Shown: piece after piece, positions 1 through 64,000 of the stretch
How positions within the stretch are numbered: the first letter of the stretch is position 1
Layout: every line of letters begins with the position of its first letter
From: a candidate division WOR-3 bacterium
Lineage (GTDB): Bacteria > Hydrothermota > Tepidihabitantia > SM23-42 > CAYGYG01
NCBI GenBank assembly: GCA_965648915.1
Contig: CBFGIV010000007.1
Span: 132 to 64,131, forward strand
Reading direction: 5' to 3'
DNA length: 64,000 nucleotides
Notes under the pieces: generated by a model
What the model was told of the DNA's origin: nothing
The model's input: only the letters and a program-made list of their open reading frames with translations
Databases searched by the model: none
Made by a program: the position numbers and the translations under genes

Positions 1-390
1 AAGGAGACGACCTGCTATCTCTGTCTGACCAATTTTGAGATTAATCAAGAGAATTTTCACTATTTGGCCAATAAAGGAGGACGTTTAAGATGGAAGACTG
101 AGAATGAAGGCTTTAATATGCAGAAAAACGGGGGATATAACCTGGAGCACGCCTATAGCTACAACTCTGTAGCTATGAAGAACTTTTATCTTTTGATGCA
201 GATTGCCCATATCCTCAATCAGTTGATTGAGAAAGGCAGCCTGCTCACTGACACAATCAAGAAGTCTCTGGGCAGTATCCGAAACATTGCCAAAAGGCTG
301 TTAGAAGATTTAAGAACCAGCCTCTTTGACACCAATGAAATCGCTACTGCCCTGGCCAAGCGGTTTCAAATCCGCTTTGATACTTCCTGA
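1..390 (+). mobile_element. IS transposase (DDE, ISNCY-like), C-terminal part; cut by window edge
   Basis: Frame is open from base 1 (KETTCYLCLTNFEINQENFHYLANKGGRLRWKTENEGFNMQKNGGYNLEHAYS). The RWKxENExFNxxKNxGYxLEH motif is typical of these transposases. Confidence 0.8.
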
Positions 391-573
391 TCAAAGTCGA
401 TGCTCCGGGTATATCCCCCAAAGAGTAACTATTATGTTATTATAACATAGTAGCAGGGCGTTGTCTACCCTTTTTTATTACATTGCTTAAAAAATCAATT
501 CTAATGACCCCGACCTCTAAAAATAGGAAAATTTGAAAAAGTATTCGGCAGGGCTGTTAACAAAACCGCATCC

Positions 574-601
574 TTGACAACAAAAAATTTTTGAGTATAA
601 T
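574..601 (+). promoter_or_regulatory. sigma70-type promoter of rocD
   Basis: TTGACA 574-579, 16 nt spacer, TATAAT 596-601; no Shine-Dalgarno before ATG605/GTG608. Confidence 0.75.
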
Positions 602-604
602 TAA

Positions 605-1810
605 ATGGTGCAGAATCTTACCCGTAAAATCATTCTCCAGACTGAGAAATGGGGTGCGCATAACTACTCTCCCCTACCTGTTGTCCTGTCTCGAGCCCGT
701 GGGGTCTGGGTCTGGGATGTTGAAGGGAAAAGATACCTTGATATGTTAAGCTGTTATTCGGCCGTAAGTCAGGGCCATCTTCATCCCAAGATTGTTCAGA
801 CAGCCCAGGCACAGATGAAAAAGTTAACCCTCACATCCCGTGCCTTCTACAATGACCAACTGGCTAAATTTTTCGAAAAATTATGCAGACTGACCGGTAT
901 GGAGAAAGCCCTGCCTATGAACAGTGGTGCTGAAGCAGTTGAAACTGCCCTTAAACTTGCTCGTAAGTGGGGATATCTGAAAAAGAAGGTTGCAAAAGAT
1001 CGGGCTGAAGTTATCGTCTGTAAGGACAATTTCCACGGTCGAACCACAACAATTATCAGTTTCTCGACCAATCCTCAGTATCGTTATGGTTTCGGACCAT
1101 ATATGCCTGGATTTAAGATTATTCCCTATAATGATATAAAAGCTTTAAAAAAAGCAATAAACAGAAATACGGTCGGTTTTCTGGTCGAGCCTATTCAGGG
1201 AGAAGGAGGTATAAATGTCCCGGATCCAGGATATTTGAGGGATTCTTATAAGATCTGCAAAGAGGATAAGATCCTTTTCCTCGATGATGAAATCCAGACC
1301 GGACTGGGCCGGACCGGCCGTCTCCTCTGTATCGATTATGAGAATATTAAACCTGACATATTAATTCTTGGTAAAGCCCTGGGTGGTGGGCTCTATCCGG
1401 TCTCGGTAATTCTGGCAAAAAATAATATTATGAATGTTTTTAAACCCGGTGACCACGGTTCGACCTTTGGCGGAAATCCTCTGGCCGCAGCAATTGCATT
1501 ATCAGCGCTTGATGTAATTACTAAGGAGCGCCTTTCGGAAAATGCCGCCCGGGTCGGTTCTTATTTTATCAATCGCTTGAAAGAAATCAACAGTCCAGTA
1601 ATAAGGGAAGTAAGAGGTAAAGGACTGTTGATCGGCATCGAGATCAACAAAAAATATGGCCGGGCAAGAGATTATTGTGAGAAACTGTTGCATTTAAGAA
1701 TCTTAACCAAAGAGACCCACGAGTCCGTGATTCGTTTTGCCCCACCCCTGATAATTAAACGAGCGGAAATCGATTGGGCAATGGAAAGGATAAGAAAGGT
1801 CTTTGCTTAA
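605..1810 (+). CDS. rocD: ornithine--oxo-acid aminotransferase (class III PLP enzyme)
   Basis: HNYSPLPVVL, NSGAEAVETALK, DEIQTGLGRTG, PLP lysine in ILGKALGGG, HGSTFGGNPLA. Confidence 0.92.
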   Translation: MVQNLTRKIILQTEKWGAHNYSPLPVVLSRARGVWVWDVEGKRYLDMLSCYSAVSQGHLHPKIVQTAQAQMKKLTLTSRAFYNDQLAKFFEKLCRLTGMEKALPMNSGAEAVETALKLARKWGYLKKKVAKDRAEVIVCKDNFHGRTTTIISFSTNPQYRYGFGPYMPGFKIIPYNDIKALKKAINRNTVGFLVEPIQGEGGINVPDPGYLRDSYKICKEDKILFLDDEIQTGLGRTGRLLCIDYENIKPDILILGKALGGGLYPVSVILAKNNIMNVFKPGDHGSTFGGNPLAAAIALSALDVITKERLSENAARVGSYFINRLKEINSPVIREVRGKGLLIGIEINKKYGRARDYCEKLLHLRILTKETHESVIRFAPPLIIKRAEIDWAMERIRKVFA

Positions 1811-1822
1811 TCAGGAGATAAA

Positions 1823-2110
1823 ATGGAGAAGAAATTCAAAGGTTTAAGAATAATTGCAAATGTATTTAAAGTCCTGGCCTGGGTTATTCTTGTTGTCTCG
1901 GTCATCTTTTCAATTATCGTTATCCTCGGTGGTTCACTGCTCGGTGTATTAGCAGGAGAACAGATGGGCCCGATGGGTGCTCTTACTGGAATCTTCGGCG
2001 GAATTATCCTTTTAATCTATGGAGTCTTCCTCTTTCTCAGTCTCTATGCCGGGGCCGAAGTCATCCTTGTTCTACTGGCAATTGAAGAAAACACCCGCAA
2101 ACCGGTATAA
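1823..2110 (+). CDS. small two-TM membrane protein (DUF4282-like)
   Basis: SD AGGAG before ATG; two long hydrophobic segments; ends LLAIEENTR. Confidence 0.65.
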   Translation: MEKKFKGLRIIANVFKVLAWVILVVSVIFSIIVILGGSLLGVLAGEQMGPMGALTGIFGGIILLIYGVFLFLSLYAGAEVILVLLAIEENTRKPV

Positions 2111-2130
2111 AAATTAAATAAACGGTCGAT

Positions 2131-2886
2131 ATGTTCCCGATCTTAATCCGTATCGGTTCAATACCCATATATTCCTACGGCCTGATGCTGGCCATCTCTT
2201 TTCTTTTAGGTATCTACCTTGCCCAGCGCTGGGCAAAAAGAGTAAATATCGATCCCAAAAAGATTGAAGACCTTGGTTTCTGGATTTTGATTGCCGCAGT
2301 AATTGGTGCCCGGGCCCTTTATATCATCTTCCATCCTGATGAATTTCTTTCCGACCCATTATCTTTCATAAAAGTCTGGCAGGGGGGATTGATGTTCTTT
2401 GGCGGATTCATCGGTGCGGTTATCGCTAGCCTGATATTTCTTAAAAAGAATCGGATCTCGATCTTAAAAACCGGTGACCTGATTGCACCGGTTGTGGCCC
2501 TGGGTGAATTTCTTACCCGGATCGGTTGCTTCTTAAATGGTTGTTGTTTTGGCATTCCAACCAATTTACCCTGGGGGATAAAGTTTCCCGAACATTCTGT
2601 TGCCGGGCAATTGCATACCTCTATTCATCCCACCCAGCTCTATTCATCTCTCTTTGGGCTTCTGCTCTTTATATACCTCTTAAGACGACAAAAGCGCCAG
2701 CTCCGCACAGGTCAAATCTTTAGCGAATTCCTTATTGCCTACGCTGGCTTCAGATTCCTGATTGACTTCGTTCGTTACTACGAGAACCCGGCAAATTTCT
2801 GGATCAATCAGATTATCTCACTGGGAATTGTCTCTGTGGGGATATTTTTACTCTTTAAAATTAAGAAATCACCATCAAAATTTTAA
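2131..2886 (+). CDS. lgt: prolipoprotein diacylglyceryl transferase
   Basis: MFPIL..IYSYGLM, IGARALY, GGLMFFGG, RIGCFLNGCCFG, HPTQLY, RFLIDFVR motifs. Confidence 0.93.
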   Translation: MFPILIRIGSIPIYSYGLMLAISFLLGIYLAQRWAKRVNIDPKKIEDLGFWILIAAVIGARALYIIFHPDEFLSDPLSFIKVWQGGLMFFGGFIGAVIASLIFLKKNRISILKTGDLIAPVVALGEFLTRIGCFLNGCCFGIPTNLPWGIKFPEHSVAGQLHTSIHPTQLYSSLFGLLLFIYLLRRQKRQLRTGQIFSEFLIAYAGFRFLIDFVRYYENPANFWINQIISLGIVSVGIFLLFKIKKSPSKF

Positions 2887-2914
2887 ATTTTTCTTCTAAC
2901 TTCACTGATGTCTA

Positions 2915-3640
2915 ATGGGGCATAGATATTTAAAAATAATTCGCGACCAACTCCATCTGATCAGCCGTTTTTTTATCCCGCCCCTCTGTGTGGTATGTGA
3001 AAATGAGATTGAACGCGGACTGCTCTGTGGACACTGTTACGATCAAATCATGATGGTTCCATTACCGATATGCCCGACCTGTGGTCATCCGCTGGGTAAT
3101 CACAAAGACTGTAAAATCTGCAAATCGCTGAATCCTGCATTTGACCATATCAGGGCCTGGGCCTTATTTGTCCCGCCTCTCGACCGCATCATCCATTCTT
3201 TCAAATATGAAAGAAAACCATCGCTTGCCCATCTCCTCGGTCGCTCAATGGCAAGAGTTGCCGAAAGTGACCCGTTATTAAAGGAAGCTCAGTATCTGAT
3301 CCCGGTTCCACTTTATAAAGGCCGCCAGCGTGAAAGGGGTTATAATCAGGCGGAACTGCTCAGCCGGGTGATAAAAGAAGAGATCAAAAAAGAAGTATTA
3401 AACTGTCTGATCAGAACAAGGAATACTCCAACCCAGACCCGATTGACTGAATTTGAACGAAAACAGAATGTCCTCGGTGCATTTAGTTTATCCGGTGGTA
3501 TCTCCATTCAGGGCCGATCGGTCATCCTGATTGATGATGTGATGACAACCGGAGCAACCTTAAATGAGTGTGCCCGGGTCCTTAAAGAAGCAGGGGCTGA
3601 TCGTGTCTACGGTTTGATCTGCGCCGTTGCACCGGTATAA
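2915..3640 (+). CDS. comF: ComF family protein (double zinc ribbon + phosphoribosyltransferase-like domain)
   Basis: CxxC..CxxC..CxxC..CxxC N-terminus; PVPL..RERGYNQAE; LIDDVMTTGATL. Confidence 0.88.
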   Translation: MGHRYLKIIRDQLHLISRFFIPPLCVVCENEIERGLLCGHCYDQIMMVPLPICPTCGHPLGNHKDCKICKSLNPAFDHIRAWALFVPPLDRIIHSFKYERKPSLAHLLGRSMARVAESDPLLKEAQYLIPVPLYKGRQRERGYNQAELLSRVIKEEIKKEVLNCLIRTRNTPTQTRLTEFERKQNVLGAFSLSGGISIQGRSVILIDDVMTTGATLNECARVLKEAGADRVYGLICAVAPV

Positions 3641-3668
3641 GGGGATGTTTCTAAAATTATAAATCAAT

Positions 3669-5015
3669 CTAAGCCGCAAAAACTTCTCTCATACATCCAA
3701 CAAAATAGTCGAGTTCTTCCCGGGTCCGTTTTTCGGTCACCGCAACCAGCAGATAATTCTGCCAGCGTTGATCAAATTGTCCCAAATTGATACCGGCAAA
3801 GATATGCTTATTTAAGAGTTGATCAATAATCCTGCCCGGATTATCTAACTCCAGAACAAACTCCTTAAAGAAATCTCGAGTAAAGGGAATTTTAATACCC
3901 GGGATCCGGGCAAGTTGCTCTTTCAGGTAGTGACTTTTCAAAAGAGACTGTTCCGCCACTTCTCTCAATCCGCTGGGGCCCATCAGGGAGAGATAAATCA
4001 ATGCCGCCAGGGCACAGAGTGCTTCATTGGTGCAGATGTTCGAGGTTGCCTTTTCTCTTCTGATGTGCTGTTCCCTGGTTTGAAGCGTCAGGACAAAACC
4101 GCGCCGCCCATCAACATCGGTCGTTTCACCAACAATCCGTCCGGGCATAAATCTGATGAAATCTTTCCGTGTGGTAAAAATACCTAAGAGCGGGCCACCA
4201 AAGCCCATGGGCAGACCGAGTCCCTGGCCCTCACCCACTGCAATATCTGCCTTATAATCTCCGGGCGGAGAAAGTAATCCCAAAGAGATTGGATCAAAAC
4301 TGACAACCAAGAGCGCCCCTTGATTATGGACGATCTTCTCAATCTCAAAAACTTCTTCCAGGATGCCAAAAAAGTTAGGATGCTGAATCGCCACACAGGC
4401 GGTATCGGCGTCAATCTTCTTCTGCAAAATTTCAAGGTCAACCGCCCCATCTTTATTGCTTATTATCTCCACCGGGGTCTCAGTTCCTGCTGTGTAGGTC
4501 CGCACCACCATCTGGTGAAGGGGATTGACTGTTTCAGCCATCAGCACCTTATTTCGTCTGGTAATTGTCTTGGCCATAAGACAGGCTTCAGCCAGGGCTG
4601 AAGCACCATCATACATCGAAGCGTTGGAGACATCCATTCCGGTCAATTCGCAGATTGCGGTCTGGTATTCAAATATCGACTGGAGTGTCCCCTGGGAGAC
4701 CTCAGCCTGATAGGGAGTGTATGCAGTATAAAATTCACTACGGAGCAGTAACTGATTTATCACTGCCGGAATATAATGGTCATAGATACCACCCCCGAGA
4801 AAAGAGATATAATCCCCGGTGGTAATATTCATCTCCCCCAGTCTCTTAATAATCTTCCTCAACTCCTGTTCACTTACCGGCTGGGGTAGCCCGAGAGGCT
4901 GACTTTCCCGTAACCCATCAGGAATGATATTCTTGAGCAATTCTTCAAAGGTGTTAACACCAATACACTTGAGCATCTCCTGTTCATCCTGGCGGGTAAG
5001 AGGGATGTAATGCAT
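3669..5015 (-). CDS. gcvPA: glycine dehydrogenase (decarboxylating) subunit 1
   Basis: FLGGGIYDH, TAYTPYQAEVSQG, NASMYDG, LQTREQHIRREKATSNICTN. Confidence 0.95.
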   Translation of the reverse strand: MHYIPLTRQDEQEMLKCIGVNTFEELLKNIIPDGLRESQPLGLPQPVSEQELRKIIKRLGEMNITTGDYISFLGGGIYDHYIPAVINQLLLRSEFYTAYTPYQAEVSQGTLQSIFEYQTAICELTGMDVSNASMYDGASALAEACLMAKTITRRNKVLMAETVNPLHQMVVRTYTAGTETPVEIISNKDGAVDLEILQKKIDADTACVAIQHPNFFGILEEVFEIEKIVHNQGALLVVSFDPISLGLLSPPGDYKADIAVGEGQGLGLPMGFGGPLLGIFTTRKDFIRFMPGRIVGETTDVDGRRGFVLTLQTREQHIRREKATSNICTNEALCALAALIYLSLMGPSGLREVAEQSLLKSHYLKEQLARIPGIKIPFTRDFFKEFVLELDNPGRIIDQLLNKHIFAGINLGQFDQRWQNYLLVAVTEKRTREELDYFVGCMREVFAA

Positions 5016-5407
5016 TAATGCCCCTTGGTCTTTATAAGTTCATTGTACTCCGCAGCACTCATTAAACCACTCAATTCACCAGGGTCAGAGATTCGAATTT
5101 TAAACAGCCATCCCTGGCCATAGGGATCTTTATTCAAAAGGTCGGGAGCATTCTTTGCTTCTTCATTCACCTCAACCACCTCACCGCTCAACGCACTGTA
5201 TAGTTCGGCAACCGCCTTGACCGCCTCGATCGTTCCGACCGATTCATTGGCCTTTACTTTACGCCCAACCTGTGGCAGTTCAACCATTACAATATCTGAA
5301 AGCTCGGTCTGGGCATAATCGGTTATACCCTCAATCGCAATATCACCTTCAACCTTAACCCATTCGTGATCCTTTGTATATCTTAAATTATCCAGAACTA
5401 AAGCCAT
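5015..5407 (-). CDS. gcvH: glycine cleavage system H protein
   Basis: YTKDHEW, GITDYAQ, lipoyl-lysine motif IEAVKAV, DPYGQGW; SD AGGAGG before ATG5407. Confidence 0.95.
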   Translation of the reverse strand: MALVLDNLRYTKDHEWVKVEGDIAIEGITDYAQTELSDIVMVELPQVGRKVKANESVGTIEAVKAVAELYSALSGEVVEVNEEAKNAPDLLNKDPYGQGWLFKIRISDPGELSGLMSAAEYNELIKTKGH

Positions 5408-5533
5408 CAAACCTCCTTGATTTTTTATGAATTAAGGAAAAAAGTGTAAATAGCTGAATTAGTTCTCGCCGGGTCAATTATAAACAAAAGCAGGTAAAAG
5501 TCAAGTTAACTTTTAACCGAATAAAAACCGTTT

Positions 5534-6736
5534 TTAATATTCGAGTTTTCTCTTCGATAGACTCAGAACAATACCGATTGCCATAAAATTCACCAGCAGA
5601 GATGACCCGCCATAACTGATAAAAGGGAGCGGGACACCGGTAACAGGAAAGATTCCGATAGTCATACCAATATTTAAAATCGCCTGATAGGTGATCATTG
5701 CCCAGATCCCGGCTGCAACCATACTGTTGAATTCATTATGTGATTCGCGCGCAATAATCAGAATCCGGTAACTCAAGACAATATAAAGAACCAGCAGGAG
5801 ACTTGTCCCGAGAAAACCAAATTCTTCACCAATACAGGAGAATATAAAATCGGTATGACGCTCGGGCAAAAATTCTAATTTTTTCTGCGTTCCAGCCAAA
5901 AACCCCTTCCCGAAGATCTGGCCTGAACCCATGGCGATCTTGGACTGAATCAGTTGCCAGGACATCCCTTTTGGATCAAGCCAGGGCGAAAAGAAAGTTA
6001 AGATTCGCTTCCGCTGATAGACCTTGAGCGAATCCCAGATTATCGGTGTCAATAGGCCAAAAAGTGAATTTACGGTTAGACCGTAGATAATTTCCCCGAG
6101 TCTTTTACGGAGGAAAAGAATCAAAGTCAGAAGCACGATATATATTGCCCAGATGATCAATGAAAAACTTGCTACCATCGATATTACCGGCGAGATGAGA
6201 AGAAGGAGTGAAAATTCATTCAAGCCCTTCCAATAAAGCATCGCCAGGAGCGGAGCAAAAAAGATCTGTGCGGCCCCGAGGTCTGGTTCAATTGCAACCA
6301 GGCCCGCCGGTAACGAAACAACCAGTAAAGGGAGCATAGCCTGAAGAACAGTTTCGATCTTATGTTTTAAGCTCGTCAAAACATAAGCCAGAAAAAGAAT
6401 CGTTCCAAGTTTCGCAAATTCCGATGGTTGAATTGAGAAGATACCAATTTGAATCCAGCGTTTAGTTGCGAATGGACTTATTTTTAAAATCACTATCAGA
6501 ATGATCAAAGATAGAACATAAAGAAAGGGTGCAAGAAAATTGAAAACCCGGGGGTTAAGATTGGAGAAGATAAAAAGGACCAGCGCACCGATCCCAAACC
6601 AGATTGACTGGCGAATCAAATACCTGATCCCACCTGCGCTGTATATCATTGCCAGTCCGAAGATGGTGAGGATCAGTGTAATCAGTAATATTATCTTATC
6701 GGATTCCCGAACCATAGAGGTTAAAATAGTCTTCAA
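5534..6736 (-). CDS. rodA: rod shape-determining protein RodA (SEDS family)
   Basis: IQPSEFAK, EPDLG, YQRKRI, PERHTDFIF, TGVPLPFISYGGSSL. Confidence 0.93.
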   Translation of the reverse strand: MKTILTSMVRESDKIILLITLILTIFGLAMIYSAGGIRYLIRQSIWFGIGALVLFIFSNLNPRVFNFLAPFLYVLSLIILIVILKISPFATKRWIQIGIFSIQPSEFAKLGTILFLAYVLTSLKHKIETVLQAMLPLLVVSLPAGLVAIEPDLGAAQIFFAPLLAMLYWKGLNEFSLLLLISPVISMVASFSLIIWAIYIVLLTLILFLRKRLGEIIYGLTVNSLFGLLTPIIWDSLKVYQRKRILTFFSPWLDPKGMSWQLIQSKIAMGSGQIFGKGFLAGTQKKLEFLPERHTDFIFSCIGEEFGFLGTSLLLVLYIVLSYRILIIARESHNEFNSMVAAGIWAMITYQAILNIGMTIGIFPVTGVPLPFISYGGSSLLVNFMAIGIVLSLSKRKLEY

Positions 6737-8408
6737 TCAATCGTCCGGCAATCGGCGCCGCAACACTGCCTCCGTGGCCAGCATTTTCAACCACAACTGC
6801 AACAAGGATCTCAGGTCGATCCATTGGGCTGAAACCCACAAATATTGAGTGATCTTCACCAAATGGATTCTGGGCGGTCCCGGTCTTACCAGCAACCGGG
6901 ATCTTACCCAATCGGGCCAGTGTTCCGGTCCCTTCAACCACCACCTTTTCTAACCCTTTGCGCACTATCTCAATCGACTGTTGAGTAATACCCGTTTCAT
7001 AATACTCTGGTTCTCCGCCCAGCCGGAGTTTTGGCTTCACAACCTTTCCATAATTTGTAAATACTGTATAAGCGACGGCAAGCTGGAGAGGCGTCACAAG
7101 AATTTCGCCCTGACCGATTGCCAGATTCATTATATGACCTTTACTCCACTGCATCTTATAACGCTCATCAAACCAGCGCCGATCCGGTAACAGTCCTCTC
7201 TTCTCCTCAGGCAGATCAATACCGAGGACATTACCAAATCCAACCTTTTTCCCAATATCTGCAATACAATCAATTCCGACCAGAAGCCCCAGTTGATAAA
7301 AATAGATATCGCAGGAATTGGTAATAGCGCCGATTAAATCCAGACTTCCATGAATTTTCCAGCAATGGAAATTTCGATTACCCATCAGGAAACTTCCGGT
7401 ACAGGGAGAAAACCTCTTCTGGGGCGTGATTATCTTTGACTCCAACCCGGCCAGGGCAACAAAGGGTTTGAATGCTGAACCCGGAGGATATCCGCTCATA
7501 ATTGCACGATTATAAAGGGGTGCGGCCGGATGGTTACTGAGCCTGTTCCATTCCTCAACGGTCAATCCCTTGATAAAAAGATTAGGATCAAAACCGGGCT
7601 TGGCATAGAGAATCAGGACTTCGCCGGTATTTGGTTTTAAGGCAATAACTGAGGCTCTCGGGTAATGAGCCAAATAGGCGGCGGCCGACTCTTGCAGGGC
7701 AATATCCAGGGTCAGATTGATGTCCTTACCCGGAATTAAAGGCAGGGGTCTTTTTTCCGCAATCGGCCCGATCTCGTTGCCAAAGGCATCGACTTCCATA
7801 TAGATTATACCATCCTGACCCCGTAAATCTGCTTCATAGTATTTTTCCAATCCCATCCGACCGATGAAGTCGCCCAATTTATAATCACCAGGCCTTACGA
7901 GTTCATTTAAGGCCACTTCACCAACATAACCAATAGTATGTGCCAATAATGAGTCATATGGATAATCACGCAGAGGTTCAATACTCACGGCAACACCCTT
8001 CATATCCGGTAAACGTTCTTCAATCCGGGTCAAGGTATTAAAATCGATATCGTGTTTGATCTTCAAGGCAATCTGCGGGGTCCGCGTCTTCTTCATCTGT
8101 TCTATGATTATGGTAGTGTCCATATTCAATATTCGAGCAAGCTCTTCAACCGTCTTCTTTTCAATCAGATTTGGTATGACCGAAACTGAAAAACCCGGCC
8201 TCGAGCCAGCCAGGACAACCCCTTTCCGATCCAGTATCCTCCCTCTGGGTGCAGGAATATAAACCTTCCTTATTCGATTTTCCTCAGAAAGCTCAAAATA
8301 TCTTCTTCCTTCCAAAATTTGAATGCGCGTGACGAAAAAAAATATTATTCCGAAAAAAACTACAAAAGCAATTAGTGTCCGGCGAAATTTTATATCCTTT
8401 TCATCCAT
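6696..8408 (-). CDS. mrdA: penicillin-binding protein 2
   Basis: APRGRILDR; SxxK (PGSAFK), SCD and KTGTAQ transpeptidase motifs; lies in the mre operon. Confidence 0.92.
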   Translation of the reverse strand: MDEKDIKFRRTLIAFVVFFGIIFFFVTRIQILEGRRYFELSEENRIRKVYIPAPRGRILDRKGVVLAGSRPGFSVSVIPNLIEKKTVEELARILNMDTTIIIEQMKKTRTPQIALKIKHDIDFNTLTRIEERLPDMKGVAVSIEPLRDYPYDSLLAHTIGYVGEVALNELVRPGDYKLGDFIGRMGLEKYYEADLRGQDGIIYMEVDAFGNEIGPIAEKRPLPLIPGKDINLTLDIALQESAAAYLAHYPRASVIALKPNTGEVLILYAKPGFDPNLFIKGLTVEEWNRLSNHPAAPLYNRAIMSGYPPGSAFKPFVALAGLESKIITPQKRFSPCTGSFLMGNRNFHCWKIHGSLDLIGAITNSCDIYFYQLGLLVGIDCIADIGKKVGFGNVLGIDLPEEKRGLLPDRRWFDERYKMQWSKGHIMNLAIGQGEILVTPLQLAVAYTVFTNYGKVVKPKLRLGGEPEYYETGITQQSIEIVRKGLEKVVVEGTGTLARLGKIPVAGKTGTAQNPFGEDHSIFVGFSPMDRPEILVAVVVENAGHGGSVAAPIAGRLIEDYFNLYGSGIR

Positions 8409-8839
8409 GAATTATAAACAATATAATTGGAAATTAAAAATAACGGCAGGAAGAAAATAATCGAATTAAAATAGTACCAGAATGAAAAAAACCTCATAAA
8501 ACCTGCGCCCAGACCAACGATTAATACTTTAACTATGAAGATGGCGATAAAAATTAAGAGCATTGATAGAATATTTTGATAGAAGCGCACCTTCAAAAAT
8601 TGGATCGGAATCGGAAGAAGCGCATAAATCAGAGAAAATAATCCCAGCCGCTGTGGATCGAGGAGTCCAGTAAGTAGACCGAGATAAAACCCATAGATCA
8701 CCGAAAAATTTATCGATTCATTATAAGCCACAAAAAAGAAAAAAATAAAAATAAGATCTGGTCCATCGACACCAATATTCATCATAATCAACAAAAAAAG
8801 ATAGGTTGCAAAAATTATATAGATTAATTTTCTTATCAT
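8390..8839 (-). CDS. mreD: rod shape-determining protein MreD (putative)
   Basis: Hydrophobic multi-TM protein between mreC and mrdA; GFYLGLLTGLL segment. Confidence 0.7.
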   Translation of the reverse strand: MIRKLIYIIFATYLFLLIMMNIGVDGPDLIFIFFFFVAYNESINFSVIYGFYLGLLTGLLDPQRLGLFSLIYALLPIPIQFLKVRFYQNILSMLLIFIAIFIVKVLIVGLGAGFMRFFSFWYYFNSIIFFLPLFLISNYIVYNSWMKRI

Positions 8840-9660
8840 GGCGGAAATTTTGGTGGCCTCGGTTTAAGGTCCTTAAATAGATCGGCTCCCGGACTGGGTG
8901 CAAATCTCTTTTTTGTCGGAATCATTATATAAACTTTCTCCAATTTTGATATTTCCGCTATCGGCCTTAAATAGACTTTTTTGAAAAACATATCCGCTCC
9001 TTCCTCCATTCTTACCACCCGGGCAATGTAAAGGCCCGCAGGGATGACATCGCTCAAACCCGAACTGATCATTGTATCACCAACCATAATATCCGCCTCT
9101 TTTTCAACATAATTGGCAATCAAACGATCACTGGTTGCTGTGGTCATACAGAAAATACCGGTTCTTTTTACTTTTGAGGATACATGAAAACCGGGGTGGA
9201 GCATGGTGAAGACCGTCGAACGATTATGTCCGACATCGATAATCTTCCCAACCAGACAACCAAGATAGACAACCGGGCTCTGTTTCTGGATCCCGGCCTC
9301 GGCTCCTTTATCGAGGAAGAGCAGATGGTTCATCGTTACGAGGTCACGAGCGATAATCCGGGCCGATATAAGATTGTATTCCCTAATTTCAGTCAGAACC
9401 GAATCCTCCCTGGTCTTTATCTTTTCGATTAATAGTTTATTCTCAAGGGCAAGATGGTTGGCCCGTTCCTCAGCCCTCTCAAGATTTGCCTGTAGACGAA
9501 CAAAATTGGCTATTATCTTATTGCCGGAATTCACCGGTAATAATAGCACCGGGCTCAGGAAGTTGCTTACAGCCATCTTCTGAGAAAATGGAAGGATAAG
9601 AAAGACGATGGAAATCAAAACTGTAACAAAAACAAGAATCCTGCTTACATCGGGGGGCAC
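8836..9660 (-). CDS. mreC: rod shape-determining protein MreC
   Basis: N-terminal TM plus coiled coil, ARIIARD, DKGAEAGI, GDTMISSGLSDVIPAGL; follows mreB. Confidence 0.9.
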   Translation of the reverse strand: MPPDVSRILVFVTVLISIVFLILPFSQKMAVSNFLSPVLLLPVNSGNKIIANFVRLQANLERAEERANHLALENKLLIEKIKTREDSVLTEIREYNLISARIIARDLVTMNHLLFLDKGAEAGIQKQSPVVYLGCLVGKIIDVGHNRSTVFTMLHPGFHVSSKVKRTGIFCMTTATSDRLIANYVEKEADIMVGDTMISSGLSDVIPAGLYIARVVRMEEGADMFFKKVYLRPIAEISKLEKVYIMIPTKKRFAPSPGADLFKDLKPRPPKFPP

Positions 9661-9661
9661 A

Positions 9662-10711
9662 CTAATCCCTCTTGGTTCGAATGATTACCTTTTCATACAG
9701 TGAGATATTTTCTAATATCTTACCAGCACCCAGAACAACGCAATCCTGGGCATTCGGGGCGACCTTTACTGGCAAATTGGTTTCTTCGCGGATGAGCAGA
9801 TCAAGCGCTCTTAAAAGAGAACCTCCACCGGCCATATAAATACCATTGGTAATGATGTCGGCGGCGAGTTCGGGCGGCGTTCTTTCAAGAGTAAGACGCA
9901 CCGCCTCAATAATCATTGCGATCGGTTCTTGAATTGCCTCGCGGACCTGGCGGGTCGAAATCTTTATTGTCTTGGGTATTCCTGACACCAAATCTCTTCC
10001 CTTGACCTCCATCTCACCTTCCTCATCAGTTGGAAAGGCCGATCCAATCTTGATCTTCAACTCTTCTGCCGTCTGCTCACCGATTATTACATTGTAATTC
10101 TTCTTAACATACTGGATAATCGCATCATCCATTTCATCACCGGCGATTCTGATCGAACACTGACTTACAATTCCCGACAGGGCAATTACCGCAATTTCGG
10201 TCGTCCCACCACCGATATCGATTATCATATTGCCCTGCGGTGAATGAACCGGCAAGCCAACACCAATTGCTGCTGCAATCGGCTCCGATACAAGATAAAC
10301 TTCACGCACCCCGGCCGCCTGGGCTGAATCACGAACTGCCCGCTTCTCAACCTCGGTAATCCCTGAAGGCACACAGATGATGACGCTGGGTCGTGTAAAA
10401 AAACGTTTCTTCCGTGCCTTGGTGATCAAGGTCCTGAGCATCAACTCGACCATCTCAAAATCGGCAATCACGCCATCCTTCATCGGACGAATCGCCTTTA
10501 TCTCATCTGGTGTCCGGCCCAGCATCTTTTTGGCTTCATCGCCGACCGCGAGGAGTTTTTTAGTTACCGTATCAATTGCAACAACGGACGGTTCCCTTAA
10601 AACCACCCCCCGTCCCTTTACATAGATAAGCGTCGAGCAGGTGCCCAAATCGATAGCAATATCATTAGAAAATAACTCACCAAGGTTTTTGATCCATTGC
10701 CTGATTTTCAC
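9662..10711 (-). CDS. mreB: rod shape-determining protein MreB
   Basis: IAIDLGT, EPSVVA, RPMKDGVIADF, DIGGGTTE, AGGGSLL. Confidence 0.97.
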   Translation of the reverse strand: MKIRQWIKNLGELFSNDIAIDLGTCSTLIYVKGRGVVLREPSVVAIDTVTKKLLAVGDEAKKMLGRTPDEIKAIRPMKDGVIADFEMVELMLRTLITKARKKRFFTRPSVIICVPSGITEVEKRAVRDSAQAAGVREVYLVSEPIAAAIGVGLPVHSPQGNMIIDIGGGTTEIAVIALSGIVSQCSIRIAGDEMDDAIIQYVKKNYNVIIGEQTAEELKIKIGSAFPTDEEGEMEVKGRDLVSGIPKTIKISTRQVREAIQEPIAMIIEAVRLTLERTPPELAADIITNGIYMAGGGSLLRALDLLIREETNLPVKVAPNAQDCVVLGAGKILENISLYEKVIIRTKRD

Positions 10712-10911
10712 TAAAACCTCCTGACCGATAGACCTTCTCGTCTGTAAACAGAAGACTTTTTATTGAAACAAGCGCCTGATGCTATATCATATTCAAAAGT
10801 TCCCGAAAGTCAATAGATACTTAAAATCGGATTGATCGAGGATTAAGGGTCCAATTTTATTAAATTTCGTAAAAATATGAGTTCATTGACACATAAGACT
10901 ATTTGAATATA

Positions 10912-12282
10912 ATGAAAAGTGTGCGAATACCAGAGATAATTTCTTCGGTTAAAAAAATTAAAAACAAAACCAAAGTCTATCTCGTGGGTGGGGCAGTCCG
11001 TGATCTCTTAATGGGGATCGAACCTAAGGATTTCGACTTTGTCGTCGAGGGTAAAGGTATTAAGTTCGGGAAAAATTTTGCAAAATTTATAAAAGGTACC
11101 TTTGTCCTGCTAAGTACCGAAGATGATGAGGCAAGAGTCGTTAAGGATGATTACAATTTCGATTTCAATGGTCTGGGGAATGAATCCCTCGAGACCAACC
11201 TGAAAGACCGTGATTTTACCATAAACACCCTGACGGTTGATCTGGATCAGATTGATAAAATTATCGATCTTCATTCGGGGCTTGAACACCTCGACGCCCG
11301 AAAACTCGTTCCTGTCTCCAAGGATTCGCTCAAACTCGACCCTCTCCGTTTGCTCCGCGGTTTCCGCTTTGCGGTTGAACTGGGTTTCGAACTCCAGCGC
11401 CCCTTCTTTATTCAAGCCCGGAAAGTCAAACTCGACCGAGTCGCACCCGAAAGAATCAGTTATGAACTGATGCGAATTTTGTCAAACGACAGTTCCTTTC
11501 CATATATTAAGATGATGAATCGTCTCGGGATTTTTCAACAGATTATGCCTGAGGCACAGCCGATAATAAAAAATCGAACACTCTGGAAACACTCACTTAT
11601 CACCTACCAGTCAATCGAGGAGTTAATAAAAAAGCGAAAGTCGGTATTCAAAAAATATGAGCGAGAATTTGATGAATATCTCTCGACACCAAGAAAAAGA
11701 GGGCTTCTCAAACTCGCCGGTCTTCTTCACGACATCGCCAAGCCCCACACCCAACTTATTACAAGTCGAGGTGAAACTCATTTTTATGGCCATGATACCA
11801 GGGGTGCAAAATTGGTCGAAACAATCGGCTATGAACGATTAAAATTATCCCGGGCCGACATTGATACCCTGATTACTCTGGTCAAGGAACATATGCGTCT
11901 CCATCTTTTGGCAACAGGCCCGGAACTAACCGATCGGGCAATTCGGAGATTCTTCCGAGATCTGAGACAAGAATATGCCGGAGCAATGATCCTGGCCTGG
12001 GCTGATGGTTATGCAACTGCGGGTCATACCCGACATCTCGAAACAACCTTTCAGCGAATGCTCGAGCTTAAGAGGGCGGATGAGGCCAAACCCAAAATTG
12101 AAAGGCTGATCAACGGTTATGACCTGATTGAAGAATTGAAGATCACCCCCGGGCCTATCTTTAAGATCATCTTGAACGAAGTCTTCGAGCAACAGCTCGA
12201 AGGGAAAATAAAGAACCGATCCGAAGCCCTGGATTTAGCCAAAAAGATTTACGAAGCAAATAAAGAAAAAGAAAATCGATAA
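10912..12282 (+). CDS. cca: tRNA nucleotidyltransferase (CCA-adding/poly(A) polymerase family) with HD domain
   Basis: LVGGAVRD..DFDF, RDFTIN, DPLRLLRGFRF, LHDIAKP..FYGHD. Start may be ATG10912 or leaderless GTG10921. Confidence 0.85.
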   Translation: MKSVRIPEIISSVKKIKNKTKVYLVGGAVRDLLMGIEPKDFDFVVEGKGIKFGKNFAKFIKGTFVLLSTEDDEARVVKDDYNFDFNGLGNESLETNLKDRDFTINTLTVDLDQIDKIIDLHSGLEHLDARKLVPVSKDSLKLDPLRLLRGFRFAVELGFELQRPFFIQARKVKLDRVAPERISYELMRILSNDSSFPYIKMMNRLGIFQQIMPEAQPIIKNRTLWKHSLITYQSIEELIKKRKSVFKKYEREFDEYLSTPRKRGLLKLAGLLHDIAKPHTQLITSRGETHFYGHDTRGAKLVETIGYERLKLSRADIDTLITLVKEHMRLHLLATGPELTDRAIRRFFRDLRQEYAGAMILAWADGYATAGHTRHLETTFQRMLELKRADEAKPKIERLINGYDLIEELKITPGPIFKIILNEVFEQQLEGKIKNRSEALDLAKKIYEANKEKENR

Positions 12283-12323
12283 CTGTTGAAATTTTTCAAA
12301 AACCCTTGATTAAAGTTTTTTCA

Positions 12324-14060
12324 TTACTTCAGTCGAACTATCTTGCCTTCCATACATTGATGGTCGATATTTATTCTGAGAAAATAGATACCTGCAGGTA
12401 ACTGGACAAAAACTTTTTCGCTATAAAATCCAGCATTTAACCTCTTTGCAAAAAGTTTCGCCATTCTCTTACCCGTGCAGTCATATATTTCAGCCTGAAC
12501 AATTGCCGGGAACTGCAAATTATAGGAGAATTTGATTGGCTCGTTCGAAAAAACTGGATTGGGATAAATTACGAACTTCAAATTACCAGACCGGTTTCGG
12601 ATTTCATCAACTTTTACTGTGGTATTCCTGAAAAGATAGGCAACGCCATTGGTGTGGTCAGAAAGAAGAAGCTCCCGATCGGACGAATAGTTATATTTGA
12701 AAATAACCTTGCTCTGAGGAGGAATTGCATTCTTAAGGGAGATCCATCCCGATTTGATATTATAGCAATAATCGCTCAACGGTACAGGGTTACCATTTAT
12801 CGTTATTGCAATTAGTCTCTCAATTGGTGCAATCGACAGATAAAAAAGTTTCTTGGTTCCTGAAGCAACGACGGTGTCCTCCTTATACCTGATTCCATCC
12901 CGGTCAACATCGCCTAAGTCAATGCCATAACCACCTGAAACCGCTGAACGCCAAGCATAGGTCCGGTTTAAGGTTCCCGAAATATTTTCATAAACCGCAC
13001 CAAAAGTTCCATTATTAACCGCCCAGTCAAGATAACCATCAGCATTTAAATCTCCGAAAAGCCCAGCTCCCGAAGGCGAGGCGTCGCTGGATTGCCAGGA
13101 AGGATTACTTTCAAGGCTATCACCGAGATTTTTGAAAACGAAATTAACCTTCGGGTCAGTGAAACCGCAGGCAACACCAACATCGAGCCTGCCATCTTTG
13201 TCAAGATCGCCAACTGATAAACCGACCGCAGCAACATCAGCGATGCGTTGTGATCGCCAGGATGCAGATCTTTCCAGTGCACCATTTCGGTTAAAATAGA
13301 TTCGCAATAATGGTTCCTGGGGGTTAATCCCGCTTACCGCCAGATCAAGGTCCCCATCGCTGTCAACATCGATCCAGGCACCACCAAAGTCGAGATTATA
13401 ATCGGTTGCCTGCCACACTGGCTGATCTTCCATTATTCCATTATTGTTCCGGTAAAGTTGCGGATAGGCAAACATATCGGTAATTACCAGATCTAAATCA
13501 CCATCATTGTCAAAGTCACCCCAGTCGCACCAGGTTCCACCTCCATTAGGTGCAATCCAGATTGGATCCCTTGTTAGTGTACCGGCATCATTTCGATACA
13601 ATCTCAGCCGGCCACCCATAAGATAATAGCAGGCAACTGCCATATCCAGATCACCATCATTATCATAATCGCCAAAAGCAGGGGTTACATGGCGGTCAAC
13701 ATCGTTAGACTCCCAGGCAGGCACAGTATCAACGGTGCCATTCCGATTTGCATACAGGTAATTCCTTTCATCCTCGTGAACTGTAATTACTTCTGCAAAA
13801 CCATCGCTGTTTAAATCGACGAGACCAACCCCTAATATACCTCCGTACCACCGGGAAGTCCAGTAAGGTGAAGTTTGAAGAGGAATTGTGAGTTTCTCTC
13901 CACTAGGTTGATTATTTCTCAGACTGTTAACCGGAGTACTCCTCATTAGATTGGAAACTATTGACCTGAGGTCACCGCCACCGGCTTTCTGTCCGGCTGG
14001 TAGTGGATTAACCAATAAGAACAAAACAGTAAACATTCCTGATATATTAAATTTCTCCAT
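12324..14060 (-). CDS. secreted FG-GAP/VCBS-repeat beta-propeller protein with T9SS-type-A/FlgD-like CTD
   Basis: Repeated GDxDxDGDLD motifs; signal peptide; CTD IYPNP..IYDCTGK..GIYF. SD AGGAGG favours ATG14060. Confidence 0.8.
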   Translation of the reverse strand: MEKFNISGMFTVLFLLVNPLPAGQKAGGGDLRSIVSNLMRSTPVNSLRNNQPSGEKLTIPLQTSPYWTSRWYGGILGVGLVDLNSDGFAEVITVHEDERNYLYANRNGTVDTVPAWESNDVDRHVTPAFGDYDNDGDLDMAVACYYLMGGRLRLYRNDAGTLTRDPIWIAPNGGGTWCDWGDFDNDGDLDLVITDMFAYPQLYRNNNGIMEDQPVWQATDYNLDFGGAWIDVDSDGDLDLAVSGINPQEPLLRIYFNRNGALERSASWRSQRIADVAAVGLSVGDLDKDGRLDVGVACGFTDPKVNFVFKNLGDSLESNPSWQSSDASPSGAGLFGDLNADGYLDWAVNNGTFGAVYENISGTLNRTYAWRSAVSGGYGIDLGDVDRDGIRYKEDTVVASGTKKLFYLSIAPIERLIAITINGNPVPLSDYCYNIKSGWISLKNAIPPQSKVIFKYNYSSDRELLLSDHTNGVAYLFRNTTVKVDEIRNRSGNLKFVIYPNPVFSNEPIKFSYNLQFPAIVQAEIYDCTGKRMAKLFAKRLNAGFYSEKVFVQLPAGIYFLRINIDHQCMEGKIVRLK

Positions 14061-14087
14061 GGCTGACACCTCCTTACTTACTTAATC

Positions 14088-15461
14088 TTAATTTAATAAA
14101 ATCACTGACTTACTTACTCTGTATTCCCTGCCTTCAATCTGCACATAGTAAATGCCCGTTGGTAACTGCCTGCCCATATCATCCTTTCCATCCCAGGTAA
14201 TTGTTATCCTCTGATTTTTATCAGGTATTCGATTAAAAGACCTTACCTGTCTTCCATTGATATCATAGATTCCTGCTCCCCAGCAGCCATTAATCAATCC
14301 AACTTCAAAATTAATCACAGTTTTTACCTTAAATGGATTAGGTTCTATTGTAATTTTAATCGGCGCTTGATGATCCACCACAAGTAGTTTTTCTGATTCA
14401 ATCCCTGAGGCAGGCGAATAGCGCAATATCAATCCATTGGCACCTACTGCCCAGGCATTCCTGCGGTTTGTACCGTGAATATCATAGATTGATGTCGCTC
14501 CTGCATTATCATCCAGCCAGTTTACTCCACCATCAGTTGTGAGCAGAATTCCATTATAATAGTCACCTACCCATCCCCAGAGCGCTTCAGGAAAATAGAC
14601 TCCCCAGAATGGTCTCAGTGATGTCGGATTCCTTGTAAACCATGACAGACCTCCATTTGTTGTGGTTACAATTCTTCCAGGTTCCCGGACACTCATCCCG
14701 CCGGCACCTCCAACGCTCCAGCCATTATTGAGATCAACCATCCAGATACTTGTCAAAAAACCCATCGCCGCTGTTCCGGGTCGCCAGTTATGGACACTTG
14801 TCCAGTTTCTTCCGCCATCGGTAGTCCGCCAGATATGACCATCGGTATTATCCCCCGGATACCCCCAGTTTATTCCACCTGAAACTACACCGATTGAAGT
14901 CGTCACGAAATGGATATCCCAGGGAATGGCCGCACTGGCATTTATTCTTTGATTTACCCAGGTAGTTCCACCATCAGTCGTATAAATGATATAACCAAAA
15001 CTATCTGCCCATCCCGTAACCGTAGCCCAGCCCGTATTACCAATAAAACATACGCCATAGCAGGCCCGCCAGTTCGTATTGCTATTGGTATTAAATTGTC
15101 GGCGCCAAGAAAGGCCACCATCTGTGGTTTTGAGAATCTTCTGACAACTTGTGTCGATGACCGTGTAGTTATCCCGTCCTCCAACTACCCATCCAGTTTG
15201 ACGATTGATGAACCATATACTATAAAAAACTGATTTAGTATCGGTATATGCTGTAACCCAGGTCGTTCCCCCGTTAGTCGTTCGAAGGACTATTCCAGAA
15301 TTATTCTCACCACCTGCCGCCCAGCCATAGAGGGAATCGATAAAAAAAACTGCCTTAAGGTCTAAGGTCGTTCCGCTGTTCTGACGAGCCCAGGTCCCAT
15401 ATACAGACAAAGGGGTTAAGAACACGGAACACAACATCATTATGATTTTTTTATTCTTCAT
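14088..15461 (-). CDS. secreted YCF48/BNR-repeat protein with FlgD-Ig/T9SS-like CTD
   Basis: TTxGGxxW Asp-box repeats; CTD WDGKDDMGRQLPTGIY. Confidence 0.8.
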   Translation of the reverse strand: MKNKKIIMMLCSVFLTPLSVYGTWARQNSGTTLDLKAVFFIDSLYGWAAGGENNSGIVLRTTNGGTTWVTAYTDTKSVFYSIWFINRQTGWVVGGRDNYTVIDTSCQKILKTTDGGLSWRRQFNTNSNTNWRACYGVCFIGNTGWATVTGWADSFGYIIYTTDGGTTWVNQRINASAAIPWDIHFVTTSIGVVSGGINWGYPGDNTDGHIWRTTDGGRNWTSVHNWRPGTAAMGFLTSIWMVDLNNGWSVGGAGGMSVREPGRIVTTTNGGLSWFTRNPTSLRPFWGVYFPEALWGWVGDYYNGILLTTDGGVNWLDDNAGATSIYDIHGTNRRNAWAVGANGLILRYSPASGIESEKLLVVDHQAPIKITIEPNPFKVKTVINFEVGLINGCWGAGIYDINGRQVRSFNRIPDKNQRITITWDGKDDMGRQLPTGIYYVQIEGREYRVSKSVILLN

Positions 15462-15486
15462 TTTACCTCCTTTTTATTACATTATA

Positions 15487-16842
15487 CTACTTCACCAGAA
15501 TAATTTTATGATTGAAGAATCGATTGCCGATTGTTGCTTTTATAAAATAGATCCCGGATGAATACTGATTATCTGTTGGCCAAGAAAGGTAAATTGGTCT
15601 TTCGACAAATCCATCATATAAAGTTTCTATCCGTTCCCCGGTGATATCGAAGATCGCTAATTTAATTCTGGTTTTTTCTCTAACATTTAATTTCACGCCC
15701 GTCTGCCTTACCGCAGGATTTGGTGAGATTATAATAACTTCACCAGGTTGAGATTTTATTACCCACTCATCAATACCGACAACCTGGCTGTCACTACGCG
15801 CATAGTAAATCTCTGAAGAACCCTCGGGCATACCATAAAATGTTACATGTCCAACATCCATTTTATCAATATCGAAGACACCTTTATGAATGATTTCATC
15901 CCAGTAGGAATTATTCGTTATCGGGTATTTCTTCCAGGATCCTGTTTTGTTTGTAATATAATAAATTTCAGGGCCAGGGACACGAGTATATACAATGTGC
16001 ACAATATTAGTTCTATCAACGGCAATCGACGGATCACTACTGAGTCTCATTGAACTATCAAGTGGAACCCAGGTCCAGCTACCGCTAACATTAGTTGCAT
16101 AACATAAGATATAGGGTGGCTCGACCTGCTTCTGCCAGGCAATATGTGACTTATTGTTTTGATCACACTTTATCGAGGGTCGATTATTCCTTGCCCCACC
16201 TCCTGTTACATAGGTTTCAACCCAGTTCCCGGTCTCGTTGCTGACGTGGTACAATTGATTGCTTCTTTCATAAGCGATGTGCACTTTTCCCCGGCCGTCC
16301 AGACACAATGCCGGTGTAAACCCTTGAGATATGTTCCATTCAACCTGCCAGTTACCCGACCGGTTTGTTGCATAGCCAATTCCGTTGCCAATACCGATCT
16401 GATAAGCAACATGGGCATATCCATTGTTATCTACTGCCAGCGAGGGAAAAAATTCCTGACCGGTACTTATCGGGATTTGATTGAGAACCCAGTTGCCACT
16501 CTTATTGGTTGCATACCAGAGATACCCACCCAGACCATAAATGTAGACGATGTGAACTTTACCGTTGCGGTCAACGGCAATTGATGGTAGCCATTCATCA
16601 CTTGAGCCCGAAGCCAGAAGCGTATCTACCCAGACGCCTGTTCGATTAGTCAGATAGCGTAAATCCTTAGACCCTAAGTCTCCCTCATCATAAGCGATAT
16701 GCACTTCGCCGTTTGGATCGACCGCCAGACTCGGCGTCGAGTTACTGACAACATTGTTGGTCATTCGCTGGACGGTCCAACTCATCGAACAGAGAATATT
16801 AATAGTTCCTAAAATCAAGAATAGGATAATGGACTCCTTCAT
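15487..16842 (-). CDS. secreted beta-propeller repeat protein with T9SS-like CTD
   Basis: Repeats of PSLAVD..G..HI.Y....Y.TN..G.W; CTD SPNP..IFDITG..SGIYF. Confidence 0.78.
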   Translation of the reverse strand: MKESIILFLILGTINILCSMSWTVQRMTNNVVSNSTPSLAVDPNGEVHIAYDEGDLGSKDLRYLTNRTGVWVDTLLASGSSDEWLPSIAVDRNGKVHIVYIYGLGGYLWYATNKSGNWVLNQIPISTGQEFFPSLAVDNNGYAHVAYQIGIGNGIGYATNRSGNWQVEWNISQGFTPALCLDGRGKVHIAYERSNQLYHVSNETGNWVETYVTGGGARNNRPSIKCDQNNKSHIAWQKQVEPPYILCYATNVSGSWTWVPLDSSMRLSSDPSIAVDRTNIVHIVYTRVPGPEIYYITNKTGSWKKYPITNNSYWDEIIHKGVFDIDKMDVGHVTFYGMPEGSSEIYYARSDSQVVGIDEWVIKSQPGEVIIISPNPAVRQTGVKLNVREKTRIKLAIFDITGERIETLYDGFVERPIYLSWPTDNQYSSGIYFIKATIGNRFFNHKIILVK

Positions 16843-16861
16843 TTCTCCTCCTGATAATTCT

Positions 16862-18277
16862 CTATCGCATTAAGATTAACTTGTCCTGAGTTCGAAAATT
16901 CGGACTTTCGAATATTATATAGTAAACCCCAGATTGTAATGATTGCCCCTGATCATCCTTGCCATCCCAGATGATTGACGCCTTGGCCAGCCGGAGATCA
17001 AATGATTTAATACGCCGACCCGCAACATCAAAAATATTCACTGAAATCTTAGAATTGACGTCTATCTGTTGAGTTGCCCAATCAATGACCACCTTCTCAC
17101 GAAAAGGATTGGGATAGATCTTGAGGACAACATCATTTCGAGGGATTTTAGGATATTCTTCAGCAACCTCCGCGGTGTAGATAAATTCATATATGTTACT
17201 ATTGGAACTTGTCATATAAAGACGTTTAACACCATCATTTCTTGCATCTGCAACAACCGCATCGCAGTATGCCACACCGCTTGCTCCTTCCCCATCCACC
17301 CAGGTCGAATCCCATCCTGAACCATTCCAAGTGTATTCTAAGGCATATCTCATACCGCCGGTTGTTCCTGAATAGATACGGTTTATTCCATCATTACGGC
17401 CCGGTCCACCAGTTATACAATTAGGCAGATTAGGCATCGAACCGATAAGTACCTTATCCCAACCACTTCCATTCCAGCTAAATTCATACAGCGCCGTAGG
17501 TGTGACATCATGACCGGTGTAGACTCTATTTCTTCCATCATTCCGACCCGGACCGATCCAGACCTTTCGGTAACGGGATGAAACGGAATCTAAGTTCATA
17601 AAAACCCATCCGGAACCGGCCCAGGTATACTCTCGCAATTGAGACCCCTGTTTACCAAAATAAAGACGCTGGATGTTGTCGTTTCGACCCGGACCGATGG
17701 TAATCTCTATTCCACTCCAATCTGTGATAGCCTGATTTGTAACCCAAGAGCTCCCGTCCCAGGTCGATTCAAATGTTCGATTGTTATTGCAATCACAGGC
17801 ATATACTCTATTTCTTCCATCATTTCGACCCGGACCAACTGCAATCCCGTGACCGGCTGATGAACTTGGACTTGAGGGGAAAGTGCACACAACTTCTCGA
17901 TCCCAGGAAGTCCCATTCCAGGAAAATTCATATACTCCGCCGTATTGAGGATTGACAACCGTAAAGGTACAATAGACCCGTATTATACCGTCGTTCTTTC
18001 CTTCACCGAGCGCCACTTCCCATCCCGAGGTCGGTCCCATATCGACGCGATCCCAAGAAGTCCCGTTCCAAGAAAATTCATAGAGCCTTGACCAGCTTGC
18101 CACATAAATCCGGTTTATCCCATCATTTCTACCAGGACCAACTGCAATCCCATATGCCCAGTTAGTAACCGTCCCAATCGAGGACTTGGTCCAACCCGCC
18201 AGAAGGGGCAAAACCAGCAACATATTAAGCCCGACAACACTTATGATCCTGATATTGAAAATAACGCATCTCTTCAT
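16862..18277 (-). CDS. secreted beta-propeller with RSL/AAL fucose-lectin-like repeats and FlgD-Ig CTD
   Basis: About seven repeats of G(P/E)GRNDG..R(I/V/L)Y...E(F/Y)(S/T)W.G..W; CTD WDGKDDQGQSLQSGVY. Confidence 0.7.
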   Translation of the reverse strand: MKRCVIFNIRIISVVGLNMLLVLPLLAGWTKSSIGTVTNWAYGIAVGPGRNDGINRIYVASWSRLYEFSWNGTSWDRVDMGPTSGWEVALGEGKNDGIIRVYCTFTVVNPQYGGVYEFSWNGTSWDREVVCTFPSSPSSSAGHGIAVGPGRNDGRNRVYACDCNNNRTFESTWDGSSWVTNQAITDWSGIEITIGPGRNDNIQRLYFGKQGSQLREYTWAGSGWVFMNLDSVSSRYRKVWIGPGRNDGRNRVYTGHDVTPTALYEFSWNGSGWDKVLIGSMPNLPNCITGGPGRNDGINRIYSGTTGGMRYALEYTWNGSGWDSTWVDGEGASGVAYCDAVVADARNDGVKRLYMTSSNSNIYEFIYTAEVAEEYPKIPRNDVVLKIYPNPFREKVVIDWATQQIDVNSKISVNIFDVAGRRIKSFDLRLAKASIIWDGKDDQGQSLQSGVYYIIFESPNFRTQDKLILMR

Positions 18278-18291
18278 CTTCCCTCCTTTTT

Positions 18292-19692
18292 CTATCGCAT
18301 CAAGATTAACTTGCTGTATGTCCGGAAACCCGGGCTTTCCAGAGTAACATAATAGACGCCCGATGGTAGTACTCGCCCCTGATTATCTTTGCCGTCCCAG
18401 AAAAATTTCCAGTTGCCTTTGTTTAAAGGGCCTTCCTTTATCACCGCCACTACTCGGCCAGCGCCGTCATGAACTCTGAGGTTAACCAGAAGAGCCTGAT
18501 CAAGCATAAATGAAATGGAAATCGGACCGCGACTCGGATTGGGTGATACTGAAAAATTATGATGACGGAGCAGGGAATTTATCTCATTACCAACTCCGGT
18601 GCCCGTTCCTCTAAATTTGACAATATACATATCCCTGCCATTATCGCCCACTGCGTAAAAATCATTCAAGGTATCGGATGCCACATCCATTGATATATAA
18701 CAGGTATGACTGGTCTGCCATAGTAATGTTCCACCCGAATTGTATTTAAAGACATCGGTTGCGCTATTGGCGGCAACAACAATCACATTGTTAAACTGAT
18801 CAGTAGTTACACCACCACCACCGTTGTTATCCCCGCTATCATAAGTTCTCACCCAGATCCGGTTGCCACTGGAATCATATTTAATCGTTACGCAATCATA
18901 ATTAGTGAAGACCAGGGTTCCCGTAACGATAGGATTGTTACTTTTATCAACTGCAAGGCCATAGGCGCCGTCAAAAGGTTCAGGCCCACCTTGAAAGAGT
19001 CGCGTATAGGTTCGATCCCACCGATAGTTGCCGTTCTGATCATACTTTATCGTCAGAAAACCGCAATTGCCCGGCGGTCGAATTGGATAAAAAAATCCTG
19101 CAACATAGATATTATTGAAAGCATCGGTCTTTGCTCTCAATGTATAGCTTGCATACCCGGTGGGAAAAGTCTTTGCCCAGATAAGATTGCCTGAAGAATC
19201 AAATTTCACGGTCAGCGGTTCCCAGTAATCGTTAATATAATACCAGCCTGTGGTAATGATATTGTAATTGTTATCAATGGCAACACCGCACGCGCCATCC
19301 CAGGTTCCGTGAAGATATTCTCGCGACCATTTAAATACTCCATTTTTGTCGTATTTGACAATGAGAAAAGCCGAATTCCCGTTCTGTCGATAGCCTGCGA
19401 CCACAACATCATTCTTTCTATCAACTGCAACCGCCATACCGTGAGTAAGTTTTGCCGCACCAAAACGCCTTGCCCAGATTAGATCACCCCGGGAATTATA
19501 TTTGAGGGTAATAATGCTATCATTTCCTGTCCCTGATCCTTTATAACCGGTAACAATAACATTCTGTTCATAGTCAACCGCAACGCCGCAGGCAATATCG
19601 CCGGTGCCACCTGCATCATAAGACCTTTCCCAGAGGACAGACTGTCCTGAACTAAAAGTTATCAAAAACAGAACAATGATTAATAACCACAT
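18292..19692 (-). CDS. secreted beta-propeller (SBBP-like) protein with FlgD-Ig CTD
   Basis: Repeats VAVD..NN.I.TG......KYD..G...W; SD AGGAGG before ATG19692 (MWLLIIVL signal peptide); CTD WDGKDNQG. Confidence 0.78.
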   Translation of the reverse strand: MWLLIIVLFLITFSSGQSVLWERSYDAGGTGDIACGVAVDYEQNVIVTGYKGSGTGNDSIITLKYNSRGDLIWARRFGAAKLTHGMAVAVDRKNDVVVAGYRQNGNSAFLIVKYDKNGVFKWSREYLHGTWDGACGVAIDNNYNIITTGWYYINDYWEPLTVKFDSSGNLIWAKTFPTGYASYTLRAKTDAFNNIYVAGFFYPIRPPGNCGFLTIKYDQNGNYRWDRTYTRLFQGGPEPFDGAYGLAVDKSNNPIVTGTLVFTNYDCVTIKYDSSGNRIWVRTYDSGDNNGGGGVTTDQFNNVIVVAANSATDVFKYNSGGTLLWQTSHTCYISMDVASDTLNDFYAVGDNGRDMYIVKFRGTGTGVGNEINSLLRHHNFSVSPNPSRGPISISFMLDQALLVNLRVHDGAGRVVAVIKEGPLNKGNWKFFWDGKDNQGRVLPSGVYYVTLESPGFRTYSKLILMR

Positions 19693-19882
19693 ATTTCCTC
19701 CTGATTGGTTATATTCCTTTTTCCTTATAATCGTCGATTGAACGCCATCCCCAGAAAAGTGCCGGAAAGGCAAGCGTCTGATTGGATTTTTTTCCTTTTT
19801 TGCAAGAATTTTTGTTCCTCAATCGTGCTATAACCATCCGCTGTTTTCTGGGGATCTTACTTTTATTTTTTCTCACGATTAT

Positions 19883-19924
19883 ATTATACTGGTAAGTCTT
19901 AAAAAAAACTTAAAAGTTTCTTAA
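19883..19924 (-). promoter_or_regulatory. activator-dependent promoter: three TTAAG boxes phased at 11 bp, then TATAAT
   Basis: Plus-strand CTTAA at 19898, 19909 and 19920; minus-strand TATAAT at 19888-19883; no TTGACA. Confidence 0.55.
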
Positions 19925-19940
19925 AGATTTCTCCCTACCC

Positions 19941-22900
19941 TTACTTTCCTATAAGTTCATTATAGACACGAATAATTTCTGCCCCCGGCGCCCTACCAAG
20001 TTCTTTCTCAAAAATGAGAAGGAGTTGTTTATAGTGGTCGATCATTTTTTTATCAAGACCCAGGGCTTTATAACATTTCATTACATAGCAATGAATCTCT
20101 TCATTAAAGGGATCGATCTTTAACGACCTTTCAAAATACTCACAACTTCTTTTATAATCTTTTTTTTCAAAGAATATCCGTCCAAGATTATTCAAGCCCT
20201 CATTATATTCCTGCTTTATATAGTTTCTTATTGTTTCACACCAGGGATCGTAAATTTCAGGCAGAAATTCCTCTTGCCTAAGGTCCAGTCCCTGTAAATA
20301 ATATTCAATACGATACTCGGACTCCGTTTCACCCTTTGCTTTTTTCATAATTTGTTCAAACTTTTCAAAATCAGACGCATACTTAAAGGCGGGGTTGAGA
20401 TAGTAGAATTCCCGAGAGTGATTGATAATTTTAAATCCAAGTATTTGCTGGAATATCTTTCTTATAAACGAGATATTGGTATAGAGATTCTGTTCCCCTT
20501 TATTTTTATACCATCCCGGCCAGAAGATTTCAGTCAGCTGTTCCTTAGTGAACCTCTTCCCTGGATGGAGGACGAAATAACAGAAAAGCGATTTTGTTTT
20601 TTGCGTTGGCCAGTTCACCACCAATTTTTTACCGTTGGTTTTGAAAATTTCTAAACCCCCGAAGAATTTTATAACCAATCCATCTCTTTTTGTTGAAAAA
20701 TCCACCCCCTCTACCTCTTTAATTAAACTCTCAACATAATTGAAATTTATCTTCTGGTTATAAGCAAATTCAAGAAATGTCGCATCATTTTTGTATTCTT
20801 TCATCAGCAAAAAGTCATAGGACTTGGATTCTGCAATATCGAGACATTCATTAACTAAACGCCGCGCCCGGGATCGGTCATTTCTCTTGATGAGAGCCCG
20901 TGACAGGTAGAAAAGGCTTCGAAACTCAAAATAGGGAACTTTGAGGAATCGAGCAATCTTCAATGCTTTCCGATAAGAAACTATTGCCCCGGTTAAATTT
21001 TGGTTACTCTCTTCAATCTGTCCTTTAATAATTGTTAAGTTTAAAAGGTCGATATTATCCGTTTTTAGATTAACAAATAGTTTGGCCTGCTCGTAGAATT
21101 TATTGGCCCTAACACGATCACCCAACGCCAGATAAGTCGAAGCGAGATCAATCCGTGCCGCAAAATCTATTCTTCGCTCTTTAAGACTTCGATTGGCTTC
21201 TATGGCACGTTCATAGTAACTGATTGCCTGTTTATAATCGCCTTTACTTAAGTAGAATTGTCCGCGGGTACCAAGAAGATAAGTCAATGATCTGCGGTCG
21301 TTGAATTTACGGCAAATTTCTTCAGCCCTTTCCAGATAAATCCTTGCTTCATCTAGTCGGCCCAGGTCCAGGGCGATAGCGGTAGCGTTCCCGTATACAT
21401 TGCCCATCCAGGGCAGAACCGGCCCCTCATTTTCATATTCTTTTATAATTCGACTTAGTATCTCCATTGCCTTCTGAAATTCACCTCGCACTGAATAGAT
21501 AAAAGCAAGCCCGCAGGCAATATGAATATTGGCTTGAGAATCACTTATTTTTTGAGCTACTCTCCAGGCTTCGATCATATATTTCTCGGCGAGAGAAAGC
21601 CGACCCATTGCCTGAAAAATAACCGATATAGAGTGATAGATCTTGGTTAAAAGCAAATAATCGTTCTTAGGAGCAAGCCGACTGGCCTGTTTTTCAATTC
21701 TTAACGCCCTATCGACATTTCCCCGATAATGATATATCATACCCATCTCATTAAGTGTCAGGACACATATCTTTTTATTCCTTCCTTTCTTACAGCACAT
21801 ATAGACCTCGTCAAGGATAGCGAGGGCATCATCCCATCGTCCCCAGTGCCGGAGGATTTTGGCTTTGCTTAAATAAAGGTCAGGATTATCCTTCAGAGTT
21901 CGTATCGGTAATCTCTCCAGCCAATTGTAAAGCATGGCAAACATCCCGGCCGCCATTAATCTATTCAAAAACCTTCTAAGGGCATTCAGGGCATTTAAGT
22001 ACTTTTCGCCTGCAATAAAGTGTTCGATCGCTTGAATGAGATCACCTTTCTTTTCATAATAAATACCTGCTCGATAATGGAGGTGTCGCACCGCCTGTGC
22101 CCCGTACTGATTGGTTAATTGTTTTTTAAGAAATTCCCTGAAAAGACGATGATATTGATAAATCCCTGCATCTAAATAGGAGACAAAGAGATGGTTACGT
22201 TCAAGATATGTGAGAATTGCATCGGGATTTTTAATCCCCAAAAGAAAATGGCAATTTTTTTGATCCATCTGGTCAAGGATTGAAGAACGAAGAAGAAAGT
22301 CTCTAATTTGAGGTTTCTGTCGAGCGAGGATTTCTTTAGTAAAATAGTTAAAAATTGTCTCGCCAGAATGGAGGTAATTGTTAAGCACCGTATCGGTATT
22401 TTTCTCATTTTGGGTTAGCAAATTTTGAATGACGAGCCTCAAGGCAGTAATCCATCCTTCAGAATATTCCTTCAGACGATTGACCTCTTCTCCAGATAAG
22501 GTTATACCGGCTATTTTTTTAAATAACTTTTCAATCTCATCCCGGTCAAACATCATATCCCGGCGATCGATTTCGAGAAATTCCTGTCGGGCAATGAGTT
22601 TTGTTAAAGTGAATGGCGGCCTGATTCGTGTCGAGATGATAAAATGGAGAAACTCCGGACCAAAACAAAGGATAAAGTCCATAAATTGATTGATCTCTCG
22701 AGATTCAGCGAGATGATGATAATCGTCAAAGATAAAATAGATTGGCCTTCCTATCTTATCAACAATATCGTTTATAAGAATTGTGGCGCTCGATTCGAGA
22801 TTTCTTGTCTGTTGGTAATTTTCAACTGCCCGGGTAGTGAAATCTCTATTAATATTTGATATTCCAGAAGATAGGTAATTTAGAAAGACCGCAAGGTCGC

Positions 22901-23108
22901 GATCTTTTTCATCAATTTGATAATAAAAATAGGGAAATGGGAAATTGGTCAAAAGTTCTGACAGGATAGTAGTTTTACCATAACCGGCATCGGCACAGAT
23001 CAGTATAAATCGACGGTTAAGGTTTTTTCTAATATAGGAGACAAGTCGCGCCCTTGGAAGAAAATCATCTTTAAATTTTGGGGGAATTAGTTTAGTTAAC
23101 AATATCAC
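19941..23108 (-). CDS. MalT-like STAND ATPase / TPR / winged-HTH-BTAD (SARP-type) transcriptional regulator
   Basis: TKLIPP..LPRARL, Walker A ADAGYGKTT, FDDYH, EGWITAL, TPR array, C-terminal FFGGLEI..K.LFCYF..LRQEEFLPE..DPFNEEIH. Confidence 0.85.
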   Translation of the reverse strand: MILLTKLIPPKFKDDFLPRARLVSYIRKNLNRRFILICADAGYGKTTILSELLTNFPFPYFYYQIDEKDRDLAVFLNYLSSGISNINRDFTTRAVENYQQTRNLESSATILINDIVDKIGRPIYFIFDDYHHLAESREINQFMDFILCFGPEFLHFIISTRIRPPFTLTKLIARQEFLEIDRRDMMFDRDEIEKLFKKIAGITLSGEEVNRLKEYSEGWITALRLVIQNLLTQNEKNTDTVLNNYLHSGETIFNYFTKEILARQKPQIRDFLLRSSILDQMDQKNCHFLLGIKNPDAILTYLERNHLFVSYLDAGIYQYHRLFREFLKKQLTNQYGAQAVRHLHYRAGIYYEKKGDLIQAIEHFIAGEKYLNALNALRRFLNRLMAAGMFAMLYNWLERLPIRTLKDNPDLYLSKAKILRHWGRWDDALAILDEVYMCCKKGRNKKICVLTLNEMGMIYHYRGNVDRALRIEKQASRLAPKNDYLLLTKIYHSISVIFQAMGRLSLAEKYMIEAWRVAQKISDSQANIHIACGLAFIYSVRGEFQKAMEILSRIIKEYENEGPVLPWMGNVYGNATAIALDLGRLDEARIYLERAEEICRKFNDRRSLTYLLGTRGQFYLSKGDYKQAISYYERAIEANRSLKERRIDFAARIDLASTYLALGDRVRANKFYEQAKLFVNLKTDNIDLLNLTIIKGQIEESNQNLTGAIVSYRKALKIARFLKVPYFEFRSLFYLSRALIKRNDRSRARRLVNECLDIAESKSYDFLLMKEYKNDATFLEFAYNQKINFNYVESLIKEVEGVDFSTKRDGLVIKFFGGLEIFKTNGKKLVVNWPTQKTKSLFCYFVLHPGKRFTKEQLTEIFWPGWYKNKGEQNLYTNISFIRKIFQQILGFKIINHSREFYYLNPAFKYASDFEKFEQIMKKAKGETESEYRIEYYLQGLDLRQEEFLPEIYDPWCETIRNYIKQEYNEGLNNLGRIFFEKKDYKRSCEYFERSLKIDPFNEEIHCYVMKCYKALGLDKKMIDHYKQLLLIFEKELGRAPGAEIIRVYNELIGK

Positions 23109-23195
23109 AAATTTATTCTACCACCAAGAAATGAGTCTGTCAAGATTTTTTTGAAATTGGAATATTATGAAAAATGGAATCTGACCTAAATTAAA

Positions 23196-24617
23196 TCACA
23201 ATCGGCCGGCGCCATTTATATAAAAGTTCTCCCAGATGTCTCTGGTTTTTAAAGCAAGTTCGTTATCGTATTTAGCCATCTGCTTTTCGTATTCGGCATT
23301 AAGTAAAATCGCCCGGGCACCGTCATCGCCTGGTGTGGCGCCAGTTTCGATAACAAACTTTTTTGCCGTCAGGTAATGATCACGCATCGGGCAGGGTCTT
23401 AATAGATCGCCTTCACGCCAGTATTTAAACTGCCAGTTGCGTATTCGCTGATGGAATGGAATATTGATTAAATCATTGAGATTACCACCGCGGGTATATA
23501 TCTCCTTTATATTTGCTGCTGAATAAGGGAAGAAGACACAGGGATAGACATTTGCCTGCCAGTCAATGTAAAAATAACCCCCGGGTCTACCGGCTGATAT
23601 ACAACCATCAGAGACCGGGCCGTGATTCCAGAAATCGGCAAACATAATCTTCTTCTCTTTAATTATCTCCCAACTCTTTTGCCATAAATAAACTCGCTGT
23701 TCCGGGGTTGGGATTAACTGAGGATCGATATCGCGTCCGATCGGCATATAATGAAAGACCCAGGCATAGGCTGCTCCCATTCTATTAAAAAAGAAATCGA
23801 TAAATTGGTCTGAAACAATCTCCTCGACATTCTCCCGGGAAGCAGTAATTGAGATGCCGAAGGTTACCCTGTGTTTCTTTAACAGTTCTAAGGTCTTGAT
23901 AATCCGGCCAAAAAATCCTTTCCCCCGCCGCTTCTCAGTTGTTGACTCCAGCCCCTCGACTGAAATAGCAGGCGTTATGTTGCCAAGATCGGAAAACTTC
24001 TTAGCCACATCTTCATTAATCAGACTACCATTGGTATACATCAGAAAAAGTGAATCGGGGTTAGCCTCGAAGATATCAAGAATATTCTTATTCCCCCAGC
24101 GGTATAACAACGGCTCACCACCAGAGATAACAACGAAACGTGCTCCCCAGAGATCAACCATCTCCTTAATAATCCTCGAGAAAATTTCATACTCCAACTG
24201 TTCATTCTCAGAAGCCGAATTTGCATAACACCCTGGACAACGCAGGTTACATCTTTTCGCCGGTGATATCGTCACAAATCCTGGCGGGTCAAAGCCGAAT
24301 TGCGCCCGAAACTCCCTTTCCTTTTCAGCGCGGAGGTTACTTAAGATCGCCTTTTTAACAATCGTATCAACAAATCGGGAAGCAGAACCAAATCTAATTC
24401 CTGAATAAATCATTGCCTTCAGCATATAATATTTATCATCGATTACGCCCGGTAGCCCCACCGGGCCTGGAACATTCTTAATTGCCAGACGGATGCTTTT
24501 ATCAATAAGGGGAGAAAGGAAGTAGAACCCCAATGGATTCCTTCCAAAGGTAAAGATTAGATCAAGAATATTCTTTACTAAGAAATTATTAAATTTTACC
24601 TTATGTTCGACCTGCAC
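23196..24617 (-). CDS. radical SAM protein with SPASM/twitch-like C-terminus
   Basis: CNLRCPGC, ISGGEPL, YTNG, GCISAG..YPCVF. Confidence 0.88.
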   Translation of the reverse strand: MQVEHKVKFNNFLVKNILDLIFTFGRNPLGFYFLSPLIDKSIRLAIKNVPGPVGLPGVIDDKYYMLKAMIYSGIRFGSASRFVDTIVKKAILSNLRAEKEREFRAQFGFDPPGFVTISPAKRCNLRCPGCYANSASENEQLEYEIFSRIIKEMVDLWGARFVVISGGEPLLYRWGNKNILDIFEANPDSLFLMYTNGSLINEDVAKKFSDLGNITPAISVEGLESTTEKRRGKGFFGRIIKTLELLKKHRVTFGISITASRENVEEIVSDQFIDFFFNRMGAAYAWVFHYMPIGRDIDPQLIPTPEQRVYLWQKSWEIIKEKKIMFADFWNHGPVSDGCISAGRPGGYFYIDWQANVYPCVFFPYSAANIKEIYTRGGNLNDLINIPFHQRIRNWQFKYWREGDLLRPCPMRDHYLTAKKFVIETGATPGDDGARAILLNAEYEKQMAKYDNELALKTRDIWENFYINGAGRL

Positions 24618-24647
24618 AACGATATTATACTCAAAAATTCAGACTTG

Positions 24648-25133
24648 TCAATCCATACTTGAAAAAACTTTTTTAGTCAATTTTGCTAATTTATCGCCAT
24701 ATAATTCGCAACATTTGATTACTTCTTTATCGGGTTTCTCAATCCCCACCGGTCCATAATGATAAGAATCGCTCATACCCATAATAATCATTCCGTGGAT
24801 AAGAAAAGCCTCGAGGATACTCAGAATTGTCGTTTCACCACCCCCAGCAATACCACCGCTTGAGGTAAATGCCCCACCTACTTTACCCACCAATTGGCCG
24901 TGATACTTAACGCTATCATCAATTAATCTTTTCATCTCGCTTGCCATCAGTCCATAATAGGTCGGTGAACCAAAGATTATCAATTGATAGGTCAGAAGAT
25001 CTTTTGGTCTGATCTTTTCAATTGGCAGGAGATCAACCTCTATTTTCTCTTTTTCAACACCTCGGGCAATTGCCCGGGCCATAGCCTCAGTATTACCCGT
25101 GCGCGAATAATAACCAACCAATGCCTTCAACAT
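24648..25133 (-). CDS. flavodoxin / WrbA-like NAD(P)H-dependent oxidoreductase
   Basis: YYSRTGNT, GSPTYYG, GGAFTSSG, GGGETT. Confidence 0.88.
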   Translation of the reverse strand: MLKALVGYYSRTGNTEAMARAIARGVEKEKIEVDLLPIEKIRPKDLLTYQLIIFGSPTYYGLMASEMKRLIDDSVKYHGQLVGKVGGAFTSSGGIAGGGETTILSILEAFLIHGMIIMGMSDSYHYGPVGIEKPDKEVIKCCELYGDKLAKLTKKVFSSMD

Positions 25134-25327
25134 AGAACCTCCTTGAGGTTTTTATTATAAGGGAAAAATAAATACAGTCCACAATTAATTTTTCCTGACT
25201 TTTATAGTCTGCCGGGCGTATTTTTATCTCAATGTTTTAATGAAATTACAATTATTCTTTAACCCCGGATGCTCACCTGTATCGGTTTATGATAAACAAT
25301 GTCGTCTTGATTGTATCCCAGGATCAG

Positions 25328-25355
25328 TTTTTCGCTTTTTCGAAAAAGCGAAAAA
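25328..25355. repeat. perfect 28-bp palindrome
   Basis: TTTTTCGCTTTTTC / GAAAAAGCGAAAAA. Confidence 0.85.
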
Positions 25356-25443
25356 AAGAAAAAATTGAATTATTTTTACTTCTTGAACCAAAATTCCCTA
25401 AAATCTAAAAACTCTTTACCCGTTTGACTCTCTAACCCTTTTC

Positions 25444-25459
25444 GTTTCAATCCTTGTTT
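25444..25459 (-). CRISPR. orphan partial CRISPR repeat beyond the four-helix-bundle gene
   Basis: GTTTCAATCCTTGTTT matches 16 nt of the array repeat exactly. Confidence 0.7.
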
Positions 25460-25508
25460 CACAAGAAAGTCCACGGGGTCGTAGAGTCGTTCGTCAAAAG
25501 AGTCCTTA

Positions 25509-25874
25509 CTATACTTTCGATAAATAACGAACAAACTTTATTAACATCTTGGATGTTGTCTCGGCTAAAAAATAAATGTAATTAAACTGCTCTTGAGTTA
25601 TATATTTCTGGTCAAACGCTACATATAATGCAGATTGAACTTCAGCCGCAGAACCATGCGCTTGCACAAGAAATCTTGCAAACTCTTTATCAGTTTTTCG
25701 GGCAAAACCCTCAGCAATATTCAACATAATGGAAACCGAAGCTCTTCTTATTTGATCTCTCAGACCAAAATCCCTTCTAAAACCAGAAGATAAACTAATT
25801 TCGTATACTGCTTTTGTCAACTCCCTTGCCTTCTGCCACGCTTCAATATCTTCAAACCTTTTTATTCTTGCCAT
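25509..25874 (-). CDS. four helix bundle protein (23S rRNA-IVP/Avd-like family)
   Basis: RFEDIEAWQKAREL, LRDQIRRASVSI..NIAEGF, GSAAEV; SD AGGAAGG. Confidence 0.9.
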   Translation of the reverse strand: MARIKRFEDIEAWQKARELTKAVYEISLSSGFRRDFGLRDQIRRASVSIMLNIAEGFARKTDKEFARFLVQAHGSAAEVQSALYVAFDQKYITQEQFNYIYFLAETTSKMLIKFVRYLSKV

Positions 25875-25954
25875 ATGGATTCCTTCCTTTTTTAAAATTC
25901 CCTGACCCTTGACTCTCTGACCCCTTTGACCCTTCTGACTCTTAGGCCTTTTTC

Positions 25955-26726
25955 ATCTCAATCCTTGTTTTAATGGAACCTGCTTTCAAACTTATCCATT
26001 TTATCCATATCACTTATTATATCCATTTGTTTCAATCCTTGTTTTAATGGAACCTGCTTTCAAACCTTTTTTTGCTCAATCCAGAGACAATATATCAAAA
26101 TATGGTTTCAATCCTTGTTTTAATGGAACCTGCTTTCAAACAATATCTACCCTTCTTTTTTCGATTTAATGAATAAGTTTCAATCCTTGTTTTAATGGAA
26201 CCTGCTTTCAAACATGAAAAGGCAATAATCTTTTTGGCAAATATAATAAAGTTTCAATCCTTGTTTTAATGGAACCTGCTTTCAAACAAATTAAAATGAA
26301 GATAAAATGTAGAATTTGCGGGTTTCAATCCTTGTTTTAATGGAACCTGCTTTCAAACGGGTAGGCAGAGTTTATATCATAGAAATATATATTTTGTTTC
26401 AATCCTTGTTTTAATGGAACCTGCTTTCAAACTCCATTTTAACCTCTTTGTCAATAATTATGATGTATCGTTTCAATCCTTGTTTTAATGGAACCTGCTT
26501 TCAAACTTTGTATGTCCGATTATTCAGATTTCGATGGTACGTTTCAATCCTTGTTTTAATGGAACCTGCTTTCAAACTTTTTTGCTCAATCCAGCGACAA
26601 TATATCAAAATATGGTTTCAATCCTTGTTTTAATGGAACCTGCTTTCAAACTGGATATGGGGTGGAATGACAATAGTGCCAAGAATTATGTTTCAATCCT
26701 TGTTTTAATGGAACCTGCTTTCAAAC
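25955..26726 (-). CRISPR. CRISPR array, 11 repeats (37 nt) and 10 spacers (34-39 nt)
   Basis: Repeat GTTTGAAAGCAGGTTCCATTAAAACAAGGATTGAAAC on the minus strand. Plus-strand starts: 25955 (degenerate terminal), 26029, 26105, 26177, 26251, 26322, 26396, 26470, 26541, 26615, 26690. Confidence 0.98.
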
Positions 26727-26925
26727 AGCACTTTTCTCAAAAGTCCTTTATTCTCAACAAATTTTAATTTTTCACTCGGGGGTTTTTGAATGAATTTTGC
26801 TGTCAAAAACCCCTTAAAAGCAGCATTTTTTATCCTCATTTGCAAGCTCCAGTTCCCAACAAGTTATGAAATTTCAAAACAAATAAGTTGTCAAAGAACA
26901 AACACAAATAATTTTGCCTGAGCAG
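26727..26925 (-). promoter_or_regulatory. CRISPR leader
   Basis: AT-rich non-coding segment between cas4 and the intact end of the array, opposite the degenerate repeat; contains an 11-bp inverted repeat at 26779-26789/26803-26813. Confidence 0.8.
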
Positions 26926-27525
26926 TCACACACAAATATTCCGGTAACAACAATCAATACACCGATTGCGATATGAAGTTCGTTTTGGAAAATAACCCAT
27001 TAAAATCACCTTAAAAATCTCATCAATCACTTTTAAAGTATATTCAAAATCGGTGGGCTTGTAAAGTATCTCTTTCAAAGTTGCCCCCCCGCGCACATAA
27101 CATATATAACCTCTATAAACTGGTCTATTATAGATCTCTTTTATCAACATCGCATATAGCACAGACTGATATTTATGAGTTCGAAAAAGGTAATCATTAT
27201 ATTCAGTGTATTTATAATCCAATGGTGCCATAGAACCATCTTCAAGTGTGAGCACCTCGTCAACCACACCTCGCACTCTTATCTTTGGCGATGCAAGATA
27301 TACGCTCAACTCTTTTTTCACACACCCAATCTTTTTACGAAGATATTCTTTATTCTCTTTTTCTTTTCGGTCATGTAACTGTCTGCCCTTTATTACTTTG
27401 TATCTCAACTCCTCGTGCTGGGGAATTTTTAAACAATTCATAAAATATGTAAAACGAGGGCAGAATAAATGCTCAATCACCTCTGAAGGCGTTATCATTG
27501 GAGTGCTTTCAGAATCCAACTCCAT
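26926..27525 (-). CDS. cas4: CRISPR-associated exonuclease Cas4
   Basis: FCPR, RGVVD, DYK RecB motifs; C-terminal CxxCxxxxxC. Alternative start ATG27498. Confidence 0.93.
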   Translation of the reverse strand: MELDSESTPMITPSEVIEHLFCPRFTYFMNCLKIPQHEELRYKVIKGRQLHDRKEKENKEYLRKKIGCVKKELSVYLASPKIRVRGVVDEVLTLEDGSMAPLDYKYTEYNDYLFRTHKYQSVLYAMLIKEIYNRPVYRGYICYVRGGATLKEILYKPTDFEYTLKVIDEIFKVILMGYFPKRTSYRNRCIDCCYRNICV

Positions 27526-27546
27526 AACTCTCTAACTCCCCAACTC

Positions 27547-27879
<333 letters not shown>

Positions 27880-28275
27880 TCATATCTTAGAATAAGTTTG
27901 CCAGTTATTCATAAGAGAATAAAGCATAGCGTTAACTCTATCATATTTATCATCCAATCTTTTATAAGTACTTTCGTCCATGTATTTACAATCAAGTGCG
28001 AAATCCAACCAACCTCTCGTCTCTTCGCTTGAACCCAGAGCATCATTGAGATGTCGGATGAATATTTGTTCGTATTTTCTCTTAGCAAATCCTTCTCGTA
28101 CATTAATAGGAACCGACCTTGATGATCGTCTAATTTGGTCAATTAGCGAGTATTTTTCTTCAGGAGGAAACAATTTTGATATTTCAAATATTTCCATTGC
28201 CAGTTCATAAGATAATTGATACACTCTCAAATCCTTAATCGACCTAACAGATCGCCTCATTCTATCCTCTGTCAT
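27880..28275 (-). CDS. four helix bundle protein inserted between cas1 and cas2
   Basis: DLRVYQ, FPPEEKYSLIDQIRRSSRSV..NVREGF, GSSEET. Confidence 0.9.
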   Translation of the reverse strand: MTEDRMRRSVRSIKDLRVYQLSYELAMEIFEISKLFPPEEKYSLIDQIRRSSRSVPINVREGFAKRKYEQIFIRHLNDALGSSEETRGWLDFALDCKYMDESTYKRLDDKYDRVNAMLYSLMNNWQTYSKI

Positions 28276-28288
28276 CTGTCCTCTGTCT

Positions 28289-29260
28289 TCAGTCCTCGAT
28301 CAATCTGTTCGCTATGGCATGGCATTCAAACTGAATAATATCCGTCCTTTTAATATTTCTGCCGCAATACCGGATTGATTCGTTCATAAATGCAGTAAAA
28401 TTTTCAATCAGCATTGCCTTGCCTTCTTTATTTAAACTATAACCGTTTTCCAGTTTGTCAAAATGCTCCTGTTTAACCTTTCTTCCAGCAAAGAGATTTA
28501 CCACGGTCTCATCAGCCCAGATGCGAAAATTTTCTATTATATCAAAAACCAGAGATTTTTTATTATAATTGTCGGTATGAATAATGCCAACATAAGGATC
28601 AAGCCCGGCAATGATACAGGCCTTTTCCACTTTTGAATACAAAATTCCGTATGCGTAATTCAAAAGTGCGTTAAATTCATCCTTAGCTGGATTTCTGCTT
28701 CGGCCATCAAATCTATATCTATCTGGCATTAAAAAACTCAAGCATTCAAAATAGACCCTTCCCCCACTACCTTCAATCCCCATAATCGTGCCCCGTTTTT
28801 CTTCAATGGTGCCGGAAAGATTATCAAGTGATTCTCGGCAATTCTCTAATCTTTCAATATAAGCAGTAATTTCAGCAGACTTCTGGGTGCGTGTGGTACG
28901 AAGTCTCTTTAAGAATTCAATCTGATTTTCAAATTTCCTTATCACCCAGGAAAGGGCAAGTTTTAGTCCTTCCTCATTTTCGGCGATCTCAATCTGCCTT
29001 CTTCTTATCAGTGTTGTGCTGCCAATCCGGCTATGCCAGACCTGTCCATAAGGCTCTCCAAACTCATCAAGAAAGATAATATCAATATTATTCTCCATTG
29101 CCATCTTTATCGCATCGGTCGTAATATATGCAGCCGTGGTAATCAAAATTGAAGAGACCTTTTTGACAGAAATTTCAAAAACCTGGTCATCCCGTTTAAC
29201 CTTAAAACAATCACCTTCCTTGCAAAGATAAGAGCCATAACTATTTATGACTAACTGCAT
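28289..29260 (-). CDS. cas1: CRISPR-associated endonuclease Cas1
   Basis: MGIEG, NALLNYAYG, GLDPYVGIIH, LVFDIIENFR. Confidence 0.96.
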   Translation of the reverse strand: MQLVINSYGSYLCKEGDCFKVKRDDQVFEISVKKVSSILITTAAYITTDAIKMAMENNIDIIFLDEFGEPYGQVWHSRIGSTTLIRRRQIEIAENEEGLKLALSWVIRKFENQIEFLKRLRTTRTQKSAEITAYIERLENCRESLDNLSGTIEEKRGTIMGIEGSGGRVYFECLSFLMPDRYRFDGRSRNPAKDEFNALLNYAYGILYSKVEKACIIAGLDPYVGIIHTDNYNKKSLVFDIIENFRIWADETVVNLFAGRKVKQEHFDKLENGYSLNKEGKAMLIENFTAFMNESIRYCGRNIKRTDIIQFECHAIANRLIED

Positions 29261-29305
29261 AAATGTCTATTTTTCAGGAGTAAAAAATTGGCGAACGCAC
29301 CAGTA

Positions 29306-29932
29306 TTAGTCCTGAAGGTGTTTTTCAAATTCTCTTAAATTAGCCATAAAAAACTTTTTTATATTATCCCACTGCCATTCTTTGCCTTTTATAACGATAA
29401 TTGGAGACGGCTCATCCTCAGCGTCTTCAAAAAAAATCATACTCTTAAGAACATGATACATATTGATATCAGACGAACCAAATCTTTTTTTGAAAGCCAG
29501 ACACGCCTCTTCTATCGACAACTTCAGTTGTATGGCTGCATACAAGTCATAAAAATCCTTTTTTGTTCCTCGTTGAGAAATCGCCTTGAATTTCTCCGCC
29601 ACGATATCCCGCCAATCAGCAAGTTCTATTTTGCGCCAGTTAATTACTGGATAAACAAGCGGTTGATTATAAAAGAGAAATGATAACTTGACTTTATTTA
29701 ATTCACAATGAATTGTTCCTTCTCTCACCAGCAGGGTTTTATCGGGCTGGATAGTTTTGAGAAGGAATTCAGTGTTGAACATTTTTGATGAAAAGAAATC
29801 TAAATCCGCTGATTTCCTGTGTCCCAACTGAAGTGCCAGTCCTGTGCCACCCGCCAGATAAAAATCATCGAGGTTGGCGGCTAATTTATTGATTATTTTA
29901 AGTGCGTTCTCTGGTAATACTTCTTCAAACAT
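29306..29932 (-). CDS. AbiEii/AbiGii-type nucleotidyltransferase toxin (type IV TA)
   Basis: FYLAGGTGLALQLGHRKSADLDFF, EKFKAI.QRG.KKDFYDLY. Confidence 0.88.
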   Translation of the reverse strand: MFEEVLPENALKIINKLAANLDDFYLAGGTGLALQLGHRKSADLDFFSSKMFNTEFLLKTIQPDKTLLVREGTIHCELNKVKLSFLFYNQPLVYPVINWRKIELADWRDIVAEKFKAISQRGTKKDFYDLYAAIQLKLSIEEACLAFKKRFGSSDINMYHVLKSMIFFEDAEDEPSPIIVIKGKEWQWDNIKKFFMANLREFEKHLQD

Positions 29933-30201
29933 GCAATCTCCTCAAATGGAATTCCAAAGTAAACCGCCCAGAACTTACCAGTCTGTGGTAATAATCCACG
30001 CTTCTTTTTGATAACTTCAATAATTTTTTCAGGAGGATACATTTCCCTCAATCTCTTAATATCATTCCCGTCTCCAAAGTCAAGTACTCGGGCAATTACA
30101 TAGTGTGCATTCTTTACACTGTCTAACTTCTGTGCATCCCAAAATAAAATTGGATTAAATATTTTCTTTGGGTTATTACCTTTGTGGTGTTTTACTTTCA
30201 T
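29893..30201 (-). CDS. DUF6922-like small protein, putative antitoxin partner
   Basis: LFWD...D...A.YVIARVLDFG; overlaps the toxin gene; has its own promoter. Confidence 0.75.
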   Translation of the reverse strand: MKVKHHKGNNPKKIFNPILFWDAQKLDSVKNAHYVIARVLDFGDGNDIKRLREMYPPEKIIEVIKKKRGLLPQTGKFWAVYFGIPFEEIACLKKYYQRTHLK

Positions 30202-30206
30202 ATGTA

Positions 30207-30234
30207 ATTATACTCAATTTTCAGATACTTTCAA
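30207..30234 (-). promoter_or_regulatory. internal promoter of the TA pair (probably leaderless)
   Basis: TTGAAA 30234-30229, 16 nt, TATAAT 30212-30207, ATG 5 nt later. Confidence 0.65.
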
Positions 30235-30265
30235 CCACATTATCCTGTATTCTGTCCATTTTATT

Positions 30266-30949
30266 CTATTTTTTTTGACTCCCCAACTCCTCAACTCTCT
30301 TTACCGTCCCGAATCCCCTTGAAACCGATTTGCCAAGCCCCCAGTATTCAGGGATTTCAAAATTCACGGAAAAATTCCCCAGAAACCCAAGCATGGGAGT
30401 GCCTTTGAGGGAGGTGAGGATTTCTTTCATCTTGCCGATGTTCGCCTTAATCGGCTCAAGCACTGTATAGCCAAGACTCTTTGACATTGAAATAATGTTG
30501 CCGATGAGAATCTTTTCAAGAAGTTCTTTTCTTTTCTGCCATGTGCCAAGCTTCTGGTACTGTTCATAGTTCTTCTCATTCAGGGCGAGCCAAGGGGTGA
30601 GGAAGGAGTAGGAGTTATTTATATCGGTTGTTCCAAAATAATCAGTTCTCAGTATAACAGCTTTCTCTTTTATTTGATATTCAGAGCGACCAATTTTTAA
30701 ATAATCAATATCTTCATGAATTTTTTGAAGAATATCTGCACCTTCGTTAATTCCAAGAACAAAAGGTTTCCCATCGAATATTTTGTATTGTATCAGTGGT
30801 GCTTTATAAAGAAGTTTGTTGTCAGTTAAGTGCTGGTGAATAAGCGTATATTCTCCAAATTTATCTGCAAAAAATCCTCTGAGTTTATCAGCCGTTCCTT
30901 TCACAGATTCATCACAGGTAAAATGGAAAAATAAGGTTTTAACTCTCAC
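30266..30949 (-). CDS. cas6: CRISPR-associated endoribonuclease Cas6 (Cas6b-like)
   Basis: KLRGFF, YKAPLIQYK, SFLTPWLALN, LIGNIISM, G-rich loop GLGKSVSRGFG. Confidence 0.9.
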   Translation of the reverse strand: MRVKTLFFHFTCDESVKGTADKLRGFFADKFGEYTLIHQHLTDNKLLYKAPLIQYKIFDGKPFVLGINEGADILQKIHEDIDYLKIGRSEYQIKEKAVILRTDYFGTTDINNSYSFLTPWLALNEKNYEQYQKLGTWQKRKELLEKILIGNIISMSKSLGYTVLEPIKANIGKMKEILTSLKGTPMLGFLGNFSVNFEIPEYWGLGKSVSRGFGTVKRVEELGSQKK

Positions 30950-31752
30950 TTTTTCTTACTCTTCCTTTTCTTACCTATTGCTTTACCTTTCTCTTCTTCT
31001 GCCAGCGGTTTTGCCAAAACATATCCTATCTCATCTATCTTAAAAACTTTTTCATTAGATATCCTGACTTTAAGGTATGACGGGTTTAATATTTTATTTT
31101 TTTCCCGGATAGGAACCATATAACTTATTAATGGAAAATTATTATCCTGCTTCTTACATCTTTCATGCATTAAGTAAACCTGTCCATTGCCATCTTCTAT
31201 TTTTGTATCCTTTGTAAAAGGGATAGGATATTCTGTTTGGATGACATCGTCTTTTATATCATCAGATACATCCCTGCTCATCACCTCACTATCCAGGGAA
31301 ATAGGTGATTCACTATCTCCACAGGTTAGAGGAGAGGCTTTAAGTGCCTCTACGAGAGTCGAAATAGGGATATTATTTGAGAGCATATCACTTTTAAAGA
31401 TTGCCGCTATCTGTAATTTATTGGAATAGGCATATTGTCTTCCAAGGGCATTAGTAAATTTAGGAAGTTTATTACCAATCTTATCTTCCCATTTGACAAT
31501 GGCAGAAGTTGTATAGCTTTTAATAACACAAGGACTTAAAAGTCTTGAGCCAGCCCACAGTAAATTATTTTCAATCATGTCAAGATATTCTAAAGGATGT
31601 TTGTTATTTTTATATCGTTGTAAAGCATTTGCAAGCATCCCTATAATAGCAGAAGGTGGCAATACAGGATATGTTAGGGCAGACTGCCAAGTAAAGGGGA
31701 TTCTAATTGAATAGAGGGAATTTAGTCTTATGTTAAAGATTAATACCTTCAT
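30946..31752 (-). CDS. cas5: type I-A CRISPR-associated Cas5 (Cas5a-like)
   Basis: YSIRIPFTWQSALTYPVLPPSAIIGMLANAL RAMP start; GDSES. Confidence 0.85.
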   Translation of the reverse strand: MKVLIFNIRLNSLYSIRIPFTWQSALTYPVLPPSAIIGMLANALQRYKNNKHPLEYLDMIENNLLWAGSRLLSPCVIKSYTTSAIVKWEDKIGNKLPKFTNALGRQYAYSNKLQIAAIFKSDMLSNNIPISTLVEALKASPLTCGDSESPISLDSEVMSRDVSDDIKDDVIQTEYPIPFTKDTKIEDGNGQVYLMHERCKKQDNNFPLISYMVPIREKNKILNPSYLKVRISNEKVFKIDEIGYVLAKPLAEEEKGKAIGKKRKSKKK

Positions 31753-31755
31753 TGT

Positions 31756-32691
31756 CTAACTAACTTTGGTTAAAAGTTCAGCGAATATTTCGCTAATCGT
31801 GTTTTTCTTATCTACACCTGTAGGTTTTGCATCTCCCCAGTAGAGAAGCTTCGTATTCTCTGGCATAAGCCCAACTGTTTTAGGAATATAATCCGAATAC
31901 ATCGGTGATACAGGAAAAGGCAGAGGTCCGGTTTCAGAATATGCAACAAGAAGTTCTATTAGTTTCATATGAGGAATTGCGTGAGATAAAGATGCACCCA
32001 TTTGCCCGGAGATTATATACCGATACGATTCAATAGCAACTTTTATTCTTTCTTTGCGTCCGTTAGCATCAATCGCATAAGGATTATTACTTCCAAGATT
32101 TAATTCAACAAGCCCAATTCTATCCACATCAAGGGCAGAGACAAAGGCATAAATGCCAGAGGCATAGGACTTGTTAAAGGGCATCATAACTGTAGGATCA
32201 GTTGAGACTCTGTTATGAATCACCTGTTTAGAAGTTGTATCGTATCCTAATGCTGGCATTAACCACGAGAACATTACCCTTGAAATTCTGCGAGCAGATG
32301 TCCCTCTTTCCTGCTCACCTTCAGCCTCTCTTGCAATCAGATATCCATGGATATCGCAGACAACACACGATGTAATAGCTTCTCTTTCTTGTTTTGCGAC
32401 CTGTGTTAAATTGTTATTCCTCATTTCACTTGGTCTGATAGGCTCTCCTGCTTTACACCCAGCACATAAAGGGACTGAAGAGAATGAACCATTTACTATT
32501 AAATGTTTCATCCCCTCATAATGCCAATGTTTAAGCATTCTCCCTGATACTGCCGGTGCTTCTTGTCTGACGCCATTTTCATCAAGAAATTCCATAATTC
32601 TTATATCTGTCACATTACCCGCAACAGCCTCGTTATTAAGGTCATGGACATTTAATTGAGTCTTTACTGCAAATGTTACAAACTTAAGCAT
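31756..32691 (-). CDS. cas7: type I-A Cas7 (Csa2/DevR family)
   Basis: LNVHDLN..GN, PAVSGRMLKHWH, CDIHGYL, RRISRV, IHNRV; SD AGGAGG before ATG32691. Confidence 0.88.
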   Translation of the reverse strand: MLKFVTFAVKTQLNVHDLNNEAVAGNVTDIRIMEFLDENGVRQEAPAVSGRMLKHWHYEGMKHLIVNGSFSSVPLCAGCKAGEPIRPSEMRNNNLTQVAKQEREAITSCVVCDIHGYLIAREAEGEQERGTSARRISRVMFSWLMPALGYDTTSKQVIHNRVSTDPTVMMPFNKSYASGIYAFVSALDVDRIGLVELNLGSNNPYAIDANGRKERIKVAIESYRYIISGQMGASLSHAIPHMKLIELLVAYSETGPLPFPVSPMYSDYIPKTVGLMPENTKLLYWGDAKPTGVDKKNTISEIFAELLTKVS

Positions 32692-33034
32692 TTTGCACCT
32701 CCTCTGTAAATGTAGTATTCTCCTCTTCACCCTTTGAAGGAAATGAAAAGGCAAGAATAACCAATGCTGTCTTCGTTTTATCGAAATCAGCATTAGCTAA
32801 TCTGAAGACTTCTTTCATTTCTTCATCAGTGGGCAGATGAATTTTTTCTCTTTGTTCAAGCCTTAATCTTCCTTCTCTTAACATCTTTGCTATTGTGTCT
32901 TCAAAGTCCTTTGATTCTTTCCTTGCATTCCTGATATCATCGGCATAACCATATTTTCTCTCTCTGATAAAATATCTCAATGTCCTTGCCAAACTTCCTA
33001 AAGCAGGGTTTTCAATAATTTCTTGTTTTATCAT
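32684..33034 (-). CDS. cas11: putative internally translated small subunit Cas11 (Csa5-like), 116 aa, in frame within cas8
   Basis: AGGAGG at 33045-33040, 5 nt, in-frame ATG33034; helical MIKQEIIENPALGSLARTLRYFIRERKYGYADDIRNA.. Confidence 0.65.
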   Translation of the reverse strand: MIKQEIIENPALGSLARTLRYFIRERKYGYADDIRNARKESKDFEDTIAKMLREGRLRLEQREKIHLPTDEEMKEVFRLANADFDKTKTALVILAFSFPSKGEEENTTFTEEVQNA

Positions 33035-34123
33035 AGCAACCTCCTGTAAAAGATATTTTGATGTTTCAGGATATAGAAGGTTTGTAGAATCTTTTGTTGA
33101 TGTCTCCTGGACATAAAGACGGGCAAATTTGGGTAAGGAATTAGTTGTATTATAATAGATTATGTTATTTAATTCTTGTAACGCTGTAAATGCTTCTCTC
33201 CTTAACATGGTATCCACCAATGCAATGTTATAAGAATTTGCCCTTAGAAAATCCAAATATTTGCTTACATGTATCAAGAAAAGTCCATCTACATGATACC
33301 CTTGTTGACGACTTAACACTGCAATGAACAAATCAAAGCCGTCCAGAATGTCAGAAGATGAAGGGATTTTAGATAAAAATGCAAGAGGGATAAGAGTTTG
33401 TGGTAATTCTGGAAGAAAAGCTTTTCTAATTTGATGTTGTAAGGAAAAAATTTCCTGAAGTCTACTCCCTTTGATACCCTGTTTAGGAATTGGAATCGTA
33501 ACAATTTCTTGTATAACTTTATACTGTTTATTCATAATGTTAAAAATAAAGGAACTGTACCACATGCCAATTAAAGATAGAAGTCCACAAACTTTACAAA
33601 TTCTTTTTGGATTTGAAGGTCTGCCGATGTAATATTTATCCTTGTCCTTCTTTTGTTCAAAATCAAGCTTATCTCTTGAATGATGATAGCTTGATTCAGC
33701 AGCGAGACCTAAAACTGCGCCGACTACCTCTGGGTCAGAATGACCGCAAACAGGTTCATCTTTTGTATTATTCCAGTAAAACCTTCCAGTTTGTTGAAAC
33801 ACTCCCAAACTAAAACTTTCATCTTCTTTTACTGTTATATTTCCAACAAAACCTCCTCTTTTACCGGATTTCTTAATTCCAGGCGTAGTAATAGGAATAT
33901 ATTCGGAGGCAAGCAATCGTTTACAAAGCATATTAAAGGTTCTATCAAGTTTGAAAAACTCATCTTTAGCAATATCAATTGAGACTGTATAAAAACCACC
34001 ATCAGCATGTACTGCAACCTTTTCCATTCCAAGTGCCTCAACCCCTACCCTTGCCAAGCCATAGGCAATCTTAGCTTCTAAATCTGGAAATCCAGTTGCT
34101 GGGGTATAAAGGGTTATGCTCAT
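32684..34123 (-). CDS. cas8: large subunit Cas8a-like with C-terminal Csa5/Cas11-like domain
   Basis: YTP.TGF..L...IAYGLARV N-terminus, C.H and CxxC zinc-finger-like motifs, position between cas3'' and cas7. Confidence 0.75.
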   Translation of the reverse strand: MSITLYTPATGFPDLEAKIAYGLARVGVEALGMEKVAVHADGGFYTVSIDIAKDEFFKLDRTFNMLCKRLLASEYIPITTPGIKKSGKRGGFVGNITVKEDESFSLGVFQQTGRFYWNNTKDEPVCGHSDPEVVGAVLGLAAESSYHHSRDKLDFEQKKDKDKYYIGRPSNPKRICKVCGLLSLIGMWYSSFIFNIMNKQYKVIQEIVTIPIPKQGIKGSRLQEIFSLQHQIRKAFLPELPQTLIPLAFLSKIPSSSDILDGFDLFIAVLSRQQGYHVDGLFLIHVSKYLDFLRANSYNIALVDTMLRREAFTALQELNNIIYYNTTNSLPKFARLYVQETSTKDSTNLLYPETSKYLLQEVAMIKQEIIENPALGSLARTLRYFIRERKYGYADDIRNARKESKDFEDTIAKMLREGRLRLEQREKIHLPTDEEMKEVFRLANADFDKTKTALVILAFSFPSKGEEENTTFTEEVQNA

Positions 34124-34851
34124 CGTTTCACCCTTTCCCTGACTGCATCAACATAATTTTTTATCTCCTCTACCATCAACCATCCACCATAGTAATCATC
34201 CGCGTCTTTCTTTTGATATTCTTTTCTCTCTGTCGCAGCAGAGATATCACAAAGTTTCAGTACATGATGAGCAAGCGAAGCATGGATTCTGCTTTGATGT
34301 TGCTCAAATATTCCACATCCTCTTGCCCATATCCTGAGCCCTCTTGCCATTTCTTTTAGGGATGATACATTTAGATTATATGCTTCTTTAGGGAAATAAT
34401 CTTCTGTTAAGTTCTTTATCTCATCATGCCATACTATATTACCGTTATTATCAACTATGTCATCCAATATTGCCTGAACATCAGGCTTTTCAATGTTATC
34501 TCCAAGAAGCCCTCTATCTGTGTGATGAATTGCGACAGCAAAACTTAATGGTTCTTTAATGCCATCAGGTAAGGTTTTCCAGAGATAAGCAGCTCCGAGC
34601 GTTGAATGAGATGGCAATCTGGCACCAGTGCCAACTCTTTCCTGCCACCTTTTTGTAAGCTTGCCCAGATCATGAAATAAAATCATCTTAAGAAGAAAAT
34701 CTACTAAACTTCCCTGTTTGATTGAAATATCGAGGACCCTTGAAATTGTAGAATCGAACATCGGGAAAACGAGATCGAACTTATCTTTACACCTTGAAAT
34801 GTGGTCTAAATATTTCTCATTTGGAGCACTATATAATGAAGCTGCTGGCAT
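34120..34851 (-). CDS. cas3'': stand-alone Cas3'' HD nuclease
   Basis: YLDH, LFHDLGK, HST, IHH, LKLCDISA HD motifs. Confidence 0.88.
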   Translation of the reverse strand: MPAASLYSAPNEKYLDHISRCKDKFDLVFPMFDSTISRVLDISIKQGSLVDFLLKMILFHDLGKLTKRWQERVGTGARLPSHSTLGAAYLWKTLPDGIKEPLSFAVAIHHTDRGLLGDNIEKPDVQAILDDIVDNNGNIVWHDEIKNLTEDYFPKEAYNLNVSSLKEMARGLRIWARGCGIFEQHQSRIHASLAHHVLKLCDISAATERKEYQKKDADDYYGGWLMVEEIKNYVDAVRERVKR

Positions 34852-36463
34852 CTGGTATTATTCCTTTAAGTTTGTCATAATTACTTTGTTCAAGCATATA
34901 GTATCTAAAGGGTGATACATTTTTAACCTCAGTAAAATCCCATTCGCCCTTTTCTTGATCAAAATCCAATCTATACTTTAAAATTTTGCCTTCTAATAAC
35001 TTCCAACCGACACCAAAATCAACATTTATAGAATTATCTCGTATATTTGTTTTCCGAATGGCATCTTTAATCTTATCCTCTTTTTTATGACCTTCGCCAA
35101 TTGAAAGGTCAACAACTACGAGTGTTATTGGCTTGCCGTCTCTTAATTGTATATTCGTTGGTCTTTCATCGGCATACAAAACACATTCATAAAGATCAAT
35201 TAATGTATCCCTTGCCTCATAGTCGTTTGCCTGATAATCAAGTGTTTCATCAACAAAGGAGCAGACCTCTTTAAAGTTTTTGATGTTGAATTTCTTATTC
35301 TTTTGCAACCATTCAAGTGTTTTTGTTAAATGCTCCTTTTCATAAGGCAAATGCCCTCTGTTTTCTTCTTCAATAGGAAAAACGATCATTTCTCCACTTT
35401 CGCCTTCATATCTTGCGCATCTCCCTGCCCTTTGTATTAATGAATCTGCTGGCGCAAGCTCTGTAAGCAAAAGGTCTGATGAAAAATCAATACCTGCTTC
35501 AAGGACTTGAGTTGAAACCACAACTCCAACGCCCTTTGGTATTACCATCTTTCCTTCTTCTTTATGAGGAATTAATGAGATCGCTTTGTCTTCATGATTT
35601 CTTCTATCTGCTTTAGTAAACCGGGAATGCAACAAAACAATCTGGTCATCGCTAAGTTCAAGCCGCGATTTAATATCTTCATAAATCTTTTGTGCCCTCT
35701 TGACTTGATTAACAACGATAAGAGTTTTTTGCTTGCCTAACCTGCTCAGAAGTTCTTCTAAAATGTTGACATCACCGTTTGAATATAATGGGTTATCTTC
35801 AAGAGTGATTTTTAGATTTGCCTTATTGGAGATATTTCCAACCAATTTTTGATTGTCTTGAAGCAAAATTTCCTCAAATAAACTCTTTTCTAATATTTTT
35901 GGCATCGTCGCAGTCATTAAGATAAAAGGGATATTACTTTTCTGCAGTATCTCCATTAATGCACGCATAATTGAGAAGGTAAACCTATCCCTGTACATAT
36001 GAGCTTCATCAAAAACAATGATAGATGAAGCAATAGACCCTGCAGGCATATCTATATGGTGCCCAACTTGCCGACTTGTCCTTGCAAAACCATAAAGAAA
36101 CTGATCAAGTGTAGTTACTACAATATCACCAATAAAAAAAGGCGAGTTAGAAATATCACCATGTTGAATCTCAACTGAAATATATTTGGAAATCCTGTTT
36201 ATATATTTTTTAATCCTCTCTGCAATACTATTTACCAATACTCTCATTGGGAGAACATAAATTAGTCTCGGCGCAATCTCAAATTTATTTTCAACAAATT
36301 GCTCGAGGAATGGCGCAATCACCCCCTCAGTCTTGCCTGAGCCGGTAGGAGCACGGATCAATAAAGGCATATGCATACCTCTAATACAATCCCACATCTT
36401 AACCTGATGCTCAAACGGATTGGCAATGTAAAAAAAACTCTTATAAAACTCTTTTATATCCAT
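34829..36463 (-). CDS. cas3: Cas3' helicase (no HD domain)
   Basis: APTGSGKT, DEAH, MTAT, HSRF, STQVLEAGID, QRAGRCAR. Confidence 0.93.
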   Translation of the reverse strand: MDIKEFYKSFFYIANPFEHQVKMWDCIRGMHMPLLIRAPTGSGKTEGVIAPFLEQFVENKFEIAPRLIYVLPMRVLVNSIAERIKKYINRISKYISVEIQHGDISNSPFFIGDIVVTTLDQFLYGFARTSRQVGHHIDMPAGSIASSIIVFDEAHMYRDRFTFSIMRALMEILQKSNIPFILMTATMPKILEKSLFEEILLQDNQKLVGNISNKANLKITLEDNPLYSNGDVNILEELLSRLGKQKTLIVVNQVKRAQKIYEDIKSRLELSDDQIVLLHSRFTKADRRNHEDKAISLIPHKEEGKMVIPKGVGVVVSTQVLEAGIDFSSDLLLTELAPADSLIQRAGRCARYEGESGEMIVFPIEEENRGHLPYEKEHLTKTLEWLQKNKKFNIKNFKEVCSFVDETLDYQANDYEARDTLIDLYECVLYADERPTNIQLRDGKPITLVVVDLSIGEGHKKEDKIKDAIRKTNIRDNSINVDFGVGWKLLEGKILKYRLDFDQEKGEWDFTEVKNVSPFRYYMLEQSNYDKLKGIIPDASSFII

Positions 36464-36567
36464 AGGAAATCAATTTCTTTAATCGCTTCAATCATAGGTC
36501 ATTCAAATTTTGGAGTTGCGGAGTTGAAGAGTTGGAGAGTTGAAAAACGGAAAAAGAGGACAGATAA

Positions 36568-37000
36568 GATTCTTCACTTCGTTCGGAATGGAAAGAGAAG
36601 ATAGATTCCGAAATAAGCCTGAAATGAATTGAGTCCAGGGTTCGGAATGACAGGAAAAGAATGGAGATTGCTTCGTCATTTCATTCCTCGCAATGACAAA
36701 AAATCCCCCTGTGTCCCCCTTTGCAAAGGGGAAAATTACGGAGATTCGATTTCCCTTTATTAAAGGGGAAATCTCAGTGGATAATGTATAAAGAAGTTTA
36801 TGCATAAGAACGTTTAGACATTTTGTGGCAAAAGTCAACAGATTTCACCCTCACCTTTGTCCTCTCCTGTCGAGGGAGAGGATTCTTTGCGTGATGAAAC
36901 TGGATTCCTGCTTTTGCAGGGATAACAAATGGGAATAGAGAATGACAGAATGGAGAATAGGATTGCCATTCCGCCAGACGCAATGGCGATTCGCAGTGAC
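36568..37000. repeat. cluster of several different REP-like palindromic elements
   Basis: Hairpins at 36568-36590, 36604-36651, 36664-36697, 36702-36731, 36848-36881, 36900-36926 and 36961-37000; translations give VIPAKAGIQ, VIARNEMTKQS, CHSE, IPNEVKNL. Confidence 0.75.
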
Positions 37001-37072
37001 AAACAGAATATATAGTCTCTTCCATTTCTCTCCTTGAATCCAAAACTAAACCCAGCCAGCGAGGTTAAGTTA

Positions 37073-37108
37073 ATAATAATTATATAATGATCATTGTCAA
37101 TGATTTTT
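37073..37108 (-). promoter_or_regulatory. probable cas-operon promoter with a palindrome over the -35
   Basis: TTGACA 37100-37095, 16 nt, TATTAT 37078-37073; ATCATTG-A-CAATGAT palindrome. Confidence 0.5.
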
Positions 37109-37163
37109 TTGGATTCTTGATAGTATCTTTATTACCAAATCCCTGATTTTGCGCACCAGAATA

Positions 37164-38000
37164 TTATATTGAAATATTATCGATCAAGCGGGTCTTGCCA
37201 AAGAACACGGCAAGGGCAATGATATCGCCTTTTTTTACTCTCTTAACATCTTTTAAGGTCTCCCGGTTAACAATCTTTATGTAATCGATCCTGCCCCCTT
37301 TTTCAGTAATCATCTTCTTCATCTTATCGATTATTACCCCTGGATCTTTTTCGCCCCTTTTAACCAGTCTCTTCGCCATAACCAAAGATTGATAAAGAAT
37401 CGTCGCATTCTTATGTTCGACCTCTGAGAGATAGGTATTCCTCGAACTCATTGCCAGTCCATCCCATTCCCTGACCGTAGGACCGGCGACAATCCTGATA
37501 TCGAAATTCAAGTCCCTGACCATCTGTTCGATAATCGTCAGTTGCTGAAAGTCTTTTTTACCGAAGACCGCAATATGGGGTTTGACAATATTAAACAACT
37601 TCGCCACTACGGTGCAGACCCCACGAAAGTGACCAGGACGGGACTGGCCACAGAGATTTTTACTCAACTCGGGCACTTCAACAAAAGTCTGCGATGGTTG
37701 TGGATACATCTCTTTAACTGAAGGATAGAAGATGACATCAACATCGAGTTTTTTTAAAAGTCTCTTATCCCGGGGAAAATCACGCGGGTAACGACCTAAA
37801 TCTTCCTTCGGTCCGAACTGGAGCGGATTGACAAATATCGAGACGACAACATAATCTGAACTCCTCCTTGCAATCTTTACCAGACTGAGGTGGCCTTCGT
37901 GGAGATAGCCCATCGTCGGAACAAAACCGATGATTTTACCCTGCGCACGAATCCGATCTGACCACCTCTGCATCTTTTCTATCTTTTTGATAATCTTCAT
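37164..38000 (-). CDS. panC: pantoate--beta-alanine ligase
   Basis: FVPTMGYLHEGH, SIFVNPLQF, RPGHFRGV, FGKKDFQQ, DGLAMSSRN, RLIDN. Confidence 0.97.
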   Translation of the reverse strand: MKIIKKIEKMQRWSDRIRAQGKIIGFVPTMGYLHEGHLSLVKIARRSSDYVVVSIFVNPLQFGPKEDLGRYPRDFPRDKRLLKKLDVDVIFYPSVKEMYPQPSQTFVEVPELSKNLCGQSRPGHFRGVCTVVAKLFNIVKPHIAVFGKKDFQQLTIIEQMVRDLNFDIRIVAGPTVREWDGLAMSSRNTYLSEVEHKNATILYQSLVMAKRLVKRGEKDPGVIIDKMKKMITEKGGRIDYIKIVNRETLKDVKRVKKGDIIALAVFFGKTRLIDNISI

Positions 38001-38001
38001 A

Positions 38002-38868
38002 TTAAGCCCTCGGGTGTGCCTTTTTATATAACTCCTTCAGTCTTTCGATTGAGAGATGGGTATAGATCTGAACCGTTGATAATGAGGCATGACCCAAAAG
38101 TTCCTGGACCGCTCTTAGATCAGCACCGTTTTCAAGAAGATGAGATGCAAAAGAATGGCGTAAGATATGGGGATTGGTCCCGGTGACCTCAGAGAGTCTC
38201 ATCAGATAACTTCTCACAATACGCTGGAGCGAACGGGTAGTCAGACGCCCACCTTTATAGTTTAAGAAGAGCGCTTCAGTCTCCCCTTTTCGTTCCTTCA
38301 AGTATTCAATCAGCGCGGTGCGTGCCTTTTCCCCAATCGGCACAATCCGTTCTTTTCTCCCTTTGCCCATAACCCGAACTGTGCAGTTGTGAAGATCAAC
38401 ATCACTAATATTAAGGCCAACCAGTTCACTCGCCCTGAGTCCACAGGAGTAGAGAACTTCAAACATTGCTCGATCTCTCGCCTTTGGCGGTATTGCCATC
38501 GCCTCATTTGCCTGAGTGATTGTCAAAAAAGATGGTAGACGCTTCTTCACCCTGGGTGCCTTAATATTCCGGGCAGGATTATTATCAATCTTTCCCATCC
38601 GGATCAGATAATTAAAGAATGATTTTAATGTTGAAAGTTTGCGTGCCACTGAGCGATTATCAAGACCATAACGCATCAGCGAATAGATAAACTGACCGAT
38701 CTCATTCTTTCCGATCCTTTTCCATTTCTGATCCTCACCATAACTGAAAAACTGTAATAGATCTGAGCGATAATTGCGGACCGTCTGAACCGAGTAATTC
38801 TTCTCTTTCTCTATATAATCAAGAAACCGGCGTGCCTCAATCATTAAATCTTCTCTCGTCTCATCCAT
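38002..38868 (-). CDS. xerC: tyrosine recombinase XerC/XerD
   Basis: GLRASE, GKGRKER, HILRHSFASH, LGH, TVQIYTH; trmFO-xerC synteny. Confidence 0.88.
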   Translation of the reverse strand: MDETREDLMIEARRFLDYIEKEKNYSVQTVRNYRSDLLQFFSYGEDQKWKRIGKNEIGQFIYSLMRYGLDNRSVARKLSTLKSFFNYLIRMGKIDNNPARNIKAPRVKKRLPSFLTITQANEAMAIPPKARDRAMFEVLYSCGLRASELVGLNISDVDLHNCTVRVMGKGRKERIVPIGEKARTALIEYLKERKGETEALFLNYKGGRLTTRSLQRIVRSYLMRLSEVTGTNPHILRHSFASHLLENGADLRAVQELLGHASLSTVQIYTHLSIERLKELYKKAHPRA

Positions 38869-40103
38869 TCTTTCAAGACCTCCAGAGATCTACTTGCTTT
38901 TTCTCTCCTTCCCTCTCTGTTAGGCAGAAGGCCAAAGTTAGCATTCATCGGTGCAAAGTGTGGATTGGGTGTGGTAATATATTTAATCAATCCTCCAACC
39001 ATCGTCTCGGGTGGTGGAACAATCGGTTGAAGACCGGAGATTGTCCGATAGATATTTATCCCAGCCAAAAGCCCTGTGGCAATTGATTCAACATATCCTT
39101 CAACCCCGGTAATCTGACCAGCAAGAAAAAGGTCCGGCCTCTTTTTTGTCGCCAGTGTTGGTTCGAGACACTCTGGTGCCTGGATATATGTATTTCTGTG
39201 GACCGAACCATATCTGAGAAATTTTGCCTTTTTCAGCGCCGGGATCATCCTGAAGACCCGCTCCTGTTCAGAAATCAGCATCTTTGTCTGGCAACCGACC
39301 AGGGAATACATTGACCTTTCAAGATTTTCAGGCCGCAACTGAACGATGGCATAATACTCTCGGTCAAAACCAACTGGCTTAAATGCACCAAAACGGAGGG
39401 TATCAAGACCCGTCTTCAAAGTATCCTCAATCGGGCGACATCCTTCGAAAAATACCGGATCTTCAAAATCGTGCAGGGGGTAGGTTCTGGCCTGAGCGAG
39501 TGCATTGCAGAAGGTTTCATATTCACTCTTATTCAATGGACAGTTAATATAACTGTCATCGATCCCATATCTCGCACCCCGGAAGGTCTTATTCAGATCG
39601 ATCGAATCATAACTAATAATTGGTGAAATGGCGTCATAGAAAAAGAGGAAATCCCGCCCCAAAAATTTGCTGAGACTTTCAGCCAGACGATCAGAGGTTA
39701 AGGGTCCAGTCGCGATGACCGTCAAACCATCGGGTATATCAGTTACTTCGCTCTTGATCAATTCGATATTCTTATCATTTTCAATCATTCCGGTTATCCG
39801 GTGGGCAAATTTGAGACGATCAACACTCAATGATTTTCCTGCCGGGACTCTTGACTCATAGGCAACTTTGAGAAGCACCGAATTCAACAACTTCAACTCC
39901 TCCTTAAGAAGACCGTGGCCATTAGAGATTTCACAGGATTTAAGTGAATTACTGCAGACCAGTTCAGCCAGGAGGTTGGTCTTATGGGCAGGCGTATTCC
40001 TTAATGGTCTCATTTCGAATAACTTTACCCGCACCCCCCGTTGACTTAATTGCAGAGATGCCTCACAACCTGCCAGACCACCACCAATAACAACTACGAT
40101 CAT
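38844..40103 (-). CDS. trmFO: methylenetetrahydrofolate--tRNA-(uracil-5)-methyltransferase TrmFO
   Basis: GGGLAGCEA, EMRP, ELVCSNS, ATGPLT, FYDAISP, RYGSVHRN, AGQITGVEGY. Confidence 0.95.
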   Translation of the reverse strand: MIVVVIGGGLAGCEASLQLSQRGVRVKLFEMRPLRNTPAHKTNLLAELVCSNSLKSCEISNGHGLLKEELKLLNSVLLKVAYESRVPAGKSLSVDRLKFAHRITGMIENDKNIELIKSEVTDIPDGLTVIATGPLTSDRLAESLSKFLGRDFLFFYDAISPIISYDSIDLNKTFRGARYGIDDSYINCPLNKSEYETFCNALAQARTYPLHDFEDPVFFEGCRPIEDTLKTGLDTLRFGAFKPVGFDREYYAIVQLRPENLERSMYSLVGCQTKMLISEQERVFRMIPALKKAKFLRYGSVHRNTYIQAPECLEPTLATKKRPDLFLAGQITGVEGYVESIATGLLAGINIYRTISGLQPIVPPPETMVGGLIKYITTPNPHFAPMNANFGLLPNREGRREKASRSLEVLKEWMRREKI

Positions 40104-41314
40104 TAAAATTGTTTGAGCCGTATTGGTTTGGTGACAACCACCCTGTTTCTGCCGGCCCTTTTCGCTTCATAGAGTGATTCATCGGCTGCTTTAATTAATT
40201 CCTCAGGCTGTAAACCATCCTCGGGATAAGTCGCCACCCCAGCACTGATTGAGATCAGACCGAGGGGCTGGCTCTCCCGATGGGCAAAGGGAAAATCGCC
40301 CAGAACCTTCCTTATCCGTTCGGCCGCCAGTCCACCCTGTTTCTTATCGGTCTCAGGGCAGAGAATGATAAATTCATCACCACCGTAACGGGCGATCAGG
40401 TCGGTCTCCCGTAAAACCTTTTTAACCACATTGGCAAATTGGACAAGCAGACGATCGCCCATAAGATGGCCATGGGTGTCATTATAATTCTTAAAATTAT
40501 CCAAATCCATTATAATCAAAGAGAAGGGATGCTGAAATCTCTGTGCCCGCTTGACCTCTTCTCGCAATCGCTCTCTGAAATATTGAACATTATAAAGTTT
40601 GGTCAGGCCATCAATAGCGGCTGAATCCTGAAGTTGTTCAAAACTCAATGCATTATTCAGGGCAATGGCTGATGCCTGGGCAATCACCATCAACAACTGC
40701 TTTTCCTGATCCGAAACCACAGGCAGATCAGCGACTGTTAAAACCCCTAACAGACGATTTTGAAAAATAACCGGTGCGCAGATCGCCGGGTCAAAGTTAA
40801 ATTGTGGCTTCTTACCGTTTGGGTGTCGATCAGCAATCACCTCATGTTCAAAGTCTCGCTCCGTCATCGGAACCCTTCGTTGTGCCACACTACCAACCCT
40901 GCCTTCACCAATCTTAAATCTTAAATTTCGGCTCAGATCAGATGCCAGGCCGCGATGGGCGGCAACATACAACTCATCGCTTCCCGGGGCGAGCATAAAG
41001 AGGGCAGTCTGTCTGGCATTTAAGAGGTCCTTGGCCAGGCTAACAATATCTTCCTGAATCTCAGGCAATTTCATTTTCGAATTAATGCGAATTAGTGAAT
41101 CGAGAAGAAGGGTCTGACTTAAGTGAAACTGTTTGAGTCGATTTAGTAGGCTCTTATTATCCTGAGAGAAACGCCGGATCTCTTCCCGGTAGATATTCTC
41201 TTTATCCTGTAACTGCCTTGAAAGATCAAGGCGTGATCTTAACTCCACCAGCCATAAAACAAGAAAGACAACGGCCAGGACTATACCACCAATTGAATAA
41301 AGATCTATTTGCAT
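40103..41314 (-). CDS. membrane-anchored GAF + GGDEF diguanylate cyclase
   Basis: N-terminal TM, GAF-like region, DGLTKLYN, intact GGDEF with RxxD I-site (RETD) five residues upstream. Confidence 0.9.
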   Translation of the reverse strand: MQIDLYSIGGIVLAVVFLVLWLVELRSRLDLSRQLQDKENIYREEIRRFSQDNKSLLNRLKQFHLSQTLLLDSLIRINSKMKLPEIQEDIVSLAKDLLNARQTALFMLAPGSDELYVAAHRGLASDLSRNLRFKIGEGRVGSVAQRRVPMTERDFEHEVIADRHPNGKKPQFNFDPAICAPVIFQNRLLGVLTVADLPVVSDQEKQLLMVIAQASAIALNNALSFEQLQDSAAIDGLTKLYNVQYFRERLREEVKRAQRFQHPFSLIIMDLDNFKNYNDTHGHLMGDRLLVQFANVVKKVLRETDLIARYGGDEFIILCPETDKKQGGLAAERIRKVLGDFPFAHRESQPLGLISISAGVATYPEDGLQPEELIKAADESLYEAKRAGRNRVVVTKPIRLKQF

Positions 41315-41404
41315 AGCAAAATTAATATAAGACTAAATTTCACAAAATCTTAAATCATCGCCCGATAAGAAAATAACCCCCTTACAAGATATATTACTTA
41401 TTAT

Positions 41405-42055
41405 TTATTTAAAGTCAAGTGTGCTTTTCTGGAAACTTCGATTAAAAACTTTTTCAAAATTCTTTCTAACCCGCTCTTTAATCTCTTCCATTGGAAGAAT
41501 TCTATTTAAGATCTGGGCCATCGAAGTCATCTCAACCCCCTTTAAGCCGCAAGGGATGATCAACTTAAAATATTCGAGGTCATTATTGACATTTAAGGCA
41601 AAACCGTGGAAGGTAACCCATCGCTTCACCGCGATACCGATCGAAGCAATCTTCTTATCGTTAATCCAGACGCCGATATTTTTTGGTTTTAATCCTGCCT
41701 TTATACCAAAATCATCGAGTGCGCCGATTAGTGCCATCTCAATCCGCTCGACAAAACTTCTCAATCCTGCCAGGCGTTCTTTAAGAAAGAATATCGGGTA
41801 GCCAACCAGTTGACCCGGCCCATGAAAGGTAACATCCCCGCCTCTTTCAATCTTATAGAATTCAATACCCCGGGCCTTAAGTAAATTTTCTGAGATGAGA
41901 AGATTTTCCGCCCGACCGCTCTTGCCCTGGGTGATTACGGGAAAGTGTTCAAGAAGCAGAAGGGTATCGGGTATTTCACCCGATACCCTTCTTGCGTGCA
42001 AATCTTTCTGGAGATCCCAGGCTTCTTTATAATGAACCAAGCCCAGGTCGATCAA
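41405..42055 (-). CDS. lipB: lipoyl(octanoyl) transferase
   Basis: LEHFPVITQG, RGGDVTFHGPGQLVGYP, KIASIG, HGFALNV, PCG. Start uncertain (TTG42055 just after the upstream stop; ORF track start 42139). Confidence 0.92.
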   Translation of the reverse strand: MIDLGLVHYKEAWDLQKDLHARRVSGEIPDTLLLLEHFPVITQGKSGRAENLLISENLLKARGIEFYKIERGGDVTFHGPGQLVGYPIFFLKERLAGLRSFVERIEMALIGALDDFGIKAGLKPKNIGVWINDKKIASIGIAVKRWVTFHGFALNVNNDLEYFKLIIPCGLKGVEMTSMAQILNRILPMEEIKERVRKNFEKVFNRSFQKSTLDFK

Positions 42056-42065
42056 ATAGCTACTA

Positions 42066-42578
42066 TCAGAAGTAGTAGTGGAATCCAAGGTTTGGTGCCA
42101 GGGAACTGGTTCCAAGATAGAAGTAGAGATCTCCTTCAATGATGTCGAAGTGCATCAGCCCGACACCCATTTCAATGCCGAGATTGTTGATCTGATTTAA
42201 GAAAAATTCGGCATTGAGTAGAACCGGGATGCGAAAGGTTTCTATATCTTCAACAAAGGCAAAATTGAAACCGACCTTGGTCAGAAGATTGAGATTTGAT
42301 TCAGAGACAATGTTATAGAGAATACCTGTGCCGATGCCCAAAGTTGTTTCACCATCGAGGGTCATCACAAAATTACCACTTAAACCAACTTTGGGATCGA
42401 GATAGGTCCGAACCGATAGTGCATTGTATGATAAACTTCCGATCAGTGGAACACCGGGCAGTGGAGCAATCGGCGTAAGCATAATTTCTGAACCGACACC
42501 AATACGACCGGAAAGGTCCTTGGCCCAGACCGGCACCAGACAAACAAACAGCAGGAGACCAACAATCGCTTTTTTCAT
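42066..42578 (-). CDS. small outer-membrane beta-barrel protein
   Basis: Signal peptide, alternating beta-strand pattern, C-terminal ..GFHYYF; TTGACA-N16-TATAAT promoter and GAGGAGG SD. Confidence 0.7.
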   Translation of the reverse strand: MKKAIVGLLLFVCLVPVWAKDLSGRIGVGSEIMLTPIAPLPGVPLIGSLSYNALSVRTYLDPKVGLSGNFVMTLDGETTLGIGTGILYNIVSESNLNLLTKVGFNFAFVEDIETFRIPVLLNAEFFLNQINNLGIEMGVGLMHFDIIEGDLYFYLGTSSLAPNLGFHYYF

Positions 42579-42657
42579 CTAACCTCCTCCACAATTATAA
42601 CCAATCATATCCAATTGTCAAGGCGATTAATTATCGGAAAAAATTAAAATTTCTCAG

Positions 42658-45174
42658 TTATTTTACAACCACCGCCTTTTTAATCTTAACCTTATCACCA
42701 TTAACGGTCAAGACCACAAAATAGACACCGCCGGGCAGATGATTCAATTCCCAGGATTTTTGACCCACGAATTTTTCTGAAGAGTATCGGAGCAAACATT
42801 GACCGAGAGTATTATAGACCGAGAGTTTCAATTTTGTCATTGTATTTACTGTGCAGTAAATCCTCGGCTGACCAAACCCTCTTACCTCGAAGGTGACATC
42901 GTTAATTTCTTCTAACATCTTCTCTTCAACAGCCAGGTCCTCGATGGTGAAATAGTTATTACTTCTATCCGAGGCACTGTTTCCTGCAAAGTCATAGGCA
43001 TCAATTCGCACATAGCAGCGATTTGAAGGTGTCCTGGGCACAGTCCAGCTGTAAGAGCCGTCGTTAATTTCATTATAAGCAACTCCATTGTAAGAAGCTC
43101 CACCGTTTATTGAATAGAAAATATCAATGTCATCTACCCCCAGGTTATCACTGGCGTTCCAGAGGATATTATAACTCTGACCACTCCTCAAAACCTCACC
43201 GCCATTTGGCTGGATGACAGTAACCGAAGGGCTGATTGTATCGAGAGTTCCCAAGGTATGAATACCACGATCATTACTCGCATATCGATAATTATTATTC
43301 CCCACCTGCAGCCAGGCAACATCGTAGGCATTGGTCAGGTTATAACTGATGTCGCTCCAGGAATTTCCACCATCTGATGTATAAAAGATCCCCGCATAGT
43401 TTGCAATCAGGACCTGAGACGGATTTGCAGGATTTATCGCCAAACGATTATTCATATCTAAATTTGGATTGGGTAGTTGACTCCAGGTCAATCCACCATC
43501 AGTGCTCTTGACGATTAACTGATAACCACAGGCATAGACAATGTTAGGGGAAGAGAACGAAAATTTAATATCATAGAGATAGAGGAAATATGGACCAGTA
43601 TACACCGCTGTCCAGTTTCTTCCACAATCGGTTGTGCGAAAAATATATGCGTAATTGTTAAAGTTGGCAATCGCCAGGACAATATTGGTATCCCGGGGAT
43701 GGGGTGCAACTGTAACCCAGGTAAGGAATGTATCGGTTGAAGTCCGCGTATAACTATCACCTTTATTCGCCGATTTGTATATACCCTTGGGATAACCCGC
43801 CTGACTCTGATTTTTAGCACCCCATACATAGTTAGCATTGGCTCTTGAGAAAACTACCCGGTTCAGCGTCGGCTCATAAGGATACCAGGACGATCCACCA
43901 TTGGTGCTCTTTACCGCCATTCCGTTGCAGGCAATTACGGTATTGACATCGGTTGGATCCACCGCCACGCCCGGTGATTCAGTTCCTTCAAGTATTTTTA
44001 CCCATCTTTTTCCACCATCGGTTGTCTTCTGAATCGTCCCCCAGTATCGAGCACCATAGGTAGCTGAATAGATTATATTCTGACTCACCGCCTCAATACT
44101 TCCACCATTTGCATGTAATCGATAATTTCTTCCCTGCCAGGTATTGCCCAGGTCTGTGGTCAACTGAAAACCACCATAACCGCTAACAATTGCGCCATTG
44201 CTATTGCTGGGCAGGGGCAAAACCCCATAGCCGCTGGGTCCGCCGAAATTTGAAACGGGTTGAAAACTTACTCCCCGGTTAGTGCTCAAATAGACTCCTT
44301 TCCCCTGATAGATAAATCCAACCACCCAGACAATATTGGGATCGAGGGGCGATACCCTTACTTTATAGAAATGGCTGAAGGAAGGGGCCTGAATCCTCAA
44401 ACTCCAGGTATTACCAAAATCTGAACTGCGGTAGAGGCCTACACCACTCTGAGATACACCTTGATCAGAAATAGCATACAGGATATTTGAATTCTGCGGG
44501 TCAACCGCTATTGAATATATATTTGCGAATGGCAGGTTAGTGCCAATCTGGGTCCAGGTTAATCCTCCATCAGTTGAACGGTAAATATAGTCGGTCACCT
44601 TTCCCGCAACATAGATTGTGTCAGGACAGCGCGGGTCACAAGCAAACTCCTGGCAGCGAACATCATTTATTTTTGTCCAAGTCACACCAGCATTAGTACT
44701 GCGATAAATCCCTCGATAAGATGCACCGGCCAGTAAAATATTTGGATTCTTTCTTGAACAGTGGATGGCGTGAAAACAGGTATCAACCGGTGAGATATCC
44801 TGCCAGGTAAGCCCCCCATTCGTAGTCTTATAGACTCCGCCCCGGTAACCATTAGCACTACCTCCTTGAGCAATATAAATATTAGAAGGATTATTATAAT
44901 CATAGTCGATCTGATGAATACCACCTCTTGTTGGATCAATCCCCTTCTCCCTCAGTTGCCAGCGCGCACCAAAACTTCTTGAGTAATAGAGTCCCGCACC
45001 TCCACTATAATTTACCTCCATTGTAGCGGTTGTTCCGATCAAATCGATATAACTGGGTGGCAGGCAGATAATATAAGTCATAGCCCCACCTTCTGGTCCC
45101 TGTAAAGAAACCCAGCCTTGCTGACATAATAGTAGATTTATGAATATTAAACCTGTAAAAAGCATCCTCATCAT
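42658..45174 (-). CDS. secreted BNR/VPS10-like Asp-box repeat protein with T9SS-like CTD
   Basis: Many (S/T)xxxGxxW boxes, Ig-like PNGGE domain, CTD ..GGVYFV; SD AGGAG before ATG45174. Confidence 0.78.
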   Translation of the reverse strand: MMRMLFTGLIFINLLLCQQGWVSLQGPEGGAMTYIICLPPSYIDLIGTTATMEVNYSGGAGLYYSRSFGARWQLREKGIDPTRGGIHQIDYDYNNPSNIYIAQGGSANGYRGGVYKTTNGGLTWQDISPVDTCFHAIHCSRKNPNILLAGASYRGIYRSTNAGVTWTKINDVRCQEFACDPRCPDTIYVAGKVTDYIYRSTDGGLTWTQIGTNLPFANIYSIAVDPQNSNILYAISDQGVSQSGVGLYRSSDFGNTWSLRIQAPSFSHFYKVRVSPLDPNIVWVVGFIYQGKGVYLSTNRGVSFQPVSNFGGPSGYGVLPLPSNSNGAIVSGYGGFQLTTDLGNTWQGRNYRLHANGGSIEAVSQNIIYSATYGARYWGTIQKTTDGGKRWVKILEGTESPGVAVDPTDVNTVIACNGMAVKSTNGGSSWYPYEPTLNRVVFSRANANYVWGAKNQSQAGYPKGIYKSANKGDSYTRTSTDTFLTWVTVAPHPRDTNIVLAIANFNNYAYIFRTTDCGRNWTAVYTGPYFLYLYDIKFSFSSPNIVYACGYQLIVKSTDGGLTWSQLPNPNLDMNNRLAINPANPSQVLIANYAGIFYTSDGGNSWSDISYNLTNAYDVAWLQVGNNNYRYASNDRGIHTLGTLDTISPSVTVIQPNGGEVLRSGQSYNILWNASDNLGVDDIDIFYSINGGASYNGVAYNEINDGSYSWTVPRTPSNRCYVRIDAYDFAGNSASDRSNNYFTIEDLAVEEKMLEEINDVTFEVRGFGQPRIYCTVNTMTKLKLSVYNTLGQCLLRYSSEKFVGQKSWELNHLPGGVYFVVLTVNGDKVKIKKAVVVK

Positions 45175-45319
45175 AATATCTCCTTTCATCCTATATTCTA
45201 TTCTATAATATGAGCATGCCAACCTCCTCAAATTTCTCTAATCGCTGAGATTTCAGAATTTTTTAGTCTTTTGTCTTAAATATTGACTTTTGTTCAATAT
45301 TGATTAAAATTTTCAAATT

Positions 45320-47530
45320 ATGCATACAAGATATGATTTACTTTTTAAGTATGAGTGTATTCAAGAATATTTGGGAAGTAAGTGGTCATTGCGTAAACTT
45401 GCACAGGAAAAATCGGTCCATTTTACTACTTTGCAAAGATGGCTTAATGATTATAAAAGCAACCGTGAGTTTCTGATAAATGAAATTTTGAAATGCAGAA
45501 AAAATCCTTTTTCGCAGATAAGAGCAGTAATAAAGATAAAAGAGAGCAATCCCAATATAACTATTAAATTAGCCCAGGGTATTTTAAAGAAAAAGGGAGT
45601 CTCCCTCTCCGCCCGGAAAATCTGGACGATCTGGCAGGACTGGGGTTATGCCGGCTTCAATAAAAAATACATTTCCAATATGTATATAAAATCTCTCTAC
45701 ATTTCCAATGAGACTAAAATGATAACAGAATTTTTGAAAAAGCATAAAGACCATATTCCTCTGCAATTATTCCGGAAAATTCTCTTCAGGGTACCAGTTT
45801 TGAATGATGAAGGTTTCCTTATCCAGATCGAACCTGAAATTCTGCCTCTGCACCATCGCCTTGCTCAATTGTATTTGAATTTTGGGAAAAGACCACTGCA
45901 TGAACTGATCAGAATTGCCCGTGATTTAAAAAATAAATTTTTTAAAAAAAAGTGGATTTATTCTTTTTTACGGGCAAATTTTGCCGAGATTTTTATACTG
46001 GACTGGATGGGCCATTTTGATAAAGAATACCGGCTAATAAAAAATACTGAGCCATTTTATCTAAGATTGCAGGACGCTGGGCTCTCTTTCTCATTCTTTA
46101 TGTGCAAAGCCCGGTGCTGCCAATCACTCTTGAAGTCTGAAGAAGCAAAGAACGCACTGCAGATCTGTAAAAATGTTTTGAAAAACCTTAGCGCTAAACC
46201 ACTCGCTCTTTTATCCGATATGGCAACACTGGCAACCTCAGCGGGTTTTATAAAAGATGCGGAAAAATGGCTCCAGGCAATGGAAAAATCAGCAGAGCAT
46301 AAACAACTTGGTAGTTTCTATATGGCGAAATTGGCATCTAAGTTAGCAAATGGCGAATTCAACCAGGCACTGGAGATAAACGAAAGGACCAGACATATAT
46401 GGGGTTATGAATCAAGAATATACCTGATCAAAGCCCAGCAGGAATTATTAAGGGGAAATCCCGAGCAGGCAATCGATTATGCCGCCCGGGGTTTGAGACA
46501 GGCACAAAGTGAAAACATCCTGCCCCATCTCTCCCGGATTTTACTGATCACATTCGGGGCCAAGTATGCCTTGGGTCAGAAAAAAGAAGTTGAGCGAACC
46601 GTAAGCGACTATTTACCGATATTTAAAAAGAATAGTATGGTAGGTCAGGTTTTAACATTTGACAGCTTAATCCGGAAAAAGTTCAATCTGCCCGGTTCTG
46701 ATTTGACCCCGCCCCAAAAACTTCTTTTAATATTATGCCAGGCAAATCAGGGGCCAAAATACTTTTTTAAAAGGGCAATGGACTTTGCTGTAAAAAATAA
46801 GATCTTGGGGATATTCTTGCTCTATACCTTATTTTTTCCTGATTTAGTGAATAGTTATCTGAAAAAAGGGAAGCGATTAAATCTTCCCTCCGGATACTTG
46901 CTGTTACCTGCCTTCAACACTGCTCAGCCCTATTACGAGATTCTTCTTTTAGGTCAACTGCGCATATTAAGGAACAATATTCCTATAAGACCGCTGAATT
47001 TACGGCCGAAAGAAGGAGCGCTTCTTGCTTACCTCAGTCTTTTCGCAAGCCAGGATTTGAATATTGAAGGAATCTACCAGAATTTCTGGCCTGATAAAAA
47101 GAATGCACGTCAGTATTTTTACCAGACAATATCAAGAATAAGACTGGCCTTGAAACTACCAGGAAATTCATTAAAAATTAAAAAATCAAAATTACTCATT
47201 CACTACCACTTCACCACGGACTGGCTGAAGTTTAACGATCTCACCTCTCAGGCCAAAGCCCTGATCCTGGCAAATGAACATCGCCTCGCATTGAAGAAAT
47301 ACACTGAGGCGCTCAAACTTTACCGTGGTGAACCATTCAAGAAGAATTTTGATGAATGGTCAATGCAGATGAGACAGAAGATCTTACTTCAGTTTGAAAA
47401 CGAGGCAATAAATTTTGTCCGTTATTATATAGAACAGGGAAATAAAAATAATGCCAGAAAGATTTTACAAAAGGTCTTAAAAATAATACCTCATTTGCGT
47501 GATGCGCCGAGACTACTCGAGACCCTTTAA
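45320..47530 (+). CDS. HTH - TPR-like - winged-HTH/BTAD transcriptional regulator
   Basis: N-terminal SLRKLAQEKSVHFTTLQRWL HTH and a second wHTH; C-terminal LLGQLRI..RPKE.ALLAYL..LYRGEPF BTAD-like region. Confidence 0.7.
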   Translation: MHTRYDLLFKYECIQEYLGSKWSLRKLAQEKSVHFTTLQRWLNDYKSNREFLINEILKCRKNPFSQIRAVIKIKESNPNITIKLAQGILKKKGVSLSARKIWTIWQDWGYAGFNKKYISNMYIKSLYISNETKMITEFLKKHKDHIPLQLFRKILFRVPVLNDEGFLIQIEPEILPLHHRLAQLYLNFGKRPLHELIRIARDLKNKFFKKKWIYSFLRANFAEIFILDWMGHFDKEYRLIKNTEPFYLRLQDAGLSFSFFMCKARCCQSLLKSEEAKNALQICKNVLKNLSAKPLALLSDMATLATSAGFIKDAEKWLQAMEKSAEHKQLGSFYMAKLASKLANGEFNQALEINERTRHIWGYESRIYLIKAQQELLRGNPEQAIDYAARGLRQAQSENILPHLSRILLITFGAKYALGQKKEVERTVSDYLPIFKKNSMVGQVLTFDSLIRKKFNLPGSDLTPPQKLLLILCQANQGPKYFFKRAMDFAVKNKILGIFLLYTLFFPDLVNSYLKKGKRLNLPSGYLLLPAFNTAQPYYEILLLGQLRILRNNIPIRPLNLRPKEGALLAYLSLFASQDLNIEGIYQNFWPDKKNARQYFYQTISRIRLALKLPGNSLKIKKSKLLIHYHFTTDWLKFNDLTSQAKALILANEHRLALKKYTEALKLYRGEPFKKNFDEWSMQMRQKILLQFENEAINFVRYYIEQGNKNNARKILQKVLKIIPHLRDAPRLLETL

Positions 47531-47546
47531 CCGATTAGTCTATAAT

Positions 47547-49118
47547 TTATTCAACAATAAGTTTTCCGGTCAGGAATTTATCTTCAGACTGGAGTAGAAC
47601 AAAATACACACCGGGGTTGAGATGATGGGTAATCCTCCACTTATAGAATTGCCCACCCGATACTTTTTTACTCCAGGTCCTGACAATCTGTCCTGAAGGA
47701 TTGCTGATAATAAACTTTATTGTTCCCGAGCGTTGAACATAGTAATTTAAAGAAAAGGTCCGGCTCGAAACTATGCTGGGACAAATCTTTAATTCCCGAT
47801 CTCTGTTCTTAAACTTGTGCGCTTCATCAATTCTGGTTCGATAGGGTACGGCGAGTGAGGCGATCGTCGCCACTGCAGCCCTGATCCCTTCAAAACACAT
47901 CGTATAAGCATTGAAGCCACCACCGATTGAATCACCGGTTGTATGATAATATGGATTGGAGACATTCAGATTCTCCCGGCCTTGAATTGCTGGATAACCA
48001 TAACGGCTGAATGAAGCGTGGTCCGACTGTGCCCTTCGACCGGTCCAGACTTTCTTCTTTAGATTGGTATAGGTATCAGCACAGGCGGCACAGTAATTTG
48101 CCAGCCAGAGATTATTGCGATAAGTCGTATCGTTGATAATCGTCAGAGTATCACGATTGGGTGTAGTGTAGGCAAACATATCATAGTTGATGGCGCCGCG
48201 GATACTATCACCCCGGCTCCGGGCACGCTGGGCATAATAGGCACTACCCAAAAGTCCCTGCTCTTCCCCACAGAAACCAATTAGCCTTATCGTATATTCA
48301 AAGCGATACCGACGCAAAATCCTTGCCGACTCCAGGACCATCGTCACCCCGCTCCCATTATCATCAGCACCTGGTGCAAAGGTCGTTGGCGTCTGCGAGG
48401 TGCAGTCATAATGGCCACAACCAACCACATAAATTCGCGAGGGATAGACCATACCCTTTTTGACTGAAATTATATTTGGCGCATAGGTGGTGGAAAAGGT
48501 CTCGACATAGACCGAATCGAAACCGTAATTGATAAACCTGCTTCTTAACCACTGGGCGCAGGCAAGAGCGCTATCGGTCGAAGAGTAACGGGTCCTAAAA
48601 TTCTGTAGCCTCCGCACCACGCTTAGAATTGTATCCAGAGAGACCAGGTTTGCCATCTCCTGAATCAATGTATCCTTCTCAATGCCTTCAAACCTACTTT
48701 CGCCTTCGGTTATTACCAGTGGGTCAAAAGATATGTGCTTCAATTCTATCTTCAACTTATTAAGTGTAATTAAACCTGATTCATCAAAAAGTCTTATCAG
48801 CAGAAGATTATCTCTTCTTAAAAGAATCCTCGCCACCTTGGAAATTGCATTTAAATCGGTATTATCAGTCGTCCAGACCAGATAATAGTTCTTATCCATA
48901 GGTTGAAAATCAACAATTTCAAAATTAATCCCCTGTCTTTGAAGAAAGGACAGACCCTGATCTCTACTTAAGGCCAGAAGATCTGAGTCAAAATATTCTA
49001 TAGGTACAATATCGACCTTCAGCAAAATTGAGAAATCTTTTTGTGCCCCGGTGTTGATCTTAATCAGGTAATTACCGTAGACGAAAAAGGGTAATAAAGT
49101 TAAAATCACTCCGCGCAT
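47547..49118 (-). CDS. M28 family aminopeptidase with T9SS-like CTD
   Basis: GHYD, PGADDNGSG, GEEQGLLGS, NYDM, SDH, YHT zinc motifs; SD AGGAG before ATG49118. Confidence 0.88.
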   Translation of the reverse strand: MRGVILTLLPFFVYGNYLIKINTGAQKDFSILLKVDIVPIEYFDSDLLALSRDQGLSFLQRQGINFEIVDFQPMDKNYYLVWTTDNTDLNAISKVARILLRRDNLLLIRLFDESGLITLNKLKIELKHISFDPLVITEGESRFEGIEKDTLIQEMANLVSLDTILSVVRRLQNFRTRYSSTDSALACAQWLRSRFINYGFDSVYVETFSTTYAPNIISVKKGMVYPSRIYVVGCGHYDCTSQTPTTFAPGADDNGSGVTMVLESARILRRYRFEYTIRLIGFCGEEQGLLGSAYYAQRARSRGDSIRGAINYDMFAYTTPNRDTLTIINDTTYRNNLWLANYCAACADTYTNLKKKVWTGRRAQSDHASFSRYGYPAIQGRENLNVSNPYYHTTGDSIGGGFNAYTMCFEGIRAAVATIASLAVPYRTRIDEAHKFKNRDRELKICPSIVSSRTFSLNYYVQRSGTIKFIISNPSGQIVRTWSKKVSGGQFYKWRITHHLNPGVYFVLLQSEDKFLTGKLIVE

Positions 49119-49137
49119 ATTATCTTCTCCTGATAAA

Positions 49138-49167
49138 TAAAAAGGGGCAGTCTTAAGACTGCCCCTT
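49138..49167 (-). terminator. intrinsic terminator between the gingipain-like gene and the M28 gene
   Basis: Perfect 26-bp palindrome AAGGGGCAGTCTTAAGACTGCCCCTT followed by a T-rich tract on the minus strand. Confidence 0.7.
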
Positions 49168-49181
49168 ATGTTTGTCAAACC

Positions 49182-51443
49182 TTATCTTGTCAGGACGATC
49201 TTCCGTGTGTATTCTCGGTCGGTCTGGACCTTCACAAAATAGATGCCAGAAGGTAATTGTGTATTCCAATCAATGTGACCAGAACCTTCAACGGTAGTTA
49301 ACCGTGCACCAACCATTCGACCGGTAATATCGAATACCTTTATTGTGAGCCTGGTCCGTTTTGGCACCGCATATACAATCCGGACATTCTTACCAAATGG
49401 TGCAGTCGTAATTGCAATCCGCTCGGTAACTTGAATACCGGGTTTCTCTTCAACTCCCAGTCGGACCGTGCAGGTCCCTTCATAAGGTAGATAACCATGC
49501 AGCGTTGCGGTAACATCCATCGTGCCGGCGGTGGTTGGATTGATTGCGAGGGTGCACCGTCCAGCTGAATTGGTATATGCAGTAGCATAAACTTCGGTCC
49601 CTTTTGATACACAGACCAGAACCCCTGAGAGTGGTCCAGCAACACTGACCGGGAAGTTCTGGGCACCAACATTAATTAGCGTCGGATGGGTAACACTGAG
49701 CCGGGTTGGCGTCGCCGGTCCGGTCCAGATCTCCATCGCCGGATCGCCGAGGAAGATATACATCTTATAGTTCTCACCACCGGTCGATGAACCATGCCTC
49801 ATTACCATATTAGCGCCGGCATAGTTCATAACCCAGGCAATATCCCAGAGCGGTGCTCTCCAGGTTACGCCATTGGCAACAAACCGCATTGTGTCACCAA
49901 GCGCAATAAAGAAGGTCGAATCATAGCAGTGATTGGCATAGGTATAGGAAGGATTGGATGCACCAAGCGAAGCAACTGCCCCACCAGGATATTTATCCAT
50001 CCAGCCCTCTGATAAGCAGGGACTGGAATAATTTATCTGCCCACAATAACAGGCGCAGTTGTGGACTACTGGCGTGAGATCTCCATTATTCAGTCCATTG
50101 ATATGAGAGATCTGCCACTGCTGATTATCCGCACCCCAGGCATCCCAGGCGGTCTGGAGTCCGTGGCCCCGGTAGTTCACAACCACCCTGCCTTCATTTA
50201 TCTTTGCCTGCAAGGCCGCATTGGTATTCCCGGCAATCGCGCCCATCATCGTATCCATCGTATAGCGGTAGTAGTTATATCGATAGTTATAAATCCCGCG
50301 CACACAACCCGAATATTTATCCGGATACAGTTCTTTGTGGGCAACATGGACAACCTTGGTCAACCAACTGTTGGTCGTTGGTGGGTTCTGGATGAATTTT
50401 AATATCTTGTTAATCTGATTGCGTAAGTTCAGCGTATCCTGAACCGAGAGCCGGGAAATACCGCACTCGGCATAAAGATTGGCATCAAAATCACAGTACC
50501 AGATATCTGATGCTGGACATCCCCAGGCTGTGTAGGTGGCAACATCAGCGACATCACCAACCAGCAGGACCCACTTCAGGATTCTGGGATTATTGCTGTT
50601 ATACTCAGCCTGGATTGAATCTTTTATTGCCTGCGGCGTCGGGAAAGATGTTGCCTGAATGACCTTGGTCTTGAAACCCTGTTTATGATGCCAGTCGATC
50701 AATCTTCGGGCAGTATTATAGTATTTGGTCGGACAGAAGACCAGGTAGCGAACCCCGGGTGTAAGAAATTTCTCAACTCTGATCCCTAAACAGTCATAGT
50801 TGCACATAATGCTTCGATACATCGCGGCAAATTCAGGTTCAACTGCCTCAGGGTATCCTTTACCACCGAGATAGGAATAACGAATCACCAGATGGGTATA
50901 GACCGTAAGTTCACCCCTTAAAGGATTGAATTGAATTGGATAGATATCTGTGTTGGCAATATAGACATCGCGCCACTGCCCTTGATTCCAGATATCGACA
51001 GGTTGAGCCGGGAAGAGACGGTCACTGGCATAGGCAATATGGTCAATCTCAAAAGGTAATTCGATATCGAGGTCAGTGAGTGGTCTTTGCGCTGGATAGA
51101 GGTTATAGTCTTTTAAGACAACCTTTTCACTTTCAAGAATAGTCGCAACCACTCTCGCTTCGTTCGGAATACAGATTGCTCTTGGTATTCTGGGGACCTC
51201 AGGCTTACCAACATCCTGACTGGTCATCTCGCCGGGCAGGCGAATAAGATCGTAGTTAACGCCCCGGGCAGTAATGCGATCAACCTCAAAGCCATAGAGA
51301 TTTATCTCAAGCACTGCCTCGGTCTCGTCCGCCCTGATCACCTTAACCTCGGGAGGTGTCGGTGCAGTTACACTCCCCACCGGTACCCAGGCACCAAAGA
51401 GGCCAAACACTCCTATCGTCATTAGCGACAGGCACACCTTCAT
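49182..51443 (-). CDS. C25 family (gingipain-like) cysteine peptidase with propeptide and T9SS-like CTD
   Basis: Propeptide_C25-like N-terminus, VLLVGD, SD.WY, ISRLS, catalytic His NYRGHG and Cys ACYCG, LGDPAM, Ig-like domain, CTD. Confidence 0.88.
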   Translation of the reverse strand: MKVCLSLMTIGVFGLFGAWVPVGSVTAPTPPEVKVIRADETEAVLEINLYGFEVDRITARGVNYDLIRLPGEMTSQDVGKPEVPRIPRAICIPNEARVVATILESEKVVLKDYNLYPAQRPLTDLDIELPFEIDHIAYASDRLFPAQPVDIWNQGQWRDVYIANTDIYPIQFNPLRGELTVYTHLVIRYSYLGGKGYPEAVEPEFAAMYRSIMCNYDCLGIRVEKFLTPGVRYLVFCPTKYYNTARRLIDWHHKQGFKTKVIQATSFPTPQAIKDSIQAEYNSNNPRILKWVLLVGDVADVATYTAWGCPASDIWYCDFDANLYAECGISRLSVQDTLNLRNQINKILKFIQNPPTTNSWLTKVVHVAHKELYPDKYSGCVRGIYNYRYNYYRYTMDTMMGAIAGNTNAALQAKINEGRVVVNYRGHGLQTAWDAWGADNQQWQISHINGLNNGDLTPVVHNCACYCGQINYSSPCLSEGWMDKYPGGAVASLGASNPSYTYANHCYDSTFFIALGDTMRFVANGVTWRAPLWDIAWVMNYAGANMVMRHGSSTGGENYKMYIFLGDPAMEIWTGPATPTRLSVTHPTLINVGAQNFPVSVAGPLSGVLVCVSKGTEVYATAYTNSAGRCTLAINPTTAGTMDVTATLHGYLPYEGTCTVRLGVEEKPGIQVTERIAITTAPFGKNVRIVYAVPKRTRLTIKVFDITGRMVGARLTTVEGSGHIDWNTQLPSGIYFVKVQTDREYTRKIVLTR

Positions 51444-51632
51444 ACAAAACCTCCTTTTGTTTTTTTCTATGTGCGCACATTTTAATTTACTCGGAATACC
51501 TCATCCTCAAAAAAAGATATTATATATTAGTCAAACATATGATTTTGTCAAGTAGAGATTATACTCAATTTTTTCCCTTATTGACATCATCACTCCTCCA
51601 AGATATAATAAGAACCAACAGGAGTTGAACTA

Positions 51633-52523
51633 ATGAAGACAAACCGAGATAAGGTTGTAATGATTTCAATTCAGGGTAAGATTGTAAATCCAGGTAGTTC
51701 AGGCCGGCACGCAGTCGATAAGGCCGGTCAGCCGTTTATGTTACCCGGCACCGGCGGTATCGTCTATAATGTAAAAGTTGGTGATCCAGCCTTTGGCTGG
51801 GCTGGTGACCATATTGAGCCTGGTGTGTCAACGGTCCTCGACGAGAAGAATCGTTATGATCCGACAAATATTGGATATAATTTTTATGCCTGTATCGGTA
51901 ACGAAGCAAGGGTCGTCAGTGGCGATGCTAAAGGCGATAAGGGAGTAGTCACCGGCCATCACGGTGGCGCTGAACATGTCCTTATCGACTTCCCGGACAG
52001 GACCCTCGAGAAATTGACGCTCGATGACCGAATTCTTATAAAAGGTTATGGCCAGGGATTCAAACTCCTTGACTATCCCGATATCTACATCTACAATCTC
52101 GACCCCGGCTTATTTGCAAAGATGGGAATAACCGAAAATAAGTCAAAGAAAGGTATCACCGTTCCCGTTGCCGCCATCGTCCCTGGAGAATTGATGGGTT
52201 CGGGTATCGGTTCGACTTCAATGGGAACCGGCGACTATGATATAATGACCACGGATGAGAAGCTGCTCAAAAAGCACAACTTAGATAAATTAAGGTTTGG
52301 TGACTTTGTTGCGATAATGAATCATGACAATGTCTTTGGTCGTAGTTACTTAAAAGGTGCAGTTACCATTGGCATTGTCATCCATTCTGATTGTCGTTAT
52401 GCAGGGCATGGGCCGGGTGTAACCACCCTGATCTCTTCTAAGAAACCAATTATCTTTCCCAGGATTGACAGAAGAGCAAATATCAGTGACATAATGAAGA
52501 TCGGGAGGAGAAGAAGAAAGTAG
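51633..52523 (+). CDS. DUF4438 family protein
   Basis: PGTGGIVYNVKVGD..DHIEPGVS, GHHGGAEH, GHGPGVT; promoter TTGACA51581/TATAAT51604 and SD AGGAG. Confidence 0.8.
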   Translation: MKTNRDKVVMISIQGKIVNPGSSGRHAVDKAGQPFMLPGTGGIVYNVKVGDPAFGWAGDHIEPGVSTVLDEKNRYDPTNIGYNFYACIGNEARVVSGDAKGDKGVVTGHHGGAEHVLIDFPDRTLEKLTLDDRILIKGYGQGFKLLDYPDIYIYNLDPGLFAKMGITENKSKKGITVPVAAIVPGELMGSGIGSTSMGTGDYDIMTTDEKLLKKHNLDKLRFGDFVAIMNHDNVFGRSYLKGAVTIGIVIHSDCRYAGHGPGVTTLISSKKPIIFPRIDRRANISDIMKIGRRRRK

Positions 52524-52561
52524 AAATTTAATCCTTAAATCCGATCAAAACCTTATCTACT

Positions 52562-53788
52562 GTGATAATCTCCAGGGCAATTCAAGACTATCTTACCCAC
52601 CTCAGACTATTTTCGAAGAATACCCGACTCTTCTTAACCGGTACATTCTTTATGGGGATGGGTTTTTCTGGATTTTATCTGCTCTTCAACCTTTACTTAA
52701 AGGAGATTGGATTTGCCGAGTCAAAGATCGGCACAATCATCTCTCTTTCAACCATCGGGACAATCGCCACCGCAATCCCGGCATCACTCTTCTTAAAAAA
52801 TCGAAGAGTAAAGATGGTCCTGACGATAACAACGCCTCTGACCGTTGGCTTCTCTCTCCTTCAGATTCTTCTACCCCGCTATTTAATCATCATTATTACC
52901 GGCACCTGTGCCGGGATCGCAATGACCTTTTTTCAGGTTGCGGCTGCACCATTTCTGATGCGTTACAGCGGTCCTCAGGAACGGCCCTATCTCTTCAGTC
53001 TTAATTTTGCCCTGTCCCTCCTTGCCGGGATCCTCGGCAGTCTGGTTGGCGGTATATTACCGGAGATCATCAGGCGAACTGGCGTCAATCTCATTCCCGC
53101 TTATCAGATAACCCTGATTATCTTCGGCGGGTTAGTCTTAGTCGCAGTTATTCCCTATCTTTCAATCGAAGAAAAGCAAAATTTAACAAATAACCACGAA
53201 TTAAAGATTGAACAGGATACCAACTGGTCAATCATCATCAAACTCTTTCTTCCAACATTTTTAGTCGGACTTGGTGCAGGCCTTTCGATCCCTTTTATCA
53301 ACCTCTATTTCCGCGACCGATTCCATCTCCACTCGGGCGTAATCGGAACCTATTTTGCCATCAACCAGGGCCTGATGATAACCGGTCTCCTCCTCAGTCC
53401 GCCCCTTGCCCAGCGCTTTGGCAAGATCTCGGTCGTTATCGGTTCCCAGCTCCTCTCTATCCCCTTCCTGATTGCAATGGGTTTGACCTATTATCTTCCC
53501 CTGGCTGTAGTCTCTTTCCTGTTCCGTGCCACTCTGATGAATATGGCCCAGCCCCTGGTAACAAATTTTGCGATGGAGGCAGTGCGCGAAAAGGAACAGG
53601 CACTGACCAATGCTTTACTGGTTATGGCCTGGAGCACCGGCCGGGGTATCAGTGCCAATATCGGTGGAATTTTGATCGAAAGATATTCCTATGGCTTACC
53701 CTTTTTTGTCACCAGCCTCCTCTATCTAATCTCAACGATCTTGTATATCCAGTTCTTCTGGAGGATGGAGCGAATTTCAAAAAAATAG
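52562..53788 (+). CDS. MFS transporter
   Basis: About 12 hydrophobic segments, LFNLYLK, LAQRFGK motif. Confidence 0.88.
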   Translation: MIISRAIQDYLTHLRLFSKNTRLFLTGTFFMGMGFSGFYLLFNLYLKEIGFAESKIGTIISLSTIGTIATAIPASLFLKNRRVKMVLTITTPLTVGFSLLQILLPRYLIIIITGTCAGIAMTFFQVAAAPFLMRYSGPQERPYLFSLNFALSLLAGILGSLVGGILPEIIRRTGVNLIPAYQITLIIFGGLVLVAVIPYLSIEEKQNLTNNHELKIEQDTNWSIIIKLFLPTFLVGLGAGLSIPFINLYFRDRFHLHSGVIGTYFAINQGLMITGLLLSPPLAQRFGKISVVIGSQLLSIPFLIAMGLTYYLPLAVVSFLFRATLMNMAQPLVTNFAMEAVREKEQALTNALLVMAWSTGRGISANIGGILIERYSYGLPFFVTSLLYLISTILYIQFFWRMERISKK

Positions 53789-53875
53789 AATAAAATCCTT
53801 CTTTGCAAATTTTCGCATAATGCAAAAGATTTAATCGAATAAAACCTAATTGCTCCTTAAATATCAAGACTTTTT

Positions 53876-53892
53876 TGGGCATAAATTTTGCA
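53876..53892 (+). promoter_or_regulatory. sigma54-type (-24/-12) promoter of the pilin gene
   Basis: TGGGCATAAATTTTGCA, with GG53878-79, N10 and GC53890-91; upstream TTTGCA-N13-TGCAAA dyad at 53802-53826. Confidence 0.6.
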
Positions 53893-53920
53893 ATGTATGA
53901 CTCCTGGGGAAAAGAGAAAA

Positions 53921-54011
53921 GCCCCGCTGGTAGTATTTGTGCAACCGGCTGGAAACATAAATAATTTCACTTAATCTTGCCAGGTCAAGGGGACAAATTT
54001 ACCAGCGGGGC
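53921..54011 (+). other. long hairpin in the pilin 5' leader
   Basis: GCCCCGCTGGTA (53921-32) / TACCAGCGGGGC (54000-11), extended by ATTTGT/ACAAAT. Confidence 0.6.
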
Positions 54012-54034
54012 CCAAGAGAGACTGGAGGTTACAT

Positions 54035-54595
54035 TTGAATAAGTTAAGTAAGAACAGAGTGGATAAAAAAATATCTTTCGGCTTTACTTTGATTGAGCTG
54101 GTTATCGCCCTTCTTATTCTATCCCTGATTGCAATGATTGCCCTGCCCAACTATTTTGAGATGAAAGAACGGGGCAAACAGGCACTGGTGGTTGAGAATA
54201 TGAAATTGGTCCAGCTTGCAGTCGAGGCTTATGCCGCAGATTTCAACGGTGCCTATCCAACCGGGCCAGAACCTGCACCAGGATTTGCCTATTATTTCCC
54301 GGGAGGGGACGAAGAAGTACAGAAGACACCAGGTAAATATCCAAAGAACCCTTACTATAATATCCCAATGACAAAGAGTGATTTTCTACGTGGCAATTAT
54401 CAAAAGCCTGGTGAAAATCGTGATGAGTCTATTGGCGGACCAAATGATAACTATGTTCCACCTGGCTTTATACGGTATGGTATTTTCCGTATACCACCCG
54501 GACAAAACATCTGTTGCGAATATGGTATAGTTGGTGGTGATGATAATTATAGAAGCATAAGAGTTGGGGGAAAGATTGTTGTGTTACATAACTAA
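54035..54595 (+). CDS. type IV pilin / pseudopilin with class III signal peptide
   Basis: KK..GFTLIELVIALLILSLIAMIALP cleavage/methylation motif; SD GGAGG before TTG. Confidence 0.88.
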   Translation: MNKLSKNRVDKKISFGFTLIELVIALLILSLIAMIALPNYFEMKERGKQALVVENMKLVQLAVEAYAADFNGAYPTGPEPAPGFAYYFPGGDEEVQKTPGKYPKNPYYNIPMTKSDFLRGNYQKPGENRDESIGGPNDNYVPPGFIRYGIFRIPPGQNICCEYGIVGGDDNYRSIRVGGKIVVLHN

Positions 54596-54596
54596 A

Positions 54597-57185
54597 ATGA
54601 AAATCTTAATTTCTATCATAATAGTATGTAAGATTGTGATAAATTATGCTCAAACAAATGATTTTATGGTCAATGAAGAGACCTACCAGGCACATTGGGT
54701 AAAAGATCTGGTATCTGCAAGCAGGGACAATAGTGGCAATTTTGTTTTTGTTTGGTATGACATGAGATCCGGGGCGGGGATTTATGCACAGAGAGTAGGA
54801 AGTGATGGAAATCCAATTGGTGTGAATTTTAAAGTAAATGAAGATAGCATCTTTAATATCGCTGTACGAAGACCTGATGTTGGTTGTGATTCTTCAGGAA
54901 AGTTTGTTGTTATCTATGAGGCAGGGGTCACAATCTATGTCCGAAGATTTTCCCAATCAGGCGCCCCTTTTGGTCCTTCTTTCAGAATTGCGGATACCTG
55001 TCGCTATGGAAATCCAGCAATTGCTGTAAGCCGAAGTGGAAATTTTGTTGTTACCTGGTCAGATACTAACAAAATTATTCAGAAACGAAGAATTTTTGCA
55101 CGGTTGTATGACAAGCATGGTCAACCAATCGATACTACTTTTGAAGTGAGTGACTCGGGCATAACCCCAAATTTCCCGGATATATCTTACGACCGAAATG
55201 GTAATTTTGCTATCATCTGGGCAGATATTGGTACCGGGTCAAAAAATATATACGGCCAGATATTTGATAGTTTAGGTAATAGAATTGGCGCCAATTTTAT
55301 TATTAATGATTCAGGGAGACTTTACTGGACACACAGGAAAGATTTTTCTTTCTGTCATCTAAATAACAACTTTGTCGTAACTTGGAATGGACAAAGAGGA
55401 ACTTCAGGAATCACTGGTTCGGCCCGTTTGTTTTATTTAAATGGTCAACCGATAGGAAGTAGTTTCAGGGTCAATGATACATCAGAACTTGCACATCCGT
55501 CAGTTTCTTCTTACGGAATTGGAAATTTTGTTATTGTTTGGAAAAAACCCAATGGTTCAGGTGACATCTATGGTCAGAAATTTGATAGTCTCGGCAATCG
55601 TATTGGCAATAATTTTATGGTAAACGATACTTCATCAAGGATAACTATGAAAAAACCTGATAAACCAACAGTTATTGGTAATAATGATAGGTTTATCGTT
55701 GCCTGGCGCAGGCGATGCCTCCCTTTCTACCATAATATTGTATTTCAAGTTTATGATCGCAATGGCGTTCCGCAGGGCAACAACAGATTATTAAGTGATG
55801 ATAAAGGTTATGCTTATCAGTTGGGCCCCTCAATTGCTATAGGGCCGGATAAGAGATTTTTTATCACCTGGACTGATACAAGAAACAAGTGGTTGGATGT
55901 CTATGGAAAATTATTTGACAGTCTGGGTAATCCATTAACCGAAGACTTCAAAGTCAACTCCGATACGTTCTTTAACAATAATAACAAATCTTCTTCAATT
56001 GCTGGAAATGGTAGGCGCTTTATTATTATATGGGAGGATGATGCTGATACTTTTAACTATCCCGGATATGCAATATTCGGCCAGCGCTTTGATTTGAATG
56101 GCAATCCACTCGGAGAGCACTTCATTGCCGCATCTGGTCATTTACCTGAAATATCTGCTTCCCTGACGAAAAAATTTGTCTACACTTATTTACGCCCGTT
56201 TCCAAATGTCGGAATCTATACCCGGCGCCTTGACTCTTTGGGCAATATTATAGGCAATGAAATCTCAGTAAGTGATACTTGCGACAATAATGCCTATCCT
56301 TCAGTTACGTGTGGTCCGGATGGCCGATTTGTAGTTTGCTGGAATACATTCAATTATTATATTTATGCTCAGATGTTTGATTCGTCCGGGAATCGTATTG
56401 GTGGCAATTTTATTGTTAATGATACTGCTTTACGGATTTTGCGCAAATCTCCCCAGATTGCCTTTGATCGAACCGGCAATTTTATTGTCGTCTGGGCTGA
56501 CGAGCGAAAGTTTGAACACAGTGTTTATGGCCAGCGGTTTAATGCTGATGGTGTCAGGATTGGTGGTAATTTTCGAGTCAATGACGATGTTATTCAAGCA
56601 TTACGCGCCAGTCCCTCGGTCGTCTGCCGAAATGCACATGAGTTTTTCATCTGCTGGCAGGATGAAAGGATGGGTGGTTCGGATTTGTGGGGACAATATT
56701 ATCTTAACGCTATTCCGGTAGGAAGAAATAGAGTGATAAATCAAAGTATCTTTAATTATTATTGTGAGACTCCGGCACTGGATGCTGATTCAGAAAATAT
56801 CTATATTACTTGGGCGGTGTTGAAACGCTATCCCTACAACTACGATGTCTATGCCAAGGTGATTAGATGGAGCGACCTCGTTCAGGTGGAGGAGAAAAGT
56901 CAATATCGAATTACCGATCAGCGATTCAAGGTCTTTCCCAATCCAGCATACAAAGAGATCAAACTTCAGATCCCGGGTGGAGGGAATAAAGATATTGAAC
57001 TAAAGATCTACGATACCGCAGGCCGGCTGGTAAGAATCTTCTCATTCCCCACCCATCTCTTACCATCCAATATGGTCTGGGATGGTCGGGATAATAGAGG
57101 AAATGATATCGAGAGCGGGGTCTACTTCGTTCAACTCAAGGTTGGCGATCAAACCCACTATCATAAGGTGATACTTATAAAATAA
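54597..57185 (+). CDS. large secreted repeat (beta-propeller) protein with FlgD-Ig/T9SS-like CTD
   Basis: About 13 repeats of F.VN...P.VA.D..GNF...W.D....IYGQ.FD..G..IG; CTD WDGRDNRG..IESGVYF; ATG54597 gives the signal peptide. Confidence 0.78.
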   Translation: MKILISIIIVCKIVINYAQTNDFMVNEETYQAHWVKDLVSASRDNSGNFVFVWYDMRSGAGIYAQRVGSDGNPIGVNFKVNEDSIFNIAVRRPDVGCDSSGKFVVIYEAGVTIYVRRFSQSGAPFGPSFRIADTCRYGNPAIAVSRSGNFVVTWSDTNKIIQKRRIFARLYDKHGQPIDTTFEVSDSGITPNFPDISYDRNGNFAIIWADIGTGSKNIYGQIFDSLGNRIGANFIINDSGRLYWTHRKDFSFCHLNNNFVVTWNGQRGTSGITGSARLFYLNGQPIGSSFRVNDTSELAHPSVSSYGIGNFVIVWKKPNGSGDIYGQKFDSLGNRIGNNFMVNDTSSRITMKKPDKPTVIGNNDRFIVAWRRRCLPFYHNIVFQVYDRNGVPQGNNRLLSDDKGYAYQLGPSIAIGPDKRFFITWTDTRNKWLDVYGKLFDSLGNPLTEDFKVNSDTFFNNNNKSSSIAGNGRRFIIIWEDDADTFNYPGYAIFGQRFDLNGNPLGEHFIAASGHLPEISASLTKKFVYTYLRPFPNVGIYTRRLDSLGNIIGNEISVSDTCDNNAYPSVTCGPDGRFVVCWNTFNYYIYAQMFDSSGNRIGGNFIVNDTALRILRKSPQIAFDRTGNFIVVWADERKFEHSVYGQRFNADGVRIGGNFRVNDDVIQALRASPSVVCRNAHEFFICWQDERMGGSDLWGQYYLNAIPVGRNRVINQSIFNYYCETPALDADSENIYITWAVLKRYPYNYDVYAKVIRWSDLVQVEEKSQYRITDQRFKVFPNPAYKEIKLQIPGGGNKDIELKIYDTAGRLVRIFSFPTHLLPSNMVWDGRDNRGNDIESGVYFVQLKVGDQTHYHKVILIK

Positions 57186-57188
57186 TAA

Positions 57189-58177
57189 CATCCAGAACCG
57201 AGAATATCACAGGGCGCGATTTATACTTATGGACAGACCTGCCCCTTACCCGGCGGATCACCCCATATGGGGATCTACTATGATCGAGCCACACTCTGGC
57301 ATCTGGTGAATGTCACCAGTGCTCCTTTTGCTGTCTATCGTATCGATACCCTCGGAAATATTTTAAGTCAGTTCCGGGCTAACACCACCGCCTATGCCCT
57401 GGGCCTCTGTCGGGTTGGTGATAGCATCTTCATCGCCACCTACTACCCCACACCCGAAAGGGTCAATGTCTTTGATACTGCAGGTAATTATGGACGCTCC
57501 TTTTTTCTCTCCAATAATGAACGGTGTCAGGGGATTGATTATGACCCAAATAGTAAGAGTTTTTGGGTCTGGGGTTCACCCGGCTCGGGTGGTATTGTAA
57601 ATATAAATATCTGCGATCGAAATGGAACAGTGTGTAAGGCGATCCCGATCAGCGGTGGTTTCTGGACCTATTGTGGCTCTATCGACTGGAATTACTATCC
57701 CTATCGGGTCTGGTATGCAGAAAGGCAGGGAGATCAATTCTGTTACTGCGCGGTCGATACTATTGCAAACACCGGTTCCATCCTTGCACGATTTTCAAGT
57801 CCGGTACTGTACCCAAGGGGATAACTTATTTAAATCAGAACAACCAGGGCTTTGTCTGGATAACAACTATGAACTCACCAAATGGTTTCAAGATGCGGGT
57901 CCATAACCAGATCGGCATTGAAGAGAATGCCGTTGCTCCAGCCCGTAATTTGCTCTTCGCCATCACTCCCAACCCCGGTCGCAATGGCAGGATAATTTTG
58001 AGTCTCGGTCCGGAGAGGCCAACAAGGATAAATGTGTTCAACTCAGCCGGCAAAAAAGTTGCAACAATCACCGGTCAGGGGAGAATTTTATGGAAGACCG
58101 ATAAATTGCCTGCAGGCATCTATTTCTTGAGACCAGGAAATTCAAATCTGACAAAAAAACTGATCCTTATACAGTAG
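57189..58177 (+). pseudogene. 5'-truncated, frameshifted secreted protein with T9SS-like CTD
   Basis: Frame opens right after stop 57186 with no SD or signal peptide; GGGG 57817-57820 needs one extra G to join ..YPR to GITYLNQ.. and the CTD. Confidence 0.7.
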
Positions 58178-58234
58178 ACCTGAATACCTATACTTTACAC
58201 TTTTGACACGGTAAGAAATGTAAAGTATTTGGCC

Positions 58235-59506
58235 CTATCTAATATGTAGAATTGGACGGGTAATTGTAATTGATTCGGCTTCTAATCTGATAAAGTAAAC
58301 ACCATCGGGTACAGGCCTCCCATAACCATCTTTCCCATCCCAGACAAAAGTCTGTCGCCCTTGTAAACTCTGGACTTCAAACTGGTGTATCAATTCACCG
58401 CCCAGACTGTATATCTTTAAAGCGGCAACCTCACCAGGATTCAAGTTCTCGATCTTTATAAACATCTTTTTCTTAAATGGATTGGGATTGACGGTCAAGA
58501 TCCTGCAATCTTCACTGAGCCGGGTGGCCTGAATATCTTCCTCTATTCCCTCCGGAATGAATTGATAGAGAATCGTTCCTGAATCACCAACCGCAAACGC
58601 CCAGATTCCAGGTAGGTCAAGCCAGCACCAGACACCCCTTAGTGCAAGATTTACACCACTCACTTCAGCCTGCCAGGTCTGTCCACTATTACTTGTCGCC
58701 AGGATTCGACCATTAGCACCTACTGCATAGCCAATTGAACCATAATATGAGAAATAGATATCATAGAGGTCATCAGTATAACCGGTCGAAATCCTCGTCC
58801 ATCCTGCTCCACCATCAGTCGTTCTCAGGATTAAACCGCCCTTGCCCACTGCACACCCGGTCAGTGTATCCTTAAAACAAATCCCTCTTAATGTATCGGT
58901 CGTTCCGCTATTCTGGGTTGTCCAACTGAGACCGCCGCTGGTTGTCTTCATTATTGCACCGTTTGTCCCACACTTCCAGCCGACCATTCTATCAACAAAC
59001 CAGACACCATACCAATTTACTCTTAAGGTCGTTATCAGATAAGACCAGTTGAGGCCACCATCAGTCGTTCGCCAAACCGTCCCCCCAGCTCCAACTGCCC
59101 AGCCATTCAGACTATCAGCAAACGATGTGGCATAGATCTCATAATTTGGCGAACCTTTTACCACCCAGTTGTTTCCACTGTTGGTTGTGTGGATTACTAT
59201 CCCGTTTCCCTGATCACCACCAACGGCTGATGCCCATTCCTTAGTAAAAAAATATCTGGAATCCCAGGCAATTCCGTAAAGATTCAGATTGGTCCCGCTA
59301 TTCTGAGCTATCCAGTTTGTACCGAGATTCTGGGTCGAAATTATTACGCCACCTTTACCAACTGCCCAACCTCTTCCACTGGGCGGACGCTTGAACCAGA
59401 CATCATAAAGATCGTTCGTTGTTCCACTCGTCTGTTTTACCCAGGTGGCAAAACCGTTATTAGTGTAAAAAAGTATTATTATACCAACACTTAAAATTTG
59501 TTTCAT
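58235..59506 (-). CDS. secreted YCF48/BNR-repeat protein with FlgD-Ig CTD
   Basis: GWAVG..G.I..T.xGG.xW repeats; CTD WDGKDGYG..DGVYF; SD AGGAGG before ATG59506. Confidence 0.8.
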   Translation of the reverse strand: MKQILSVGIIILFYTNNGFATWVKQTSGTTNDLYDVWFKRPPSGRGWAVGKGGVIISTQNLGTNWIAQNSGTNLNLYGIAWDSRYFFTKEWASAVGGDQGNGIVIHTTNSGNNWVVKGSPNYEIYATSFADSLNGWAVGAGGTVWRTTDGGLNWSYLITTLRVNWYGVWFVDRMVGWKCGTNGAIMKTTSGGLSWTTQNSGTTDTLRGICFKDTLTGCAVGKGGLILRTTDGGAGWTRISTGYTDDLYDIYFSYYGSIGYAVGANGRILATSNSGQTWQAEVSGVNLALRGVWCWLDLPGIWAFAVGDSGTILYQFIPEGIEEDIQATRLSEDCRILTVNPNPFKKKMFIKIENLNPGEVAALKIYSLGGELIHQFEVQSLQGRQTFVWDGKDGYGRPVPDGVYFIRLEAESITITRPILHIR

Positions 59507-59622
59507 ACTACCTCCTGTTTCCAAAAACAACAAGTCATTACCTAAAAATAATCATTTTCAAAAATATGTCAAGTAAATTTCTCTCTGATTGACATTGTCC
59601 CAAATCTGGCTATAATCCACTG

Positions 59623-60681
59623 GTGCATCTTTTACCCGCGCTGATCACGACCTTAACTATTCTGAATCAGACAGACAATCGCCCTGATTTGCACGACTCA
59701 ACTGTTACACGAATAAAGATCAAGGCAGTTGGTGATATAATGATGGGATCAACCTACCCTGTGCCGATCCTGCCTGAACGTCCTGAAAGCATCTTCAATA
59801 ATGTAGCATCCTTCCTTGCTGATGCCGATTTGACAATTGGCAATCTTGAGGGGAACATCCTTGAAGGTGGTATGACCCTGAAGAAAAAGTCTAAATATAC
59901 TTACGCCTTTCGTATGCCTAAAAAATATGCTAATATCCTTAAAGATGCCGGTTTTGATCTATTAAGTCTTGCCAATAATCACATCAATGATTTTGGTCTA
60001 TATGGATTGAATTCAACAATGGCAATGCTCGATATGGCCGGCATTCAATATTCAGGACCGATAGGTAAGATTGCCCATCTGACTGTCAAAGGGATTAAAA
60101 TCGCTTTCATTGCCTTCGGCTTTTCTCCAAACTGTTACTCAATCTTTGATATAAAAAAAGCCCAGCAGGAAGTTGCTGCTCTAAAAAGGGATAGTGCTGT
60201 CGTTATTGTATACTTTCATGGTGGTAGTGAGGGTAGCAGGGCAGTGAGAACCCGCAACGAGAATGAGATCTTTGCCGGTGAGATGCGCGGTAATGTTGTG
60301 AAATTTGCCCGGGGTGTGATCGACAGCGGGGCTGACCTGGTCATAGGTTCTGGCCCCCATGTTCTAAGGGGGATGGAGATCTATCGGGAGCGATTGATTG
60401 CTTACAGCCTTGGGAATTTCTGCACTTATGGACAGTTTAATCTGAACAATGAGTGTGGCATCTCCATCATCCTTGAGATCGAACTCGTTCGGGATGGTAA
60501 ATTTTTAATAGGCAGGATCTGGCCGGTTTATCAGGAGAAACCCGGGATACCGAAATTTGATAGTCTCGGTCAATCAATCGAATTGATCAAACGCCTTTCA
60601 AGTTTAGACTTCAGCCTTTCCTGTCCAAAAATAGAAGATAACGGAACCATCTATTCAGAATGGGGATCAGCCCCTCATTAA
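59623..60681 (+). CDS. CapA/PGA_cap family metallophosphatase-fold protein
   Basis: GDIM, GNLEG, LANNHINDFG, FHGG, GPHV, YSLGNF. Confidence 0.88.
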   Translation: MHLLPALITTLTILNQTDNRPDLHDSTVTRIKIKAVGDIMMGSTYPVPILPERPESIFNNVASFLADADLTIGNLEGNILEGGMTLKKKSKYTYAFRMPKKYANILKDAGFDLLSLANNHINDFGLYGLNSTMAMLDMAGIQYSGPIGKIAHLTVKGIKIAFIAFGFSPNCYSIFDIKKAQQEVAALKRDSAVVIVYFHGGSEGSRAVRTRNENEIFAGEMRGNVVKFARGVIDSGADLVIGSGPHVLRGMEIYRERLIAYSLGNFCTYGQFNLNNECGISIILEIELVRDGKFLIGRIWPVYQEKPGIPKFDSLGQSIELIKRLSSLDFSLSCPKIEDNGTIYSEWGSAPH

Positions 60682-60742
60682 CAGAATTCCAATCAGACTT
60701 AAATGATATTTTAAAGTTGACATATAGTTATTTAAGAATATA

Positions 60743-61672
60743 ATGAAGACTCTTGTGAAATCAAAAATCGATATCTTTTTTGTTTTCGGAAAGAAAAATC
60801 GGTTATTTAACCTCTCGCTACCAGTCGTAATTATCTGGGCCATAGTTGGAGGGGTTTTAGTTATTTTGATTACCTTTACACTAATCCTTTTTGACTATTC
60901 AAATCATATCATCGATCAGAAAAGCCTCTCTTCCCTTAAACGCGAAAATATAACATTAAAAAATGAACTCAAAAAATACGAAAACCTGACCGAAGAACTA
61001 CGCCTTTCTATAGCCGATCTTCAGAAATATGACGCAAAACTCAGAATTTACTCCGGACTGGAACCATTAAATAAAGATCTGAGGCAGATGGGTGTTGGTG
61101 GATTTCCAACTGATTCGATGCTTCTCAATATAAACAGGGATGTTAGAGAGCAGGTTATCAATTTAAATCTTTCCCTCCAACAACTTGTTGCTGAAGCCCG
61201 ATTACAACGCCAGAGTTATGAAGATATTGCCAAGCACCTTAAAGAGAAAGAATTGCTCAGGACCCATACCCCATCAATTCCACCGGTCAATGGCTGGTGG
61301 ATGAGTGGTTTCGGGATGAGAATAGATCCATTTACCGGTTATTTAAAAATGCATACCGGTTTAGATATTGCTGCACCCTCAGGAACACCGATCGTTGCAC
61401 CTGCCGATGGAACAGTTGAATCGATAGAGTATAAGGAGGGTTATGGTCTAACTGTAGAGATCAATCATGGATATGGAATTAAGACATACTATGCCCATTG
61501 TTTGACAAGTCTCTGTCAAGTTGGGCAGAAGATAAAGCGAGGGGATTTGATCGCCACAGTCGGTGAATCCGGTAGAACTACCGGTCCACATCTCCACTAC
61601 GAGGTTCGACTTGGGGACAACCCGGTCGATCCTGAGGATTATATAATTAAAGAAGTCAGTATTGTCGATTAA
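60743..61672 (+). CDS. M23 family metalloendopeptidase (TM + coiled coil + LytM)
   Basis: HTGLD and HLH zinc motifs, TYYAH, GRTTGPHLHYEV. Alternative start GTG60755. Confidence 0.9.
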   Translation: MKTLVKSKIDIFFVFGKKNRLFNLSLPVVIIWAIVGGVLVILITFTLILFDYSNHIIDQKSLSSLKRENITLKNELKKYENLTEELRLSIADLQKYDAKLRIYSGLEPLNKDLRQMGVGGFPTDSMLLNINRDVREQVINLNLSLQQLVAEARLQRQSYEDIAKHLKEKELLRTHTPSIPPVNGWWMSGFGMRIDPFTGYLKMHTGLDIAAPSGTPIVAPADGTVESIEYKEGYGLTVEINHGYGIKTYYAHCLTSLCQVGQKIKRGDLIATVGESGRTTGPHLHYEVRLGDNPVDPEDYIIKEVSIVD

Positions 61673-62114
61673 AAAATACCTGATCAGCCTAATCCTTTGT
61701 ATATTTATATTACTAATCCTTAGAAAATTCCTCTTCCCCTCTGAAATCGAGGAGATAAAAAAGACTATCTACAAAGGAAAGAACTCAATCGAAAAAGAAT
61801 CAAGCAATGGAGTTATGGCCCTCCTCGATCCAGAATTCAGTGACAATTATGGTAATAATTACTCAGATATTGATAAGGCAATCAGTCAATTTTTTAATAC
61901 GGTTGATAGTATTGATATTAAAATTTCAATAAGATCAATCCACATAAATATTCAGCCTAATTCTCAATGCGCAGTCTGTTCACTAAGAGTTAGAATCTTT
62001 GGCTCAATTGAGGGCGAGCGGGGTATAATTTATGGAGCAATTAAACCCGCAGATGTTATATTAAGGCTAATAAAAAAGGAACGATTATGGTTATTCCGCA
62101 CAATAAGTTATTAG
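61662..62114 (+). CDS. hypothetical membrane-anchored protein, NTF2-like fold suspected
   Basis: N-terminal TM; helix-strand pattern; operonic overlap with the M23 gene. Confidence 0.55.
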   Translation: MSIKKYLISLILCIFILLILRKFLFPSEIEEIKKTIYKGKNSIEKESSNGVMALLDPEFSDNYGNNYSDIDKAISQFFNTVDSIDIKISIRSIHINIQPNSQCAVCSLRVRIFGSIEGERGIIYGAIKPADVILRLIKKERLWLFRTISY

Positions 62115-62238
62115 CCCCAGGGAGCAGGTGATAACTTTTTAATTTTTTATTTTGATGGGAATAAAACGAATTAATTTAGACAAAGTATCAAGAATTATAG
62201 GAGATATAAAGATTCAGACTCTCAGGTCTGCCCCCTGA

Positions 62239-62952
62239 TTATACCAACTTACCAATACGGTCAAGCCTGATACTCTTCCATTTCCATATTTTGAAGACAT
62301 CAACAATGCCGGTCCCACCCGGGAATTCGAAGGAGAAGTAGATAAATAGTGGTTTTCCTCTCAAATATCTCTTATGGAGGGGACCCCAGAAACGCGAGTC
62401 TAATGAAAAATCCCGGTTGTCACCCATTGCAAAAATATGATCTTTTGGAACAATCACCGGGCCAAAGTTATCCCGGATATAAGGGCTGTAATAATCGGCC
62501 AGTCTGACGTCTTCCCAGAGTTTCTGAAACTCTTTCTGATCGATCTTAATCTTCTGATAGGTTACCGGATCTTTATGCACAACATAAGGCTCCTCGACTC
62601 GCTTGCCATTAACATAAAGAACTTTATCAATTATCTCGATTGTATCACCTTCCAGCCCAACACATCTTTTGATAAAATCCTTATTTTCAAATGGATATTT
62701 GAAAACAATAATTTCGTTTCTCTTGGGCATTCGACCGGGAATAATTAATCTGCCAGAAAATGGTTCTTTTACTCCAAATATATAACGATTTACGAGCAAG
62801 GCATCACCTATAAGCATTGTATCTTCCATAGATGATGTCGGTATCACATATGCCTGAATCACTAATGCCCTGAGAATCAAGACAAATACTATAACCTCAA
62901 CCCAGGATACGGTGGTCTTGATGATCTTCCGCTGTCTCTCTTCAGATGCCAT
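62239..62952 (-). CDS. lepB: signal peptidase I
   Basis: IPTSSMEDT (Ser), FIKRCVG (Lys), GDNRDFSLDSRFWG. Confidence 0.95.
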   Translation of the reverse strand: MASEERQRKIIKTTVSWVEVIVFVLILRALVIQAYVIPTSSMEDTMLIGDALLVNRYIFGVKEPFSGRLIIPGRMPKRNEIIVFKYPFENKDFIKRCVGLEGDTIEIIDKVLYVNGKRVEEPYVVHKDPVTYQKIKIDQKEFQKLWEDVRLADYYSPYIRDNFGPVIVPKDHIFAMGDNRDFSLDSRFWGPLHKRYLRGKPLFIYFSFEFPGGTGIVDVFKIWKWKSIRLDRIGKLV

Positions 62953-63060
62953 ATGCTATTATAACCTAAAATAATAAACCTGTCAATAACCCGAAGATTA
63001 ACTTATTCAATTTAAGAAGAGAGTCAATCCTTATAACCATTTATTTTATCAGTGATTATT

Positions 63061-63099
63061 AAAAAACGACCCGGCCGCAGCCCGAAGGCCGCGACCGGG
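63061..63099 (-). terminator. intrinsic terminator downstream of the MBL gene
   Basis: GC-rich stem with TTCG loop followed by TCGTTTTTT on the minus strand. Confidence 0.65.
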
Positions 63100-63210
63100 A
63101 GGGGGAGTTATATTTTAGACAGAAATTATCTAAAAAAGTTTATCAAACCAACTAAAATTACAATCCCACGAAGAGTTAATCTCTCTATCTATCTTGAATA
63201 ATCTATTCAT

Positions 63211-64000
63211 TCAGATCTTTATGAGCAATCCTTCTTTCGCTGCCTGACATTTAATCTTGGGCCTGCTATTTTTAACCTGAAGTTTAGCCTTTTTCACTAA
63301 ATTATCTATATCCCGATCACTGTGATATGGATCATGGTGGAAGAATACAACCGATTTTACCCTTGCTTTAACTGCCAGATCAAGAACCTGGCTGTAAGAT
63401 GAGTGGCCCCAGGTCGAAAAGAGTTTTGCCTCCTCATCGCTCCACTGGGTATCGTGAATCAAGAGATTGGCATTCGCACAAAACCGAACAAAAGTATCGA
63501 AAATGGTTATCAGCTGGTGTTCGGGCGGAGATAGATTGTTGTCGGACATAAAGACCAGTGTCTTTTTATCTTCGATTATCTTATAAGCATAGTTATTATT
63601 AGGATGATTTGTTGGTATCGAATGGATCTGAGTTTCGCCTATGGAAAATGATTCTTCACCCAATTCAAAGATTTCAATCCTGGCTCTCAGGTCTTCAAAA
63701 AGGAAAGGCAAATAGGGCGCACGAATCTGAGCAGCGAGGATCTCCTTCAAGGTAAAATTTTTGCCAGGATGGCCGTAAATTTTGAAATTAAAACGGTTAT
63801 CAAAGATTGGCCGGAAAAAAGGAAACCCTTGAATATGATCCCAGTGAAAATGGGTAAAAAGCATATGAATAACAATTGGGTCTGATGTCTTCTTCTGAGC
63901 AAATTCCTGTAAGAGTGCTGCACCGAGTTTTCTGATACCGGTACCCGCATCAATAACAATTATTTCACCGCTTGCCAATCTAATCTCCACACAGGCTGTA
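63211..64000 (-). CDS. MBL-fold metallo-hydrolase, 5' end outside window
   Basis: TACVEIR, IDAGTG, THFHWDHIQG, H..DTQW..WGHS..FHHDP; frame open to the edge. Confidence 0.9.
   Translation of the reverse strand, partial: TACVEIRLASGEIIVIDAGTGIRKLGAALLQEFAQKKTSDPIVIHMLFTHFHWDHIQGFPFFRPIFDNRFNFKIYGHPGKNFTLKEILAAQIRAPYLPFLFEDLRARIEIFELGEESFSIGETQIHSIPTNHPNNNYAYKIIEDKKTLVFMSDNNLSPPEHQLITIFDTFVRFCANANLLIHDTQWSDEEAKLFSTWGHSSYSQVLDLAVKARVKSVVFFHHDPYHSDRDIDNLVKKAKLQVKNSRPKIKCQAAKEGLLIKI

Follow-up and report, generated by a model that had tools for sequence, protein, structure and literature searches.

Three copies of TTAAG recur at regular intervals just upstream of a -10 box in the window (the whole 64,000-nt stretch of DNA analyzed here), close behind the stop codon of a large regulatory gene. 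The question raised by this locus is whether the repeats form an operator and, if so, for which protein. An earlier note had read them as an operator of the SARP type. From the comparisons described below, we are fairly confident in predicting that the STAND-SARP regulator encoded immediately upstream has its cognate operator in the three TTTAAGW heptamers.

Geometry of the proposed operator

All relevant genes lie on the minus strand, on which the operator region reads directly as ...aaatcTTTAAGaaacTTTTAAGttttTTTTAAGacttaccagTATAATataat.... On the 3' side of the regulator stop codon, this strand runs gggtagggagaaatc TTTAAGA aact TTTAAGT tttt TTTAAGA cttaccag TATAAT ataatcgtgag. Its elements are listed here, with L002 denoting the locus of the closest relative of the regulator.

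19919-19925, minus strand: distal heptamer (box 1), TTTAAGA, core TTAAG at 19924-19920, followed by the 4-bp spacer AACT
19908-19914, minus strand: middle heptamer (box 2), TTTAAGT, core TTAAG at 19913-19909, followed by the 4-bp spacer TTTT
19897-19903, minus strand: proximal heptamer (box 3), TTTAAGA, core TTAAG at 19902-19898, ending 8 bp from the -10
19889-19896, minus strand: 8-bp gap CTTACCAG from box 3 to the -10, kept in length but not in sequence in L002
19878-19888, minus strand: -10 TATAAT (19888-19883) and an overlapping second TATAAT (19883-19878), from direct reading and conservation in L002

The period from TTAAG to TTAAG is exactly 11 bp across all three copies. The earlier note had given it as plus-strand CTTAA at 19898, 19909 and 19920, and re-reading returns the same positions and spacing. 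The 9 nt (ACTTACCAG) that it had counted between the third TTAAG core and TATAAT are likewise confirmed on the minus strand, so that the array is laid out as heptamer-4-heptamer-4-heptamer-8-(-10). Box 2 occupies the usual place of a -35, and no -35 is found there: the hexamers TAAGTT, AAGTTT and AGTTTT, which correspond to spacers of 16-18 bp, match TTGACA at no more than one of six positions, in agreement with the proposal that the boxes stand in for this element. The promoter has no TGn extension of its -10, and a generic sigma-70 scan does not call it.

This geometry equals the published rule for SARP promoters, in which heptamer repeats are separated by 4-bp spacers and the 3' repeat lies 8 bp from the -10, overlapping the -35 (PMC10936776, PMC7040171, PMC8306873). 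The heptamers are described as ‘stringently 8 bp upstream’ of the -10 (PMC7040171, PMC8306873). In a SARP-type operator, the period of the repeats is either 11 bp or 22 bp. The window agrees on each point, in the direct heptamers and their 4-bp spacers, in the 8 bp that part the 3' repeat from the -10 and in the replaced -35, and the SARP-style layout of the earlier note therefore stands. At afsS, two 11-bp repeats extend from -40 to -19 (DRdown from -29 to -19), the -10 lies at -12 to -7, and contacts are confined to the first 8 bp of each repeat (PMC10936776). Applied to the window, the afsS register gives TTTTTAAG-ACT / TACCAG / TATAAT, in which the conserved part is exactly the contacted 8 bp. 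Both registers fit the window, TTTAAGA plus 8 bp and TTTTTAAG-ACT plus 6 bp. Unlike afsS with its two repeats, the window has three, and they are AT-rich (TTTAAGW).

The operator begins 16 nt past the regulator stop codon, and a terminator scan finds nothing between them. Such a position directly after a stop codon would also suit an element that works in RNA, whether it terminates or attenuates transcription of the regulator gene or belongs to a structured leader, and short inverted repeats do surround box 2 (AAACTT..AAGTTT in the window, AGAAC..GTTCT in L002). We nevertheless regard an RNA element as exceedingly unlikely. The spacing of the inverted repeats is 2 nt in one ortholog and 8 nt in the other, they are AT-rich and lack the T-tract context of a terminator, and neither the terminator scan nor Rfam gives a match at the site. 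In addition, helically phased direct repeats 5' of a -10 are not an RNA feature. Since the window and L002 do not share one spacing of these inverted repeats, we also rejected a palindromic operator for a dimer.

Fold and homology of the regulator

The gene that precedes the operator was delimited as follows.

19941-23108, minus strand: regulator gene, 1055 aa, stop codon TAA at 19943-19941, from Pfam, invariant alignment columns and homologs
19944-20678, minus strand: coding region of the SARP domain, residues 811-1055 (245 residues), from profile, fold and alignment

Pfam assigns the N-terminus to a MalT-like STAND NTPase with AAA_22, WHD_MalT (from precomputed matches), TPR_MalT (E 1.2e-25) and many TPR repeats. 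The Walker A motif AGYGKTT (residues 41-47) and the Walker B motif DD (residues 128-129) are invariant in 28 full-length homologs. At the other end, Pfam finds a BTAD (PF03704, residues 913-1052, E 1.8e-11, above the gathering score), and this segment is all-helical in the AF2 model. An OmpR-type wHTH covers about residues 811-905, with the recognition helix ...NLYTNISFIRK... at about 874-884. This wHTH is recognized by profile and fold only, as the Pfam match to Trans_reg_C stays below threshold (20.8 vs 26.2 bits, E 4e-4).

A single-sequence PDB search was swamped by TPR matches, and the SARP identity was resolved by profile and fold searches. The profile, built from the 250 C-terminal residues of 25 aligned relatives and searched against PDB sequences, matches AfsR (8hvr, 8k60, 8jke) with E values of 2.6e-18 to 3.5e-17 and EmbR (2fez) with 2.3e-10; each match is one stretch spanning both wHTH and BTAD (residues 67-284 in AfsR). 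It also matches the wHTH of ToxR (E 3e-6). The AF2 model of residues 811-1055, for which C-termini of database proteins were used, has a mean pLDDT of 96.7 and a beta-alpha-alpha-alpha-hairpin layout. Its best Foldseek matches are to the AfsR SARP domain in the transcription initiation complex (TM 0.80-0.82, rmsd 3.0 Å, ~245 columns), followed by EmbR (TM 0.77); the next are plain TPR proteins with TM <0.4. The wHTH-BTAD module that the earlier note had placed at the C-terminus is thus recovered by the Pfam BTAD match, the profile match to AfsR and EmbR, and the superposition of the AF2 model on AfsR.

Searches of the 1055-aa regulator for a LuxR/GerE-type HTH and for a receiver domain give no GerE and no Response_reg match in Pfam, and its C-terminus is the wHTH-BTAD. 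The order STAND NTPase, WHD, TPR and then SARP is common to all 28 aligned homologs. From the Pfam, profile and fold matches and the invariant Walker motifs, we conclude that the regulator is a MalT-type STAND sensor that ends in a SARP domain; in AfsR the order is the opposite.

By profile and fold, the Streptomyces SARPs (AfsR/afsS, ActII-ORF4, DnrI, RedD, PapR2) have the OmpR-type wHTH plus BTAD in common with the window regulator, and their promoters share its operator grammar (11-bp heptamers, 8 bp to the -10, poor or absent -35). The module makes up the whole of a small SARP and is N-terminal in a large one such as AfsR (PMC10936776), whereas here it is C-terminal behind a STAND sensor. 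SARPs are also said to be ‘exclusively found in actinomycetes’, where they are switches for antibiotic clusters (PMC7040171). In contrast, the host of the window is WOR-3-like, and the targets are not antibiotic gene clusters but type IX secreted propeller proteins, with TonB receptors and NrfD among the relatives. Since domain order, taxon and targets differ, the regulator does not strictly belong to the SARP family; it uses a SARP domain and SARP operator grammar.

The N-terminal two thirds of the regulator, STAND NTPase plus WHD_MalT plus TPR_MalT, are shared with MalT and the LAL (large ATP-binding LuxR-family) regulators. The effector of these proteins is a LuxR/GerE HTH, whereas that of the window regulator is a SARP wHTH-BTAD, and for this reason the -10 is accompanied by 11-bp-phased heptamers rather than MalT boxes. 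In MalT, ligand- and ATP-driven oligomerization brings several DNA-binding domains to repeated boxes. By analogy, the logic of the window regulator is probably MalT-like, with oligomerization delivering DNA-binding domains to the repeats, and the AfsR paper itself draws a parallel to MalT oligomerization. EmbR of Mycobacterium tuberculosis offers a further likeness, in that a wHTH-BTAD core of the same fold is also joined to a different sensory module. Its partner is a C-terminal FHA domain, with control by Ser/Thr kinases, whereas the partner in the window regulator is the N-terminal STAND-TPR region. We found no description of the STAND-SARP architecture or of its operators in the literature.

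Boxes and recognition helices in related loci

The earlier note had also recognized that AT-rich intergenic DNA might produce such a pattern by chance, and this concern holds in part. Within the 64 kb there is a single exact three-box pattern, none of 100 dinucleotide shuffles contains one, and the scan for further copies finds the two-box pattern within the window at the operator site only. However, when any 5-mer in three copies at 11 bp is allowed anywhere in the window, at least one match appears in 10% of locally shuffled windows. Shuffling the 248-bp intergenic region alone gives a match in 1.5e-4 of trials. Because of the 10% obtained after the look-elsewhere correction, the site by itself is suggestive but not compelling, being only marginally beyond chance in the window. 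It becomes significant through its conservation in related loci.

Of 8000 candidates scored in a protein search, 540 are relatives at E<=1e-10. Among the matches listed, the full-length relatives share the architecture, and several carry the JGI name ‘MalT / SARP family’; they come from WOR-3, Stahlbacteria, TA06, Acidobacteriota, Chloroflexota, Desulfobacterota and Vulcanimicrobiota. In GTDB genomes, a single-protein scan gave no close relative, and relatives came up with the family alignment. The closest relative, P0002 at locus L002 (57% identity), is encoded on a 12-kb contig 5' of FlgD_ig/Por_Secre_tail genes, and the regulator-then-cargo order is also seen in L003 and L005.

The spacer downstream of the L002 regulator reads TTAAG-aactaa-TTAAG-gttcta-TTAAG-gtcagccgt-TATAAT. 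In a pairwise alignment with the window, the boxes, their spacing and TATAATAT (-10) are kept, whereas the spacers have diverged. The gap to the -10, TCAGCCGT, is likewise 8 bp and lies in the equivalent place. A scan near related regulators finds TTAAG-N6-TTAAG in 4 of 164 loci, three of them directly 3' of the regulator stop codon. Other relatives have other boxes in the corresponding position.

L003: TCAAG/TTGAG/TCAAG, 9 nt, TATAAT
L005, L006: TCGAG x2-3, 9 nt, TAAAAT or TATCCT
L007, L008, L009, L019, L087, L103: GTGAG, 9-10 nt, TAnnnT
L018, L088, L091, L092, L095: TCACA, 9 nt, TATAAT or TAGTAT
L086: TTGAG x3, 9 nt, TATAAT
L093, L162: TGTTATG with a -10-like hexamer
L033-35, L111: ATTTAGT with a -10-like hexamer

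The TCGAG of some relatives also occurs in published SARP motifs, for example in the ActII-ORF4 site (PMC8306873). A small Chloroflexota group has TTTTGAAGCCTG x2 with a 12-bp period. Box types beyond those tabulated are also present among the relatives.

For the family as a whole, we searched the 260 nt after each regulator stop for two identical 6-mers (made up of three or more different letters) and counted the loci at each spacing from 6 to 26. This exact-6-mer spectrum replaced an automatic best-array finder, which favored period 12 and low-complexity runs. In the metagenome set (29 loci including the window), a spacing of 11 is found in 17 loci, whereas shuffles lead one to expect 1.4 and the highest of 200 shuffles reached 5; spacing 12 is found in 7 loci, and every other spacing in no more than 5. 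An independent set from GTDB genomes (27 loci, duplicates removed) gives 15 loci at spacing 11 versus 1.3 expected. When both sets are combined, 32 of 56 loci, from at least five phyla, have 11-bp repeats shortly after the regulator gene, and the other 24 lack them within the first 260 nt. In the 260 nt that precede the regulator genes, there is no peak at 11 bp (6 of 51 loci, versus 3-6 at neighboring spacings).

In the 16 loci with a TATAAT-like hexamer (at least 5/6 match), the repeat block ends 4-12 nt before it, most commonly 9 nt. Most related loci have a TAnnnT hexamer 9 nt (sometimes 10) past the 5-mer core, and in some the distance is 10-12 nt. A 5-mer core plus 9 nt is the equivalent of a heptamer plus 8 bp. 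We infer the promoter rules of WOR-3 only from these recurrent TATAAT-like hexamers at a fixed distance in the family loci.

These results bear directly on the idea that the repeat is a functionless product of chance in AT-rich intergenic DNA, or a remnant of replication slippage. The T-runs of the region and the shuffled windows with some 11-bp 5-mer triple lend it a certain plausibility, yet we now judge it very unlikely. The boxes, spacing and -10 are kept in L002 despite the diverged spacers, and an equivalent architecture with other box sequences is found in dozens of loci. The enrichment is sharp at 11 bp only and absent from the upstream control regions. Nor are the related loci assembly duplicates; their box sequences and phyla differ.

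Recognition helices taken from a MAFFT alignment of the C-terminal domains were sorted by box type, and the computed correspondence of helix to box is one to one.

NLYTNIS: TTAAG (window, L002)
NLHEHIS: TCAAG
SLHDHIS: TCGAG
SL[QH]VEIS: GTGAG (six loci)
LRK[AT].Q[HY]: TCAC[AG] (six loci)
RFN.AMS: ATTTAG (four loci)
RTTAYRMR: TGTTATG
RFKN[DE].YRLRR: TTTTGAAGCCTG (four loci)

We then used this correspondence for prediction. Nine loci of known helix type, all without repeats in the first 260 nt, were searched for the predicted boxes, and in six of the nine there are exact pairs with a -10-like hexamer 9-11 nt past the 5-mer core. In the other three, examined more widely, the predicted boxes are absent anywhere. 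In particular, L117, from the cultured Desulfocicer vacuolatum DSM 3385, has ATTTAGT x2, 9 nt and TATATT at 334 nt past the stop. The predicted boxes of L113 and L114 are also downstream of the regulator gene, and those of L097, L096 and L013 are upstream (about 1.1 kb upstream in L096). Because L092 and L098 carry an upstream site besides the downstream one, these sequences suggest autoregulation in some family members. For the window itself autoregulation was rejected: there is no TTAAG pair 5' of the regulator gene, and the family has no general upstream peak at 11 bp.

The co-variation also helps to decide which protein binds. In PhoB and OmpR, winged-helix protomers line up head to tail on direct repeats of 11 bp that take the place of the -35 (pho boxes), and the window too has 11-bp direct repeats there. 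These response regulators have a receiver domain, whereas the window regulator is without one and carries a BTAD, with STAND ATPase sensing on the same polypeptide. Given that 11-bp repeats near a -10 are a general habit of the OmpR family (textbook knowledge for PhoB; the AfsR paper points to a resemblance to GlnR), some other OmpR/PhoB-type winged-helix protein, for example a response regulator, might bind the boxes instead of the STAND-SARP neighbor. We think this quite improbable. In the 32 of 56 loci counted above, site and regulator gene are physically linked, the box changes with the recognition helix of the adjoining protein and can be predicted from it, and Pfam finds no adjoining response-regulator gene.

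Taken together, the sequence comparisons support the view that regulator and site are conserved as a pair and evolve together in WOR-3, Stahlbacteria, TA06, Acidobacteriota, Chloroflexota and Desulfobacterota.

The probable target operon and a model for its control

Downstream of the operator, the minus strand carries a predicted start, a leader and an operon.

19871-19876, minus strand: predicted transcription start, at about G19876 (7 nt past the first -10) or A19871 (second -10), from the -10 position
19693-19870, minus strand: leader of about 184 nt, with the RBS AGGAGG at 19705-19700 and the ATG at 19692
12324-19692, minus strand: target operon of five genes (19692-18292, 18277-16862, 16842-15487, 15461-14088, 14069-12324) with gaps of 14-25 nt

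All five products have a signal peptide and a C-terminal FlgD_ig or Por_Secre_tail domain (type IX secretion), and three have BNR/Asp-box or FG-GAP propeller repeats, which agrees with the secreted-propeller operon named in the earlier note. A PorU-like type IX sortase is also encoded in the window. The neighbor targets of relatives are type IX cargo with BNR, Kelch or DUF5122 propellers, a TonB-dependent receptor in the GTGAG group, and an NrfD-type membrane subunit in Desulfobacterota. A host outside Actinobacteria, as had been claimed, is borne out by the GcvPA of the window, whose best named relatives (~60% identity) belong almost only to candidate division WOR-3. The sequencing runs that contain the window sequence are hot-spring metagenomes, and the only metatranscriptome of the hot-spring study has zero coverage at the locus.

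The length of the leader follows from the predicted start near 19876 and the next start codon, ATG 19692. Within it, the block TTCTGGGGATGGCG (~19757-19744), of the form TTCTGGGG[AC]TGGCG, is conserved in L002. The leader folds with a 12-bp long-range stem (z = -1.5); two sequences give no usable covariation. Rfam finds only a meaningless miRNA match in the intergenic region and leader (E 0.12). Because the promoter sits 184 nt from the start codon, another promoter or control at the level of the leader may dominate.

We infer that the regulator binds the array as an oligomer and, in response to a signal, activates rather than represses transcription from the predicted start. In this model, ligand and ATP would switch the STAND module on, and the regulator would oligomerize. 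Two to three SARP domains would then sit next to each other along the same face of the DNA helix, each on its own 11-bp repeat, with the proximal protomer 8 bp from the -10 and the middle protomer at the would-be -35. As AfsR does at afsS, the bound domains could hold sigma region 4, the beta flap and the alpha-CTD and thereby make up for the missing -35 contact. RNA polymerase would open TATAAT at 19888-19883 and start near 19876, ~7 nt past it, and the transcript would comprise the leader of 184 nt and all five genes for type IX secreted propeller proteins.

The same regulator could instead bind as a repressor or roadblock that covers the -35 region and either shuts the operon or blocks read-through from its own gene. 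The overlap of the site with the -35 position would fit this, as would its location 16 nt past the regulator stop with no terminator between. Yet repression seems improbable to us: there is no -35 to occlude, and for that reason the promoter is expected to be weak without help. Moreover, SARP activation complexes known from cryo-EM have this geometry, the regulator keeps a conserved BTAD, the domain that makes contact with RNA polymerase, and the characterized SARPs are described as activators (PMC10936776, PMC7040171).

With regard to the family, we lean slightly toward the view that it is a large, uncharacterized, multi-phylum class of one-component regulators (MalT-type STAND plus C-terminal SARP) wired in cis to the adjoining promoter, with a readable helix-box code and a grammar that is ancient or widely transferred; its members may be main switches for type IX cargo in the FCB group. 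Because the class spans several phyla, the SARP promoter grammar would be ancient or widely transferred rather than an actinomycete specialty. Here, the SARP module and its promoter grammar are found in candidate phyla on another chassis, with a MalT-type sensor in front, and with other targets, namely secreted and surface proteins. For organisms without genetics, the locus offers a concrete and testable regulator-operator pair, and Desulfocicer vacuolatum DSM 3385 is a cultured organism in which the family could be studied. The related loci supply ~40 natural combinations of a box with its recognition helix, and a code for the specificity of SARP winged helices could be derived from them, which would also aid target prediction in Streptomyces. 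If the model is true, sites in uncultured WOR-3, Stahlbacteria, Acidobacteriota, Chloroflexota and Desulfobacterota would be predictable from protein sequence alone.

Leader block and assembly breaks at the site

The leader of about 184 nt that separates the predicted start from the ATG carries a sequence block that the window has conserved with L002, the locus of the 57%-identical regulator ortholog.

Window, 19744-19757, minus strand: leader block TTCTGGGG[AC]TGGCG
L002, about 6846-6859: the same leader block

In the window, this block is able to pair with CCCCAGAAAA, which lies ~95 nt upstream, forming a 12-bp stem. The fold z-score of the window leader is only -1.5, and the two sequences (window and L002) yield no real covariation for the stem. 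The block may constitute a second, leader-level control.

The box array is also the point where assemblies break. The NCBI contig with an identical regulator (L001, GCA_039802405.1) stops 21 nt past the regulator stop codon, and the Logan contigs of run X1 have a gap at window positions 19863-19937. These breaks probably reflect low coverage of an AT-rich, repetitive stretch.

Box arrangements across the regulator family

In some members of the family, the regulator gene itself has a box pair on its upstream side, and a -10-like hexamer comes after the boxes.

L013, about 3861: box pair, then -10-like hexamer
L092, about 2860: box pair, then -10-like hexamer
L097, 2864: box pair, then -10-like hexamer
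L098, about 2796: box pair, then -10-like hexamer

This placement suggests positive autoregulation in some members of the family; upstream of the window's regulator gene there is no such box pair.

A subgroup of loci, comprising L110, L122, L133 and L144 (Chloroflexota) together with L029 and L031, has direct repeats with a period of 12 bp, which deviates from the 11-bp period of the SARP spacing rule. These repeats, for example two copies of TTTTGAAGCCTG, likewise precede a -10-like hexamer.

One family member belongs to a cultured, available strain, Desulfocicer vacuolatum DSM 3385, which, with its predicted boxes, makes it a practical experimental model.

L117 (NZ_FWXY01000034.1), 6538-6570: predicted boxes ATTTAGT-caaa-ATTTAGT with the TATATT that follows them

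The boxes sit 334 nt past the regulator gene, beyond a hairpin-rich spacer, and TATATT follows 9 nt past the TTAGT core.

Other systems encoded in the window

The window also contains a CRISPR-cas region, whose GC content (0.34-0.38) is below that of the remainder.

25958-26726: CRISPR array with the approximate repeat GTTTCAATCCTTGTTTTAATGGAACCTGCTTTCAAAC and a period of ~73
26926-36463: adjoining type I-B-like cas operon (Cas4, Cas1, Cas6b, Cas7/DevR, Cas3)
25509-25874 and 27880-28275: interspersed '23S rRNA intervening sequence protein' genes
27518-27548, 28261-28297 and 36513-36544: short tandem repeats at gene boundaries

The tandem repeat units are 7-8 or 14-16 bp long (AACTC..., TCTGTC..., GAGTTG...). 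An AbiEii-like gene is also interspersed in this region.

Elsewhere, the window encodes components related to type IX secretion.

49182-51443: PorU-like type IX secretion sortase
ORFs including 42658-45231 and 58235-59533: further BNR/Ycf48-like propeller proteins

Given this sortase and the additional propellers, the genome seems to be rich in type IX cargo, the same kind as the predicted target that the site would control.

What the first reader, a model, noticed from the sequence alone, without database searches (positions are those of the whole stretch)
32684..33045. Hidden Cas11: type I-A cas8a fused to a Csa5-like domain with an internal RBS and start
Canonical I-A loci encode the small subunit Csa5/Cas11a as a separate gene, and none is present here. 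The last 116 codons of cas8 are helical and Csa5-like (LARTLRYFIRERKYGYADDIRNA). They start at an in-frame ATG (33034) preceded by a perfect AGGAGG 5 nt upstream (33045-33040). Internal translation of Cas11 from the large subunit is established for I-B, I-C and I-D. An I-A-type Cascade (Csa2-like Cas7, Cas5a, split Cas3) using it is not something I know to be described, and could link the fused and split architectures.
Basis: partly seen in the sequence, partly recalled or inferred. Interest (0 to 1): 0.85.

Follow-up and report, generated by a model that had tools for sequence, protein, structure and literature searches.

The report
Hidden Cas11 inside bacterial cas8a
The large-subunit gene of this CRISPR system ends in a true Csa5/Cas11a small-subunit domain preceded by a strongly conserved internal ribosome-binding site and start codon, so one gene very probably makes two proteins, a trick already known from related CRISPR subtypes.

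Summary
AGGAGG lies at 33045-33040 and an in-frame ATG at 33034-33032 (Met364 of a 479-aa Cas8), opening a 116-codon frame that runs to the cas8 stop.

- **Domain identity.** The C-terminal domain is a true Cas11a/Csa5. It hits TIGR01878 at E 6e-30, above the curated cut-off. Its structural model matches only solved I-A Cas11a/Csa5 structures. The N-terminal body matches Pyrococcus furiosus Cas8a. No other Cas11 is encoded anywhere in the window.
- **Conservation of the start site.** All 95 homologous loci have ATG at this position, and 93 have GGAGG exactly 5 nt upstream. Among 74 non-redundant genes the Lys codon is AAG 52/52, the Arg codon AGG 17/17 and the Glu codon GAG 73/73. The gene-wide G-ending frequency is about 0.3. 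The only other such column encodes the Shine-Dalgarno (SD) of the downstream cas7.
- **Strength.** The internal SD is much stronger than cas8's own (median duplex -12.7 vs -5.6 kcal/mol).
- **Split relative.** One relative with the same gene order has cas8a2 (357 aa) and csa5 (111 aa) as separate overlapping genes, broken at the same boundary.

Internal translation of free Cas11a is therefore strongly inferred but not demonstrated. The mechanism is already established for I-B, I-C and I-D. The fusion family is widespread in thermophilic bacteria and is named "Csa5" in databases. I rate it a new member of a known kind, of moderate interest.

The parts
32684..34123 (-). cas8a-cas11a (csa5) fusion gene, 479 codons plus stop
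   Evidence: ORF. PADLOC Cas8a (I-A large subunit) profile on residues 2-343 at E 7.7e-119, and Cas11 profiles on residues 346-471. 117 full-length homologues are all fused in frame.
33035..34123 (-). Cas8a body, residues 1-363
   Evidence: The only significant Foldseek hit of the full-length model is 7tr6_C, P. furiosus type I-A Cas8a (E 4.4e-7, prob 1.00). Weak Csa4/Cas8a2 HMM hits. Colinear with the separate 357-aa Cas8a2 of L104 (E 1e-28).
33039..33045 (-). Internal Shine-Dalgarno AGGAGGT, formed by codons Gln360-Glu361-Val362
   Evidence: Sequence. GGAGG at a 5-nt spacing in 93/95 homologous loci. Fixed synonymous sites: AAG 52/52, AGG 17/17, GAG 73/73. Median SD:anti-SD duplex -12.7 kcal/mol.
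33032..33034 (-). Internal in-frame ATG (Met364), proposed start of free Cas11a
   Evidence: Met is invariant in 117/117 proteins while other Met columns vary. ATG in 95/95 loci. Confirmed stand-alone Csa5 genes (P0152 in L105, P0159 in L104) and further short Csa5-like proteins start within about 4 residues of this column.
32687..33034 (-). Predicted Cas11a/Csa5 product, 116 aa, 13.6 kDa
   Evidence: TIGR01878 E 6.7e-26 for this fragment alone. AF2 pLDDT 88.6 with a six-helix bundle. Foldseek 7tr6_D TM 0.63/0.68, rmsd 2.9 A, plus 9cro/9crq/3zc4. HMM hits to PDB Cas11a and Csa5.
32698..32703 (-). SD (AGGAGG) of cas7, embedded in the last codons of cas8 (EEVQNA tail). Serves as an internal positive control.
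   Evidence: AGGAGG, 6 nt, then ATG 32691. Column Glu475 is the only other conserved Glu/Lys column with a near-fixed G-ending codon (0.96).
31756..32691 (-). cas7 (Csa2/DevR family), 311 aa counted from ATG 32691
   Evidence: PF01905 E 3.6e-51. TIGR02583 (I-A Cas7/Csa2) E 7e-39, below its curated cut-off.
30946..31752 (-). cas5
   Evidence: TIGR02593 and PF09704. Weak Cas5a profiles.
30266..30949 (-). cas6 (Cas6b type)
   Evidence: PF17955 and PF17262.
34120..34851 (-). cas3'' (HD nuclease). Its stop overlaps the cas8 start (ATGA).
   Evidence: TIGR01596. Sequence.
34829..36463 (-). cas3' (helicase)
   Evidence: TIGR01587 E 2.6e-69.
26926..29260 (-). Adaptation module: cas1 (28289-29260), cas2 (27547-27837) and cas4 (26926-27525), with a 23S-rRNA-IVP gene between cas1 and cas2
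25958..26726 (.). CRISPR array
   Evidence: Tandem repeat finder, period of about 73-74 nt, about 9.5 copies.

Best explanation
The gene at 32684-34123 (minus strand) is a fusion of a type I-A large subunit (Cas8a, residues 1-363) with a true type I-A small subunit (Cas11a/Csa5, residues 364-479). It most likely yields two proteins from one mRNA.

- **Full-length product.** A 54.6-kDa Cas8a-Cas11a is initiated at a weak start codon that overlaps the cas3'' stop and is probably translationally coupled to it.
- **Short product.** A 13.6-kDa free Cas11a is initiated at Met364 from a strong internal Shine-Dalgarno (AGGAGGT, 5 nt, ATG) written into codons 360-362.

By analogy with solved I-A, I-B, I-C and I-D Cascades, several free Cas11a copies would form the minor ('belly') filament along the Cas7 backbone. 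The Cas11a domain that stays attached to Cas8a would then be the first unit of that filament.

Shown here: domain identities, absence of another cas11, nucleotide-level selection on the SD and ATG, the relative SD strengths, and the existence of a split relative broken at the same boundary. Inferred: that ribosomes initiate there, the stoichiometry, and the role in the complex.
For: - **Domain identity.** TIGR01878 Csa5 hits residues 348-464 at E 6e-30 (103.7 bits, cut-off 53.35). PADLOC gives Cas8a(I-A) on residues 2-343 at E 7.7e-119 and Cas11 on 346-471 at E 6e-66. A profile of the C-terminal domain hits Pfu Cas11a (7r21/7tr6, E 6.5e-7), Sso Csa5 (3zc4, E 6.7e-6) and Csa5-2 (9cro). In the full-length AF2 model (pLDDT 82.7) the body matches 7tr6_C (Cas8a) and the tail matches 7tr6_D (Cas11a). 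For the 116-aa model (pLDDT 88.6) the top 11 PDB hits are all I-A Cas11a/Csa5.
- **No other cas11.** A six-frame HMM scan of the whole window finds only this copy.
- **Start codon.** Met364 is invariant in 117/117 homologues. Most other Met columns drift to Leu/Ile/Thr/Ala; only M414 comes close (113/117). ATG is present in 95/95 loci.
- **SD.** GGAGG lies exactly 5 nt upstream in 93/95 loci. In 74 non-redundant genes codon -3 is GAG in 73/73 Glu, and codon -4 is AAG in 52/52 Lys and AGG in 17/17 Arg. Background frequencies are GAG 0.34, AAG 0.29 and AGG 0.24. Other conserved Glu/Lys columns range from 0.04 to 0.66. The amino acid at -4 varies (K, R, E, Q, L), yet its third base is G in 95/95.
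- **Positive control.** The only comparable column is Glu475, which forms the SD of the downstream cas7.
- **Strength.** Median SD:anti-SD duplex energy is -12.7 kcal/mol for the internal site, -5.6 for cas8's own start and -11.8 for cas7. Background positions have a median of -1.9, and only 1.1% reach -9 or lower.
- **Distant fused relatives (28-48% identity).** They keep GAGGT plus a start codon, but the Met shifts by one codon (L100, L110) or becomes GTG (L108). This is the behaviour of an initiation site, not of a structural Met.
- **Split relative L104.** It reads cas3'-cas3''-cas8a2 (357 aa, ending ...NLLYPDTADYLIRWCYGS) followed by csa5 (111 aa, with its own AGGTGGTG SD), overlapping by 11 nt. 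It is colinear with residues 3-360 and 368-461 of the window protein.
- **Gene callers.** When the upstream part of cas8 is missing, they pick exactly this start.
- **Stoichiometry.** I-A Cascade contains five Cas11 per complex (stated in PMC11899642, citing Hu et al. 2022), so a fused gene needs an extra source of Cas11.
Against: - No protein-level or ribosome-profiling evidence exists for this family.
- The predicted local RNA fold pairs the SD weakly with upstream sequence. It is no more stable than shuffled controls (z -0.48), so it is neutral to slightly unfavourable.
- One distant relative (L109) has GGAGGT but no canonical in-frame start. Two closer ones (L076, L080) have degraded SDs.
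- Curated Csa5/Cas11 profiles begin at residues 346-348, so a product starting at Met364 lacks a helix (residues 352-362) that some models count as part of the domain. Pfu Cas11a, and confirmed stand-alone Csa5 genes such as P0152 and P0159, lack it too.
- The anti-SD sequence was assumed canonical, because no 16S rRNA was examined.
- A predicted internal cas11 site in Thermotoga I-B did not work in E. coli (PMC13199841), so prediction is not proof.
Confidence: 0.85

Rival explanations
1. The Csa5 domain works only as a covalently attached C-terminal domain of Cas8a, as in I-F and I-G, and no separate protein is made. The conserved SD-like sequence would then serve another RNA-level role, such as a programmed ribosomal pause between the two domains for co-translational folding.
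For: The full-length frame is intact in all 117 homologues, and no product has been detected. The SD lies exactly at the domain junction, where a pause would be plausible.
Against: A pause site needs neither an invariant ATG at a fixed 5-nt spacing (95/95) nor a start codon that moves together with the SD in distant relatives. Confirmed stand-alone Csa5 genes (P0152/L105, P0159/L104) start at this column, and the split relative L104 has its csa5 start at this boundary. I-A Cascades need several Cas11 copies (PMC11899642). McBride et al. found no conserved internal start in cas8f or cas8u2, which do use the attached domain only. This shows what that situation looks like, and it is unlike this case.
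Confidence: 0.08
2. Free Cas11a is produced, but by proteolytic cleavage of Cas8a-Cas11a at the linker rather than by internal initiation.
For: C-terminal Cas8b fragments were at first interpreted as proteolysis products (cited and in PMC11899642).
Against: Proteolysis does not explain selection on synonymous sites that build an SD. Those earlier cases were later reassigned to internal translation.
Confidence: 0.03
3. The AGGAGG/ATG is a by-product of protein-level conservation of the peptide K/R-E-V-A-M and has no RNA-level function.
For: The surrounding peptide is highly conserved, with L359, E361 and M364 invariant.
Against: Protein constraint cannot fix synonymous third positions (GAG 73/73, AAG 52/52, AGG 17/17 against a background of about 0.3). 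It also cannot keep the third base G while the residue at -4 varies among K, R, E, Q and L. Other invariant Glu/Lys columns show normal codon mixtures.
Confidence: 0.02

Closest known systems
Internally translated Cas11 of types I-B, I-C and I-D (McBride et al. 2020, bioRxiv 10.1101/2020.04.18.045682; Haloferax Cas11b, PMC11899642)
   Same: There is no separate cas11 gene. The C-terminal 110-150 aa of the large-subunit gene form a Cas11-like helical bundle. A conserved in-frame start with an upstream RBS sits at the domain boundary. The expected outcome is several free Cas11 copies plus one attached to the large subunit.
   Different: Here the embedded domain is recognisably a Csa5/Cas11a by sequence (E 6e-30). 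The large subunit is a Cas8a, Cas3 is split, and Cas7 is Csa2-like, so the effector is I-A-type. Reviews up to 2026 still say that I-A encodes cas11 separately (PMC13199841, PMC11899642). The SD is unusually strong and almost invariant. Nothing has been tested experimentally in this family.
Canonical archaeal type I-A Cascade with separate Cas11a/Csa5 (P. furiosus 7TR6; S. solfataricus Csa5 3ZC4; Thermoproteus tenax)
   Same: Cas8a and Cas11a are homologous by sequence profile and fold. Cas3' and Cas3'' are split, and Cas7 is of the Csa2 family.
   Different: In the archaeal systems csa5 is its own gene, often the first of the operon (L105: csa5-cas7-cas5-cas8a-cas3'-cas3''-cas6). Here it is fused in frame to cas8a. 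The gene order is cas3'-cas3''-cas8a::cas11a-cas7-cas5-cas6b, the host is bacterial, and Cas6 is of the Cas6b type.
Types I-F and I-G, where the small-subunit-like domain is only a C-terminal part of the large subunit
   Same: [quoted passage not shown]
   Different: Those families show no conserved internal initiation site, whereas this one does.
Split relative L104 (metagenomic contig SRR22580798_136353): cas3''-cas8a2-csa5 as overlapping separate genes
   Same: Same gene order and the same domain boundary. Its Cas8a2 ends at the equivalent of residue 360, and its Csa5 starts at the equivalent of residue 364 with its own SD.
   Different: The two genes are in different frames and overlap by 11 nt. 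Identity is only 26-33%. It is a single contig, so a sequencing frameshift cannot be fully excluded.

Membership tests
Cas11a / Csa5 (TIGR01878) small subunit | Sequence match to the curated family model above its trusted cut-off | tested here: met
   103.7 bits against a cut-off of 53.35, E 6e-30, profile positions 1-107 on residues 348-464. The 116-aa fragment alone scores 90.6 bits.
Cas11a / Csa5 (TIGR01878) small subunit | Small all-helical bundle superposable on solved Cas11a/Csa5 | tested here: met
   AF2 pLDDT 88.6. Foldseek 7tr6_D TM 0.63/0.68 at rmsd 2.9 A, with 9cro/9crq/9crp and 3zc4 at prob 0.98-1.00, and no other fold among the top 11 hits. HMM hits to the same PDB chains.
Cas11a / Csa5 (TIGR01878) small subunit | Encoded as a separate small gene in a I-A operon | tested here: not met
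   Fused in frame to cas8a here and in 117/117 close homologues. Separate in L104 and L105.
Cas11a / Csa5 (TIGR01878) small subunit | Multiple copies form the minor filament of Cascade | not testable with these tools
   Requires purification or a structure of the complex.
Internally translated 'hidden' Cas11 (as in I-B/I-C/I-D) | No stand-alone cas11 in the locus | tested here: met
   A six-frame HMM scan of the 64-kb window finds only the cas8 C-terminus.
Internally translated 'hidden' Cas11 (as in I-B/I-C/I-D) | Conserved in-frame start codon at the boundary of the Cas11-like domain | tested here: met
   Met364 in 117/117 proteins and ATG in 95/95 loci. A shifted Met or a GTG in distant relatives.
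Internally translated 'hidden' Cas11 (as in I-B/I-C/I-D) | Conserved functional RBS upstream of that start | tested here: met
   GGAGG at 5 nt in 93/95 loci, fixed synonymous sites, and a duplex energy of -12.7 kcal/mol against a background of -1.9. Conservation is shown. Activity is not.
Internally translated 'hidden' Cas11 (as in I-B/I-C/I-D) | A separate Cas11 polypeptide is detected and required for Cascade function | not testable with these tools
   Needs mass spectrometry, a reporter or genetics.
Type I-A CRISPR-Cas | Cas8a-family large subunit | tested here: met
   PADLOC 'Cas8a, CAS-I-A effector_LS' at E 7.7e-119 on residues 2-343. The only significant PDB fold hit is Pfu Cas8a, 7tr6_C.
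Type I-A CRISPR-Cas | Cas3 split into Cas3' helicase and Cas3'' HD nuclease | tested here: met
   Separate genes at 34829-36463 and 34120-34851.
Type I-A CRISPR-Cas | Cas7 of the Csa2 type and Cas5a | tested here: inconclusive
   Cas7 hits TIGR02583 (I-A Csa2) at 133.7 bits, below its 212.6 cut-off, while the DevR family is above cut-off. Cas5 hits generic Cas5 better than the Cas5a profiles.
Type I-A CRISPR-Cas | Separate cas11 (csa5) gene | tested here: not met
   Fused.
Type I-B CRISPR-Cas | Cas8b large subunit, single fused cas3, Cas6b | tested here: inconclusive
   A full-length 'Cas8b, CAS-I-B' profile matches residues 4-464, but only at E 1.8e-21, against 7.7e-119 for Cas8a. Cas6 is Cas6b-type. 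Cas3 is split, which is not typical of I-B. The locus is a I-A/I-B mosaic, and the effector core is I-A-like.

The most novel reading that the evidence does not exclude
This bacterial Cas8a::Csa5 lineage may be a caught-in-the-act intermediate for the origin of all 'hidden' Cas11 genes. Adjacent, overlapping cas8a2 and csa5 genes (as in L104) would have merged by a small frame change, and the ancestral csa5 RBS and start were kept as an internal initiation site. In that case I-A, the subtype that textbooks describe as having a separate cas11, spans both architectures. In addition, the autonomous Met364-to-stop unit appears to have been copied out of cas operons into non-cas contexts (L101/L102, L103, L111), of which L111 lies beside a tRNA. 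There it could act as a Cas11 decoy, that is, an anti-CRISPR working by subunit poisoning.
Probability: 0.25. Interest if true: 0.65.

Novelty: new member of a known kind. Interest (0 to 1): 0.45.

Why it matters
- **Scope of the mechanism.** It extends the one-gene, two-subunit strategy (internal translation of Cas11) to an effector that is I-A by content. Current literature treats I-A as always having a separate cas11.
- **Evolution.** It supplies a sequence-recognisable Cas11 (Csa5) inside a large-subunit gene, together with a split relative broken at the same point. This is direct evidence that such hidden genes arose by fusion with retention of the RBS.
- **Annotation.** Hundreds of 460-480-aa proteins are named simply 'Csa5' in public databases. 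They should be annotated as Cas8a plus an internal cas11a.
- **Heterologous use.** Reconstitution of these thermophilic, Cas3-integrated I-A systems for editing or diagnostics will probably need cas11a supplied as its own gene, as was found for I-B/C/D.

Tried and rejected
- **phmmer against PDB sequences.** The whole protein gave no hits. Only the profile search and the fold search were informative.
- **Short "stand-alone" proteins starting at Met364.** At first these looked like true split genes (P0127, P0133, P0145, P0150, P0161). P0133 is a gene-calling artefact caused by a run of N inside cas8 (L097). P0155 lies on a contig cut 26 nt upstream, with an open KEVLG frame (L100). I rejected both as evidence of a split. 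They show only that gene finders prefer this start.
- **Local RNA structure.** The region around the site is not significantly structured (z -0.48), so no accessibility argument can be made.
- **Sliding-window synonymous conservation.** The result is noisy. Window 358-362 ranks only third (ratio 1.98 against a median of 1.2), and 375-380 ranks first for no known reason. The per-column codon test is the decisive form of this analysis.
- **Viral-contig scans.** Scans with the window Cas11 and with orphan P0161 found nothing.
- **Neighbours of the orphan genes.** PHROGs and Pfam gave no useful hits.
- **Hu et al. 2022 (PMC9357151).** The paper is not held. Its content is cited only as reported by other papers.
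- **Literature searches.** I found no description of a I-A Cas8a-Csa5 fusion with an internal start. Makarova 2011 did note that only 'some' I-A systems have a separate small subunit.
Full report
**The locus.** All genes described here lie on the minus strand of the window and form one CRISPR-Cas operon.

| Gene | Coordinates | Note |
|---|---|---|
| cas3' helicase | 34829-36463 | |
| cas3'' HD nuclease | 34120-34851 | |
| cas8 | 32684-34123 | 479 aa |
| cas7 | 31756-32691 | true start is ATG 32691 |
| cas5 | 30946-31752 | |
| cas6 | 30266-30949 | Cas6b type |
| DUF6922/AbiEii pair | 29306-30201 | inserted between cas6 and cas1 |
| cas1 | 28289-29260 | |
| 23S-rRNA-IVP gene | 27880-28275 | between cas1 and cas2 |
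| cas2 | 27547-27837 | |
| cas4 | 26926-27525 | |
| CRISPR array | about 25958-26726 | |

**The observation.** On the minus strand the sequence reads TTTTAC-AGGAGG-TTGCT-ATG-ATA-AAA. AGGAGG occupies 33045-33040 and ATG occupies 33034-33032. The ATG is Met364 of the 479-aa ORF. Reading from it to the stop gives 116 residues (13.6 kDa).

Within the window this is the only in-frame internal ATG of any ORF of 200 aa or more that has a full AGGAGG upstream; 14,748 internal codons were scanned. The same AGGAGG(T) plus 4-8 nt plus start arrangement precedes about 13 real genes on that strand. The organism therefore uses this signal for ordinary genes.

**What the two halves are.**
- *C-terminal domain, by sequence.* NCBIfam TIGR01878 (type I-A Csa5) matches residues 348-464 at E 6e-30, 103.7 bits against a cut-off of 53.35.
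- *Both halves, by PADLOC.* The Cas profiles in PADLOC split the protein cleanly. A I-A Cas8a large-subunit profile covers residues 2-343 (E 7.7e-119). Cas11 profiles cover residues 346-471 (E 6e-66).
- *Full-length model.* An AF2 model (pLDDT 82.7) has one significant PDB match, 7tr6_C, the Cas8a of the P. furiosus I-A Cascade. Its tail matches 7tr6_D, the Cas11a of the same complex.
- *116-aa product modelled alone.* This model (pLDDT 88.6, a six-helix bundle) hits nothing but I-A small subunits in its top 11 matches. These are 9cro/9crq/9crp Csa5-2, 7tr6_D (TM 0.63/0.68, rmsd 2.9 A) and 3zc4 Sso Csa5.
- *Profile against PDB sequences.* A profile of the domain finds the same proteins (E 6.5e-7 and 6.7e-6).
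- *No second copy.* A six-frame HMM scan finds no second Cas11a anywhere in the 64 kb.

The description 'Cas8a fused to Csa5, with no separate csa5' is therefore correct.

**Is the internal start real? Comparative evidence.** The protein has hundreds of full-length relatives of 450-500 aa in thermophilic and anaerobic bacteria. Hosts include Thermodesulfovibrio, Thermodesulfobacterium, WOR-3, Hydrothermae, Aminicenantes and Kapaibacteria, plus a few MAGs labelled as archaea. Many of these proteins are named 'type I-A Csa5' as a whole.

Met364 is invariant in 117/117 of them, whereas most other Met columns drift to Leu/Ile/Thr/Ala and only M414 comes close (113/117).

I fetched DNA for 96 related loci. 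95 sequences, the window included, covered the site.
- All 95 have ATG, and 93 have GGAGG exactly 5 nt upstream.
- In 74 genes that are non-redundant at 90% identity, the codon at -3 is GAG in 73/73 Glu.
- The codon at -4 is AAG in 52/52 Lys and AGG in 17/17 Arg.
- Gene-wide frequencies are 0.34, 0.29 and 0.24 respectively.
- The 36 other conserved Glu/Lys columns (Glu475 aside) range from 0.04 to 0.66.
- The residue at -4 varies (K, R, E, Q, L), yet its third base is always G. That is selection on the RNA, not on the protein.

The only other column that behaves this way is Glu475 (0.96). It forms the Shine-Dalgarno of the downstream cas7 inside the conserved EEVQNA tail. This is a built-in positive control showing what a true SD embedded in this gene looks like.

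SD:anti-SD duplex energies were computed with an assumed canonical anti-SD.

| Site | Median duplex energy (kcal/mol) |
|---|---|
| Internal site | -12.7 |
| cas8's own start (overlaps the cas3'' stop, ATGA) | -5.6 |
| cas7 start | -11.8 |
| Other in-gene positions | -1.9 (1.1% at -9 or lower) |

A strong internal site combined with a weak, probably coupled cas8 start is what one expects if Cas11 must exceed Cas8 in amount. I-A Cascade carries five Cas11 (PMC11899642, citing Hu et al. 2022).

In more distant fused relatives (28-48% identity in the C-terminal domain) the GAGGT motif persists. The start shifts by one codon (L100, L110) or becomes GTG (L108). One relative (L109) has no canonical start.

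**Split and fused relatives.**
- *L104.* It carries cas3'-cas3''-cas8a2 (357 aa, PF09703)-csa5 (111 aa), followed by a truncated ORF at the contig end. This is the same order as in the window, but the two genes are separate and overlap by 11 nt. Its Cas8a2 aligns colinearly with residues 3-360 and ends at ...NLLYPDTADYLIR, equivalent to residues 348-360. Its csa5 starts after an AGGTGGTG SD and aligns with residues 368-461. Both architectures therefore exist with the same break point, which fits a fusion that kept the csa5 RBS. This is a single contig.
- *L105-L107.* These show the canonical archaeal order csa5-cas7-cas5-cas8a-cas3'-cas3''-cas6.
- *N-termini.* The confirmed stand-alone Csa5 genes (P0152 in L105, P0159 in L104), and further short Csa5-like proteins whose genomic context is orphan, truncated or unchecked, begin within about 4 residues of Met364 in the alignment, apart from P0160, which carries a 19-residue extension. 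Pfu Cas11a begins about 8 residues after it.
- *Artefacts.* Several very similar short proteins that start exactly at Met364 are gene-calling artefacts of gaps or contig ends (L097, L100). I do not count them as evidence.

**Mechanism.** The most likely mechanism (confidence 0.85) is that one mRNA gives two products. One is the full-length Cas8a-Cas11a. The other, made from the internal SD/ATG, is a larger amount of free Cas11a that builds the minor filament, nucleated by the attached copy. This is the mechanism shown for I-B, I-C and I-D (PMC11899642).

The shown steps are the domain identities, the absence of another cas11, nucleotide-level selection on the SD and ATG, the relative SD strengths, and the split relative. 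The inferred steps are initiation itself, the stoichiometry and the role in the complex.

The rivals fit the data poorly. They are: an attached-only domain with a pause site, proteolytic release, and pure protein constraint. The last is effectively refuted by the codon data.

**Comparison and novelty.** Internal translation of Cas11 is established for I-B/C/D, which are the systems 'lacking a separate cas11'. Papers up to 2026 state that I-A and I-E encode a distinct cas11 (PMC11899642; PMC13199841). My searches found no description of a Cas8a-Csa5 fusion with an internal start.

Three points limit the novelty.
- Makarova et al. 2011 already noted that only 'some' I-A systems have a separate small subunit, and that Cas8a1 has an extended C-terminus.
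- The family is abundant in databases.
- A related full-length profile is filed as I-B Cas8b.

The locus is itself a I-A/I-B mosaic. The I-A features are the Cas8a, the Csa5, the Csa2-like Cas7 and the split Cas3. The I-B features are the Cas6b and the fused small subunit. I therefore rate it a new member of a known kind. It is a solid, experimentally testable extension, useful for annotation and for the evolutionary story, but not a surprise in mechanism. Interest is 0.45.

**Side observations.** Three Csa5-like small ORFs lie outside any cas context.
- *P0161 (L101/L102) and P0145 (L103).* Both begin with the family-specific MLKPEILEN or MIRQEIIEN N-terminus, that is, exactly at the Met364 equivalent. 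They have partly degraded core motifs and sit among small unannotated genes.
- *P0162 (L111).* It lies 14 nt after a tRNA-Pro gene and has its own AAGGAGG.

These ORFs could be Cas11 decoys carried by mobile elements, but I found no viral-contig relatives.

Noticed in passing
L101 511-849, L102 486-824, L103 616-951, L111 122-415: Orphan Csa5/Cas11a-like small ORFs lie outside any cas operon. Two of them start exactly at the Met364 equivalent (MLKPEILEN..., MIRQEIIEN...), have partly degraded core motifs and sit among small unannotated genes. The third lies 14 nt downstream of a tRNA-Pro gene and has its own AAGGAGG. They may be Cas11 decoys (anti-CRISPR) carried by mobile elements. No relatives were found on viral contigs, and the neighbours gave no PHROG or Pfam hits.
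   Followed up: partly
window 32684-32703 (-): The conserved C-terminal tail of Cas8 (…EEVQNA*) is conserved because it encodes the SD (GAGGAGGTG) and the ATG of cas7. The cas7 start at 32691 overlaps the cas8 stop. The mechanical ORF list extends cas7 to 32793, which is probably wrong.
   Followed up: yes
window 29306-30201 (-): A DUF6922 (102 aa) plus AbiEii nucleotidyltransferase toxin (208 aa) pair is inserted between cas6 and cas1. This is a toxin-antitoxin-like module inside the CRISPR-Cas operon.
   Followed up: no
window 27880-28275 (-): A 23S rRNA-intervening-sequence protein gene (PF05635, weakly bAvd-like) sits between cas1 and cas2.
   Followed up: no
window 32986-33003 (-), codons 375-380 of cas8 (LGSLAR): This is the highest synonymous-site conservation of the whole gene in the sliding-window test (ratio 2.2 against a median of 1.2). 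It lies 11-16 codons downstream of the internal start. The cause is unknown. It may be a six-fold-codon artefact or an RNA feature of the initiation region.
   Followed up: no
Homologues P0005, P0008, P0035, P0051, P0082-P0084 etc.; PADLOC PDLC01215: Public annotation names the whole 450-500-aa Cas8a::Cas11a fusion 'type I-A CRISPR-associated protein Csa5'. The best-matching Cas11 profile in PADLOC is labelled CAS-III-B. Both labels are misleading.
   Followed up: partly
L097 5050-5143: A run of N (a scaffold gap) inside cas8 makes the gene caller emit a 115-aa 'protein' that starts at the internal SD/ATG. The same artefact probably underlies several short cluster representatives.
   Followed up: yes
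L109 3730-5133: A distant fused relative keeps GGAGGT at the junction but has no canonical in-frame start. An out-of-frame ATG follows the SD. This may be a loss of the internal start, use of ATT, or a different arrangement.
   Followed up: partly
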